In this document: piece by piece, positions 1 through 64,000 of the stretch
How positions within the stretch are numbered: the first letter of the stretch is position 1
Layout: each line of letters begins with the position of its first letter
Source: Stegostoma tigrinum
Taxonomy: Eukaryota
Direction: 5' to 3'
Assembly: GCF_030684315.1 (NCBI RefSeq)
Contig: NC_081391.1
Coordinates: forward strand, 13,493,342 to 13,557,341
DNA length: 64,000 nt
Program-made: the position numbers and the translations under genes
The notes under the pieces: model-generated
The model's input: only the letters and a program-made list of their open reading frames with translations
What the model was told of the DNA's origin: nothing
The model's database searches: none

Positions 1-100
1 GTGAGATGCAGCTACCCGAGAAAAGCCAGAGAAATTTACATGACTGTTTTTTGACAAAAGAAACTTCTCAGCCTGATCAGTTGGAACTAGATAACCTGCT

Positions 101-1725
101 CTAACAAGGTGTAGAGCTGGATGAACACAGCAGGCCAAGCACCATCAGGGGGAGCAGGAAGGCTGATGTTTTGGGCCTGGACCCTTGAGAAATGGGGAGG
201 GGAAGGGGTCCCTGAAATAGGAAGGGGTGGGGAGGTGAATGGATGAGGGATAAAGAAACAGGTGGTGAGGAGACTCCGGTCTGAGGTAAGGATGGAGCCA
301 ATCAAGTCAAGTGAGTTGAGTAGGCCTGTCCGTGGAGGTGGGGATGGGATTTGAGGTGGCGGGGGTCGGCGGGAGGTTGGGTGGTGTGGGGAAGTAGGTG
401 GGAGGAAGGACGGACCAGTCGGGGAGGTGGGAACTAGCTGAGCTGTGATTGTGGGAAGGGAGATCTTTCAGCTTAAGTCCTCACTGATACCATTGGGCTG
501 CAGGGTTCCCAAGCAGAATACAAGGTGCTGTTCCTGCAACCTTTGGGTGGCATTGGAGGCCCAGAATGAACATCAACTGTCCCCTCCTGCCCCTCTGAAG
601 GGCAAGTATTTTGTGACTTGGAGGTGCAGCTGCTGGTCACGAGCCCAGCATAGGCACTCCACAAAGTGGTGTCAAGCCTCTGCTCGGATTTCCTGATGTA
701 GAGGAGGCCACATTAGGAGCAGTGGATACAGCATACCTCACTGCAGGTGTGTAGGTCCGCTTCGTCTTGATGTGGAAGGTCTTGGGGCCTGGGATGAGGG
801 GAGGTGTAGCACAATCTGTGTGGCAGGAAAAAAGCCCTGGCTAGTGGAATGTACAAGGGAATCAGTGGTCTCTCCAGAAGGCAGCTAAGGTTGGGGAGGT
901 AAAACATGTCTTTGTCAGATTGTATAAGTGCCAGAGGATGATGCACTGGATCCTGGCATTGAGGTGGTACTGAAGGATGAGAGGATTCTGTTTTGGTTGT
1001 GTGAGGGATAAGATGCAAGACCGGTTGTGTTTATCTTCCACTAAAGGGAAGTTACGCTCCCTCGGAAAACGAGGACATCTGGGATGCCCAGGAGTAGAAT
1101 GCCTCCCCTCGGGGCTGGAGGTGAAGGAATTGGATTAGGGGATGGCGTTTTCCTTCCACAGGAAGGTGGGTAAGGTGTATTCTAGGTAGCTGTAGGAGTC
1201 AGTAGGTTTGAAATATATCAAAGATTGATAGACAAACTTAAGGTTGAGGTAGAAGGCTCTAATGAATTAGAGGAACCGTTCAAGCTCCTTTGTGGGATGT
1301 AATGGAGGAAGATGTGGAGTTTATGGCCCATCTCCCTGTAGAAGGATTGTTCCACAAATCCTAACAGAAGCAGGCACAGCCTGGGCCCATGCAGGTACCT
1401 ATGGCCACCCCCTTCCTCTGTAGGAGGTGGGAGGAATTGAAGGAGAAGTTAGGGGTGAGGATGAGTTGGCTAGTGGACAAGGTTGTTGGTGAATGGGGAC
1501 CAGTCAGGCCTGCAGGATGAGAGAAGCAGAGGGCCTTCGGCTATCTCCATGGGGAATGGATGAGGTTGGAGGCTGTGGCTGGGAGGTCATCTCCAGTGAA
1601 GTTGTAAATGGACTAGGAGATGGTTTGGTGGTCAGGGGTGGAGTCATGATCAAGGGCGGGGTGGTAGGAGGTATCGGCTGCTCTTCCACACAAGTATATG
1701 TGGCACTCCAGCTCCTGGCATTTCC
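101..1725 (-). mobile_element. Degraded Penelope-like retroelement (RT + GIY-YIG remnants) in intron 1 of copy 1
   Basis: Minus strand reads GVAIGTCMGPG (~1370-1411, like the Penelope RT motif GVAMGTxMGP) and CCIHCS followed by a decayed GLLYI tract (~695-735, GIY-YIG-like). The terminal segment is shared with short elements at 5870 and 12065. Boundaries approximate. Confidence 0.65.
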
Positions 1726-2056
1726 TTAAACCCTGTTCAGTCACAAACTTCATCCAATTCTGATGGTGCTTAGAGTGGAAATGCTCTTCTCTCTACAGAC
1801 AAGAACAGGCATGGTCAATTCACAGGTTTTGGTCAAGGAATTTCAAGTTTGCCTGGTTACCAGGAGGAGGCGAGGGTTGTTTTTGATGATCCTTGAACTG
1901 GAGCCACTGGCTAATTGGACAATGGTTCTCATCCACCTTGATGTATTTAAAAAAACATGTCATGTTTATTGACTTCTCAATTTGATTGAAGGCTAAACCA
2001 GTCATGTCTGGCACCAATTGCATGATGTTTAATGGTTGTAACTTGTTTTCTCCCAG

Positions 2057-3350
2057 ATGTCCTACTTTGACCGGGATGATGTTGCCCTCCCCCATGTCTC
2101 CCAGTTCTTCCAAGATCAGTCCCAGGAGAAGCAGGAACATGCAGAGAAGCTGCTGAAATTCCAGAATCAGCGTGGAGGCAGAGTCCTCCTCCAGGATGTG
2201 AAGGCTGGTGTTGGGTTTTTGGGGTGGGGGGAGTTGGGTGGTAGAGAGTGGCTGCTCCTCAGGGATGGCACAGTGACTCAGTGTTTACCATGCATGCCTC
2301 AGTGCCAGGGATCCAAGTTTTGTTCTTGGTTCTAGGCTCCAGTGAACGACTGGAGTTTACTTGTTCTTGCCATGTCCACATTGGCTTCACGGTTCAATGA
2401 CGTGTGGGTTAGAAGGATTGCCATTTAAAATGCAGGGTTACAGGAATAAGGTGGGATTGTTCACAGAAGGGACTTGTAGCGACGAACGCAGTCGCCGTAC
2501 CTGCTGATCGGGGATGAATAAAACGATGTAGTGACCTTTGTTATTGTCACCATGTGTCAAATAGCCTGTTCCCATGCTGCAGAGATTCTGAAGCTTACCT
2601 GTCCTTCTCTCCATCCCCAGAAGCCAGAGAGGGCTGAGTGGGGTAACAGCCTGCAGGCAATGCAGGTTGCCCTGGATCTGGAGAAGAATGTGAACCAGAG
2701 TTTGCTGGATCTACACCAACTCGCCACAGCCCAGACTGACCCTCATGTGAGCTTTCCCACCTCCTCGTTCTGATCACTGCTAGGCCCTCAGGGCAACACC
2801 TCATTGGTCTTTTGTAGATTAAAATTCACTGGGATACTTTGATCACAATATCATATCTGAACAGTATGTTCATTTAATCAACATTAAAACAGCTCAGCAA
2901 TGAGCTGAAATGGGAATTTGGATTCAGTACCACGAGTGATGTTGGCCACTGAATTCACTTTCAGGGCCACTTGCAGTAGAATGATCATTGTCTGTCACAG
3001 TTCAGCTCGGCTCCACTTCACAAACAACAAGGTGCATCTGGAATGTTACTGTCCTCCCTGGCGCAACATCTAGATGTCAGTGGCTTTTCCAGCTGTCGAG
3101 AGCCAGTTATGGTGGGGTCTGTTTCGCAGTGGGAATTCTGAAAATTTCCTGGATCATGCAAATGTACCAAGTTGCCATCATTCCTCTGTTGCAGCTGTGT
3201 GACTTCCTGGAGACCCACTATTTGGATGAGGAGGTGGAGATCATCAAGCAACTTGGGGACTACATCACCAACCTGAAGCGCCTGGGAGCCCCTGAGAATG
3301 GGATGGGAGAGTACCTGTTTGACAGGCTCTCCCTGGAGGACAGCAGTTAG
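2057..3350 (+). CDS. Ferritin subunit (middle/light-chain-like), array copy 1, partial: exon 2 2057-2203, exon 3 2621-2746, exon 4 3195-3350; exon 1 lies upstream of the window
   Basis: Exons translate to [11 protein letters not shown]...LLQDVK / [11 protein letters not shown]...TDPH / [14 protein letters not shown]...[14 protein letters not shown], which are ferritin signature motifs. All have AG acceptors; the exon 2 donor is GC; AATAAA at 3478-3483. Confidence 0.9.
2261..2445 (+). mobile_element. Decayed tRNA-derived SINE (HE1-like), intron 2 of copy 1
   Basis: gggatggcacagtgactcagtg...gcctcagtgccaggga head; the same insertion is present in intron 2 of every copy. Confidence 0.55.
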
Positions 3351-4719
3351 TGTGGCCTGGAGTACTGTCTGCTTGGTCTGAATGCATTCCCCACTTCACC
3401 CTGGGCAATCTGTCTCCTTCCAGGGAGAAGGGACTTGTAGCAAAGAATGTAATGGCTGTACCAGCTGAATGCAAATGAATAAAATGATGTGTTTATCTTG
3501 GTTCTTGTTCATCATTCAGACAGCTGGACGCTGCAGGTTCTCACCAATAGGCCTATGGGAAGAGATATCAGGCTCTGCTTTCTGCCCAGGCGCAGGAAAC
3601 AGCTCAGCTGGGACTGAGATGAGTTCAACCTGACTCGTATCCTCCCAATGGGCCCTGACATGACCAGCATATTCTGTTTTACATTTGCTGCCTTTGTCTC
3701 ATGTGGACATAGCCTAAAGTTACTGGGAGCCGGTGAAGGTTCATACCAAGGCCAGTCCTGGTGGGCTGAGACCTACCCTGCCTTGTTACAGCCTACTGTA
3801 GTTGACAGCACTGAACAGTTCATTCCTCTTGTTGTGGGAGTTAAATATGCTGCTACCCTGAAGGGATCTTGGTGTAATTACCCTTAGCCTCGAGTCAATT
3901 CTCCTAGGAGCATTCTGAAGCTGGCCTAATGTGGCTTTTGTCAGTTTACTTTCTCTGACCTGTTCCAACACCTTCATTGCTTTTCTCACCCCTCCCACCA
4001 CCCCACTCCTAGCAATAAACTTCCACCCTGCCAGTCTACAGCTGGGAAAATTCAGCCCCAACATTGACAGCACCCATATTCCATGGAGTTAGCTCAGGAA
4101 ATTATCTTGAACTGTTACATGCTCATGTATGAGCTCAATACCACTTCGAGCACCATCACTGTGTCTTTTGGAGTAACACAGCAACACTGGTGGTTCAATG
4201 CTGCCATTTGATTGGCTCTTGCTGCTAAAGCCAGCATTGAGCACACTAAGCTGCTCCCTTGGTTCCTCTGTGCTTCACACACGCTGAGGGTTACTCCTGA
4301 TGAAGGTAGATTTCACCCAATCACATTGAAGCATCAGTGCGACTTGGAGAGGAGACCGTGAGATGCTGACTTTCCTGTACGACTGCTTCCTCTATCTTTT
4401 TGAGGTGTCAGAGAGATGATGGGTTGAGGAGGGGGTGATCAGAGCCAGCCTGGGGATTGTTCAAGGGAGTTGTGTAGCGAGTGCACACTGCAGCTTTCAC
4501 TGAAGGTGTGGGTCGTTCAGGCACTGAATGTATTTGTTCCACTACATGAAGTGTTTTATTTCAAATAATCTTGAGTCTTGGCTGTAGAATCTGTGAATCC
4601 GTGCAGTGCAGGAAGAGATTGTTCAGCCCATTTAGTCTGCACTGATCCTCTGTCCTCTGAACAGCATCTTGTTCAGACACACCCTGTCTTCTTGCCCCCA
4701 TCTTTCTATCCCACAGCCA

Positions 4720-4878
4720 TTGCAAAGTAAACTGCATGTCTCTGGACTGTGGGAGGAAAGGAACCCACACAGACACGGGGACGATGTACAGCCTCGTCAG
4801 AGTCGCCCATGACTGGAATTACATGTGGGTCCCGGGCACTATGCAGCAGCAGTGCTCATCAGTAAGATACCATGCCCC
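4720..4878 (-). mobile_element. Decayed tRNA-derived SINE (HE1-like)
   Basis: ggactgtgggagga...acccacacagacacggggacgatgtaca matches the reverse of the HE1-type body. Confidence 0.55.
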
Positions 4879-5865
4879 CGAAAGGAACAAAAACAGGAGC
4901 AGGTGGTGAGGAAAGTAAAGCAAGCTTTTCCTTTATAAGATGAGTTCCCAGATCAGTCAGAACTGTCACCAGGATTGTGAAGCTGCTGTCAAAAGGCAGA
5001 TTAATGTGGAGCTCACTGCCTCCGATCTCAATCACTCTTTGGTGAGTGCTGTCCCTGTGGGGTTAAAACTTGATCTATGTAGTTGAAGTAAATGTTTTCT
5101 CTTGAATTTAATTAACTGGGCACTCTCTCTTTGTAGATTGAGTTTTGTAGTCCTTTCCTAAATATTAATTCAGGATAAGGGCAACGTTACTATACCAATG
5201 GGGTTTGATAATGATGTACTCTGAAGCTGGGTCCCAGTTGGGCTTCAGAGATATGTGGAGGATGAAGTGTCCCTGGAGATATTTGCCACTTTGGTGTTTG
5301 AATTGGCAGTAGATGTCATTCCCTCTAAGATTACCAAATGTTGGTAGGGTTACTTCAGAAAGGTATTATATTGATCATACTGTGGGACTAGAATCACCCA
5401 CTGGCTAGTTACCCTCTTTCTGACAGGTTTAAGTATCTGATTTTATATTTGCTTGCTTTTGTGGTGATACTTAAATATCAATTCTGATATTGACAATGAT
5501 AATTCCCTATTGCAGTCTGCTGTGGCTAATCTGAGCAAACCTACTTGAGGTTAGGCTGTGAGTGACTGGTATCTGACTTTTTAAAGTAGATCTCAGCTGA
5601 GGCCTGCTTGGCATTTTGCACTCCCATCATGAGATGGGTGTGGCCTATCCCTGAACCTGTAGAAAGTTGATCTGCTTTAGTGTGTGGCGTGTTGAAGCTT
5701 CTGCAAACCATGTTTGCCTCCTGCCCCCTCACCCACACCCTGCATCCCCTCTAGCTGCTGGAGTCTGAGATTCATGGTCCAGTCTCTATGCCATCCTGAT
5801 AGGGAACAAACTGTCCCCTTTAGCCAGGTGGCAGTGAACCTGTAACTTTCCAATGGGTAGAATGT

Positions 5866-6075
5866 TTCAGACAGTAGGAACAGCAGATGCTGGAGAATCT
5901 GAGATAACAAGGTGTAGAGCTGAATGAACACAGCAGGCCAAGCAGCATCAGAGGAGCAGGAAGGCTGATGTCTTGGGGCATGACCCTTCTGAAGGTGGGC
6001 CTAGGCCCAAAACAGCAGCCTTCCTGCTCCTCTGCTTGGCCTGATGTGTTCATCCAGCTCTACATCATCGTATCT
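5866..6075. mobile_element. Short inverted-repeat Penelope-terminus element in intron 1 of copy 2
   Basis: Imperfect inverted arms (gtagagctgaatgaacacagcaggccaagc / gcttggcctgatgtgttcatccagctctac), flanked by a 15-bp target duplication caa(t/g)gggtagaatgt at 5851-5865 and 6076-6090. Confidence 0.6.
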
Positions 6076-6090
6076 CAAGGGGTAGAATGT

Positions 6091-6290
6091 GTTTGGAAGT
6101 TGTGTTGAAGTAACCTTGGTGAGTGCTGCAGGGGACCTGGTAGATAATGGACCCTGAAAGGAGGTGGTGAATGCAGTCCCCATGAAGTGGGCTGCTCTGT
6201 CCTGGATGGTGTCTGCATCTTGAATGTTGTAGCTCCACCTCCACAGACACATGGAGAATCTTCGTCACTCTCAGCTTTTGTCTGTTAGAA
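6091..6290 (-). mobile_element. Ancient LINE (CR1/L2-like) ORF2 C-terminal fragment in intron 1; paralogues at ~12925-13130, ~30475-30690 and ~47840-48050
   Basis: Minus-strand translation [13 protein letters not shown] resembles the LDTIQDKAARLIGT-type tail of LINE ORF2. Shared by several copies, so it predates the expansion. Confidence 0.4.
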
Positions 6291-8687
6291 AGAAGATGCC
6301 TCATGACAGATGGATGAAGCCCGTATAAACTCCATTTGGGAGGTGGGTACAGCTTTCATTGGTGAGCCAGTTGACGGGTTTTAATTACTGACCAGGGTCC
6401 CATTTCCCTTGGGGAACACGTGTGCCAATTATAAAATCCTTCCTATTCTCTCCTGCCACAGCTTGTCCCTACCCCGTTAAACAGACAAGAAATTTTGTTT
6501 GACTGCTTCTACATGAAGACAATAACTTCCCACCAGGCTTCCTCGACAACAAAACTCTTAGCTCCTGTTTCAAATATCAGAAGAATAGCCCTTCATAAAC
6601 CTCAAGGCATTGGATTGTGAATATCTCGGTTCGGAAGTGAGTCACATATGGGTGGACAAACAACAGAACGGTGCCAGCTGGGATAAGCCAAACTTTGTTG
6701 TCCAGCTTTGTGTTAACTAGTGACGTTAGATCAGCCATTATCTGTAGATACAGGTCACATTGGTTCTCTCTCTCCAATATTTGACCTTCCCTCAGTTTGA
6801 TTCAATTTGTTTTGTTCATGTGACCCTTGTTCTCCCCCTTCTGGATGTGAGTGCACTAATTTTAGTGTGCTATAAACTATAACTGCAACAATCCAGAGGC
6901 AGTTACTGGGTAGGTTTTCCTTTGCACTATCTTGTTGTCGCTTTCTCTCATTCGCCTCTATTATATCTTGTAGTCATAAAATATACCGTACATTCAATCT
7001 CCCTGGTTTTGAGGCCACAGAAACCTTGCTTCCTCCTGGTTATATTGTTACAGCAGTGTCTAACATGTATTTCCATGCCAGCCCCAAAGGAGCAATAGTG
7101 TTACAGCTCCCCTACTCAAGTATAGCCTGCACTCCAGCTCCTGGTGCTTGTTTCAGCTGTTTGTTTGGCACTAATATTGTCCAATTCGAATGAAGGTTAG
7201 TGAGTGCAAACATGGCTGGATACAAGAAGAGCTATAATGCTGTGCCAGGCAGCCTGAGTAATTTACTGTTTGTTTTAAGCCAAACTTTTGCCAGTTTCCA
7301 ACAGGAAATTGGGATTGTTCTGTTTGATCCCAGTTGAAGGATCTGCTGGACAGCTGGACATCATTGGGTTCTCAAACATGTTCACATACCAGGCAGTTAG
7401 TTTGCTGCAGAAGGCTGAACTAGAATTTGGAGTCAGTGCTGTGTTTAATGGGCTTTAACATGTTATCTCCCTTCCAGATGTCCTACTTTGACCGGGATGA
7501 TGTGGCCCTCCCCCACTTCTCCAGGTTCTTCAAAGATCAGTCCCGGGAGAAGCAGGAACATGCAGAGAAGCTGCTGAAATTCCAGAATCAGCGTGGAGGC
7601 CGAGTCCTCCTCCAGGATGTGAAGGTTGGAGTTGGGTGGGAGGGTTGCAGCTGTGGAGGAGAGAATGGCAGCTCTTGTGGTGCTGCTTCCTGTTGGGATG
7701 TGAAAATCCTATTTTGGCATGGCTTCCCTGTTTGATTTCTTTTGAAGGCAGTTTCTAAACAAGCCCTATTGTCCACCATGTCTATGCTGCCCACAAACAT
7801 CAAACTAGACTAACACAATTTCCTGCACTTAGTCCACAGCCGACTATCTTCTGGCATGAAGAAGTTGTTGAGATTAGGCTTCAATGTTGCTGGAGTAACT
7901 GCCTCCACTGACCCCTCAGGTAATGCATCCCATACCTCTCCCACCCTCGACTGGGTGGGTGGGTCCTCCAATCTCCTCAAACCTGTGCCATCTGGTCTTC
8001 ATGTCTGCCATGGGGACTGTGTATTGTCCATCCTCCCTGATCTTCCACACTTCCATCAGATCACCATCCCAGGCTATCCAACCTCCCTCTCATCATTGTA
8101 TTTTTGTTGTCTTTTTTTGCTTCCATCTTGGGCCAACATCCTGATGACCCTCACCTGTACCCCCTGCAGTGCCACCTTGTCCCTCTGATGGTGGTTCTGG
8201 TCACCACACTACATTCCATCTTTGGTCTGGCCAATGCTGCCATGTTTGTGGCAAGACTCATCCTTTCTACTGAGCCCCAAATCATGGAGACCAGCATCAT
8301 GTCAGCCCCTTCCCCACTCTGTCTACCTTTGCTGAACCTTGAGGGATGGACTTGGGCATTTGTTGCTTGTCCCTTTTACTGTAAGCACATTGCTCCCTTC
8401 AATGAATTAAATAGTAGTGATGTCTGATCATCCTGCTCAGACATGGATGAAGCCACCAGCACAGGTGAGACATAGATGCCTGGCCTGCAAGGTGCAGATT
8501 GGTACTCTACCTCAAGAGCCCTTGAGACTAAGGTGTCAATGTCCTGATCTAAACGCCAAATGGGCACTGGTGCAAACAGTTGAACTTTGTGTGAAATAAA
8601 TCCCTAGCCCACAATGACTTCATGCTTCAGATCAAGGATAAATGGAGCAAAGTGAAGTCACTTCACAAGTAATGAATGTGGGTTTTA

Positions 8688-8830
8688 GGGGTGGCACAGT
8701 TGCTCAGTGCCAGGGACACAGGTTTAGCTCTGGCCTCTGATGACTGGTGCTTACATGTTCAGGTTTCTTCCTACAGTCCAAATATGGGCAGGCTGCGTGA
8801 AGTAGCCATGGGGGAATTGCAGTGCGAATG
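8688..8830 (+). mobile_element. Decayed HE1-like SINE, intron 2 of copy 2
   Basis: ggggtggcacagttgctcagtgccagggac...cctacagtccaaatatg. Confidence 0.5.
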
Positions 8831-11099
8831 GCTCAGGTAAATCTGAGATCTTCTTCAGAAGGTTGATTGCAGACTCAATGGGCTGAATGGCCTGCTCCCA
8901 TGCTGCGGCGAGTCTCTGATTCTGAAGCTTAACTGTTCCTGTTTCCATCCTCAGAAGCCTGAGAGGGATGAGTGGGGTAACAGTCTGCAGGCAATGCAGG
9001 TTGCCCTGGATGTGGAGAAGAATGTGAACCAGAGTTTGCTGGATCTACACCAACTCGCCACAGCCCAGACTGACCCTCATGCAAGCTTCACCTCTTCATT
9101 CTCATCACTGCCATGCCTCCTCAACTTCATTGGTTGGTCTTTGTGGAGTGGAAATTCACAGACGTAACTTTGTCCAGATGCTACATTGTACCTTTGTCAT
9201 CATAATTATGATGACAATGTTAAACTGCTCAACACCGAACTGAAATAGGAATTTGGATTACAGTCTGGTGGGAATGCTGATGTGATTTTTGGCTGTTGAA
9301 TTGGGGATTGTTGCACTATACAATACAACTTGGAGCTCTTTAAGAAGGTGAGATGAAGCAGCTGAAATGTCCTCACTGGCACAAATTCTCCACCTGTTAG
9401 CTAGATTTTCAGGGATGTCTAGAACTAGCTATGGCTCAGTCTTTTTCAGTAGGAATTGTGAAGTTGTCTTGGATAGTATAAATGTACCAAGTGTCATATT
9501 CCTCTGTTGCAGCTGTGTGACTTCCTGGAGACTCACTATTTGGATGAGGAGGTGGAGATCATCAAGCAACTCGGGGACTACATCACCAACCTGAAGCGCC
9601 TGGGAGCCCCTGAGAATGGGATGGGAGAGTACCTGTTTGACAGGCTCTCCCTGGAGGACAGCAGTTAGTGTGGCCTGGAGTACTGTCTGCTTGTTCTGAA
9701 TGTATTCCCCACTTCACCCTGGGCAACCCGTCTCCTTCCAGGGAGAAGAGGCTTGTAGCAAAGAATAATGGCTGTACCAGCTGAATGCAAATGAATAAAA
9801 TCATTTATGATCTTGCTTATTGTCCATCATTCAGAGCACTGGATATTTTGGGAAATGTCTTATTGAGCTTGAAGGCAGTTCTCTTTCTGTAATTTGGCTG
9901 ACCCAATTACTAATTGGACATGAAAACAACCTTTCAATGGATGTATTTACTCACTCTCGATCATTGCACAGTAACTAGACGGACTTCCTTTTTCTCATGA
10001 CACAGGAGACTCAAGACTTTCCCCTCTAAGTAGGATGAGGTTGGTGTTTCCCCAATTGTGGGGTGGAAAATCTTCCAGAGGTCAATTAGTACAGTTCTGG
10101 ATACTCTAGGTTCAATTGTCGATCAGAACTTGTCTTCCTTTTTGAGACAGGAAGTTCCCGTACCTGCTCGAAGGGATAAACCAGACGCCCATTCCATAGG
10201 ATGTGGGATATCTACGTTCAATGCCAGGTTTCCCTTCCTAAAGGCTCCCCTCAACCACCACGAGCAATGAGATTTGTCACTCGGACGATAATCTAATGGG
10301 AAGACAAGTCTGTGATTTGGAGGCTGGATCAGTTGACAAAATGCTGGCGGAAGTAGATATATCAAGTTCTGCTCTAAATCCAGTTGCAGGAACCAGCTAA
10401 GTTAGGAAAGACACAGGCTTGACTCATCTGGTGTAACCTCCCCAGTGAGGCCCTACCATGACCAGTATTTTCTATTCTCAGCATTGTTGTTTTTGGTCTC
10501 CTGTGAATGTAGCCTAGGGATCTTGGAGCCGGTTATGGATCAAAGCAGGACCAGCACTGGAGGCCTGTGACCTTCTCTTTCTCCCCATCTCTTGTTCCAG
10601 CCAACTGCAGTTGCACCCCCTACCCAGTTAAATCCCTCTTGACATTTCTGAGGGAGGGTGGCTGGACTCACTGTGGGTTGGCTTTTTCATTCCTCCATCT
10701 GAGTAACATAGCCCGCTCCATCTTTGCTCAAGAAGGAGTCAGTTCACACTGGGGCTGAGCTTTTCCCAAGAGCAATCCAAAATTGTCTTTAATGTGGCAT
10801 CCTCCCCTTCTTCCTCCTCCTTTCTCCACCACACCCCCCTTCTCTCCCAGCATTCACTCCAACAAGCTGCCCAGCCCAGATCTGGGAAAATTCAGCCCAA
10901 CCGTTCACAGAAGCCACTTACCAAGAGGTCAGCTGGAATTCCCCTGATCTGTATGGGATTCCAATGTCTGCTCTCGATGCTAACAACAGGAAGTTTTAGT
11001 TTTTGCTGTAGAATCCCTCAATGCGGGCAGATGCCATTCAGCTGATTAAATTTGTAATGACCTACTGAGCAACCTCCTGCTGAGGGACACCCTATTCCC

Positions 11100-11343
11100 T
11101 TAATCCCACATTTCCCATGGCTAATCTAACAAATCCGAATGCCCCTTGTCACTGTCAGCAATTATCTTTGCCAATCGACCTAATCTGCAGCCCATTGGAC
11201 TAGGGGAGGGAGTCGGAGCAGATGGTGGAAATCCATGCAGACACAGGGAGAATGTGCAAACTCCACTCATGTTGCCAAAGGCTCGAATTGAACCAGAGTC
11301 CCTGTGGCTGTGACGTATCAGTGTTAACCACTGAGCCCCCATC
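11100..11343 (-). mobile_element. tRNA-derived SINE (HE1-like)
   Basis: Reverse strand has an A box (ggctcagtggttaacac) and B box (ggttcaattc) plus the body tggagtttgcacattctccctgtgtctgcatgg. Confidence 0.7.
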
Positions 11344-11589
11344 ACGTCCAAAAGTACCATACAAAAGGGGGAGGCTGTTGCACAGTCATCAAGTCGTACA
11401 TCATGGAAATAGACTCTTCTGCCCACACAGTCCCTACAGACCAGGTTTCCAAAACTCTGTAGTGCCATTTGGCCCATCTTCCTCGAAGCCATTCCTTCCC
11501 CCATAAGTGTCCAAATGTCTTATCAAAGTGGTAATTATACGTCTATTTTATTCTCATTTTCAGCTTGATAAACTTATACAATTTGTTCT

Positions 11590-11782
11590 TGCACAGGAGG
11601 TCAAAGGTCATTCAGCAATTCCATCATCCACCAGTTGTCAATTCTGGTTTCTGGATCCAATTCCCATCCTGCACTGATTGGACGTGGCAACTGATCAATT
11701 GATTAACAAGAGTGATTGGCCATCACTGATGATGTCATTTCCTGCTCAAAAAATGAGGGTCTTCTCCTGGAGTATAAATAGA
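11590..11782 (+). promoter_or_regulatory. Promoter of ferritin copy 3
   Basis: AGGTCAAAGGTCA 11598-11610; ATTGG at 11677 and 11715; ACGTGGCA at 11682; TGATGTCATTTCCTG 11730-11744; TATAAATA at 11773. The block is conserved ahead of 7 copies. Confidence 0.75.
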
Positions 11783-11875
11783 GCCCAATGGCATTGCTAT
11801 TTTAGGTGTAGCTGATTTTCTTTCTATATTTATAATTTGGTTTTGTTGGATAAGGAAAGTTGTTTCTATCACAAA

Positions 11876-14800
11876 ATGGCCTCCCAGATCAGTCAGAACT
11901 ATCACCAGGATTGTGAAGCTGCTGTCAACAAGCAGATTAATGTGGAGCTCACTGCCTCCTATCTCTATCAGTCTTTGGTGAGTGCTGTCCCTGTGGGGTT
12001 GGAGTTACTTCTGTTATGAAGTGAACTGTTTTTTTTTTAAAACAAACTAGATTAATACTCTTGTATAATAAAATGTGAGGCTGGATGAACACAGCAGGCC
12101 AAGCAGCATCTCAGGAGCACACGTTTAGCTTTTGTGCTCCTGAGATGCTGCTTGGCCTGCTGTGTTCATCCAGCCTCACATTTTATTATCTTGGAATTCT
12201 CCAGCATCTGCAGTTCCCATTATCTTTAACACTCTTGTAGACTTGTTTGTTTTTTTTTGTATCTCTCTTAGCTATTTCTTGATTCAGCGTAAATGTGGTG
12301 ACAATGGGATATGATACTGATATGCAGCAACTGAGGCCCCAGTTGTCTCAATGATATATGGAGGGTGAAGCATCTTGTGATTTATCTTACAATTCCTTTT
12401 AGGGCTGTGATTGCCTATAACTGGCTGTGGCTCTCCATAATTTTCTAAACTACTGTCAAGCTTTGATCCAGATAACCATTGGCTAACTACCTTTTTAAAT
12501 CTGCCTTGATGTATCTGCTTTAATTTTGTGCATGTAAATAAACAAACATACTGGTTTTGGTATTTACAATAAGGTGTTGTAGTAATTTGACAAATCAGAT
12601 TTTTTTAAGCTGAACTGAAGTCCTTGAGGTAAGACAAGCTGCTCCCTGCTTAAGTAGGTCTCCGATATTATTTTGGCTTTCTGTGCTCTATATCATGAAG
12701 TGGGTTTGATCCATCACTTCACAACCTATAGAAAGTTGACTTGTTATAGGTGCCTGCCCCCCCCGAACCCCCCCCGCCCCCAAAAGGGGGCTGCTGGAAC
12801 ATGCTGAGGCTATTGACCCAGAGGTGAAGAAATAAATGTTCTTCCTTTACCATTTAACCAGATAAAGAAACAAACTGGCTCCTCCCACCATGTGGTGGTG
12901 CCCCTGTGCCCTTCCAAGGAGTAGAATGTGTTCAGAAGGTGTTGAGGTCCCCTTGGTGAGTGCTGCAGGGGACCTGGTAGATAATGGACCCTGAAAGGAG
13001 GTGGTGAATGCAGTCCCCACGAAGCAGGCTGCTCTGTCCTGGATGGTGTCTGCTTCTTGCACGTTGCAGCTCCACTTTTCTCCAGACACATGGAGAATAT
13101 TCATCACTCTCTGGGCTTGTGCCTATTGGAAGGAAGTCCTATCTAGGGACATGAGGATAAAGTCCCTATAACTACCTTTTTGGGAGGTGGGAATAGCTTT
13201 AACTAGTGAACCAATTGTTGGGTTTTAGTCACTGACCACTGTCCCAACTCAATAGGGAATCTTGTGTGCTGATAATAAAATCCCCACTATTCTTCACCTT
13301 CTACAACTTAACTACCCAATTAAACCACTTTTTTAACTTTTAGTTTGTATTTGAGGATTAAACTAACTTCTCACCAGGATTCTACCAAAGAACAACTTCT
13401 TCTTTTGATGTCAATAGACTGTTCCTAATCAGCAGTAACTTGTTGGATTGTGAATCTCAGTTGAAAAGTGAGTGAAATGAGTGGGGAAAACAATAGTTTA
13501 GCCTCTTGGAATAAGCTAAATTGAGCTCTCCAGCTTTGAACAAGTCAACAATCTATAGGTCACACAGTCCTGCAGATACCATTAGGTCTCCTGAACATTT
13601 GATCTTGTTTCAGTTGTGAATTTTAATGCTTTGCTTTGCAAGCTTCTGGCAACCTGAGTGCATGGCATAAACAAATGTGATAAACTATTGCTGCAACAAG
13701 CCAAAGGCTGTCACTGGGCAGGCTCTCCTTTAGCACCAAGATTCTCCTAATCGCCCTCATTCTCCTGCATACTGCAAACAGCATCTCTTGTAGAGCTGCT
13801 TTATGTAAAAAAAAAAAACAGTACATCTGATCCAATTGGTTGCAGAAGACCTGTACCGACCAGCTATATTAATGTCCAGCATCTGCATGTTACTCGAGCA
13901 CCAGGGGAGACATGTAATGACTTGAAGTTGCCTGACCCTGTGCACATCCTGCATTCCAGCTCCTGGCACTTGTTTAAACCCTATTCAGTTACCACTTCCA
14001 TCCATTTCTGGAGGCTAGATGGTAGAAATGTGCTTTCAGCTTTTCTCTCCAGGCTGTGCCAGACACCCCCCCCCAAACAATTCAGCAGGGTTTACAAACC
14101 AAAACACTGAATTTGCATCTTACGTGGAAGAAGCTGGGGTTGTTTGGTTTCCTCCAATTAAAGGAGCTGCTGGCTAATTTTGCAACACCATTAGTGAACA
14201 TTGTAAGGTGTCAACAATTTTCAGCTGATTGAATCATTAGTTTGCTTTAGACTAAACCAGTCCTCCAGTTCTGAGCATGAGAAATGGGGTCAATGATGTG
14301 TTTAATGGGCTTTAACATGTTATCTCCCTTCTAGATGTCCTACTTTGACCGGGATGATGTTGCCCTCACCCATGTCTCCCGGTTCTTCAAAGATCAGTCC
14401 CAGGAGAAGCAGGAACATGCAGAGAAGCTGCTGAAATTCCAGAATCGGCGTGGAGGCAGAGTCCTCCTCCAGGATGTGAAGGTTGGAGTTTGGGAGGGGG
14501 GCATGGTGTGGTGTGCAGGAATGGTAGCTCATGGTGTTTTCTGTTAGTAGTGACAAGATTTTCATGTGGTAAAGGATGTGAAGGTTGGAGTTGGAGAAGG
14601 CAGGCAGTGGGGAGGAGATGTGAGAAATGGCTGCTTATGGTGTGGTTTCATGTCCTGAAAGAAAGTGAAAACTGTTTTGTTTGGCTCCCCTCCTTTTGAT
14701 GAAAAGGAAAGAAATCCTAGAAACAAGCCTCTTGGCTCCCCTCCACCTGCTGCTTTCCCCCCCCACCCACCCCCCCCCCACCACCATGCTGACCCGATAA

Positions 14801-16729
14801 ACACCAAACCACATTAATCCCATTTACTGCACTTGGTCTACAGCCCCCATGGCATTGGTAGTTGTCTAGAAGCTGCTTAAATATTGCAGCAGGAGATGCC
14901 TCCCCCACTGCCCCACCCCCCCCCCATATTATTTTTCCACTACCCTCTCGGCAAAGGATTCCTCTAACCTGCTTACTCCTCACATCAGTGCCCTCTGGTC
15001 TTAATGTCTCTTTCTCCCCACCCCCTCATAGCAGACACTCCCCATCTACTATCAAGACTCCACACTAATCAAATGCCATCACATAAACATCTCAACTGAC
15101 TTCACTCTGAGGATTGGAGTGAGAAATCTGATCTCTCCTTTTAATGGATTTTTCAGTCTTGGGGCAACATCCTGGTGACCCTTCCAGTGCCATTGTGGCT
15201 CTGGTCACCACACAGTATTCCACCTTTGCATGGCCAATGCTGCAAAGTTTGTGACAAGACTGGAGTCCCTGTACTGCGCCCCAAGAAATGGGGAAGGGCA
15301 TTGTGGAAGCCAACTTCCCCATCCTGTCTACACTTATGGATCCTTGAAATATCTCTAGTCTTGTTCTCTTGGTTCCTTTTATTGTCAACATATTGCTGTC
15401 CCTTCAATGAATTAAATAGTAGTGATGCTTTTGATCATTCAGGTCAGTCCTATATGAAGCCATAAGCACAAGTGGGACTTCAACCTGGGCCTATGCTCCA
15501 AACCTAGGGACAGTACCACTGCATTACGAGCCCTGGGATTAAGTTGTGAATATCCTCCTTGGGATGCCATCAGATGGGCACTGACAATTCTGTGCAAACA
15601 TAACTCTTATCCCCACTATGACCTGGTTGTGAATTGACTTTCCTTTCGGAAGAAGCAAATAGGGCTAGGTGAAAGCAATTCCTTAAATAACTGATCTGTT
15701 CTTCCTAAGGACTTCAGGGATGGCGGTGGTTAGCACAACTGCATCAGTGCTTGGGGCACAAGCTTAATTCTGGAGTTGACATGTTCACCGCATCTCTACA
15801 TAGGCTTCCTCCCACAGTCCAAAGATGTGCAGGGTAGGATAGGCCATGAAAAATGCAGGATTACATGGCTGGGGCTAGGACCAGGTTGGATGCTCTTCAG
15901 ATGGTCATGAGTGGGCAGAATGGCCTGATGCATGCTGCAGGGATGTTGTTTCTGAGGCTTACCTGTCCTTCTTTCCATCCTCAGAAGCCAGAGAGGGATG
16001 AGTGGGGTAACAGTCTGCAGGCGCTGCAGGTTGCCCTGGATCTGGAGAAGAATGTGAACCAGAGTTTGCTGGATCTACACCAACTCTCCACAGCCCAGAC
16101 TGACCCTCATGTAAGCTTCACCACCTCCTCATTCTCATCACTGCTAGACCCTCAGGGCAACACTTCATTGGTTGGTCTGTGTGGATTGGAAATTCACAGG
16201 TGTGCACTGATCACTTTGGGTCCATGCTGCTGAGCAGTTGTTACATGGTGATCAGTAATGAAGTGAAATGGGAGTTTGGAAGGCAATCCATTGGGAGTGA
16301 TGAAGTGATATTGGCCATTGAATTCCCATTCTCACTTGGGAGCATTACAGTGGAATGATCATTGTCCATCACCATCCAACTCAGCTACACTTCACAAACA
16401 GCAAGATGGAGCAGCTGACATCCTATTGTCTTCACTGGCACAGATTTTCCAGGTGTTAGCTAAATTTTCAGGGCTGTCTGGAACTAGTATGGTAAAGCCT
16501 GTTTTTCAGTGGGAATTCTGAAATTGTCTTGGATAGTGTTAATGCACCCAGTTGTCATATTCCTCTGTTGCAGCTGTGTGACTTCCTGGAGACTCACTAT
16601 TTGGATGAGGAGGTGGAGATCATCAAGCAACTTGGGGACAACATCACCAACCTGAAGCGCCTGGGAGCCCCTGAGAATGGGATGGGAGAGTACCTGTTTG
16701 ACAGGCTCTCCCTGGAGGACAGCAGTTAG
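11876..16729 (+). CDS. Ferritin subunit, copy 3, intact 176 aa: exons 11876-11977, 14335-14481, 15985-16110, 16574-16729
   Basis: [34 protein letters not shown] plus exons 2-4 in frame; GT-AG introns; TATA at 11773; AATAAA at 16857-16862. Confidence 0.93.
12065..12225. mobile_element. Short Penelope-terminus element with a perfect 57-bp inverted repeat, intron 1 of copy 3
   Basis: Arms 12065-12121 and 12133-12189 are exact reverse complements; flanking duplication ttaa(t/c)actcttgta at 12052-12065 and 12226-12239. Confidence 0.7.
15717..15860 (+). mobile_element. Decayed HE1-like SINE, intron 2 of copy 3
   Basis: gtggttagcac...cctcccacagtccaaagatgtgcagg. Confidence 0.55.
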
Positions 16730-18319
16730 TGTGGCCTGGAGTACTGTCTGCTTGGTCTGAATGCATTCCCCACTTCACCCTGGACAACCTGTCTCCTTCC
16801 AAGGAGAAGGGACTTGGAGCAAAGAATGTAATGGCTGTACCAGCTAAATGGAAATGAATAAAATCATGTATTGATCTTGCTTATTGTCCATCATTCAGAG
16901 CTCTGAATACTTTGGGTGATAGCTCTTGCTTGAAGCCAATTCGTTTTCTGTCATTTGATTGGTCCAATTTCTAATTGGATTAGGCAACCCTTCACAGAAT
17001 AGCTCACTATCCCCACATTAGAATGTAACTCGATGGAGTGTTTTTTTTTTTGGTTAGTCCTGTGGAAATTGAAGGTGTTTCTCCTCCAAATAGGATAAGG
17101 TTGGGATTTGTCAATTGTGGCATTCTCCCTCTTCTAGAGGACAATTAGTGCGCTTCTGGATATGGTGGGTTCAACTGTAGCTCAAAGAAATTGTCTTCCT
17201 CTGGTGACAGGAAGTTCCCACACCTTCTAAATAGACTTCTCTACCCAGCCTGATAGAATTTGGGATAGTGGTGTTCAATTGCACATTTCCCTTAATCTCT
17301 TCCCCGCCTCAGCCATCCTGCGTACTCAATTATTGCCTGAATGATGACAGCAACACAAAGTGAAGACAGCCCTTTATCTACTGACCCAGCTGCCTGATCA
17401 CAAAGGTCTAAAGGAAGAGGCCCAGCAGGCTCTGATTTCAATCCAGCTGGCGGAAGCAGCAGAGGTGTGAAACAATCTCGACTGCCTGGTATATCTCTTT
17501 TTTTTTTCCCCCCATTGGGCCCTACCCTGACCAATAAACACTATATTCTCAGTATTGTTACTTTTGGTTTCACCATCCCAAACTGTGGCTGGCGCTCTTT
17601 CTCTTCCGCTTCTCCTCACTTCTCTCACCCCGCCCTCCCCCCACCCAACCTTTTCTATCCACGTGCCCCCACCAGCCTAAACATTCACCACAGCCCCTTT
17701 CCCTGGGAGTCAGCTCCAGACGTTCACCTGAACTGTACTGGATTATAATGCAGGGCCTCATTGCTGCTTACAGCAGGATAACAGGGACCTGGGAAGAACA
17801 CAGCAATGCACCTGGTTAAATGCTGCTGTTTGATTGGCTCTTGTTGCTAATGCCAGCATTGAGCACACTAAGCTGCTCCTTTGGTTCCTCTGAGCTTTCC
17901 CCCATGGTGAACATTACTCCTGATGCAGGTTGATTGGGTGATATCACATTGAAGGAGCAAAGTGGCTCGGAGGAGACATGGAGATGCTGACTTTCCTTTA
18001 CGGCTGCTTCTTTTATCTTTCAAGGTGTCAGAGATCATGGGTTCATGAGGGGGCTATCAGAGACATCCTGAGGATTGTTCCAGGGAGTTTTGTAGCGAGT
18101 GCACACTGCAGCCTTCATCGAGGTTGGCTGGGGTGGGGGGGGGGTGCTGCAGAGTCAAAAGGCACTCAACATATTTGTTCCACCACATAAAGCAATTTAT
18201 TTTTGGTGACAATAAGTCTTGGCTACAGTAACCCTCAAGTGCAGGAAGGGACCATTAGGCCCATTAAATCTGCATCGACCTTCTGAACAGCATCCTCCTT
18301 AGACCCAACCCCTTTGCCT

Positions 18320-18490
18320 TAACTCCACATTTCCCACGGCTAATCGACCTAGCCTGCAGGCCCCTGCTCACGATCGACAATCTGCAAATCGTTGGGCTGT
18401 GTGAGGAAACTCAAGCACCTGGAGGAAATCCACGCAGTCCATCACCCAGGGGGAGAATCGAACCTGGGTCCCTGGCACTGAGGCGCCAAA
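18320..18490 (-). mobile_element. Decayed HE1-like SINE
   Basis: gaggaaactcaagcacctggaggaaatccacgcag...gaatcgaacctgggtccctggcactgaggc; paralogous copy at ~53360-53538. Confidence 0.6.
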
Positions 18491-19774
18491 ACATTCTAAA
18501 GTACCAAAGGAAAGGAATACACTGCGGCAAACTACGCCATGGGAATAGACTCTGCAGCGCAGCCCGAACTTGCAGACCAGGTTTTCATAAACTGTGTAGT
18601 GCCATTTGCCTACGTTTGGCCCATCTTTCTCTAAACCGTTCCTTTCCATGTAAATCTCCAAATGTCACTTAAATGTTGTAATTCTATCCACCTCGACCAC
18701 TTCCTCTGGCAGCTCGTTCCATACACGCACCACCCTCTGTGTGACAATGTTGTCACTCACGCCCCTTTTAAATCTTGCCGCTCTCCCCTCAAACCGGTGC
18801 CCTCTAGTTTTGGACTCCCCTACCCTGTCCCAGCATGCTTTTTATATACAGTCAATCTTGAGTGTGCCAATGGCAAGGCTACATTTAGTGCTCAGCAACT
18901 GTTACACTTCAGGAGGTGGTGATGAGCTGCTTATTACAGTCCACCTGGTGTCGGAGAGACCGGAATGATGCTGCTGCTGCTGCTGTTGCTGAGGAGGGGC
19001 TCCTGGGATTTTCATTCACAAACAGGGATATTGTTCCAAGTCAGGATGGTGACAGAGTTACATGGAGCTGCTTGAGTGTCGTTGGTGCTGCCTCCAGCAA
19101 GAACATTGTAAACTATTCCAGCACTACTCCCAATTTCAGCCTTATTGAGGGTGGGCAGGTTTTGGAAACTCAGGAGTTGAGTACTTCCTGACAGAATTCC
19201 CAGCATCTGAATTCCCAGTTTCTGAGCTGTACCATCTAGAGAACGCAATGTAAACAGAACCAGAAATTCTTCACTTGGAAACATGCTGGGGTGAATCACT
19301 AGTTCTACTTCAAACAACGAAAAACGAAACTTGGAGACAGAAATGTTCAACGTGCAATACATTTCTAGCAGCAACTGAAACATAGAGGCCTGAGGCCTAC
19401 TGTGTAGAAGAGGCACTCAGCACATTTAGCGTTTTGCTTTTCAAACTGGGCTTCAAGGTCAAGGTCAGGGAGATCACATCAGATGCAGATTGGACCCACA
19501 AAGTACATCAGTTGCCTGTTTTAGATGATCCAAAAGCACATTATTTGTGTTGCTGCACAGAAATAGGAAAATGTTCTGATCAACCAAATCGAGCCATTTT
19601 TCAAAGAGCTCCAACACCAACGTTCAAAAATTATGACGACTAATCCCTCAGAATAGCAATCCGACAGAATTCTGCAAATCTGTGATGAATGTGTCTTAAC
19701 GCACAACCTCAGATACAGACGTGAAGTTTTAGAGTATATTTTATTCTCATTTTCAGGGAGATGTCCTTCCAGAA

Positions 19775-19980
19775 TTTGCACTTGTGCGGGAGGTCAAAGG
19801 TCATTTCAGCAATTTCATCATCAACCAGTTGTCAATTCTGATTGGTTTTTTGACCCGATTCCCATCCTGCACTGATTGGATGTGGCAGCTGATCAATTGA
19901 TTAACAAGAGTGTTTGGCCATCACTGATGATCTCATTTCCTGCTTCATAAAATGAGTGTTGGCTCCTGGAGTATAAATAG
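19775..19980 (+). promoter_or_regulatory. Promoter of ferritin copy 4
   Basis: Same conserved block; DR1 at 19791-19803; TATAAATA at 19972. Confidence 0.75.
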
Positions 19981-20065
19981 AGTCCCAGGGCAGGGATGTT
20001 TACTGTTGCTTTTAGCTGTGTCATTTTTCTGGGGTGGAAAATAAAGCAAGTGTTTCCTTTATAAG

Positions 20066-23000
20066 ATGGCCTCCCAGATCAGTCAGAACTATCACCAGGA
20101 TTGTGAAGCTGCTGTCAACAAGCAGATTAATGTGGAGCTCACTGCCTCCTATCTCTATCAGTCTTTGGTGAGTGGTGTCTCTGTTGGGTGAAACATACTT
20201 CTGTTCTGTTGAAGTGAACTCTTCCCCTTGGATGTAATTAAGTTGTCTATCTTATAGACTGAGTTTTGTGGCTCCTCCCTCTTTCTCAATGCAGGATGAG
20301 TGTGATGTTACTGTAACAATAGTTTGGTGTCTAATGTTACTCTAACTTGGGTCCCAGTTGGTTGTCAGTGAGATGTGGAGGGTGGAGTGTTCTTGTAGTT
20401 ACTTGCCTGTCCCATGATGGTGCTGTGACTGGTGGTAATTATAGCTTCCTGTGGCTGTTTGAAACTTGAGGGAACAAAATTAAAAATGAATTGGGACTCA
20501 CCATTGTGGGAATGGAAGCACCATCAGCTAGTCACTGCTTTTCTTGTATCCTTGTTTCTATTTGAATCTTGTGGGGATCTGAAGTAAACCTGCCAATTGT
20601 GACTGAGAATCTTGGTTTCCTATTGCAATCAGCTTAGAATAGGCTTGTTCTAGCCCTACAGTGATGGGCCGAGAGGTGGCAAATGGAGTTTAATGCAGAC
20701 AAGTGTGAGCTGATGCACTTTGGTAGGAGTAACCGGAAGGCAAAGTACAGGGCTAATGGTAAGATTCTTGGTAGTGTAGATGAGCAGAGAGATCTGTGTC
20801 GATAGGTAGACACGGATTGTTGAAAGTTGCCACCCAGGTTGACAGGGCAATTAAGGCAGTGTTTTGTCTTTTATTAAGAGGATTGAGTTCTGGAACCAAG
20901 AGGTTATGGTGAAGCTATCCAAAAACTCTGGTGCATACAGTTCTGGTCACTGCATTATAAGGATGTGAAGCTTTGGAAAGGGTGTAGAGGAGATCTGCTA
21001 GGATGTTTCCTGGTATGGAAGGAACATCTTATGAGGAAAGGCTGAGGGACTTGAGGCTCTCTTCATTAGAGAGAAGAAGGTTGAGAGGTGACTTAATTGA
21101 AACATATAAAATAATCAGAGGGCTAGTTCGGGTGGATAGGGAGAGCCTTTTACCTAGATGGTGATGGTGAGCATGAGGTGGGGTAGCTTTAAATTGAGGG
21201 CTGATAAATATAGGACAGATGTCAGAGGTAGTTTCTTTACTCAGTAAGGGAATGCAATGCTTTGCCTGTGACAGTAGTAGATTTGCCCACTTTAGGTACA
21301 CTTACGTCATCATTGGATAAGCAAATGGGCGTACATGGAATAGTGTAGGTTAGATGGGCTTGAGATCAGTATGACAAGTCGGCACAACATCAAGGGCTGA
21401 AGGGCCTGCACTTGGCTGTTATGTTCTATGCTCAGATCAAACTGGGTGAGGTTGTGACTCTTATCTGATTAAGCAGATCTCCATTTGAAATCTACCTTGC
21501 TTTTCTTCATACTCATGAGGTGGGTGTGGGCTGTCTGTATGTCAAGTGTTGGAGCTTTTCAAAGGCACAGCACTGCCATGGGGCTGAGAATGTACTGACC
21601 CAGTGACTTTGGTTAAAAAGTTTATGCCCATTGTATTTGGCCTGATTGTAAACTAACTGGACCCTCTTTCCCCAGGTGGGGTGCTTGTGCCCTTCCAAGG
21701 GGTAGAAGGTGTTTACGTAACCTTGGTGTTTGTTGCAGGGTGCTCTCTGGGCTTGTCCCTGTCAGCAGGAAGTCCCCCTCCTGATGAGGATCAAGCCCCT
21801 GTCAGCCCCAGTTTGGGAGGGGGAACAGCTTTCATTGAGCCAGCAGTTGGGTTTTAATCACTGACCCATTGTCCCAACACACCTTGTAAGCATGTGCCAG
21901 GAATGAAATCCTTACTATTCTACATCTTCTAACTGCACATTTAAATCGCAAAGATAAATTGTGCTTGTGTTTGCATTTGAGAATTGAAGCAACTTTTTTC
22001 AGCAGGATTTGTAAGAATGTGCTTGTTACTGGCTGCTTCCAATAGCAGACCTGCTAAACCTCAATACATTGAATTGTGAACATCCTGGTTTAGAAATCTA
22101 CAGGACTTTGCCTGTTGGATTAAGTCAACAGTGGTTTTTCCAGGTTAATGAGGGATCTTGTCTGGAGAGTAGTTGATCTGCAGATCACTGTCATATTTGT
22201 CATGTGATCAGTTTGTTTTGTCAGTCTTTGTTTCATGTGTAATGGTACAAGTTGCTAGCAGTCTGAGTCAGTGCAGCTGTTTTAGATGCAACAATAAACT
22301 GTTGCAGTAACAACCCAAAGGCTGTCCTTAGGCAGGCTTTCCTTGGCAGATTCTTGGAGCTAACATCCTTCATTCATCTCCTCATGCCCCCCCAGCCACC
22401 CCAATACTGCAGTTCTTGTCAAACTAATAGATACAGTGCATCCAATTGCATTGATCCTGACTCAGCAGAAAATGTGCTTCTTCCAAGCTGTTAATTGCAG
22501 TGTCTAGGATCTGTTTTCTGGTCTTTGCCAAAGCAGCAATACAGTGCCCTGCAGCTGTTCTATTGGTGTACATCCTGCACTCCAGCCCCTGGCATTTCTT
22601 GAAACCCGATTCAATCAAAGATTTATCCCATTTCTGGTGGAGGTTAATCAGTAAAAACATCAATTCACACTTGTTCTCACCAAATGCTGTGCCAGACCCT
22701 CCTGGGCAATTTGCCTGGAGTTTCAAACCAAAATAAAACACATGGTATTTACAACTTACTGGAGGAAGCTGGGATTGTTTTGATTTTTCCAATTCAACAG
22801 CAACTGCTCAAAACTGGGTTCTGAATTGTTAATGCATCAGGTACTTAACAGCTTATTGTCAGTTTGATTTTGAGAATGCTCAAGTAGCCCTGTAGTTCTG
22901 AACTGAAATTGGCCCATGACTTGTTAATGGACTTTACCTTGTTCTCCCTTCCAGATGTCCTACTTTGACCGGGACGATGTTGCCCTTCCCCATTTTTCCC

Positions 23001-25224
23001 AGTTCTTCAAACATCAGTCTCAGGAGAAGCGGGAACATGCAGAGAAGCTGCTGAAATTCCAGAATCAGCGTGGAGGCGGAGTCTTCCTCCAGGATGTGAA
23101 GGTTGGAGTTGGGTGGGGTGGGGAATGGGATGGTAATGGCTGCTCTTGTGGTGTGGTTTCAAGTCAGTGACAAGGTTTTCATTTGAGTCAAAACTTTGTT
23201 CAGCCTGTTTGATCTCCTTTTTGAAGCCAGTGTGGAAAGAAGCCCTTTGGCCCACCATGTCTATGCTGACCCCACAAACACGAACAACATTAATCCCACT
23301 TACCTGCCCTTGGTCCACAGGCCACTGTCCTGGCACTAAGTATTTGTCCAGCTGGACCCTAAACTGATCTGGAGTAGCTGTCTCCACCACCATCCAACCC
23401 TTTATGTGGTTCATCTCATATTTCAAACAGCCCCTCAGAGGGGTGGGGGTGGGGTGAAGTTTCCTCCAATCCCCTCTAACCTGCTTACTCCTCAAACCTG
23501 GTTTCTCTCCTGTCTTGGTGTCTGCCATGGGAAGACATTCCATCGACTGGCCACTCTCTATTCTTCAATTACATCAGGTCACTCCCTCAGCTGTTCCTGC
23601 TCCACAGAAAATCCCAGCCTATCTAACCTCCAATCAATGGATCTTGGGCAACAGCCTGGGGAACCTCACCAGCTTCCCCCTGCAGTGCCATCCTGTCCAG
23701 GTGACTGGTGAGGCCAAAGAGGAATAATGTGGTGACCAGAAAAACAAACTGAGGAGACTGGTCCCCTTCCTGTTCCACCACACCCAACTAATAGAGGTTG
23801 CTTGCCCTCTGTCACTGTTACACCCTGTTGACCTTGTCTGAACTTTGAGGGATCTATGGTTGTGGGCCTTTCTTAACTGTTAGCAGCACAACACACTTTG
23901 CAAACACCTCGCTGTCCCTTTGATGAATTAAATAGCCGTGATGTTTCTGATCATCCTGCTCAGGCATGTATGAAGCCACCAGCACAAGTGGTACTTGAAC
24001 CTTGGCCTTGTCAGCCAGAGACAGGGGCACTACCACTGTACCATGACAGCATTTAGGATTCACTTGTGAATATCCTCGCAATTCCATCAGATGGACCCTG
24101 ATGCAAATCTTGTCATTATCCCCCACAATGACCTGTTATTCACCTTCCTCCTTCAGATCAAGGACCGACAGGCAAGGTGAAAGCAATTCTGAAGGAACTG
24201 TTCTTCAGCTGTGCTCCAGGGCTGCCTCAGGGGCTAGCAGTGTTCTCAGTGCTAGGGACACAGGTCTGGATCTGGCCTCTGGTGAGGGACTGGTGTTTAC
24301 ATGTCCACCCCATGTCTGCGTTGGTGTCCTCAGAGTATAAGAGGATTGGCCATCTGAAATGCAGGGTTACAGGAATAGGGTGGGAGAAGGACGAGTTGGG
24401 ATCCTCTTCAGAGCAGTTACAGACTGATCCACGTTGTAGAGATTCTGAAGCTTAACAGTCCTTCTTTCCCTCCTCCAGAAGCCAGAGAGGGATGAGTGGG
24501 GTAACAGCCTGCAGGCAATGCAGGTTGCCCTGGATCTGGAGAAGAATGTGAACCAGAGTTTGCTGGATCTACACCAAGTTGCCACTGCCCAGGCTGACCC
24601 TCATGTAAGCTTCACCTCCTCATTGACTTCACTGCTAGGCCCTCAGGGCAACACCTTCATTGGTTGGTCTTTTGTGGATTAGAAATTCAGTTAGACTTTG
24701 TTTTTGTGCAGATGACATGGATCACTTCAGATCCATAGTGATTACAAAATCATTGCTGAGCAGTTGACTCCAAGTATGTATTTTAACTTGTAAACCTGTG
24801 GGGAGGACTGAGGGGATATTGGCGACTGAATTCTCATTCAGGGCCACTGCAGTGGAATGACTTTTATCCATCACAAGTCAACTCTGCTCCAGTAAATAAA
24901 CAGCAAGATGAAGCAGCTAAAAAGCAGTTGTCCTCTTTGCACAATTTCTCCAGGCGTTGGCTCTAGTCATCCCTGACAATCTCCCTCCATATGCATGTTT
25001 TTCAGTGGGGATTCTGAAGTTGTCTTGGATAGTGTTGATGTACCAAGTGTCATATTCCTCTGTTGCAGCTGTGTGACTTCCTGGAGACCCACTATTTGGA
25101 TGAGGAGGTGGAGATCATCAAGCAACTTGGGGACTACATCACCAACCTGAAGCGCCTGGGAGCCCCTGAGAATGGGATGGGAGAGTACCTGTTTGACAGG
25201 CTCTCCCTGGAGGACAGCAGTTAG
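20066..25224 (+). CDS. Ferritin subunit, copy 4, intact 176 aa: exons 20066-20167, 22955-23101, 24479-24604, 25069-25224
   Basis: Four in-frame ferritin exons; GT-AG introns; TATA at 19972; AATAAA at 25351-25356. Confidence 0.93.
20656..21430 (+). mobile_element. 5'-truncated CR1 LINE (end of ORF2 + 3' UTR), intron 1 of copy 4
   Basis: Decayed [10 protein letters not shown]...QFWS...LRGDLIE motifs; ends in an atgttctatg microsatellite tail. Confidence 0.85.
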
Positions 25225-26892
25225 TGTGGCCTGGAGTACTGTCTGCTTGTCTGAATGCATTCCCCACTTCACCCTGGGCAATCTGCCTCTCTCCAGGGAG
25301 AAAGGACTTTGAGCAAAGAATGTAATGGCTGTACCAGCCGAATGGAAATGAATAAAATGATCTCTTGATCTCAGTTACTGTGCATCATTTTGAGACCACT
25401 GATACCGCTTTGGTCAAGCAAGCTTTCTTGCCTCACTTCACCATTGCTTTTCCCCAACCCCCTGTGGACAGACTCCAGGCCTATGGGAGCCAGTTGGGGT
25501 TCAAATGGGGCCTGTGACCGACCCTGACGACAACCATCAACTGGTGGCCCTGCTGACCAGTTCCCTTTGTCACTGAAGTCTGCTGCTCCTCCCAGGGGCC
25601 CTTGGGTTTTCTGAACTTTCTTGGTTCAACTGCATAGATTTGTTTTTCCCCCAGAAGGAATCCAAAATTCCTTCAAGTGGCTTCCTCAGTTTTTTGCTTT
25701 CTTTCCTTCGCCCTGGGCTCAGTCCCTCCCCATAACTGGAAGTCCACCAGCCCTGAGCTGGGGAAATTCAGCCCAAACATTCTGAACAGTCACATTCCAG
25801 AGAATCATCTCCAGATTCTCTGGGGCTACTTGATTGATAGTGGATGCTCTTGATACCATAAATACAAGGATTGGTGACCTGGGGCTTGGATGATTGCCCA
25901 TGGTTCAAAATACTCACATTTGGTTTATGCTTGCAGCTACAACTGGCCTCTGACTGTTGAAGGGTTTGTACAAAAAGCTGCTACCTTGGTTCTTGGAACC
26001 TTTCCATGGGCTGATGAAATTTTTTTTTTGACCCAGTGAGGGAGCAGGGATTTCTGGGGAAGATGGGGGCTGTCTCCTTCAGTCAAGATGCCTGGACATG
26101 CTGACTTTGCCTTACAGCTGTTTCCTTGATCATTCAAGGTGTCAGATCATGGGTTAGGGAGGGTGTGATCAGAGACAGCCCGGAGATTATCTTGAGTTTT
26201 GGCACAAGTGCACACTGTAGCCTTAGGAAGAGTGTGGGTCATTAAGGTACTGAATAGATTTGTTCCATCACAAAAATCCTTGTTGTTTGGCCCAGTCTCT
26301 ATCCTTGGTGATAGAATCCCTGCTCTCTGGCAAGAGGCCATTTGACCCAGGTAGCATCAACCTTCTGACCAGAATCCTGCTCAGTCCCACCCCAGTCCTT
26401 TAACCCTGTGTCTTCCCCATGGCTAATCCAGCTTGCCCCTTGTCAATATCACCAACTTAGCATTGCCTATCCACTTGACCAGCAAATAGTTCAAATGGTG
26501 GGTGGGAAACCAAACAGACACTGTAAATGTACAAACTCCCCAGGGTGCCCTAAGGCTGTAATAAATCCCATGTCGCTGTGAGGTAAGTGTTCGCTACTGA
26601 GACACTGTCTCACCCGAAAGTACCGAACAAAGGAATATGCTGTTGCATACTGTCAGAGTCCTACAGCAGAGATACAGGTTGTTTGGCTCAAACCGTCCAG
26701 GTCGAGCAGTGTTCCAAATCTGAACTAGTTGTGTTTGCCACATATCCCTCAACCAGTCCTTTCCCTGGAAATCACCAAATGTCTTTTAACAACTGCAATT
26801 GCACCTACTTCTCGTGCTTTATGTAGCCACTCATTCTTGACATAAACCATTTTCTGTGGGGCAAAGCTGTTCTTCAGCTTCCCTCCCTCTCC

Positions 26893-26924
26893 ACCCCCCT
26901 CCCCCCCCCCCCCCCCCCCCCCCC
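26893..26924. repeat. Poly-C tract
   Basis: Run of more than 20 C; it produces spurious poly-Pro and poly-Gly ORFs. Confidence 0.85.
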
Positions 26925-27764
26925 AAACTCCACATGCCTGTGTGTGAAAACATTACCCCTACCACCCCTAGTTTTGGACTCCACGACCCTGTCCCAGCAT
27001 GCTTACTGTATGCAGTCAATCGTGAGTCTGCCAAGGGCAAGGCCACATTTAGTGCTCAGCAAGTGTTACACTTCAGGAGGTGGTGATGAGCTGGTCATTA
27101 CAGTCCACCTGGTGTAGGAGAGACCGGAATGATAATGTTGCCGAGGAAGGGCTTCTGGGATTTTCATTCGCAAACAGGAATATTTTCCCAAGTCAGGATG
27201 GTGACAGACTTACATGGAGCTGCTTGCATGTTGTTGGTGCTGCCTCCAGCCAGAACATTGAAAACTGTTCCAGCATTACTCACTCCTAACTTCAGTCTTA
27301 TTGATGGTGGACCGGCTTTGGAAAGTTAGAAGTTGCGTAATCACAACAGAATTCCCTGCCTCTGACTTCCCAATTTTTGAGTTGTTCACTCTACAGAATG
27401 CAACGAAAACTGTAACAGATACTGTCACCTTGGAAACATGCTGGCGTTAAGCGCTGATTCAACTTCAACAATGTAAAACCAAACATGGAGACAGAAATGT
27501 TCAACGTGCGATACATTTCTAGCAGCAGCTGAGACACAGAACCCTGAGGCCTACTGTGTATAAGAGGCACTCAGCACATTTAGCATCTTGCTTTTCAAAC
27601 TGGGCTTCATGCGACCCTAAGTCACGGTGATCACAGCAGATTCAGAATGGATCTACAAAGGACATCGGTTGCCTGTATCAGACGATCCAAAAGCACGTTA
27701 TTCTGTCGCTGCACAGAAATAGGAAAATGTTCATATCAACCAAATCAGGGCATTTTACAAAGAT

Positions 27765-29224
27765 GAGGATTGCAAATGTCATTCCCCTGTTCAGAGGATA
27801 GCAAATGTGGTTCCCCTGTGCAAGAAGGGGAGTAGAGACAACCCTGGTAATTGTAGACCAGTCAGCCTTACCTCAGTTGTTGGGAAAGTGTTGAAAAAGG
27901 TTATAAGGGATAGGATTTATAATTATCTAGAAAAGAATAAATTGGTTAGGGATAGTCAGCACGGTTTTGTGAAGGGAAGGTCGTGCCTCACAAACCTTAT
28001 TGAGTTCTTTCAGAAGGTGAGCAAACAGGTATTTGAGAGTAAACCGGTTGATGTGGTGCATATGGATTTCAGCAAGTCGTTCGATTAGGTTCGCCACAGT
28101 CGGCTATTGTACAAAATGCGGAGGAATGGAATTGTGGGAGATATAGCAGTTTGGATCGGAAATTGGCTTGCTGAAAGAAGACACAGGGTGGTAGTTGATG
28201 GAAAATGTTCATCCTGGAGACCAGTTACTAGTGGTGTACTGCAAGGGTCGGTGTTGGGTCCACTGCTGTTTGTCATTTTTATAAATGACCTGGATGAGTT
28301 TGTAGAAGGATGGGTTAGTAAATTTGCAGACGACACTAAGGTCAGTGGAGTTGTGGATAGTGACGAAGGTAGCTGTAGGTCGCAGAGAGACATAGATAAG
28401 CTGCAGAGCTGGGCTGAGAAGTGGCAAATGGAGTTTAATGCAGACAGGTGTGAGGTGATGCACTTTTGTAGGAGTAACTGGAAGGCAAAGTACAGGGCTA
28501 ATGGTAAGATTCTTGGTGGTGTAGATGAGCAGAGAGATCTCGGTGTCCATGTACACAGATCCTTGAAAGTTGCCACCCAGGTTGACAGGGTGGTTGAGAA
28601 GGCATACAATGTTTTGGCTTTTATTAATAGAGGGATTGAGTTCCAGAACCAAGAGGTTATGGCGAAGCTGTACAAAACTCTGGTTAGGCCGCACTTGGAG
28701 TATTGTGTACAGTTCTGGTCACCCCATTATAAGAAGAATGTAGAAGCTTTGGAAAGGGTGCAGAGGAGATTTACTAGGATGTTGCCTGGTATGGAGGGAA
28801 GGTCTTAAGAGGAAATGCTGAGGGACTTGAGGCTGTTTTCATTCGAGAGAAGAAGGCTGAGAGGCGACTTAATTGAAACATATGAAATAATTAGAGGGTT
28901 GGATGAGGAGAGCCTTTTTCCTAGGATGGTGACAGCGAGCACGAGGGGGCATTGCTTTAAATTGAGGTGTGAACGATATAGGACAGATTTCAGAGGTAGT
29001 TTCTCTACTCAGAGTAGTGAGGGAATGGAACGCTTTGCCTGCAACGGTCGTAGATTCGCCAACTTTAGGTACATTTGAGTCGTCATTGGACGAGCATCTG
29101 GACGTACATGGAATAGTGTAGGTTAGATGGGCTTCATATCGGTATGACTGGTCGGCACAACATCGAGGGCCGAAGGGCCTGTACTGTGCTGTAATGTTCT
29201 ATGTTTTATGTTCTATATTCTATG
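27765..29224 (+). mobile_element. 5'-truncated CR1 LINE, reverse transcriptase region, upstream of copy 5
   Basis: ORFs 27807-28088 (RPVSLTSVVGK, QHGF, MDFSKSFD) and 28107-28808 ([25 protein letters not shown]) interrupted by stops; (ttctatg)n tail. Confidence 0.92.
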
Positions 29225-29389
29225 GCTCCAACACCAATGTTCAAAAGTTATGACGACTATTCCCTCAGATTAACAATCCGACGAAATTGTGCAAATCTGT
29301 GATGACTGAGTCTTAATGCACAACCTCAGATACACAAGTGAAGGTTTAGAGTATATTTTATTGTCATTTTCTGGCAAATACATTTACAG

Positions 29390-29596
29390 AATGTGCACTT
29401 GTACAGGAGGTCAAAGGTCATTCAGCAATTCCATCATCGACCAGTTGTCAACTGTGTTTCGTTTCTGGATCCAGTTCCCATCCTGCACTGATTGGACGTG
29501 GCAGCTGATCAACTGATCATCAAGAGTGATTGGCCATCACTGATGATGTCATTTCCTGCTTCATAAAAAGAGGGTCTGCCCCTGGGGTATAAATAG
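29390..29596 (+). promoter_or_regulatory. Promoter of ferritin copy 5
   Basis: Same conserved block; DR1 at 29408-29420; TATAAATA at 29588. Confidence 0.75.
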
Positions 29597-29680
29597 AGTC
29601 CCACGGGAATGATGTTGATTGTTCTTCCTAATTTTGTTATTTTGGTGGTGAGGAGAATAAAAGAAATTTATTGTCACAAG

Positions 29681-32600
29681 ATGGCCTCCCAGATCAGTCA
29701 GAACTATCACCAGGATTGTGAAGCTGCTGTCAACAAGCAGATTAATGTGGAGCTCACTGCCTCCTATCTCTATCAGTCTTTGGTGAGTGCTGTCTCTCGG
29801 GGTTAAACATATAAATCTGTTCTGTTGAAGTAAATTCTTTGCCTGGCCTCTAGTGAAGCTGACAATCTAGTAGATTGAGGTTTTGTGGCTCCTACCTAAA
29901 TATCAGTTCAGGATAGAGGTGGTGTTACTGTCACGATGGTGTAGGATACTGATGTATGTTAACTCAGGTCCCAGTTGGCCTTCAGTGGTATCTGGAGGGT
30001 AAAAGCCTCTTGCTTTTTTTCTTTCTGACACAAGTTTCCTGACTTCATTTGCCTGATCTCTGTGGTGGTCCTAAACAAACATGCTGATTTTTTTTAACAC
30101 TGACAATAACAATAACTTCCCTGTTGCAGTGGCCCTTGTTAGTCTGAACAAACCTGAGGCTAGTCTGTGACTGGTATCTATTTTATGTAGATCTCCTTCA
30201 TTGAGGCTGACTTGGCTTTACTTGCATTTATTCAAGAGGTGGGTGTGGCCTATCCCGTCCCCACTGAGAGTTGATCTGCTGTGTGTGAGAAATGTTGGAT
30301 CCCCTCTTTGCCCCCTCTCCAACCCACCCCACCCCACACTGGGGCTGCGGGAATGTGCTGAGGCTATTAGCCCAGTGACATTGAAGAAATGGAGGTTGTT
30401 CCCAGATCATTTAGGTTGACCTAAAACAAAATGTCCCCTCTATCCCGGTGGTGATGTGACTGTGCCCTTCCAAGGAGTAGAATGTGCTTGGAAGGTATGT
30501 GTTGAAGTAACCTTGGTGAGTGCTGCAGGGGACCTGGTAGGTAATGGACCGTGAAAGGAGGTGGTGAATGCAGTCCCCATGAAGTGGGCTGCCCTGTCCT
30601 GGATGGTGTCTGCTTCTTGCATGTTGTAGCTTCCCTTCTACAGACACACGGGGAATATTCATCTCTCTCTGGGCTTGTGCCTATTGGAAGGAAGTTGTCT
30701 TGTAATGAGGACTAAGTCCCTATAAGCCTCACTTGGGAGGTGGGACCGCTTTATTGGTGAGCCAGTTGTTGGGGTTTAATCACTGTGTCCCAACTCTATT
30801 GGCACATGTTTCCCAAGGATAAAATCCCGACTATCTTCTGCCACAACTTGTAACTACCCACTGAAACCACAGATATTTGCTTGCCTGACTGGTTTTTGGA
30901 TTTGAGGATTAAAGTAACTTTACAGGAGTCCTTCCCCAGAATGTAATTCTTAGCTGATGCTTCCAATAGCGAGCATTAGCTCTTAAACCCTAACATCGAA
31001 TTGTGAACATGACAGTTGAGATGAGTCACATGGGCTGAAAACCTACAGGATTTTTTGGCTGTTTGGGCAAAGTCAGGGCAAGTGTTTTTCCAGGTTACTG
31101 TTTTCACTAGTGACGTTATGTACAGGCCACTAATATTTGACATTTGATCATTTGTTTTGCAATTTGTTTCAGTCATGTGACTTGGTGCAAGCTTTTGACA
31201 GCCTGAGTTTGCACTATTTAGGCAGAGCAATAACCCACTGCTGCAACGATCCAAAGGCTGTTACTGGGCAGGCTTTCCTCGGCATTATCTTAGTGCCAAA
31301 CTCCATACTGGAGACAGCACACCTTTGTAGAGTTCATGTGTACACTTACATCCCAATCTCATTGATCCTGGGTTTGCAGAAAAGATGCTCCCTACTAGTC
31401 GTTGACTATAGCAGGGTTTCAACATCTTTTTTCCAGGTTTCCCCAAAGGCAAAACGTAGTGCCTTGCGTCTTGTAGTTGAGAACTGGAATGGGGAGTGAG
31501 CCAGTCATGTCTGATGTAATTTTAACTTGATCTTCCAGATGTCCTACTTTGACCGGGACGATGTTGCCCTCGCCCATTTCTCCCGGTTCTTCAAAGATCA
31601 GTCCCAGGAGAAGCGGGAACATGTAGAAAAGCTGCTGAAATTCCAGAATCAGCGTGGAGGCCGAGTCCTCCTCCAGGATGTGAAGGTTGGGGTTGGGTGG
31701 TGGGGGAGTGCAGGGGGGAATGGCTGCTCTTGCGGTGTCATCTCCAGTGACAAGATTTTCCAGATCCTGAACGAGTGTGAGATGTTCTTTTGCTTGGCTT
31801 CCCTGTTTGCTCTCATCCATCTCCAGTGTTTCAGCATTTATGCAAGCCCTCTGGTCCACCAGGCCTATGCTGATGCAGCAAAGACCGAACTGTACTCACC
31901 CTGTTCTTGGTCCAGGCCCTACTATACCCTAGTGTTTAGCACTCGCCCAGCTAGTCCTTTTAAACAGTGCTGCAGTAGCCGTTTCCAGCACTTTGTTCTT
32001 CCGTTCCCCAACACACCCACCAAATTTCCTCCAATCCCCTCTATCCTGCTTCCTCAAACCTGTGCCCTCTGGTCTTAGTGTCTGCCATGGGGAAGACATT
32101 TTCCCCATCTACTGTCCAGACTTCCTTGTCTTCCATCAAACAACCACCTCAGCCTCACCTGCTCAAAGGAAAACCCCCAGCCCATCCAATCTCTCTCCTC
32201 ATTGGTTTTCTGTCTTGGGGAAACAACCTTGGGACCCTCACCAGCACCCCCTGCAGTACCATCCTGTCCTTCTGACCAGTGAGGCCAACGATAGAATGCA
32301 GCAGAGACCGGAAGAAGAATTTTCATAAAATGTGTTCAAAGGACTTGTCCCTGTGCTGTTCCTCACAACCCTGCCCCAAACTAACACATGTTACTTGGCC
32401 TATGTCCCCTTTCACACACAGTTTGCCTTGTGTGAGCATTGAGGGATCGATGATCCTGTGTTTATTGTAAGCACATTACTGCCCCCCACAATGAATTCAA
32501 GTAATGATGGTTCTGACCATGCTGCTCGGGCATGTATGAGGCCACAAGCACAAGTGAGACTTGAATCTCAGCCTTGTCAACCGAAGCTTGGGACACGACC

Positions 32601-33839
32601 GCTACTTTCCCCACAGCCCTTGGGATTCACTCCTGAATATCCTTTTTAAGACTCCAGCAGATGGACACTGGTGCAAATGACTAATCTGGTACATATTTAT
32701 TCCCTGTGGTACAAGGATATGTTCCTGAACTTCCGGCTTCAGGTCAAGGATAAATGGGGCAAGGTGAAAGGAGTCACCAAGTAGCTAATGTTTTCTTTAT
32801 CTGGACTTCAGGGATGGCACAGTGGCTCAGTGGTTGGCACTGTTGACTCAGTGCCAGGGGCACCAGTTTGGTTCTGGCCTGTGACGAGAATTTAAACGTT
32901 ATCCCAAAGCATGGCTTCCCCACACAGTAGAAAAGAGGATTGGCAACTTGAAATGCAGGTTACACGAACAGGGTGGGAATGGGACCAGATGGGATGCTCT
33001 TCAGCAGTTATGGTCTCAATGGGGTGAATGGCCAGCTCCCATGCTGCAGGGATTCTGTTTCTGAAGCTTACCTGTCCTTCTCTCCATCCCCAGAAGCCAG
33101 AGAGGGATGAGTGGGGTAACAGTCTGCAGGCAATGCAGGTTGCCCTGGATCTGGAAAAGAATGTGAACCAGAGTTTGCTGGATCTACACCAACTCGCCAC
33201 AGCACAGACTGACCCTCATGTAAGCTTCACCTCCTCATTCACATCACTGCTAGACTCTCAGGGTAACGTTTCATTGGTTGGTCTGTGTGGATTGGAAATT
33301 CACTGATGTAACACTTTCCATCCATTACTTTCCTGAACTATTGTAACATTGATCACTTGGGATCATACTGATTACAATGAGGTATAAGGGGAATTTGATC
33401 TATAATCTAGTGGAAGTGCTGAAATGACGTTGGCCACTGAGTTCTTCATTAGTATCATTGCAGTGGAATGATCATTGTCCATCACAATCCAACTCAGCTC
33501 CATTTCACAAACAGCAAGATGGAGCAGCTGACATGTTGTCCTCACTGGCACAAATTCTCCAGGTGTTAGCTCGCTTTTCAGGGCTGTCCAGAGCTAGTCA
33601 TGGCTAAGTCTGTCTTGCAGTGGGAATTCTGAAATTGTCTTGGATAGTGTTAATGTACCAAGTGTCATATTCCTCTGTTGCAGCTGTGTGACTTCCTGGA
33701 GACCCACTATTTGGATGAGGAGGTGAGGATCATCAAGCAACTCGGGGACTACATCACCAACATGAAGCGCCTGGGAACCCCTGAGAATGGGATGGGAGAG
33801 TACCTGTTTGACAGGCTCTCCCTGGAGGACAGCAGTTAG
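29681..33839 (+). CDS. Ferritin subunit, copy 5, intact 176 aa: exons 29681-29782, 31539-31685, 33094-33219, 33684-33839
   Basis: Four in-frame ferritin exons (exon 4 variant DEEVRIIK...[10 protein letters not shown]); GT-AG introns; TATA at 29588; AATAAA at 33967-33972. Confidence 0.93.
32810..32970 (+). mobile_element. Decayed HE1-like SINE, intron 2 of copy 5
   Basis: gggatggcacagtggctcagtggttggcactg (A box). Confidence 0.55.
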
Positions 33840-35508
33840 TGTGGCCTGGAGTACTGTCTGCTTGGTCTGAATGTATTCCCTACTTCACCCTGGGCAATCT
33901 GTCTCCTTCCAGGGAGAAGGGGCTTGTAGCAAACAATGTAATGGCTGTACCAGCTGAATAGGAATGAATAAAATGTGTTGATGTTGCTTATTGTCCATCA
34001 TTGAGACCCTTGATATTAAAGAGCTTTTGAGAGCTTCAAGCCTGTAATTTTGGCTAATGAAATTATTAATTTGACAAAATATTTCCCTGGTCTTCCCTCC
34101 AACACCACCCCAGCATCAGTCTCGGAATTCCCGTGGAACTTCCTCTAAGTTAGGAACCCAAGTTATTCCTCCAGCCAGAACTTGAGGTTGGGGCCTGTTG
34201 GGTGTAAAATCAGTTTGTACTATTATCTCACACCCAGGTATGATGAATACACGTGCTGTTAAAATTTTCATTGCTCTCAAAAGAGAAAACACCCCTGCTT
34301 GGCCGAAAGAAAGACTTGACACCCACTTTCACTGAAACAGGGCTGTTGGATGCTTTATGTTCATGTCTAGTTTGCTTAGCAATAGCTTCCCTGTCAACCT
34401 CCACCAACCGAGACTTATTGCTACAGTCCACACAAATCACAAGTTGATGCCAACGTAAATTCTGTGCCAGCTGGCTCGGCTTGCCTCAACAAGAGCTTAA
34501 GGGAAGAGATCCAGCAGCGTCCCCCCTCTAGCCTTGTGGAGGAACCAGCAAGGCTGGGAGCAATAAAATTAAACTGAGCAACGGGGATCTGACACACCTG
34601 GTCTATTCTATTCAAATCAATGTTATTACTTTTTCCTGACAGTGCATCCTAGATTCACTGAGACCCAGTTGAGGTTCAAGCTCAGACCACCCCTGTGGCC
34701 TCCTGACCCCGACCACCAACTGGCTGCCTCAGGACAGCCATCAGCAGTAGCTCACAATGACCAGTTCATTTGTTCCTTCACCTGAGGAACATGCGCTGCT
34801 CTCCCAGGGGATATGGATTAAATACCCATTGTAGCTCGACAAGAAAGCTCACACTGGGGGAACCATTTCCCAGGAGTAATCCAAAGCTGTCCTAATGTGG
34901 CTTTGCTCAGTTTACTTTCTTGCTCTCTGCCAAGTCTTGGTCAAAAACCCCACCACGCCTAGTAATAAACTTTAGGCCAGCCAGCCCAGAGATGGGAATA
35001 TTCAGCACAAGTCTGCTTGAAAAAATTCACCTGAACTGGATGCACTTAATGGCACCGACAGCAGGATAACAGTGACCTGGGAATAACACAGCAACGCTCA
35101 TGGCTAAATGCTGCCATTTGATTGGCTCTTGCTGCTGAAGCCAGCATTGAGCGCACGAAGCTGCTCCCTTGGTTCCTCTGAGCTTCCCCCACGGGGAGCG
35201 TTACTCCTGATGCAGGTTGATTTCACCCGATCACATTGAAGGAGCAGTGTGACTCAGGGAGGAGACCTGCAGATGCTGACTTTCCTGAATGGTTGCTTCC
35301 TTTATCTTTCGAGGTGTCAGAGATCGTGGTTTAGGGAGGGGGCTATCAGAGACATCCTGGGGAATGTTTCAGGGAGTGTTGTAGCGAGTGCACACTGCAG
35401 CCTTCACTGAGGGTGTGGGTCTTTAAGGCACTGAATGTATTTGTTCCACCACGTAGAGTTTTATTTTAAACCATCTTGAGTCTTGGGTGTAGAATCCCTG
35501 CAGTGCGG

Positions 35509-35588
35509 GAAGAGGTTGTTCAGCCCATTTAGTCTGCACTGATCCTCTGAAGAGGTTGTTCAGCCCATTTAGTCTGCACTGATCCTCT
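35509..35588. repeat. Perfect 40-bp tandem duplication
   Basis: gaagaggttgttcagcccatttagtctgcactgatcctct x2; single copy at the paralogous site ~44623-44663. Confidence 0.9.
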
Positions 35589-35634
35589 GAACAGCATCTT
35601 GTTCAGACACACCCTGCCTTCTTACGCCATCTTT

Positions 35635-35790
35635 CCCACGGCCACTCCAAAATAAACTGCATGTCTTTGGACTGTGGGAGGAGGCCCACACAGGCACGGG
35701 GAGGATGTGCAGCCTCCACACGTGACTGGAATTGACCCCAGGTCCCTGGCACTATGAGGCAGTAATGCTGACCATTAAAATACCCTGCCA
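35635..35790 (-). mobile_element. Decayed HE1-like SINE (paralogue at ~44710-44860)
   Basis: tctttggactgtgggagg...ggaattgaccccaggtccctggcact. Confidence 0.55.
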
Positions 35791-36581
35791 TCCAAAAGTT
35801 ACAAAAAACAGGAACACTCTGTTGCATAGAATTAGAGTGAATGACTCATTTCTTACGGAAACAGACCCTTCGGTCCTACCGGTCCATGCTGACGAGGTTT
35901 CCCAACCTGACATAGTCCCACTTGCCTGCCTTTGGCCCATATCCTTCTAAACCATGCCTTTCCATGTAAATCTCCAAGTGTCACTTAAATGTTGTAATTC
36001 TAACTACATCCACCACTGTCTCTGACAGCTCGTTCTAAACATACACACCACCTTCTGTATGAAAATGTTGCCCCTCATGTCCCCATCAAATCTTACCCCT
36101 CTCCCCTCAAACCGATGCCCTCTAATTTTGGACGCCCCCCCGACCCTGTCCCAGCATGCTTTTTATATACAGTCAATCTTGAGTGTGCCAACGGCAAGGC
36201 TACATTTAGTGCTCAGCAACTGTTACACTTCAGGAGGTGGTGATGAGCTGCTTATTACAGTCCACCTGGTGTAGGAGAGACCGGAATGATGCTGCTGCTG
36301 TTGCTGAGGAGGGGCTTCCGGGATCTTCACTCACAAACACTGATATTATTCCAAGTCAGGATAGTGACGGATTTACTTGGAGCTGCATCAGTGTCACTGG
36401 GGCGGCATTGAGCTGGAAAATTGCAAACTACTCCAGCATTATTCCCAACTTCAGTCTTATCGATGGTGGACAGACTCTGGAAAGTCTGAAGTAGAGTTAT
36501 TCACAACAGAATTCCCAGACTCTGACTTGGTCTCAAAGCCATGAGCACATGAATTAGGACTGACCTCTGCCCATGGTTTCT

Positions 36582-37990
36582 TAGAAAATAGAACCTAGAA
36601 CAGTGCAGCACAGTTCAGGCCCTTCAGCCCACGATGTTGTTTCGAACTTTTATCCTAAACCCAAGGCCTATCTCACCTCCACTACTTTATAGTATCATCC
36701 ATATGTTTATCTAATAGCCGCTTAATTGCCCCTAACGAGGCCGAATCCACGACACTCTCTGGCAATGCATTCCACGCCCCAGCCACTCTCTGAGTAAAGA
36801 ATCTACCTCTGACATCCACCCTATATCTACCTCCACTCACTTCAAAACTATGCCCCCTCATAATAGCTAACTCCATCCTAGGAAAAAGTCCCTGGCTGTC
36901 TAATCTGCCTATACTTATGATCATTTTGTACACCTCTATAAAGTCACCTCTCATCCTTTGTTCTGAAGAGAAAAGCCATTGTTCTCTCAACGTTTCTTCG
37001 TAAGATCTTCCCTCCATTCCAAGCAACATCCTGGTAAATCTCCTCTGCACCTTTTCTAACACTTCCACATCTTTCCTGGAATGAGGTGACCAGAACTGGA
37101 CACAATACTCCAGATGTGGCCGAACCAGGCTTTTGTACAGCTGGAGCATAACTTCACAGCTCTTGAAATCAATCCCTCTATGAATGAAAGCTAACACACC
37201 ACATGCCTTCTTGACAACTCTATCCACCTGACTGGCAGCTTTCAGGGAACTGTGGACATGAAATCCGAGATCCATCTGCTCCTCCACACTGCCAAGAATC
37301 TTTCCGTTAACCCTGTGTTCTGCTTTCAAATTTGTCCTTCCAAAATGAATCACTTCACGCTTTTCAGGGTTAAACTCCATCTGCCACTTCTCAGCCCCAC
37401 TCAGTACCCTATCAATGTCCTTTTGTCACCTAGAACAGCACTCCACACTATCCACAAGTCAAATCACCTTCGTATCTTCCAAAAACTTACTAATCCGCCA
37501 TTCCACTCCTACATCCAAATCATTTACCAAAATCATAAGTAAAAGAGGACCCCGAACAGACCCTTGAGGTACACCACTCGTAACTGAGCGCCATGTTGAA
37601 TATTTTCAGTCAACTGTCACCCATGTCTTCTATGGGTCAGCCAATTCTGAATCCAATCTGCCACATTTCCCCCGTCGCATGCCTCCTGACTTTCTGCATG
37701 AGCCTGCCATGGGGGACCTTATCGAACGCCTTACATCAATCCATGTATCCCACATTCACTGATCTACCTTCATCCACACGTTTGGTCATCCCTTCAAAGA
37801 ATTCAATCAGATTTGTGAGGCATGATGTACGCCTCACAAATCCACACTGGCCATCACAAATCATACTGTGCCTGTGCAAGTGATCATTAATTCTGTTTCT
37901 TACAGCCCATCCCATTAATTTGCCCACCACTGGCATAAGACTAGCTGGCCTGTAATTTCCAGGGTTACCCCATTCCCTTTTTTGAACACA
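36582..37990 (-). mobile_element. 5'-truncated CR1 LINE (different subfamily), minus strand, upstream of copy 6
   Basis: ORFs 37736-38017 and 36682-37380 carry RPASL, SCLTNLIEFF and LVRPHLEYCVQFWSPH; tagaac tail repeats near 36582-36601. Confidence 0.9.
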
Positions 37991-38174
37991 TGAATAATAT
38001 TCAAACTTGTCATTCAAAGCTAAAAGATAGCACTAGACTGCATCCTGCTTTTTGAAGCAGATATTGAGTGAAAGTAACTTGCTTCCACCAATCTGTACAT
38101 CAGTGCTGTGACCATACTCGAACGTTCATTGGGGATCCTCAATTCCCAAAGCCCACATAGAAATATTTCCAGAA

Positions 38175-38380
38175 TTTGCACTTGTGCAGGAGGTCAAAGC
38201 TCATTCAGCAATTCCATCATCGACCAGGTGTCAATTCTGATCGGTTTCTGGATCCAATTCCCATCCTGCACTGATTGGACGTGGCAGCTGATCAATTGAT
38301 GAACGAGAGTGATTGACCATCACTGATGATGTCATTTCCTGCTCAAGAAAATAAAGGGCTGCTGCTCGAGTTAAAAAAAT
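38175..38380 (+). promoter_or_regulatory. Degenerating promoter of pseudogene copy 6
   Basis: Same block with mutated DR1 (aggtcaaagctca), second CCAAT lost (gattgacc) and TATA lost. Confidence 0.6.
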
Positions 38381-38475
38381 GTCCCAAGAGAGTGTGATGT
38401 TTATGGTGTAGTTGGTTATCTTTCCAAGTTTGTTATTTGATTTTGGAGGAAAAGGAAAGCTATTTTCTTAATAAA

Positions 38476-41400
38476 ATGGCCTCCCAGATTAGTCAGAACT
38501 ATCACCAGGATTGTGAAGCTGCTGTCAACAAGCAGATTAATGTGGAGCTCACTGCCTCCTATCTCTGTCAGTCTTTGGTGAGTTTAGTCTTGATGGAGTT
38601 AAAATTAAATCTATTCTGCAAAAATGAGCTGATCCTCTTGTTTCTAATTAACTTCATAGTCTTGTAGATTTGAGGTGTTTAAGTTTTTTTACTTTAAAAA
38701 TCATTTTGGGATAAATGTAATGCCCTTTGGGAACAATGGATTTTGATATTGATGTATAGTATCTAATTCACCAGCTGGGATTGAGTGATAGATGGAGGGC
38801 AAATTGTTCAGTGAATTATTTTACAATTTACTGCCAGGCCTTTGCCTGGTGGTAACTGTCATTTTCCTCCCCAGAATTGACCAAACTTTACTAAAATTAG
38901 ATGTAATGGTGTTGGGAGTTGTATGCACCCCTTGGCTAGTCATCCTGTAACATTTTAATATACCTTGATCACACTTACTTTGTGCTCTGATCCTAAATAC
39001 ACATCATGCCAGTTTCCATTCTGTGATGGAGAATGATGGCAGTGACTGGCTTCTCTGAGCATATGCACTTGTAACTTGCATTGAGGAGGCCTCAGATGTG
39101 GACTAGTTGGCTTTCTGCATTCTCAGTTCATGAATGGGCTGTTAGTGGTCAGGAAGTCACTTGTTGTCCATTCCTCCAATAGATCAATGCTCTCCTGTGA
39201 GTGCATGCACAGGGTGTCTAGAATAACCTGAGGTTTTTATTTCAATAAATATGAAGAAATGGGAAATGGCCCCTTTCTCCACGTAGTACTGTGCCCATGC
39301 CCTTCCAAAATGTCTACTTATGCATGTTGCAGCTCCACTTCTTGGGAAAAAGGGAGAATATTCATCCCTCATGGGGCTTATGTCTGAGAAGCATTCTCTT
39401 CCCACTCTGAGGATGAAATCCCTGTACCCTTCCCTTTAGCAGGTGGGAACAGCTATCACCAATAAGCCTGTTGGGTCTTAACTGTCAGTGGTGTCCCATA
39501 TCAATTGGGCAGCATGTGCCCAAACAACCCACTATTGTACATCTGTAAGATGCAGCTACCCAAGTAAAGTCAGAGAAAGTTGCATAACTGTTTTTGGACA
39601 AAAGAAACTTCTCAGTAGGATCAGTAGGAACTAGATAACCTGCTCTAACAAGGTGTAGAGCTGGATGAACACAGCAGGCCAAGCAGCATTGGGGGAGCAG
39701 GGAAGCTGATGTTTTGGGCCTGGACCCTTGAGAAATGGGGAGGGGAAGAGGTCCCTGAAATAGGAAGGGGTGGGGAGGTGGATGGATGAGGGATAAAGAA
39801 ACAGGTGGTGAGGAGACTCCGGTCTGAGGTAAGGATGGAGCCAATAAAGTCAAGTGAGTTGGGTAGGCCTGTCCAGGGAGGTGGGGATGGGGTTTGAGGT
39901 TGTGGGGGGGGAGGTGTGGGGAAGTAGGTGGGAGGAAGGATGGACAAGTTAGGGAGGTGGGGACTAGCTGGGCTGTGATTGGGGGAAGGGAGATCTTTCA
40001 GCTTAAGTCCTTACTGATACCATTGGGCTGCAGGGTTCCCAAGCAGAATACAAGGTGCTGCTCCTGCAACCTTTGGGTGGCATTGGAGGCCCAGAATGAA
40101 CATCAACTGTCCCCTCCTGCTCCTCTGGAGGGGAAGTAGTTTGTGACTGGGAGGTGCAGCTGCTGATCACGAGCCCAGCATAGGCACTCCACAAAGTGGT
40201 GTCAAGCCTCTGCTCGGCTTTCCTGATGTAGAGGAGGCCACGTTAGGAACAGTGGGTACAGTATACCTCACTGCAGATGTGTAGGTCCACTTCTTCTTGA
40301 TGTGGAAGGTCTTGGGGCCTGGGATGAGGGGAGGTGTAGCACAATCTGTGTGGCAGGAAAAAAGCCCTGGCTAGTGGAATGGACAAGGGAATCAGTGGTC
40401 TCTCCAGAAGGCAGCTAAGGTTGGGGAGGTAAAACATGTCTTTGTCAGATTGTAGATTGTATAAGTGCCAGAGGATGATGCACTGGATCCTGTCATTTGA
40501 GGTGGTACTGAAGGATGAGAGGATTCTGTTTTGGTTGTGTGTGGGATAAGATGCAAGACCGGTTGTGTTTTTCTTCCACTAAAGGGAAGTTACGCTCCCT
40601 CGGAAAACAAGGACATCTGGGAATGCCTCCCCTCGGGGCTGGAGGTGAAGGAATTGGATTAGGGGATGGCGTTTTCCTTCCACAGGAAGGTGGGTGAGGT
40701 GTAATCTAGGTCACTGTAGGAGTCAGTAGGTTTGAAATAGATCAAAGATTGATCGACAAACTTGAGGTTGAGGTAGAAGGTTCTAATGAATTAGAGGAAC
40801 CGTTCAAGCTCCTTGTGGGATGTAATGGAGGAAGATGTGGAGTTTATGGCCCATCTCCCTGTAGAAGGATTGTTCCACATATCCTAACAGAAGCAGGCAC
40901 AGCCTGGGCCCATGCAGGTACCTATGGCCACCCCCTTCCTCTGTAGGAGGTGGGAGGAATTGAAGGAGAAGTTAGGGGTGAGGATGAGTTGGCTAGTGGA
41001 CAAGGTTGTTGGTGAATGGGGACCAGTCAGGCCTGCAGGATGAGAGAAGCAGAGGGCCTTAGGCTATCTCCATGGGGAATGGATGAGGTTGGAGGCTGTG
41101 GGTGGGAGGTCATCTCCAGTGAAGTTGTAAATGGACGAGGAGATGGTTTGGTGGTCAGGGGTGGAGTCATGATCAAGGGCGGGGTGGTAGGAGGTATCGG
41201 CTGCTCTTCCACACAAGTATATGTGGCACTCCAGCTCCTGGCATTTCCTTAAACCCTGTTCAGTCACAAACTCCATCCAATTCTGATGGTGCTTAGAGTG
41301 GAAATGTTCTTCTCTCTACAGACAAGAACAGGCCTGGGCAACTCAGGTTTTTGTCAAGGAATTTTAAAAAGTGTTTGCCTGGTTACCAGGAGGAGGCGAG

Positions 41401-42868
41401 GGTTGTTTTTGATGATCCTTGAACTGGAGCCACTGGCTCATTGGACAATGGTTCTCATCCACCTTGATGTATTCAAAAAAGTCATGTTTATTGACTTCTC
41501 AATTTGATTGAAGGCTAAACCAGTCATGTCTGGCACCAATTGTATGATGCTTAATGGATATAACTTGTTTTCTCCCAGATGTCCTACTTTGACCGGGACG
41601 ATGTTGCCGTCCCCCATGTCTCCCAGTTCTTCAAAGATCAGTCCCAGGAGAAGCAGGAACATGCAGAGAAGCTGCTGAAATTCCAGAATCGGCATGGAGG
41701 CAGTCCTCCTCCAGGATGTGAAGGCTGGTGTTGGGTTTTTGGGGTGGGGGGAGTTGGGTGGTAGAGAGTGGCTGCTCCTCAGGGATGGCACAGTGACTCA
41801 GTGTTTCCCATGCATGCCTCAGTGCCAGGGATCCAAGTTTGGTTCTTGGTTCTAGGCTCCAGTGAATGACTGGAGTTGACTTATTCTTGCCATGTCCACA
41901 TTGGCTTCACGGTTCAATGACGTGTGGGTTAGAAGGATTGCCATTTAAAATGCAGGGTTACAGGAATAAGAAGGGACTTGTAGCGACGAATGTAGTGGCT
42001 GTACCTGCCGATTGGGGATGAATAAAATGATGTCGTGACCTTGGTTATTGTCACCATGACTCAAATAGCCTGTTCCCATGCTGCAGAGATTGTGAAGCTT
42101 ACCTGTCCTCTCTCCATCCGCAGAAGCCTGAGAGGGATGAGTGGGGTAACAGCCTGCAGGCAATGCAGGTCGCCCTGGATCTGGAGAAGAATGTGAACCA
42201 GAGTTTGCTGGATCTACACCAACTCGCCACAGCACAGACTGACCCTCATGTAAGCTTCACCTCCTCATTCACATCACTGCTAGACCCTCAGGGTAACATT
42301 TCATTGGTTGGTCTGTGTGGATTGGAAATTCACTGATGTAACACTTTCCATCCATTACTTTCCTGAACTATTGTAACATTGTAATCAGTATGATCCCAAG
42401 TGATCAATGAGGTATAAGGGGAATTTGATCTATAATCTAGTGGAAGTGCTGAAATGACGTTGGCCACTGAGTTCTTCATTAGTATCATTGCAGTGGAATG
42501 ATCATTGTCCATCACAATCCAACTCAGCTCCATTTCACAAACAGCAAGATGGAGCAGCTGACATGTTGTCCTCACTGGCACAAATTCTCCAGGTGTTAGC
42601 TCGCTTTTCAGGGCTGTCCAGAGCTAGTCATGGCTAAGTCTGTCTTGCAGAGGGAATTCTGAAATTGTCTTGGATAGTATAAATGTACCAAGTGTCATAT
42701 TCCTCTGTTGCAGCTGTGATTTTCCTGGAGACTCACTATTTGGATGAGGAGGTGGAGATCATCAAGCAACTCGGGGACTACATCACCAACCTGAAGCGCC
42801 TGGGAGCCCCTGAGAATGGGATGGGAGAGTACCTGTTTGACAGGCTCTCCCTGGAGGACAGCAGTTAG
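38476..42868 (+). pseudogene. Ferritin pseudogene, copy 6: exons 38476-38577, 41579-41723, 42124-42249, 42714-42868
   Basis: A 2-nt deletion in exon 2 (ggaggcagtcctc vs ggaggcagagtcctc) gives TGA early in exon 3. Also a 1-nt deletion at the start of exon 4, Y34C, a TATA degraded to ttaaaaaaat and a GC donor at exon 2. Confidence 0.88.
39645..41250 (-). mobile_element. Degraded Penelope-like retroelement in intron 1 of copy 6 (duplicate of 101-1725)
   Basis: Near-identical to 101-1725, including flanks. Confidence 0.65.
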
Positions 42869-45060
42869 TGTGGCCTGGAGTACTGTCTGCTTGGTCTGAA
42901 TGCATTCCCCACTTCACCCTGGGCAATCTGGCTCCATCCAGGGAGAAGGGGCTTGTAGCAAACAATGTAATGGCTGTACCAGCTGAATGGGAATGAATAA
43001 AATGTATTGATGTTGCTTATTGTCCATCATTGAGACCCTTGATATTAAAGAGCTTTTGAGAGCTTCAAGCCTGCAATTTTGGCTAATGAAATTATCAATA
43101 ATTTGACAAAATATTTCCCTGGTCTTCTCTCCAACACACCCCCGCCTCAGTCTCGGAAATCCCGAGGAACTTCCTCTGTTATGAATCCAAGTTATTCCTC
43201 CAGCCAGAGCATGAGGTTGGGGCCTGTGGGGTGTAAAATCACTTTGTACTATTATCTCACACCCAGGAATGATGAATACACGTGCAGCTAACATTTTGTA
43301 TTGTTTTCAAAAGAGAAAACACGCCTGCATGTGCAAAAGAAAGACTTGACACCCACTTTCAGAGAAACAGGGCTGTTGGATGCTTATTTTCACGTCTAGC
43401 TTGCATAGCAATAGCTTCCCTGTCAACCTCCACCAACCTAGACTGATGCTAAAGTCAACTGAAATCACAAGTTGATGCCAACATAAATTATGTGCGGGCT
43501 GGCTCAGCTTTCCTCAACAAGAGCTTAAGGGAAGAGATCCATCAGCGACCCCCCTCTCTAGCCTTGTGGAGGAGCCAGCAATGCTGGGAGCAATAATATT
43601 AAACTTAGCAACTGGGATCTGCCACACCTGGTCTATTCTACTCCAATCATTTTTATTACTTTGTGCTGAGAGTGCATCCTAGAACTTGAGGTTGGGGCCT
43701 GTGGGCAGGAAAATCACTTTTTGCTATTATCTCACAGCACGTACAATGAATACACATGCAGTTAAGATTCTCGGTGAGCCAGTTGAGGTTCAAGCCAAGA
43801 CCAGCCGTGTGCCCTGCTGACCACCGCCACCAACTGCCTGCCTCAGGACAGCCATCAGCAGTTGCTCACAGTGACCAGTTCATTTGTTCCTTCGCCTGAG
43901 GAATATGTGCTGCTCTCCCCGGGGATGTGGATTAAATACCCATTGTAGCTCGACAAGAGAATTCACACGGGGGGAACCGTTTGCCATGAGTAATCCAAAG
44001 CTGTCCTAATGTGGCTTTGCTCCATTTACTTTCTTGCTCTCTGCCAAGTCTTGGTCAAAAACCCCACCACGCCTAGTAATAAACTTCAGGCCGGCCAGCC
44101 CAGAGCTGGGAATATTCAGCACAAGTCTGCTTGAAAAAATTCACCTGAGCTGGATGCACTTAATGGCACCTACAGCAGGATAATAGTGACCTGGGAATAA
44201 CACAGCAACGCTCCTGGTTAAATGCTGCCATTTGATTGGCTCTTGCTGCTAAAGCCAGCATTGAGCCCACGAAGCTGCTCCCTTGGTTCCTCTGAGCTTC
44301 CCCCACGGGGAGGGTTACTCCTGATGCAGGTTGATTTCACCCGATCACATTGAAGGAGCAGTGTGACTCAGGGAGGAGAACTGGAGATGCTGACTTTCCT
44401 GAATGGCTGCTTCCTTTATCTTTCGAGGTGTCAGAGATCGTGGTTTAGGGTGGGGGCTGTCAGAGACATCCTGGGGAATGTTTCAGGGAGTTTTGTAGCG
44501 AGTGCACACTGCAGCCTTCACTGAGGTGTGGGTCTTTAAGGCACTGAATGTATTTGTTCCACCACATAAAGTGTTTTATTTTAAACAATCTTGAGTCTTG
44601 GCTGTAGAATCCCTGTCGTGCAGGAAGAGGTTTTTCAGCTCATTTCGTCTGCACTGATCCTCTGAACAGCATCTTGTTCAGACACACCCTGCCTTCTTAC
44701 GCCATCTTTCCCACGGCCAGTCCAAAATAAACTGCATGTCTTTGGACTGTGGGAGGAGGTCCACACAGGCACGGGGAGGATGTGCAGCCTCTACACGTGA
44801 CTGGAATTGACCCCAGGTCCCTGGCACGAGGGTTCAGTAATGCTAACCATTAAAATACCCTGTTTGCATACAATTAGAGTTAATGACTCATTCCATATGC
44901 AAACAGACCCTTCGGCTACTCCAGCATTATTCCTAACTTCAGTCTTATCGATGGTGGACAGACTCTGAAAAGTCTGATGTAGAGTTATTCACAACAGAAT
45001 TCCCAGACTCTGACTTGGTCTCAAAGCCATGAGCTCATTAATTAATTGCCCATGGTTTCT

Positions 45061-46248
45061 TAGAAAATAGAACCTAGAACAGTACAGCACAGTTCAGGCC
45101 CTTCAGCCCACGATGATGTGCCGAACGTTTATCCTAAACCCAAGGCCTGTCTCACCTCCACTACTTTATGCGATCATCCATATGCTTATCTAATAGCCGC
45201 TTAAATGCCCCTAACGAGGCCGACTCCACTACACTCTCCGGAAATGCAATCCATGCCCCGGCCACTCTCTGAGTAAAGAATCTACCTCTGACATCTCCTC
45301 TGTATCTACCTCCACTCACTTCAAAACTATGCCCCCTCATAATAGCTAACTCCATCTTAGGAAAAAGTCTCTGGCTGTCTAATCTGCCTATACTTATGAT
45401 CATTTTGTACACCTCTATCAAGTCACCTCTCATCCTTTGTTCTGAAGAGAAAAGCCCTCGTTCTCTCAACCTTTCCTCGTAAGACCTTCCCTCCATTCCA
45501 AGCAACATCCTGGTAAATCTCCTCTGCACCTTTTCTAACGCTTCCACATCTTTGCTGGAATGAGGTGACCAGAACTGGACACAATACTCCAGATGTGGCC
45601 GAACCAGGCTTTTGTCTAGCAGGAGCATAACTTCACAGCTCTTGAACTCAATCCCTCTATGAATGAAAGCTAACACACCACATGCCTTCTTAACAACTCT
45701 ATCCACCTGGCTGGCAGCTTTCAGGGAACTGTGGACATGAACCCTGAGATCCATCTGCTCCTCCACACTGCCAAGAATCTTTCCATTAACCCTGTATTCT
45801 GCTTTCAAATTTGTCCTTCCAAAATGAATCATTTACCAAAATCATAAATAGAAGAGGACCCCGAACAGACCCTTGAGGTACACCACTCATAACTGAGCAC
45901 CATGTTGAATATTTTCGGTCAACTGTCACCCATGTCTTCCATGGGTCAGCCAATTCTGAATCCAATCTGCCTCATTTCCCCCGTCGCATGCCTCCTGACT
46001 TTCTGCCCGAGCCTGCCATGGGCAACCTGATCAAACGCCTTACTTCAATCCATGTATCCCACATTCACTGATCTACCTTCATTCACATGTTTGGTCATCA
46101 CTTCAAAGAATTCAATCAGATTTGTGAGGCATGATGTGATCATTAATTCTGTTTCTTAGAGTCCTTCCCATTAATTTGCCAACCACTGGCATAAGACTAG
46201 CTGGCCTGTAATTTCCAGGGTTACCCCGATTCCCTTTTTTGAACACAT
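45061..46248 (-). mobile_element. CR1 LINE, duplicate of 36582-37990 with internal deletions, upstream of copy 7
   Basis: ORF 45161-45832 ([24 protein letters not shown]); same flanks as the 36.6 kb element. Confidence 0.9.
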
Positions 46249-47011
46249 GAATAATATTCACATTTGTCCTTCAAAGCAAAAAGATAGCACTAGACTGCAA
46301 CCTGCTATTTGAAGCAGATATTGAGTAAAAGTAACTTGCTTCCACCAGTCTGTACATCAGTGCTGTGATCATACTCGAACTATCATTGGGGATCCTCAAT
46401 TCCCAAAGCCTCACAGGCCACCAGTGCATGGGAGGCTGCTCCATTCAACGCAGTTGCTGAGCCATACATTCTACAGAATGTAATGTAAACAGGACCAGAA
46501 ACTCTCCACTTGGAAACATGCTGGACTTAAGCTCTCGATCTACTTCAAACAATTAAAAATCAAACTTTGCGATAGAAAGTTTGCATGTGCTATACATTTC
46601 CAGCAGCAATGTAGACAGGGAGGTGTGAGGTCTACTATGCAGGAGAGGCACTCAGCACATTTAGCGCCTTGCTTTTCAAACTGCACTTCATGAACCCAAC
46701 GTCAAGGAGATCACAGCAGATTCAGAATGGATCCACAAAGGAATGAGCTTCCTGTATGAGATAACCCAAAAGCACATTGTTTCTGTCGCTGCACAGCAAT
46801 AAGAAAATGTTTACTGTTAACAAAATCTGGCCATTTTTCAATGGGCTCCAACGCTGTTATTCAACAAGTACAAAGACTAATCCCTTAGAGTAACAAACTC
46901 ACAGAATTCTGCCAATCTGTGATGAGTGTGTCTTAAGATATAATCTCAGACACAATTGTGAACTTTTAGAGTATATTTTATTGTCATTTTCACATAGAAA
47001 TACTTCCAGAA

Positions 47012-47215
47012 TTTGCACTTGTGCAGGAGGTCAAAGGTCATTCAGCAATTCCATCATCGACCAGTTGTCAATTCTGATCGTTTTCTGGATCCAATTCCCA
47101 TCCTGCACTGATTGGACGTGGCAGCTGATCAATTGATGAACAAGAGTGATTGGCCATCACTGATGATGTCATTTCCTGCTTCATAAAATGAGAGTCTGCT
47201 CCTGGAGTATAAGTA
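47012..47215 (+). promoter_or_regulatory. Promoter of pseudogene copy 7, largely intact
   Basis: DR1 at 47028-47040, both ATTGG boxes, TGATGTCATTTCCTG and TATAAGTA at 47208. Confidence 0.65.
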
Positions 47216-47312
47216 ATGCCCCAAGGAGGTTATGTTTTTTTGTCTAGTTGATGTTGGTTCTAAATTGGTCACTTATGTTGTGAATAGAGTAAAACAAACT
47301 CCTCATCACAAG

Positions 47313-50300
47313 ATGGCCTCCCAGATTAGTCAGAACTATCACCAGGATTGTGAAGCTGCTGTCAACAAGCAGATTCATGTGGAGCTCACTGCCTCCTATC
47401 TCTATCAGTCTTTGGTGAGTGTTGTCCCTAGGGGGTTAAAACTTGATCTATGTAGTTGCAGTAAATGGTTTCTCTTGAATTTAAATAACTGGACACTCTC
47501 TCTGGTCGACTGAGTTTTGTGGTCCTTTCCTAAATATTAATTCAGGATAAGGGCAATGTTACTATACCAATGGGGTTTGATAATGATGTACTCTGATGCT
47601 GGGTCCCAGTTGGCATTTGGAGATATGTGGAGGTTTAAGTGTCCCTGGAGATATTTGCCAGTTTTGATTGGCAGTAGATGTCATTCCCTCTAAGATTACA
47701 CAGCAGGCTGAGCAGGATGGCTGATGTTTTGGGGCTTGGCCCTTCTGAAGGTGTGTCTAGGCCCAAAACATCAGCTTTCCTGCTCCTTTGCTTGGCCTGA
47801 TGTGTTCATTCAGCTCTACATCATTCTATCTCAAGGGGTAGAGTGTGTTTGGAAGTTGTGTTGAAGTAACCTTGGTGAGTGCTGCAGGGGACCTGGTAGA
47901 TAATGGACCCTGAAAGGAGGTGGTGAATGCAGTCCCCATCAAGTGGGCTGCTCTGTCCTGGATGGTGTCTGCTTCTTGCATGTGGCAGCTCCACCTCCAC
48001 AGACACATGGAGAAGCTTCATCACACTCAGCTTTTTTCTCTTAGAAAGAAGATGCCTCATGACAGATGGATGAAGCCTGTGTAAACTCCATTTGGGAGGT
48101 GGGTACAGCTTTCATTGGTGAGCTAGTTGATGGGTGTTAATTCCTGACCAGGGTCCCAATTCCCTTGGGGAACATGTGTGCCAATTCTAAAATCCTTCCT
48201 ATTCTCTCCTGCCACAGCTTGTCCCTACCCCAATTAAACAGCCAAGAAATTTTGTTTGACTGCTTCTGCTTCAAGAAAGTAACTTCCCACCAGGTTTCCT
48301 CAACAACAAAACCCTTAGCTCCTGTTTCAAATATCAGAAGAATAGCCCTTCATAAACCTCAAGGCATTGGATTGTGAATATCTCGGTTCGGAAGTGAGTC
48401 ACATATGGGTGGACAAACAACAGAACGCTGCCTGCTGGAATAAGCCAAACTCTGGTGTCCAGCTTTGTGTTAACTAGTGATGTTAGATCAGCCATTATCT
48501 GGAGGTACATGTCGCATTGGCCTGCTCCCCCTCTCCCTCTCCCCCCCGCGTGCTCTTGTGGTCATGTGACCCTTGTTTTCTCCCCCCCGACCCCTTCTGG
48601 ATGTGAGTGCACTAATTTTCGTGTGCTATAAACTATAGCTGCAACAATCCAGAGGCTGTTACTGGGTAGGTTTTCCTTTGCACTATCTTGTTGTCGCTTT
48701 CTCTCATTCGCCTCTACTATATCTTGTAGTAATAAAATATACCGTACACTATCTCCCTGGTTTTGAGGCTGCAGAAACCTTGCTTCCTCCTGGTTATATT
48801 GTTACAGCAGTGTCTAACATGCATTTCCATGCCAGCCCCAAAGGAGCAATAGTGTTGCAGCTCCGCTACTCAACTATAGCCTGCACTCCAGCTCCTGGTG
48901 CTTGTTTCAGCTGTTTTTTAGGCTCTAAATTTGTCCAATTCAAATGAAGGTTAGTGAGTGAAAACATGGCTGGATGCAAGAAGAGCTATAATGCTGTGCC
49001 AGACAGCCTGAGCAATTCACTGTTTTAAGCCAAACTTTTGCCAGTTTCCAATAGGAAATTGGGATTGTTGTTAGTTCCCAGTTGAAGGATCCGCTGGCCA
49101 GCTGGATATCAGCGGATTCTCAACCATGTTCACATACCACGCAGTTAACAGCTAACTGAGCAGTTAGCTTGCTGCAGAAGGCTGAACTAGAATTTGGAGT
49201 CAGTGCTGTGTTCAATGGGCTTTAACATGTTCTCTCCCTTCCAGATGACCTACTTTGACTGGGATGATGTGGCCCTCCCCCACTTCTCCCAGTTCTTCAA
49301 AGATCAGTCCCAGGTGAAGCAGGAACCTGCAGAGAAGCTGCTGAAATTCCAGAATCAGTGTGGAGGCAGAGGCTGAGTCCTCCTCCAGGATGTGAAGGTT
49401 GGAGTTGTGTGGGAGGGTTGCAGCTGTGGGGAAGAGAATGGCAGCTCTTGTGGTGCTGCTTCCTGTTGGGATGTAAAAATCCTCTTTTGGCCTGTCTTCC
49501 CTGTTTGATTTCTTTTGAAGGCAGTTTCTAAACTAGCCCTATTGTCCACCATGTCTATGCTGCCCACAAACCTCAAACTACATTAACACAATTTCCTTGC
49601 ACTTAGTCCCCAGCCTACTATCTTCTGGTATGAAGAAGTTGTTGAGATTAGGCTTAAATGTTGCTGGAGTAACTTCCTCCACTGACCCCTCAGGTCATGC
49701 ATCCCATACCTCTCCCACCCTCCATTATCCTCCAATCTCCTCAAACCTGTGCCATCTGGTCTTCATGTCTGCCACAGGGACTGTCTATTGTCCATGCTCC
49801 CTGATCTTCCACACTTCCATGAGATAACCATCCCAGTCTATCCAACCTCCCTCTCATCATTGTTTTTTTGTCAGTTTTCTTCCCCCATCTTGGGCCAACA
49901 TCCTGATGACCCTCACCTGTACCCCCTCCAGTGTCACCCTGTCCCTCTGATTGTGGTTCTGGTCACCACACTACATTCCATCTTTGGTCTGGCCAATGCT
50001 GCCATGTTTATGGCAAGACTCATCCTTTTTACTGATCCCCAACTCCTGGAGACCAGCATCATGTCAGCCCCTTCCCCACTCTGTCTACCTTTGCTGAACC
50101 TTGAGGGATGGCCTTGGGCATTTGTTGCTTGTCCCTTTTACTGTAAGCACATTGCTGCTCCCTTCAATGAATTAAACAGCAGTGATGTCTGATCATCCTG
50201 CTCAGACATGTATGAAGCCACTGGCACAGGTGAGACATAGATGCCTGGCCTGCAAGGTCCAGATTGGTACTCTACCTCAAGAGCCCTTGAGACTAAGGTG

Positions 50301-51455
50301 TGAATGTCCTGATCTAAATGACAAATGGGCACTGGTGCAAACAGTTTAACTTTGTGTGAAATAAATCCCTGTCCCCACAATGACTTCATGCTTCAGATCA
50401 AGGATAAATGGAGCAAAGTGAAGTCACCTACAAGTCATCAATGTGGGTTTTAGGGGTGGCACAGTTGCTCAGTGGTTAGCACTGCTGCCTCAGTGCCAGG
50501 GACACAGGTTTAGCTCTGGCCTCTGGTGACTGGTGCTGACATGATCAGTTTCTTCCTACAGTCCAAATATGGGCAGGCTGGGTGAAGTAGCTGTGGGGGA
50601 AATGCAGGGCTATGGGATCAGGTAAATCTGAGATCTGCTTCAGAAGGTTGATTTGCAGACTCAATGGGCTGAATGGCCTGCTCCCATGCTGCAGGAAGTC
50701 TGATTCTGAGGCTTAACTGTTCTTCTTTCCCCCCTCCAGAAGCCAGAGAGGGATGAGTAGGGTAACAGCCTGCAGGCAATGCAAGTTCTCCTGGATCTGG
50801 AGAAGAACGTGAACCAGAGTTTGTTGGATCTACCCCAACTCGCCACAGCCCAGACTGACCCTCATGTAAGCTTCACCTCTTCATTCTCACCACTGCCATG
50901 CCTCCTCAACTTCGTTGGTTGATCTTTGTGGAGTGGAAAGTCACAGACGTAACTCTGTCCCGATGTTACATTGTCATCATAATTATGTTATTAAGGTACA
51001 ATGTTACAACTGCTCAACACTGAACTGAAATAGGAATTTGGATTACAGTCTAGTGGGAATGCTGATGTGATTTTTGGCTGCTGAATTGGGGATTGTTGCA
51101 CTATACAATACAACTTGGAGCTCTTTCAGAAGGTGAGATGGATCAGCTGAAATGTTGTCGTCACTGGCATCAATTCTCCACCTGGTAGCTAGATTTTCAG
51201 GGCTGTCTAGAGCTAGTTATGGCTAAGGGTTTTTCAGTGGGAATTATGAAGTTGTCTTGGACAGTGTTAATGCACTCAGTTGTCATCTTCCTCTGTTGCA
51301 GCTGAGACTTCCTGGAGACTCACTATTTGGATGAGGAGGTGGAGATCATCAAGCAACTGGGTGACTACATCACCAACCTGAAGCACCTGGGAGCCCCTGA
51401 GAATGGGATGGAAGAGTACCTGTTTGACAGGCTCTCCCTGGAGGACAGCAGTTAG
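47313..51455 (+). pseudogene. Ferritin pseudogene, copy 7: exons 47313-47414, 49245-49397, 50740-50865, 51302-51455
   Basis: 6-nt insertion with in-frame TGA (49374-49376) in exon 2; TGG>TAG (50758-50760) in exon 3; 2-nt deletion at the start of exon 4; E61V and H65P. Confidence 0.9.
50451..50610 (+). mobile_element. Decayed HE1-like SINE, intron 2 of copy 7
   Basis: ggtggcacagttgctcagtggttagcactgctgcctcagtgccagggac. Confidence 0.65.
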
Positions 51456-53359
51456 TGTGGCCTGGAGCACTGTCTACTTGGTCTGAATGCATGCCCCACT
51501 TCACCCTGGCCAACCTGTCTCCTTCCAAGGAGAAGGGACTTGTAGCAAAGAATGTAATGGCTGTAGCAGCCGAATGGGAATGAATAAAATGATGTGTTGA
51601 TCTTGCTTATTGTCCATCATTCAGAGAACTGGGTGGTGTCTCTCGAGAGCTTGAAGCCTGTAATCTTTCTGTAGTTTGATTGGCTGGTCCAATTACAATT
51701 GGACATGAGACTAATTCACTGGGTCTTTTGACAATTTCCCCACCTCACTGGTCAGGGATAATGAGATGGAGTGCCTCCTTTGTGTGAAACAAGATATTCC
51801 CCTCCCACCAGAATTTGAGGTTGTGGTTTGATGCTGTTGGCCGAGAAAACGTTTTTGACAATGACTAGCATACTGTTGGATGTGGTGTGCACAATTGCAG
51901 TTAACAGAACGTGGAATTCCTTTTGCAAAAGCAACTTCCCACACCTTTTATCAAAAGCTAGGACCAGGCCCCAACATTCTGAAAATTAGGGAAATTTTAA
52001 CTTGTACATGGATAAGGCATGGAAAAATTAACGTTAAATACCTTTCCTCATCAGCCTCCCTGAACAGTACCTTACACTCCAAGTGACAGAAATCACAATT
52101 TGACGACAAAACTAACTAATCTGCTGGCTGGATCAGCTCAGCCGAAGGAGGTGAGATATCGGGATGTGTTTCCTTGCCCGGGGCAGGAACCAGCTCATTG
52201 GGAGAGGATACCACTTCAGCTGGTCTGCTATTCATTGTGACTCGGGCCCTAACATGACGTGACGAGTATATTCTATTCTCAGTTCTCAGCATTGTTGTCT
52301 CCTTTGTTTCTGTTACTTTTTTCTTTACACCCCCCTCCCCCACAACCATGTGTGCAGCCCAACAGCGTTGGGTGCTGGTAAAGGGTCAAACCAGGACCAG
52401 CAGTCAAGGTGGTGGGGGGTGGGGTGCCACGTGCCACTCTCTAAAACCCATTCACCCTTCCCTTGTTACACGTCTCCACCAGTTGGCAATGCTCACCAGT
52501 TGATTCCTCCTTCAGTCTGAGTTACCACACGGTGACACTTCAGGGGATTTTATATCCACTTCAGCTCCAAAAGGAGTCAATGCCCATGGTTGCTGGGGGC
52601 AGTATGCGCAGAAGCAATCCCAATTTGTCCGAATGTGGCTCCCTTATTCCACTTTCTTTCCCTATCCTTGCACTTACTCTACCGCTTCATCCAAGGAAAA
52701 ATTTTCAAGCCTACCACCCCCGAGACCTGGGAAAGTGCAGCCCAAATTTTCACAGCAGCCTCTATCAGACAGTCAGCTCACATTCACCTGAGCTGTATGG
52801 GCGTATAATGCCTGCTCTTGATGCCACCCACAGTGGCAGTGTCTTGAGCATAGCATAGCACAGCAGCGCTCCTGGTTAAATGTTGCCATTTGATTGGCTC
52901 TTGCTGCTAAAGCCTGCATTGAGCGCACTAAGCTGCTCCTTTGGTTCCTCTGAGCCTCCCCCACGGTGAGCGTTACTCCTGATGCAGGTTAATTGGGTGA
53001 AATCACATTGAAGGAGCAGTGTGACTCAGAGAGGAGACTTGGAGATGCTGATTTTCCTGTCCCCCTGCTTCCCTTATCTTTCGAGGGGTCAGAGATCCTG
53101 GGTTAGGGAGGGGGCTATCAGAGACATCCTGAGGATTGTTCCAGGGAGTTTTGTAGCGAGTGCACACTGCAGCCTGCATGAGGGTGTGGGTCTTTAAGGC
53201 ACTGAGCGTGTTTGTTCCTCCACAGAGAGCAGTTTAATTGCAGCAAATTGAAGTCTTGGCTGGAGAATCCCAATAGTGCAGCAAGAGGATATTAGGCCCA
53301 TTAAATCTGCATCGACCCACTGAACCACATCCTGCTCAGACCCAACCCATTTGCTTAAC

Positions 53360-53538
53360 CCCACGGACAATCGAATTACCTTGGATGCGCATTGTCACTA
53401 TGGGGCTATTTAGTATTACCAACCCACCTACCCTGCAAATCATTGGGCTGTGTGAAGAAACTCAAGCACCTGGAGGAAATCCACGCAGGCCATCAGCCAG
53501 GGGTAGAATCGAACCTGGGTCCCTGGCACTGAGGCGCC
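53360..53538 (-). mobile_element. Decayed HE1-like SINE
   Basis: Paralogue of 18320-18490. Confidence 0.55.
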
Positions 53539-54821
53539 AAAACATTCTAAAGTACCAAAGGGAAGGAATGCACTGTGGCAAACTACGTCATGGGAATAGA
53601 CTCTGCAGCCCAGCCCGAACTTGCAGACCAGGTTTTCATAAACTGTGTAGTGCCATTTGCCTACATTTGGCCCATCTTTCTCTAAACCGTTCCTTTCCAT
53701 GTAAATCTCCAAATGTCACTTAAATGTTGTAATTCTATCCACCTCGACCACTTCCTCTGGCAGCTCGTTCCATGCACGTACCACCCTCTGTGTGAAAATG
53801 TTGTCCCTCACGCCCCTTTTAAATCCTTCCCCCTCTCCCATCAAACCGGTGCCCTCTAGTTTTGGACCCCCCTACCCTGTCCCAGCATGCTTTTTATATA
53901 CAGTCAATCTTGAGTGTGCCAATGGCAAGGCTACATTTAGTGCTCAGCAACTGTTCCACTTCAGGAGGTGGTGATGAGCTGCTTATTACAGTCCACCTGG
54001 TGTAGGAGAGACCGGAATGATGCTGCTGCTGCTGCTGAGGAGGGGCTTCTGGGATTTTCGTTCACAAACAGGGATAGTGTTCCAAGTCAGGATGGTGACA
54101 GATTTACATGGAGCTGCTTGAGTGTCGTCGGAGCTGCCTCAAGCGAGAACATTGTAAACTATTCCAGCACTACTCCCAACTTCAGCCTTATTGACGGTGG
54201 ACAGGTTTTGGAAACTCAGGAGTTGAGTACTTCCTGACAGAATTCCCAGCATCTGAATTCCCAGTTTCTGAGCTGTACCATCTACAGAACGCAATGTATA
54301 CAGGACCAGAAATTCCTCACTTGGAAACCTGCTGGGGTTAATCGCTAGTTCTACTTCAAACAATGAAAAACGAAACTGGGAGACAGAAATGTTCAACGTG
54401 CGATACATTTCTAGCAGCAACTGAGACATAGAGGCCTGAGGCCTACTGTGTAGAAGAGGCACTCAGCACATTTAGCGTTTTGCTTTTCAAACTGGGCCTT
54501 CAAGGTCAAGGTCAGGGAGATCACATCAGATGCAGATTGGATCCACAAAGTACATCAGTTGCCTGTTTTAGATGATCCAAAAGCACATTATTTCTGTTGC
54601 GGCACAGAAATAGGAAAATGTTCAGATCAACCAAATCGAGCCATTTTTCAAAGAGCTCCAACACCAATGTTAAAAAATTATGACGACTAATCCCTCAGAA
54701 TAACAATCCGACAGAATTCTGCAAATCTGTGATGAATGTGTCTTAACGCACAACCTCAGATACAGACGTGAAGTTTTAGAGCATACTTTATTCTCATTTT
54801 CAGGGAGATGTCCTCCCAGAA

Positions 54822-55027
54822 TTTGCACTTGTTCAGGAGGTCAAAGATCATTTCAGCAATTTCATCATCAACCACTCATCAATTCTGATTGGTTTTTTGA
54901 CCCGATTCCCATCCTGCACTGATTGGATGTGGCAGCTGATCAATTGATTAACAAGAGTGTTTGGCCATCACTGATGATCTCATTTCCTGCTTCATAAAAT
55001 GAGTGTTGGCTCCTGGAGTATAAATAG
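54822..55027 (+). promoter_or_regulatory. Promoter of ferritin copy 8
   Basis: Same block; DR1 variant aggtcaaagatca at 54838; TATAAATA at 55019. Confidence 0.72.
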
Positions 55028-55112
55028 AGTCCCAGGGCAGGGATGTTTATTGTTGTTCTTAACTTTGTCATTTTTGTGGTGTGGAAACTAAAGCAAGCTT
55101 TTCCTTTATATG

Positions 55113-58100
55113 ATGGCCTCCCAGATCAGTCAGAACTATCACCAGGATTGTGAAGATGCTGTCAACAAGCAGATTAATGTGGAGCTCACTGCCTCCTATC
55201 TCTATCAGTCTTTGGTGAGTGGTGTCTCTGTTGGGTGAAACATACTTCTGTTCTGTTGAAGTGAACTCTTCCCCTTGGATGTAATTAAGTTGTCTATCTT
55301 CTAGACTGAGTTTTGTGGCTCCTACCTCTTTCTCAATGCAGGATGAGTGTGATGTTACTGTAACAATAGTTTGGTGTCCAATGTTACTCTAACTTGGGTC
55401 CCAGTTGGTTGTCAGTGAGATGTGGAGGGTGGAGTGTTCTTGTAGTTACTTGCCTGTCCCATGATGGTGCTGTGAGTGGTGGTAATTATCGCTTCCTGTG
55501 GCTGTTTGAAACTTGAGGGAACTAATTTAAAAATGAATTGGGACTCACCATTGTGGGAATGGAAGCACCATCAGCTAGTCACTGCTCTTCTTTTCCTTCT
55601 TGTATCCTTGCTTGTATTTGAATTTTGTGGTGATCCCAACTTAACATCTCAAATAACCTTGAGAATCTTGATTTCCTATTGCAATCAGCTTAGAATAGGC
55701 TTGTTCTAGCCCTACAGAGCTGGGCTGAGAGGTGGCAAATGGAGTTTAATGCAGACAAGTGTGAGGTGATGCACTTTGGTAGGAGTAACCGGAAGGCAAA
55801 GCACGAGGCTAATGGTAAGATTCTTAGTAATGTAGATGAGCAGAGAGATCTCGGTGTCCACGTAAACAGGTCCTTGAAAGTTGCCATCCAGGTTGACAGG
55901 GCGGTTAAGAAGGCAGTGTTTTCTCTTTGATTAATAGAGGCATTGAGTTCTGGAACCAAGAGGTTATGGTGAAGCTGTACCAAACTCTGGTGTGGCTGCA
56001 CTTGTAGTATTGTATACAGTTCTGGTCACTGCATTATAAGGATGTGGAAGCTTTGGCAAGAGTGCAGAGGAGGTTTACTAGGATGTTGCCTGGTATCGAG
56101 GGAAGCTCTTATGAGGGAAGACTGAGGGACTTGAGGCTGTCTTCATTGGTGAGAAGGTTGAGAGTTGACTTAATTGAAACATATAATATTCTGAGGGTTG
56201 GAAAGGGAAATCCTCTTTCTGCGGACGGTGAGCATGAGGGGGCATAGCTGTAAATTGAGGGATGATAGATATAGGACAGATGTCTGAGGTAGTTTCTTTA
56301 CTCAGTAGTAAGGGAATGGAATGCTTTGCCTGTGACGGTAGTAGATTTGCCAACTTTAGGTACATTTAAGTCGTCATTGGACAAGCATATGGACGTACAG
56401 GGAATAGTCTAGGTTAGATGGGCTTGAGATCAGTATGACAAGTTGACACAACATCTAGGGCCTGTACTGTGCTGTTATGTTCTAGTTTCAGATTAAACTG
56501 GGTGAGGTTGTGACTGGTATCTGATCAAGCAGATCTCCATTTGAGATCTACTTTGCTTTTTTTCATACTCATGAGGTGGGTGTGGGCTGTCTGTATATGA
56601 AGTGTTGGAGCTTTTCCAAGGCACGGCACTGCCGTGGGGCTGAGAATGTGCGGAGGGTACTGACCCAGTGAATATGGAAAAAATAGCTTATTCCTGTTGT
56701 ATTTGGCCTGACTCTAACTAGCCCCTCTTTCCCCAGGTGGTTGGGTGCCTGTGCCCTTCCAAGGGGTAGAATGTGTTTAGAAGGTGTTAGAAGTAACCTT
56801 AGTGAGTGTTGCCGGGTGCTCTCTGGGCTTGTGCTTGTCAGCAGGAAGTCCTGTCATGATGAGGATCAAGTCCCTGTCAGCCCCACTTTGGGAGGTGGCA
56901 ACAGCTTTCATTGAGCCACCAGTTCAGTTTTAATCGCTGACCCATGTTCCTAACACAACTTGGAAGCATGTCCCAAGAGTAAAATCTCCACTATTCTACA
57001 TCTTCTAACTGCCCATTTAAATGGGCAATGATAAATTGTGCTTGTGTTTGCATTTGACAATTAAAGCAACTTTTTTCAGCAGGATTCCCAAGAATGTGTG
57101 TCTTAGTAGCTGCTTCCAATAGCAGACCTGGTAAACCTGAATACATTGAATTGTGAACATCCTGGTTTAGAAATCTACAGGACTTTGCCTGTTGGATTAA
57201 GTCAACAGTAGCATTTCCACGTTACTGTTTTAATAAGTGATGTTGTCTAGAGAGTAGGTGATCTGCAGGTCACTGTCATATTTGTCATGTGATCAGTTTG
57301 TTTTGTCAATCATTGTTTCATGTGTAATGGTACAAGTTGCTAGCAGTCTCAGTACAGCTGTTTTAGTTGCAGTAGTAAACTGTATCTAGAACAATCCAAA
57401 GACTGTCCCGAGGCAGGCTTTCCTTGGCAGATTCTTGGTGCCCATGTCCTTCATTCATCCCTTCCCCCTCATCCCAGCCACCCCACTACTGCAGCCCTTG
57501 TCAACCTAATACAGTGCATCCAATTGCATTGATCCTGACTAAGCAGAAAATGTGCTCCTTCCTAGCTGTTAGTTGCAGTGATGGGATCTGTTTTCTGGCC
57601 TTTGCCAAAGGAGCAATAGCGTGCCCTGCAGCTGTTCTATTGGTGCACATCCTGCATTCCAGCTTCTGGCATTTCTTGAAACCCTATTCAATCAGTAATT
57701 TATCCCATTTCTGGTGGAGGTTAATCAGTAAAAACATCAATTCACACTTGTTCTCACCCAATGCTGTGCCAGACCCACTGAGCAATTTGCCAGGAGTTTC
57801 AAACCAAAATAAAACACATGGTGTTTACAGCTTACCTGGAGGAAGCTGGGATTGTTTTGATTTTTCCAATTCAACAGGAACTGCTCAAAACTGGGTTCTG
57901 AATTGTTAATGCATCAGGTACTTAACAGCTTATTGTCAGTCTGATTTTGAGAATGCTCAAGTAGCCCTGGAGCTCTGAACTAAAATTGGCCCGTGACTTG
58001 TTAATGGGCTTTACCTTGATCTCCCTTCCAGATGTCCTACTTTGACCGGGATGATGTTGCCCTCCCCCATGTCTCCCGCTTCTTCAAACATCAGTCCCAG

Positions 58101-60293
58101 GAGAAGCGGGAACATGCAGAGAAGCTGCTGAAATTCCAGAATCAGCGTGGAGGCCGGGTTCTCCTCCAGGATGTGAAGGTTGGAGTTGGGTGGGGTGGGG
58201 GTTGGGATGGTAATGGCTGCTCTTGTGGTGTGGTTTCAAGTCAGTGACAAGGTTTTCATTTGAGTCAAAACTTTGTTCGGCCTGTTTGATCTCCTTTTTG
58301 AAGCCAGTGTAGAAAGAAGCCCTTTGGCCCACCATGTCTTTGCTGACCCCCCCAAACACTAAAGCACATTAATCCCATTTATCTTCCCTTGGTCCACAGG
58401 CCACTGTCCTGGCACTATGTACTTGTCCAGCTGGACCTTAAACTGATCTGGAGTAGCTGACTCCACCACCATCCAACCCTTTATGTGGTTCATCTCATAT
58501 TTCTAACCTCCCCCTCGGAGGAGGGTGAAGAGAACGTTTCCTCCAATCCCCTCTAACCTGCTTACTCCACAAACCTGGTTTCTCTCTGGTCTTGGTGTCT
58601 GCCATGGGGAAGACATTCCATCAACTGGCCACTCTCTATTCTTCAATAGTTACATCAGGTCACTCCCTCAGCCGTTCCTGCTCCACAGAAAATCCCAGCC
58701 TATCTAACCTCCAATCAATGGATCTTGGGCAACAGCCTGGGCAACCTCACCAGCTTCCCCCTGCAGTGCCATCCTGTCCTTGTGACTGGTGAGGCCAAAG
58801 AGGGAATAATGTGGTGACTAGAAGAACAAACTGTGACAAGACTGGCCCCCTTCCTGTTCCACCACACCCAACTAATAGAGGTTGCTTGCCCTCTGTCACT
58901 GTTACACCCTGTTGACCTTGTCTGAACTTTGAGGGATCTATGGTTGTGGGCCTTTCTTAACTGTTAGCAGCACAACACACTTTGCAAACACCTCGCTGTC
59001 CCTTGGATGAATTAAATAGCCGTGATGTTTCTGATCATCCTGCTCAGGCATGTATGAAGCCACCAGCACAAGTGGTACTTGAACCTTGGCCTTGTCAGCC
59101 AGAGACAGGGGCACTACCACTGTACCATGACAGCATTTAGGATTCACTCGTCAATATCCTCGCAATTCCATCAGATGGACCCTGATGCAAATCTTGTCAT
59201 TATCCCCCACAATGACCTGTTATTCAACTTCCTCCTTCAGATCAAGGACCAACAGGCAAGGTGAAAGCAATTCTGAAGGAACTGTTCTTCAGCTGTGCTC
59301 CAGGGCTCCCTCAGGGGCTAGCAGTGTTCTCAGTGCTAGGGACACAGGTTTTGATCTGGCCTCTGGTGAGGGACTGGTGTTTACATGTCCTCCCCATGTC
59401 TGCGTTGGTGTCCTCATAGTATAAGAGGATTGGCCATCTGAAATGCAGGGTTACAGGAATAGAGGGGGAGTGGGATGAGCTGGGATGCATTTCAGAGCAG
59501 TTCTGCACTGATCGATGTTGTAGAGATTCTGAAGCTTCACTTTCCTTCTTTCCATCCTCAGAAGCCAGAGAGGGATGAGTGGGGTAACAGCCTGCAGGCG
59601 ATGCAGGTTGCCCTGGATCTGGAGAAGAATGTGAACCAGAGTTTGCTGGATCTTCACCAACTTGCCACAGCCCAGACTGACCCTCATGTAAGCTTCACCA
59701 CTTCATTCTCTTCACTGCTGGTCACTCAGGGCAACACCTTCAATGGTTGGTCTTTTGTGGATTAGAAGTTGCCTGCTGTCTCAGACAAGTGCCATTTGGA
59801 TCTCTTCAGATCTGTACCAATGCTTATAATCTGATCAGCTCAGCAATCAAGTAAAATGGGAATTTGGATTATAATCTAGTAGGAGTGATGAAGTGATATT
59901 GGCCACTGAATGCTCATCCAGGATTATTGCAGTGGAATGATCACTATCCATCATAATCCAACACAGCATCACTTAACAAACTGCAAGAGCAGTTGAAATA
60001 CATGGTCCTCACTGGCATAGTCTCCAGGTGTTAGGTTTTCAGGGTAGTCTAGAGCTCATATGGCTGAGTGTTTTGCAGTAGGAAATCTGAGGTTGTCTTG
60101 GATAGCATTAATGTAGCAAGTTGTCATATTCTTGCAGCTGTGTGACTTCCTGGAGACTCACTATTTGGATGAGGAGGTGGAGATCATCAAGCAACTCGGG
60201 GACTACATCACCAACCTGAAGCGCCTGGGAGCCCCTGAGAATGGGATGGGAGAGTACCTGTTTGACAGGCTCTCCCTGGAGGACAGCAGTTAG
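55113..60293 (+). CDS. Ferritin subunit, copy 8, intact 176 aa: exons 55113-55214, 58032-58178, 59562-59687, 60138-60293
   Basis: Four in-frame ferritin exons; GT-AG introns; TATA at 55019; an extra in-frame ATG at 55110; AATAAA at 60423-60428. Confidence 0.93.
55712..56484 (+). mobile_element. CR1 LINE fragment, intron 1 of copy 8 (duplicate of 20656-21430)
   Basis: [15 protein letters not shown] and [11 protein letters not shown] fragments; same insertion flanks as in copy 4. Confidence 0.85.
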
Positions 60294-61996
60294 TGTGGCC
60301 TGGAGTACTGTCTGCTTGGTCTGAATGCATTCCCCACTTCACCCTGGGCAATCTGTCTCCTTCCAAGGAGAAGGGACTTTTGTAGCAAAGAATGTAATGG
60401 CTGTACCAGCTGAATGGGAATGAATAAAATGATATATTGATATTGGTTTTTGTCCATCATTTTGAGACCATTGATACCTTTCTTTGGTCAATCAAGCTTT
60501 CCTACTGAAGTTCACCCCCCCCCCCACACTGTGGACAGACTCTAGGCCTATGGGAGCCAGTTCAGGTTCAAATCGGGGCCTGTGACCTACCCTTGCAATA
60601 GCCATTGACAGTTGGCCCCACTGACCAGTTCGCATTTAAGTTTTGTCAGTTGTCTGCTGCTCCTCCCAGGGCACCTTGGGGGTTTTCTAAATAACTGTCT
60701 TGGTTTAACTGCATTGCTCTCTTTTCCCAGAAGCAATTCAAAGTTTGTCTTCCAAGTGGCTTCATCAGTTTTTTTGCTGTCTTTCCTTCACCCATGGGCT
60801 CAGCAACTTTCTCTTCCAACGGCTTCTCTTCTCGACCCCACCCTGCCTGCCCCCACCACCTAAATAACTGGAAGTCTGCCAGCCCTGAGCTGGGGAAATT
60901 CGGCCCAAACTTTCACAACAGTCACATTCCAGGGAATCGGCTCCAGATTCTCTAGGGCTACCTGATTGATAGTGGATGGTCTTGATCCCATAAAGACAAG
61001 GATTGGTGACCTGGGGCTTGGATGATAGCCCACGGTTTAAAAATACTCCCATTTGGTTTATGCTTGCAGCTACAACTGGCTTCTTACTGTTCAAGGGTTT
61101 GTATGAAAAGCTGCTGCCTTGGTTCTTGGAACCTTTCCATGGGCTGAAGGCTCTTTTTTCTTTTGACATGCTTCAATTTGAACAAGTGAGGGAGCAGGGA
61201 TTTCTGGGGAAGGTGGGGACTGTCTCCTTCAGACAAGATGCCTGGACATGCTGACATTCCTATACAGCTGTTTCCTTGATCATTCAAGGCGTCAGATCAT
61301 GGCTGAGGGAGGGGGATGAACAGAGACAGCCCAGAGTTTGTCTTGAGTTTTGTCGAAGTGCACACGGCAGCCTTAGGAAGAGTGTGGGTCATTGAGGTAC
61401 TGAATATATTTGTTCCATCACAATAATCCTTTTTATTTTGCCCAGTCTCAATCCTTGGTGATAGAATCCCTACTCTCCTGGAAGGGGCCGTTTGACCCAC
61501 GTAGTATCAACCTTCTGCCCAGCATCCTGCTCAGTCACACCACAGTCCTTTGACCCTGTGTTTCCCCTGGCCCCTCTCCCCTCAAACCTGTGCCCTCTAG
61601 TTTTGGACTTCCCTACCCTGTCGCAGCATGCTTTTTATATACAGTCATTCTTGAGTGTGCCAATGGCAAGGCTACATCTCGTGCTCAGCAGCTGGTTATT
61701 ACAGATGGTCTGGTGTAGCAGACTCTGGAATGATGCTGCTGAGGAGGGGCTTCTGGGATTTTAATTCACAGAAAACCCTGAGGCCTACTGTGTATACGAG
61801 TCACTCAGCACATTTAGCATCTTGCTTTTCAAACTGGGATTCATGAGACCCTAAGTCCCAGGGATCACAGCAGATTCAGAACAGATCTAAAGGACATCGG
61901 TTGCCTGTATTAGACGATCCAAAAGCATACTATTCTGTTGCTGCGCAGAAATAGGAAAATGTTCATATCAACCAAATCTGGGCATTTTAGAAAGAT

Positions 61997-63471
61997 GAGA
62001 TTAGCCAATGTTGTTTTCCCCTGTTCAGAGGATTGCAAATGTGGTTCCCCTGTTCAAGAAGGGGAGTAGAGACAACCCTGGTAATTGTAGACCAGTGAGC
62101 CTTACCTCAGTTGTTGGTAAAGTGTTGGAAAAGGTTATAAGGGATAGGATTTATAATCATCTAGAAAAGAATAAATTGATTTTGGGATAGTCAGCACGGT
62201 TTTATGAGGGGAAAGTCATGCTCATGCCTCACAAACCTTATTGAGTTATTTCAGAAGGTGACTAAACAGGTAGATGAGAGTAAACTGGTTGATGTGGTGT
62301 ATATGGATTTGAGCAAGGCATTCGATAAGCTTCTAAGGTTCCCCACAAGAGGCTATTGTACAAAATGTGGAGGAATGGGATTGTGGAAGATATAGCAGTT
62401 TGGATCAGAAATTGGCTTGCTGAAAGAAGACAGAGGGCGGTAGTCGATGGGAAATGTTCATCCTGGAGACCAGTTACTAGTGGTGTACTGCAAGGGTCGG
62501 TGTTGGGTCCACTGCTGTTTCTCATTTTTAATAGGTGACCTGGATGAGGGCGTAGAAGGATGGGTTAGTAAATTTGCAGACAACACGAAGGTCGGTGGAG
62601 TTGTGGATAGTGACGAAGGATGCTGTAGGTCGCAGAGAGACATAGATAAGCTGCGGAGCTGGGCTGAGAGGTGGCAAATGGAGTTTAATGCAGACGAGTG
62701 TGAGGTGATGCACTTTGGTAGGAGTAACCGGAAGGCAAAGTACAGGGCTAATGGTAAGATTCTTGGTAGTTTAGATGAGCAGAGAGATGTCGGTGTCCAT
62801 GTACACATATCCTTGAAAGTTGCCACCCAGGTTGACAGGGCGGTTAAGAAGGCATACAATGTTTTAGCTTTTATTAATAGAGGGATCGAGTTCCGGAACC
62901 AAGAGGTTATGGCGAAGCTGTACAAAACTCTGGTGCGGCCGCAATTGGAGTATTGTGTACAGTTCTGGTCACCCCATTATAAGAAGGATGTAGAAGCTTT
63001 GGAAAGGGTGCAGAGGAGATTTACTAGGATGTTGCCTGGTATGGTGGGAAGGTCTTACGAGGAAATGCTGAGGGACTTGAGGCTGTTTTCATTAGAGGGA
63101 AGAAGTTTGCGAGGTGACTTAATTGAAACATATAAAATAATCAGAGGGTTAGATAGCGTGGATAGGGAGAGCCTTTTTCCTAGGATGGTGACAGCGAGCA
63201 CGAGGGGGCATAGCTTCAAATGGACGGGTGAAAGATATAGGACAGATGTCAGAGATAGTTTCTTTACTTGGAGAGTAGTGAGGGAATGGAACGCTTTGCC
63301 TGCAACAGTAGTAGATTCACCAACTTTAGGTACATTTAAGTCGTCATTGGACAAGCATATGGACGTACATGGAATAGTGTAGGTTAGATGGGCTTCATAT
63401 CGGTATGACAGGTCGGCACAACATCGAGGGCCGAAGTGCCTGTACTGTGCTGTAATCTTCTATGTTCTATG
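61997..63471 (+). mobile_element. CR1 LINE RT region upstream of copy 9 (duplicate of 27765-29224)
   Basis: ORFs 62008-62190, 62356-62538 and 62447-63382 with frameshifts; ttctatgttctatg tail; same flanks. Confidence 0.92.
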
Positions 63472-63637
63472 GCTCCAACAGCAACGTTCAAAAGTTATGA
63501 CGAATAATCCTTCAGATTAACAATCCAACAGAATTCTGCAAATCTGTGATGACTGTGGCTTCACGCACAACCTCAGATAGAAAAGCGAAGGTTTAGAGTA
63601 TATTTTATTGTCATTTTCTGGCAAATACATTTACAGA

Positions 63638-63843
63638 ATGTGCACTTGTAGAGGAGGTCAAAGATCATTCAGCAATTCCATCATCGACCAGTTGTCAACC
63701 GTGATTCGTTTCTGGATCCAGTTCCCATCCTGCACTGATTGGACGTGGCAACTGATCAATTGATTAACAAGAGTGATTGGCCATCACTGATGATGTCATT
63801 TCCTGCTTCATAAAAAGAGGGTCAGCCCCTGGGGTATAAATAG
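63638..63843 (+). promoter_or_regulatory. Promoter of ferritin copy 9
   Basis: Same block; DR1 variant aggtcaaagatca at 63655; TATAAATA at 63835. Confidence 0.72.
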
Positions 63844-63927
63844 AGTCCCACGGGAATGATGTTGATTGTTCTTCCTAATTTTGTTATTTTGGTGGTGAGG
63901 AGAATAAAAGAAATTTATTGTCACAAG

Positions 63928-64000
63928 ATGGCCTCCCAGATCAGTCAGAACTATCACCAGGATTGTGAAGCTGCTGTCAACAAGCAGATTAATGTGGAGC
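63928..64000 (+). CDS. Ferritin subunit, copy 9, start of exon 1, truncated by the window end
   Basis: ATG GCC TCC CAG ATC AGT... = [24 protein letters not shown]; TATA at 63835; upstream region nearly identical to copy 5. Confidence 0.88.
   Translation, partial: MASQISQNYHQDCEAAVNKQINVE

Follow-up and report, generated by a model that had tools for sequence, protein, structure and literature searches.

A zebra shark ferritin gene array with no detected 5' iron-responsive element and a lysine-substituted ferroxidase site

Introduction

FTHL17 is an intronless derivative of ferritin H. In FTHL17 and mouse Fthl17, Glu62 is replaced by Lys, most other ferroxidase residues are kept and ferroxidase activity is absent; for FTHL17 this single substitution is stated to be sufficient to abolish the activity, and the mouse family is described as multi-copy (PMC7760355). 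The same source describes iron-responsive elements (IREs) in FTH1 and FTL mRNAs and places FTMT, a vertebrate ferritin, outside IRE/IRP regulation (PMC7760355). An IRE/IRP system has been reported in lamprey (PMC13025143), and an oyster IRE is described whose end lies 57–59 nt ahead of the ATG (PMC13026281). Among invertebrates, sponge HdF2 and other atypical ferritins combine IRE loss with active-site substitutions including E62K; nearly all of those treated in the source are without an IRE, one carries E62K, and loss of the IRE is described there as accompanying loss of iron-binding residues (PMC8395497). In hadal snailfish, fthl27 has been amplified to 14 mostly tandem copies, in a report whose main text is silent on IREs and ferroxidase activity (PMC10746142). 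Ferritins without an IRE (FTMT, the atypical invertebrate forms) and a ferritin with Lys62 (FTHL17) are thus already known, and IRE absence alone has precedents and is unsurprising. In the literature searched on shark, cartilaginous fish and elasmobranch ferritins, which takes in a minority of subscription journals, we found no account of shark ferritin arrays or of their IREs.

Here we analyze a 64-kb stretch of Stegostoma tigrinum DNA (the window), which consists of nine tandem, same-strand, four-exon ferritin genes spaced mostly 7–10 kb apart. The genes share Glu62Lys with FTHL17, which belongs to a different lineage, is X-linked and is expressed in germ cells; the window genes are split into four exons and driven from a TATA promoter. 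FTMT is unlike them in being intronless and single-copy, with a targeting peptide and all ferroxidase residues, and the atypical invertebrate ferritins are highly diverged minor ferritins, whereas the shark clade is 62–65% identical to macaque H and tandem-amplified. The snailfish amplification, although likewise tandem and in a fish, is much smaller and lineage-restricted (PMC10746142). Tetrapod FTL resembles the window genes in having both Lys62 and Glu141, as seen in reptile L chains, and window exon 4 scores slightly better with frog M and mammalian L than with H. FTL is described as having a 5' IRE (PMC7760355), unlike the window copies, which also differ from it in retaining Glu27 and His65 and in having no Glu60.

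Results

Exon protein searches returned Stegostoma and Chiloscyllium proteins as the top single-domain matches, and relatives of the window ferritins carry PF00210. Copies 3, 4, 5 and 8 have four coding exons and encode 176 aa, within the 173–183 aa of a vertebrate cytosolic ferritin gene. Among the seven complete copies these four are intact, copies 6 and 7 are broken, and copy 2 is probably decaying (Table 1). No copy in the window is identical to any database protein compared. The window contains no non-ferritin gene flanking the array. The four intact copies, to judge from a pN/pS of 0.17–0.40 among them, are under purifying selection. Mean identity between copies is 99% in exon 1, 92% in the 3' UTR, 89% in the promoter, 68–70% in introns and 63% in the predicted leader. 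Synonymous divergence between copies is low (7–12%) and that of introns and leaders high (30–37%), which suggests that gene conversion has been homogenizing the exons, the 3' UTR and the promoter while skipping the leader between them.

Table 1. Positions of ferritin gene copies and selected elements in the 64-kb window
Feature	Position	Strand	Remarks
Copy 1	2057..3350	+	exons 2-4 only; 5' end outside window; GC donor after exon 2
Copy 2	4940..9668	+	frame open; dispersed repeat in place of promoter; no Tyr34; exon 3 followed by GC donor
Perfect DR1 AGGTCAAAGGTCA, nuclear-receptor type	11598..11610	+	one per promoter, 7 promoters
Inverted CCAAT box (ATTGG)	11677..11681	+	7/7 promoters
ATCAATTGAT	11694..11703	+	conserved promoter motif
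Second inverted CCAAT box	11715..11719	+	4/7 promoters
TGATGTCATTTCCTG	11730..11744	+	7/7 promoters, G/C allowed at one position
Copy 3 TATA box	11773..11780	+	
Copy 3 predicted U-rich 5' leader, 73 nt	11803..11875	+	no IRE; predicted start TATA+30
Copy 3 exon 1, coding part	11876..11977	+	34 aa; GT donor
Copy 3 exon 2	14335..14481	+	49 aa; Lys62 codon 14407-14409 (human H numbering)
Copy 3 exon 3	15985..16110	+	42 aa
Copy 3 exon 4	16574..16729	+	51 aa plus stop; Glu141 codon 16610-16612; AATAAA at 16857
12-nt exact match to mammalian ferritin H IRE 5' arm	19936..19947	+	36 nt upstream of TATA
Copy 4, TATA to stop	19972..25224	+	intact
Copy 5, TATA to stop	29588..33839	+	intact
Copy 6, pseudogene	38371..42868 (end approximate)	+	decayed TATA; exon 2 frameshift
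Copy 7, pseudogene	47208..51455	+	exons 2 and 3 contain stops; start of exon 4 affected by deletion
Copy 8	55019..60293	+	intact; 175/176 residues identical to Stegostoma tigrinum XP_059496503.1
Copy 9	63835..64000	+	TATA, leader, exon 1 start; window end truncates rest

The array could instead be a largely silent or non-functional product of repeat-driven duplication, its missing IREs being simple decay; copies 6 and 7 are broken, copy 2 has lost its promoter, dispersed repeats are common to the units, and a two-unit block has been duplicated at about 90% identity. We regard this as improbable given the pN/pS of the intact copies, the conservation of promoter and 3' UTR above that of introns, and the retention of the Lys62 clade (described below) in ten shark genera among the members listed.

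The duplicated higher-order block joins copies 4–5 (18382–29753) with copies 8–9 (53433–64000) at 88–92% identity. GC rather than GT donors occur at 2204 (copy 1, exon 2), 41724 (copy 6, exon 2) and 9081 (copy 2, exon 3); these three copies are broken, decaying or incomplete. The spacers hold recurrent ORF fragments (28116–29078, 36682–37380, 45161–45832 and 62447–63382), which we take to be similar to the reverse transcriptase ends of CR1/L2-type LINEs, and these LINE-like fragments may have acted as seeds of unequal crossing-over. Long palindromic inserts in intron 1 (5949–6034, 12100–12154 and 47711–47784) gave weak miRNA-model scores and are probably small inverted-repeat transposons. Rfam matches to miRNAs and snoRNAs in the window scored far under the gathering score and were discarded.

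The TATA-to-ATG interval was compared among copies. In copy 3 it spans 11773–11878, from the first T of TATAAATA through the G of the ATG. The TATA-to-ATG distance is 103 nt in copy 3, 94 in copies 4 and 8, 93 in copies 5 and 9, and 105 in copy 7, which agrees with the 93–105 nt given for these six copies in a first-pass annotation of this DNA; in copy 6, whose TATA has decayed to TTAAAAAA, the corresponding position also lies 105 nt before the ATG. That annotation had described the interval as T-rich, diverged between subtypes and free of a CAGTG loop, and all three descriptions were borne out: T content is 36–43% across copies 3–9, mean identity of the predicted leader falls well short of that of promoter and exon 1 (minimum 51%, against 50% for random 70-mers), and CAGWG occurs in none of the seven intervals of copies 3–9.

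An IRE_I was defined by a CAGWGH apical loop in the 5' leader, a bulged C six bases ahead with a 5-bp upper stem, and a covariance-model score of at least 34 bits. Three of six candidate loci, those with 5' flank, served as positive controls: Rfam IRE_I scored 53–56 bits in all three of these vertebrate ferritin cDNAs, and the pattern scan recovered the same three. Rfam found no IRE_I in the window at the gathering score or at E<=10, and none in the 251 nt around copy 4. On the + strand of the 64-kb window the pattern scan met 202 CAGWGN loops, 35 of them with C at -6, and 0/35 had at least four upper-stem pairs. The scan took in the intergenic spacers, which extend 1.5–4.4 kb to the previous poly(A) signal (measured for seven copies). 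Four metagenome loci (L001–L004) had no IRE by Rfam or pattern scan and were of no use as controls.

Absence of the hexamer from 100 nt is expected by chance, as just 6–17% of shuffles contain it; 13/100 shuffled windows were likewise without an IRE hairpin; and the two strands together hold 73 instances of C-N5-CAGWGH, with 73.7 expected. What makes the absence informative is solely that an IRE is the normal and ancestral state of ferritin mRNAs. A further locus, L005, has an IRE-shaped hairpin at 843–878 (bulged C, 5/5 pairs, CAGTGA loop) between its TATA and the ferritin ATG, on which Rfam IRE_I is silent even at E<=10 and which the pattern scan detects. Rfam can thus overlook divergent IREs, and the pattern scan is the stricter negative. 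Since this hairpin fits within a 119-nt interval, and the oyster IRE likewise lies near the ATG, the short TATA-to-ATG distance is no argument for IRE absence, and its use as evidence in the first-pass annotation was mistaken.

Three weak candidates were rejected. A CAGTGC at 4850 in copy 2 has only 2/5 stem pairs; a CCAGGA variant loop at ATG+29, found in 8/8 copies with 4/5 pairs, lies in coding sequence and answers the loosest pattern only; and a variant-loop match resembling it in the copy 4 3' UTR was likewise dismissed.

The mRNAs might carry an IRE after all, either because a start site or a leader exon common to the copies lies beyond the window or because the element has diverged past recognition. 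An AG stands just before the ATG in 5/8 copies (always AAG), following a pyrimidine run in copies 2 and 4, and Rfam did overlook the divergent L005 hairpin. The AG is missing from the intact copies 3 and 8, every copy is served by a conserved TATA promoter of its own, the leaders have no common structure, and the + strand of the 64 kb holds no IRE-shaped hairpin; we therefore consider a hidden IRE very unlikely. Specifically, an upstream leader exon, named in the first-pass annotation as grounds for rejecting its claim, is unlikely because the spacers lie inside the scanned window and the AG occurs in only 5/8 copies. The earlier statement that no copy has a 5' IRE holds for eight of the nine, exon 1 of copy 1 being outside the window; among the eight, copy 2 has no promoter and copy 7 is a pseudogene. 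Within these bounds the sequences make the loss of IRE/IRP control well supported.

No substitute element emerged from the predicted leader. Folding energies of the six distinct leaders differ little from shuffles (z -1.2 to +0.95), and consensus folding of the leaders yielded just -1.0 kcal/mol and no stable shared structure; a conserved substitute hairpin was rejected. The leader looks unconstrained, as would be expected after IRE loss. The T-rich interval might alternatively be coding sequence that extends the N-terminus with hydrophobic residues, so that the ferritin would be secreted or membrane-bound: copies 5, 7 and 9 have an in-frame ATG at TATA+21 to +24 from which a hydrophobic stretch is read, and such an extension is present on one annotated zebra shark protein (P0227). 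This ATG, however, precedes the expected start site and is out of frame or soon stopped in the intact copies 3, 4 and 8; the hydrophobic residues follow from T-rich composition, and of all transcribed parts this one is conserved least. We give this reading hardly any credence.

Upstream of the TATA box the picture is the reverse, 190 nt being 89% identical among copies 3–9. Matches to DR1 with at most one mismatch number seven against 0.14 expected; as the copies are paralogues, the seven count as one event. We tentatively assign AGGTCAAAGGTCA to HNF4/PPAR/RXR/COUP-TF, and take ATCAATTGAT to be an Onecut/HNF-like motif and TGATGTCATTTCCTG an ETS/AP-1-like composite. The two CCAAT boxes stand at -88 and -126 relative to the predicted start. 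Conservation of the promoter while the leader diverged fits transcriptional control. Metagenome contigs yielded 0 matches to the promoter motif, and viral contigs yielded no ferritin.

The promoter also contains a possible remnant of an IRE. The 12 nt that are identical to the 5' arm of the mammalian H IRE are present in five of seven promoters (copies 4, 5, 7, 8 and 9) with the identity shortened to 9 nt in copies 3 (11738) and 6. A new TATA box may have arisen downstream of the ancestral IRE, so that the start jumped past it and the 5' arm was kept as a transcription-factor site; this would add a history to our preferred explanation, not replace it. None of 1180 background tiles and none of 300 dinucleotide shuffles reaches 12 nt against the mammalian H IRE arm, and the match lies 129–141 nt before the ATG, compared with 139 nt in the mammalian controls. 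Against this, the arm was spotted post hoc and its copies are one event; the match to a fish H IRE is only 9 nt, a length reached by 27/1180 tiles (about 2%) and 6/300 shuffles; and the L005 hairpin does not match the promoter arm. Gapped alignment stands out in copy 4 only (2–5/300, with 24–174/300 in copies 3, 5 and 7), neither loop nor 3' arm accompanies the match, its first seven bases are accounted for by an ETS-type core, and the arm-to-ATG distance in the fish control is 220 nt. We consider such a promoter shift unlikely.

The coding sequence differs from H chains at the catalytic center, a feature that the first-pass annotation had overlooked. Lys replaces ferroxidase Glu62 in all eight copies with exon 2, and Glu replaces Gln141 in all seven translated copies of exon 4. 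The four intact copies thus depart from the H/M-type set (E27, Y34, E61, E62, H65, E107, Q141) by K62 and E141 and keep the other five residues; Lys62 is the L-type mark of an inactivated ferroxidase site. Among the cavity residues, for which we assume the nucleation glutamate positions used in L-type comparison, E61, E64 and E67 are kept and position 57 is Asp or His. Position 60 is Gln or Arg in the window copies as against Glu in reptile L chains, which leaves a nucleation role of the L type in doubt.

Residue 62 was then compared in ten shark clusters, with at most 15 members per cluster. Lys62 was found in 57/57 members listed in six clusters and Glu62 in 53/53 listed in the other four. 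Among listed members, the Lys62 genera are Stegostoma, Rhincodon, Chiloscyllium, Hemiscyllium, Mustelus, Scyliorhinus, Heterodontus, Cetorhinus, Carcharodon and Heptranchias. Within this clade Glu141 occurs, among listed members, only in carpet sharks, which makes it convergent with the Glu141 of L chains. Four ray ferritins examined all have Glu62.

Shark ferritins at 90% identity form clusters of 180, 138, 127, 76, 69, 45 and 43 proteins across species, and this very large array mostly sits on a single contig of 20–100 Mb in each species. It comprises a Lys62 clade and a Glu62 clade, together with a conserved M-type gene present as a single copy. In the zebra shark the Lys62 genes, the Glu62 array and the single-copy M-type gene are probably on one chromosome. 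Vertebrate ferritin cDNAs, some of them shark-like, contaminate bacterial assemblies (L006–L008; P0032, P0264, P0267 and P0273), where they are annotated as Aeromonas or Salmonella ferritin.

A tree was built from 51 hand-picked proteins of 321 together with four window copies; its L rows were reptile only, with none from mammals, amphibians, lungfish, coelacanth or chimaera. The Lys62 clade has support of 100/96. It is sister to reptile L in two trees, at 96/76 with all columns and 78/79 with seven active-site columns removed; an alternative tree uniting both shark arrays as one clade was not rejected (p-AU 0.296). P0220, which bears the label panda, clusters with the reptile L chains. On these sequences, tree support for orthology between the shark Lys62 clade and tetrapod ferritin L is weak; we see the question as close to even and lean slightly against it. 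The compound proposal that the clade is orthologous to tetrapod L and that a start-site jump past the IRE left the 5' arm stranded upstream of the new TATA as a transcription-factor site is quite unlikely.

Discussion

We consider it likely that the window genes belong to a shark ferritin paralogue clade without an IRE and without a ferroxidase site, encoding ferroxidase-null, L-like subunits whose output is set through promoter and copy number. Transcription would start about 30 nt after the TATA box and give an unstructured leader of 63–75 nt, to which IRP1/2 could not bind, so that translation would be independent of iron. Output would then depend on promoter activity (DR1, CCAAT, ETS/AP-1-like and TATA elements) and on copy number. 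The first-pass proposal that these genes are uncoupled from iron-dependent translation and controlled transcriptionally stands to this extent: no IRE, no substitute structure and a conserved promoter are what the DNA itself offers in its favor.

By analogy with FTHL17 and L chains, the subunit could not oxidize iron, and it would join ferroxidase-competent subunits from the same chromosome in 24-mers, serving there for structure or storage. The Glu62-to-Lys change is relevant to the question of why loss of the iron switch was possible. The DR1 and Onecut-like motifs may point to expression in gut or liver; this is the least certain step of the mechanism, and we put it forward tentatively. Counter-evidence comes from the array, where the seven complete copies include two clear pseudogenes and one copy in decay, a pattern that fits birth-and-death turnover as well as selection on dosage.

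If the Lys62 clade were indeed orthologous to tetrapod L, the light chain would predate the split between sharks and bony fish, and the vertebrate H/L division of labor would have to be redated. On the explanation we favor, a branch of shark ferritins would have dropped both the iron switch and the iron-oxidizing site, yet it has been kept in ten genera among the members listed. Such a branch would be a natural experiment on the reasons for which ferritin subunits escape control by iron, and on the use of subunits that are ferroxidase-null.

Follow-up and report, generated by a model that had tools for sequence, protein, structure and literature searches.

Amplified, IRE-less K62 ferritin genes in the shark Stegostoma tigrinum encode a subunit that is likely ferroxidase-deficient

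Ferritin genes in the window

The stretch of DNA analyzed here (the window) comprises 64,000 nt of Stegostoma tigrinum contig NC_081391.1, and the coordinates in Table 1 are window positions. The window consists of a head-to-tail run of eight ferritin genes on the forward strand, with a spacing of about 8.6 kb, the third of which is the gene under study. K62 was present in all eight exon-2 copies and the motif HYLDEEV in all eight exon-4 copies. The initial annotation had located the third gene at 14335..16729, which is the interval that its exons 2-4 fill; exon 1, carrying E27 and Y34, lies outside it at 11876-11977.

Table 1. Ferritin gene features in the window. Bracketed numbers in the last column are codon positions.
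Feature	Position	Strand	Remarks
Copy 1	2057..3350	+	exons 2-4 (exon 1 upstream of window)
Copy 2	4940..9668	+	frame open; N34; GC donor in intron 3
Copy 3, promoter block	11716..11781	+	TGATGATGTCATT element; TATA box at 11773; IRE absent between block and ATG
Copy 3, exon 1	11876..11977	+	ATG; E27 (11945), Y34 (11966); joint 11976/14334 GT..AG in run X6
Copy 3, exon 2	14335..14481	+	helix B; Q60, E61, K62 (AAG, 14407-14409), E64, H65 (14416)
Copy 3, exon 3	15985..16110	+	helix C; E107 (16045)
Copy 3, exon 4, coding part	16574..16729	+	D131, E134, E141 (GAG, 16610-16612), L173 (16706), stop
Copy 3, polyadenylation signal	16857..16862	+	AATAAA, first one past stop
Copy 4	20066..25224	+	intact
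Copy 5	29681..33839	+	intact
Copy 6	38476..42868	+	pseudogene; 2-nt deletion in exon 2
Copy 7	47313..51455	+	pseudogene; stops in exons 2 and 3
Copy 8	55113..60293	+	intact
Copy 9	63928..64000	+	exon 1 start

Spliced at GT-AG joints, the third copy encodes a product of 176 aa, which also has I144. The features of vertebrate cytosolic ferritins (PF00210), a four-helix bundle with a short helix E and four exons, were all found, and the best PDB matches (E 1.5e-83) included M chains such as 1mfr. The subunit is probably cytosolic, since an N-terminal extension is absent from the sequence. The closest proteins were from carpet sharks (96% identity to Stegostoma P0010 and 93% to Chiloscyllium), and the predicted fold of P0010 had five helices with a pLDDT of 89 in an alignment-based model, the single-sequence model reaching a pLDDT of 42. 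Relatives are filed in databases as 'heavy subunit-like' or 'middle subunit-like', a mislabelling that had been anticipated for automated annotation.

Residues 2-175 of P0010 pair with human H-chain entries 6-179, and in an alignment of 42 chains the lysine sits gap-free in the E62 column, as first proposed, and not at another position. On this alignment the numbering in the human H register is secure. The combination of E62K and Q141E with retained E27, Y34, H65 and E107, which the initial annotation had described, was indeed seen in the third copy.

Transcripts of the K62 gene

Run X6 is of unrecorded kind, and splicing was read from its contigs (3,559 contigs over 136 bases). These cover the exons and skip the introns, with GT..AG joints at all three introns. 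No alternative letter reached 8% at 14407, the first base of codon 62, and at 16610 C was read in 3,234 of a summed depth of 4.86 million. Given these spliced joints and the letters at the two positions, K62/E141 mRNA is made, in many variants. Runs X7-X9 continue into the intron and are DNA-like.

Composition of the K62 array

Read end to end, the tandem array spans 1.42 Mb (C50:12.98-14.41 Mb) and holds about 168 units, with 169 matches each to exons 1 and 2 and 167 each to exons 3 and 4. Unit calling gave 172 units, of which 164 had four exons (112 intact, 52 broken) and 8 were incomplete, two of these being splits produced by the calling itself. The 112 intact genes reduce to 96 distinct CDS and 82 proteins. 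This low number of distinct CDS, together with the recurrence of identical lesions across broken units, points to recent block duplications, and very recent events or the assembly itself may have inflated the copy count. The ORF lists for the two flanks of the array showed repeats and no nameable gene.

The residues E27, K62, E64, E107, D131, E134, E141 and L173 were invariant in the intact genes, so that the three-fold channel pair D131/E134 was retained in 112 of 112. K62 was present in 168 of the 169 exon-2 matches, the remaining one being deleted at that site. Near-invariant positions were H65 (108 of 112), Y34 (107) and E61 (107); of the ligands described initially as retained, E27 and E107 are invariant in the intact genes, as are the changed residues K62 and E141, and Y34 and H65 are nearly so, with window copy 2 carrying N34. 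The complete H/M centre (E27, Y34, E62, H65, E107, Q141) was found in no intact gene, as all carry K62 and E141. Residue 60 was Q in 102 genes, R in 10 and E in none, leaving the L-type triad incomplete, and residue 57 was D in 64 and H in 48. A dN/dS of 0.28 was obtained from 600 random pairs of the 96 distinct CDS, the value for five E62 genes being 0.27, and 87 of 172 positions vary inside the array. The K62 array is under purifying selection.

Distribution of K62 and E141 among sharks

The K62 chains formed one clade (support 100/99 in the 85-row tree) covering six shark families, with members in Heptranchias, Heterodontus, Scyliorhinus, Mustelus, Carcharodon, Cetorhinus and carpet sharks; in several of the other sharks the K62 genes are multi-copy. 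Among the matches listed (the best 120 of 2775 and the best 120 of 2107), there was no K62 member from rays, chimaeras, coelacanth or ray-finned fish. Isolated K62 was found elsewhere in Elgaria P0120, a lizard M-like chain, and in Heptranchias P0073, a chain of the E62 clade; the change from GAG to a Lys codon takes one transition. Some K62 members have lost H65 (R or C in Heptranchias, R in one Cetorhinus, Y in one Scyliorhinus), and E60 is present in lamniform members.

Among shark K62 chains, E141 occurred only in carpet sharks, where every member reaching the site has it. All 31 K62 chains from outside the carpet sharks among the matches listed, including one entered under the name of a bacterium, keep Q141, and because of this Q141E reads in the sequences as a late change, parallel to that in tetrapod L. 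E141 as the ancestral state was rejected, as the basal K62 members carry Q141. L173 was likewise rejected as an L-chain marker, since it is found in ferroxidase-intact shark chains, including five of the five such genes built from the E62 array described below.

Comparison with known chains bears on the proposal that the subunit is an H/M-to-L intermediate, which was not upheld: E141 is confined to carpet sharks, L173 is shared with all five intact chains, and the ligand set already exists in the Xenopus oocyte light chain. The latter (Q7SXA5, P0291; X. tropicalis P0182) has the same E27, Y34, K62, H65, E107, E141 and L173, but is 62% identical, groups with tetrapod L, has E57/E60 and belongs to a cluster of 5 sequences in which no array was seen. 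Alignment with 5lg8 confirmed the human L residues cited initially (Y27, K62, G65, E141, L173). Mammalian L (FTL) shares K62, E141, L173, E107, E61 and E64 with the shark chain and has Y27, G65, E57 and E60 where the latter has E27, H65 and Q/R60.

Other ferritin genes in the genome

A second ferritin array, at C50:19.95-21.6 Mb and on C216, retains E62 and Q141 and gave at least 130 exact motif matches. Two further genes are single-copy, an H gene on C20 and an M-like gene at C50:21.607-21.609 Mb, and each has a complete ferroxidase centre and an IRE. Teleost and frog M chains (1mfr) have the same exon structure and chromosome context as the shark K62 gene, but they keep E62, Q141 and the IRE, which in Stegostoma sit on the single-copy gene at C50:21.61 Mb.

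A genome-wide IRE search gave two matches among 82 scored candidates, both at the single-copy E62 genes (H and M-like). An Rfam scan found no IRE in the window, and a stem-loop scan that recovers the IRE of the H gene found none upstream of the 112 intact K62 genes or of the six E62-array genes examined. Mammalian FTL carries an IRE, unlike the shark K62 genes, and it also differs in copy number from the shark gene with its approximately 168 copies. For five of six E62-array promoters, the alignment to K62 promoters scored higher than in any of 100 shuffles; by the same comparison, none of the promoters of the H gene, the M-like gene and genes X and Z aligned with them.

The locus carries further old paralogues, one of which resembles bullfrog L. 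Assignment of gene Z as a bullfrog-L orthologue is suggestive at most, as frog L ranks second and fifth, with scores near those of H. RUVBL2 and BAX, which are neighbours of human FTL, lie on the contig common to all C50 ferritins, at 18.55 Mb (4.1 Mb from the K62 array) and 26.43 Mb (12 Mb away), respectively. These two genes assign every C50 ferritin to the M/L region without singling out any of them. Glycogen synthase matches were on C20 and C33, and none was on C50 in a strict first search.

Origin of the K62 chains

In all four unconstrained protein trees the K62 chains grouped with the E62 array of sharks, with support of 98/86 (85 rows), 92/83 (46 rows), 80 (columns 62 and 141 removed) and 84 (89 rows). 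The 85- and 89-row trees used 84 of 218 and 88 of 291 proteins, respectively, which were full-length, non-redundant and picked by eye, and the 46-row sets are subsets of the larger tree sets. At the DNA level, dS between the K62 and E62 arrays was 0.72. The M-like gene, whose GC3 is similar, gave 1.13 and 1.22 in comparison with the arrays, and the H gene gave saturation or 2.7; the bootstrap interval of the corresponding pS gap spans zero, with 11% of 500 resamples at or below it. An 11-row DNA tree joined the two arrays with support of 98/98 and rejected a grouping of the E62 array with the M-like gene (p 0.007). By these sequence measures the two arrays are sisters, to the exclusion of the M-like and H genes with their IREs, although the signs of recent ancestry could also come from gene conversion. 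Barring conversion, linear dS scaling suggests that a split of the arrays before the bony-fish split would imply an implausibly old split of the M-like gene.

The initial annotation had offered an early jawed-vertebrate or a convergent origin for the L-type change, and the phylogeny with H, M and L chains that it proposed leaves both in place, as K62 joins the shark E62 array while monophyly of K62 with tetrapod L was not rejected in three protein-tree tests (AU p 0.33, 0.28 and 0.51). In the 89-row set the tree constrained to K62 with L was even better by 0.36 lnL. The DNA evidence (dS, the DNA tree, and the shared promoter block with IRE loss) narrowed the choice, and because of it convergence of E62K between sharks and tetrapod L is favored and seems probable. 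The alternative is true orthology of the shark K62 clade with tetrapod FTL, in which case E62K would go back to the ancestor of jawed vertebrates, and early conversion or promoter capture would account for the resemblance to the E62 array. It would agree with the AU results, with RUVBL2 and BAX being on the same chromosome, with an early diversification suggested by the old paralogues at the locus, and with the exclusive shared sites of the K62 chains, four with tetrapod L (I8, L37, S52, K62) against three with shark E62 chains. It has to contend, however, with unsaturated dS to the E62 array and alignable promoters, with Q141 in the basal members, with the lack of ray-finned fish, coelacanth and chimaera members among the matches listed, and with the missing IRE, an element that mammalian FTL carries and that salmon M chains have according to the available passages of PMC4117605. 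The same passages describe fish with H and M chains and the ligand-less L in tetrapods. Lee et al. 2014, in the part available, treat the teleost M chain as orthologous to tetrapod L and give an IRE for all five salmon genes. On balance, we consider FTL orthology unlikely.

Predicted ferroxidase deficiency and role of the K62 subunit

In mammalian L, K62 forms a salt bridge with E107. In human H, according to the portions available of PMC6929972, E62 is a ligand of both iron sites and the double mutant E62K+H65G abolishes activity; a literature search found no data on single E62K or Q141E mutants. Ferroxidase activity of the shark subunit is very probably lost or strongly reduced through K62, to judge from the residues present. 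The known knockout is a double mutant, and in the shark chain H65, E27 and E107 remain and E141 adds a carboxylate.

These retained ligands raise the alternative that useful activity is kept in a slow M-like chain, with E27/H65 holding one iron and E107/E141/Y34 the other. Retention of the four ligands in the array (E27 and E107 in all 112, H65 in 108, Y34 in 107) and across sharks speaks for it, as does the fact that H65G accompanied E62K in the published knockout. Opposed to this are the service of E62 to both iron sites (PMC6929972, as available) and the losses of H65 in Heptranchias, Cetorhinus and Scyliorhinus; moreover, with only 87 of 172 positions varying in the array, invariance is weak evidence. 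Kept activity appears improbable. Less probable still is that the array arose mostly by neutral birth-and-death amplification, or partly by assembly over-expansion, and has little function. The 52 broken and 8 incomplete units among 172, the recurrent lesions and the 96 distinct CDS in 112 intact genes are what this explanation would predict, whereas the dN/dS of 0.28, the spliced transcripts of many variants and the multi-copy K62 genes of several other sharks are not, and with respect to function it is largely refuted.

For a ferroxidase-deficient K62 subunit, a mechanism can be proposed in which lysine 62, possibly paired with E107, would deprive both iron sites of their common ligand, iron would still enter via the kept D131/E134 channel, and oxidation would be carried out by co-assembled E62 subunits. 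High copy number without an IRE would allow bulk synthesis independent of iron level, and Q141E would have been added afterwards in carpet sharks, parallel to tetrapod L. The L-type nucleation triad is E60/E61/E64 in the available part of PMC13411386. Because the entry channel is intact but this triad is incomplete, the subunit may be more a stabilizing or diluting partner than a strong nucleator.

Bulk iron storage in eggs is a likely role, by analogy. Vertebrate ovaries are rich in ferritin mRNA (PMC1488847, available part), and the available passages of Sahm et al. 2024 (10.1101/2024.09.09.611499) report a large Greenland shark ferritin cluster with ovary-specific expression. An oocyte role is inferred from this cluster, which is that of a different shark and has no established link to the K62 array. 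Altogether, we favor an IRE-less, amplified K62 subunit that is likely ferroxidase-deficient, likely derived from an E62-array ancestor within cartilaginous fishes, and acting as an L-like co-assembly partner, probably in oocytes; we give this account as a whole a probability of roughly 55%. A bolder version, which we hold tentatively and at somewhat less than even odds, is that sharks invented a second light chain: E62K would have arisen independently in an IRE-less, ovary-directed lineage, and carpet sharks would later have gained Q141E in parallel and amplified the gene about 170-fold next to an E62 array of equal amplification. The result would be an egg ferritin of two subunits that is independent of iron.

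Relation to published shark ferritin expansions

Tandem expansion of shark ferritins, like the ligand set of the Xenopus oocyte light chain, is known already. The shark 'FTH1b' and FTL/FTH1 genes of Yang and Sahm are such expansions, in two or three clusters. The available text of Yang et al. 2026 (PMC13214024) counts 59 FTH1b copies on one chromosome of the Greenland shark, 55 in one cluster and 4 in another, and assumes functional similarity from fold, and the word 'ferroxidase' occurs 0 times in that text and five supplements. Sahm et al., in the passages available, describe FTL/FTH1 clusters and count more Greenland shark copies than 59. Neither set of passages contains a split into E62 and K62 chains or mention of an IRE. 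A literature search, mostly of papers outside subscription, found no shark K62 or ferroxidase-deficient chain, and the conserved, IRE-less, amplified shark K62 clade appears to be undescribed.

The published shark ferritin expansion probably mixes two IRE-less gene types, labelled heavy or middle, that are biochemically different as predicted from their residues. The approximately 168 K62 units and at least 130 E62 motif matches of Stegostoma, as opposed to the 59 copies of the Greenland shark (Yang), bear on the reading of this expansion in terms of longevity and ferroptosis. The presence of a K62 clade across sharks means either that L-type inactivation predates the split of sharks and bony fish or that the same substitution evolved twice, and either origin changes how the division of labour between H and L chains is understood. 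If sharks did invent a second light chain, the K62/Q141 and K62/E141 chains of today would represent natural stages in the loss of ferroxidase activity, and the expansion, so far linked in print with longevity and ferroptosis, would instead serve to provision eggs, with part of the system catalytically silent.

Related ferritin genes outside the K62 array

The tandem IRE-less K62/E141 genes of the K62 array have a counterpart in a second array, the E62 array, for which at least 130 exact motif matches were found. By sequence comparison its genes are ferroxidase-intact at the residue level (human H-chain numbering), and no IRE was found upstream of any of the six examined. Lys mostly occupies the position of human FTH1 R23 in both arrays, a residue described as crucial for NCOA4 binding (PMC11076521). 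N34, seen in window copy 2, occurs in five intact-frame genes of the K62 array.

Three further ferritin genes lie on C50, the contig carrying the window. The single IRE-bearing M-like gene is probably the conserved somatic gene of the locus. Ferritin Z, a second ligand-less chain, carries K27, Q107 and N141 and lacks E62; because bullfrog L ranked close to the top in PDB searches with this protein, it may be the orthologue of the frog lower subunit. The N-terminal extension of ferritin Y is Arg/Leu-rich, resembles that of the Heptranchias chain P0036, and could be a mitochondrial targeting peptide.

Ferritin features in the window and elsewhere in the genome
Feature	Location	Strand	Remarks
E62 array	C50:19.95-21.6 Mb and C216 (L021-L030)	both	second ferritin array
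Codon for FTH1 R23 position	window 11930-11932	+	also in exon 1 of E62 array
M-like gene with IRE	C50:21,607,265-21,609,459 (L174:7265-9460)	-	single; edge of E62 array
Ferritin Z	C50:21,659,128-21,670,211 (L179:9128 to L181:211)	+	divergent; four exons
Ferritin Y	C50:21.5914-21.6019 Mb (L184:1370 to L174:1906)	+	intron-containing
Interspersed repeats	window 28186-28840, 36962-37622, 45441-45831, 62526-63096		inverted; ~75% alike; between gene units
Window copy 2	window 4940-9668	+	upstream sequence differs; N34; GC donor in intron 3
Ferritin retrocopies	L033 (C11), L034 (C5), L039-L040 (C2)		broken; intronless

Repeats, database records and retrocopies

The inverted repeats of the window are likely retroelement pieces. 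Among the database matches, the shark-like ferritins P0088, P0240 and P0243 have Aeromonas or Salmonella given as their source, probably because bacterial entries were contaminated. The L039 retrocopy belongs to the K62/E141 type, which is a sign of germ-line transcription.
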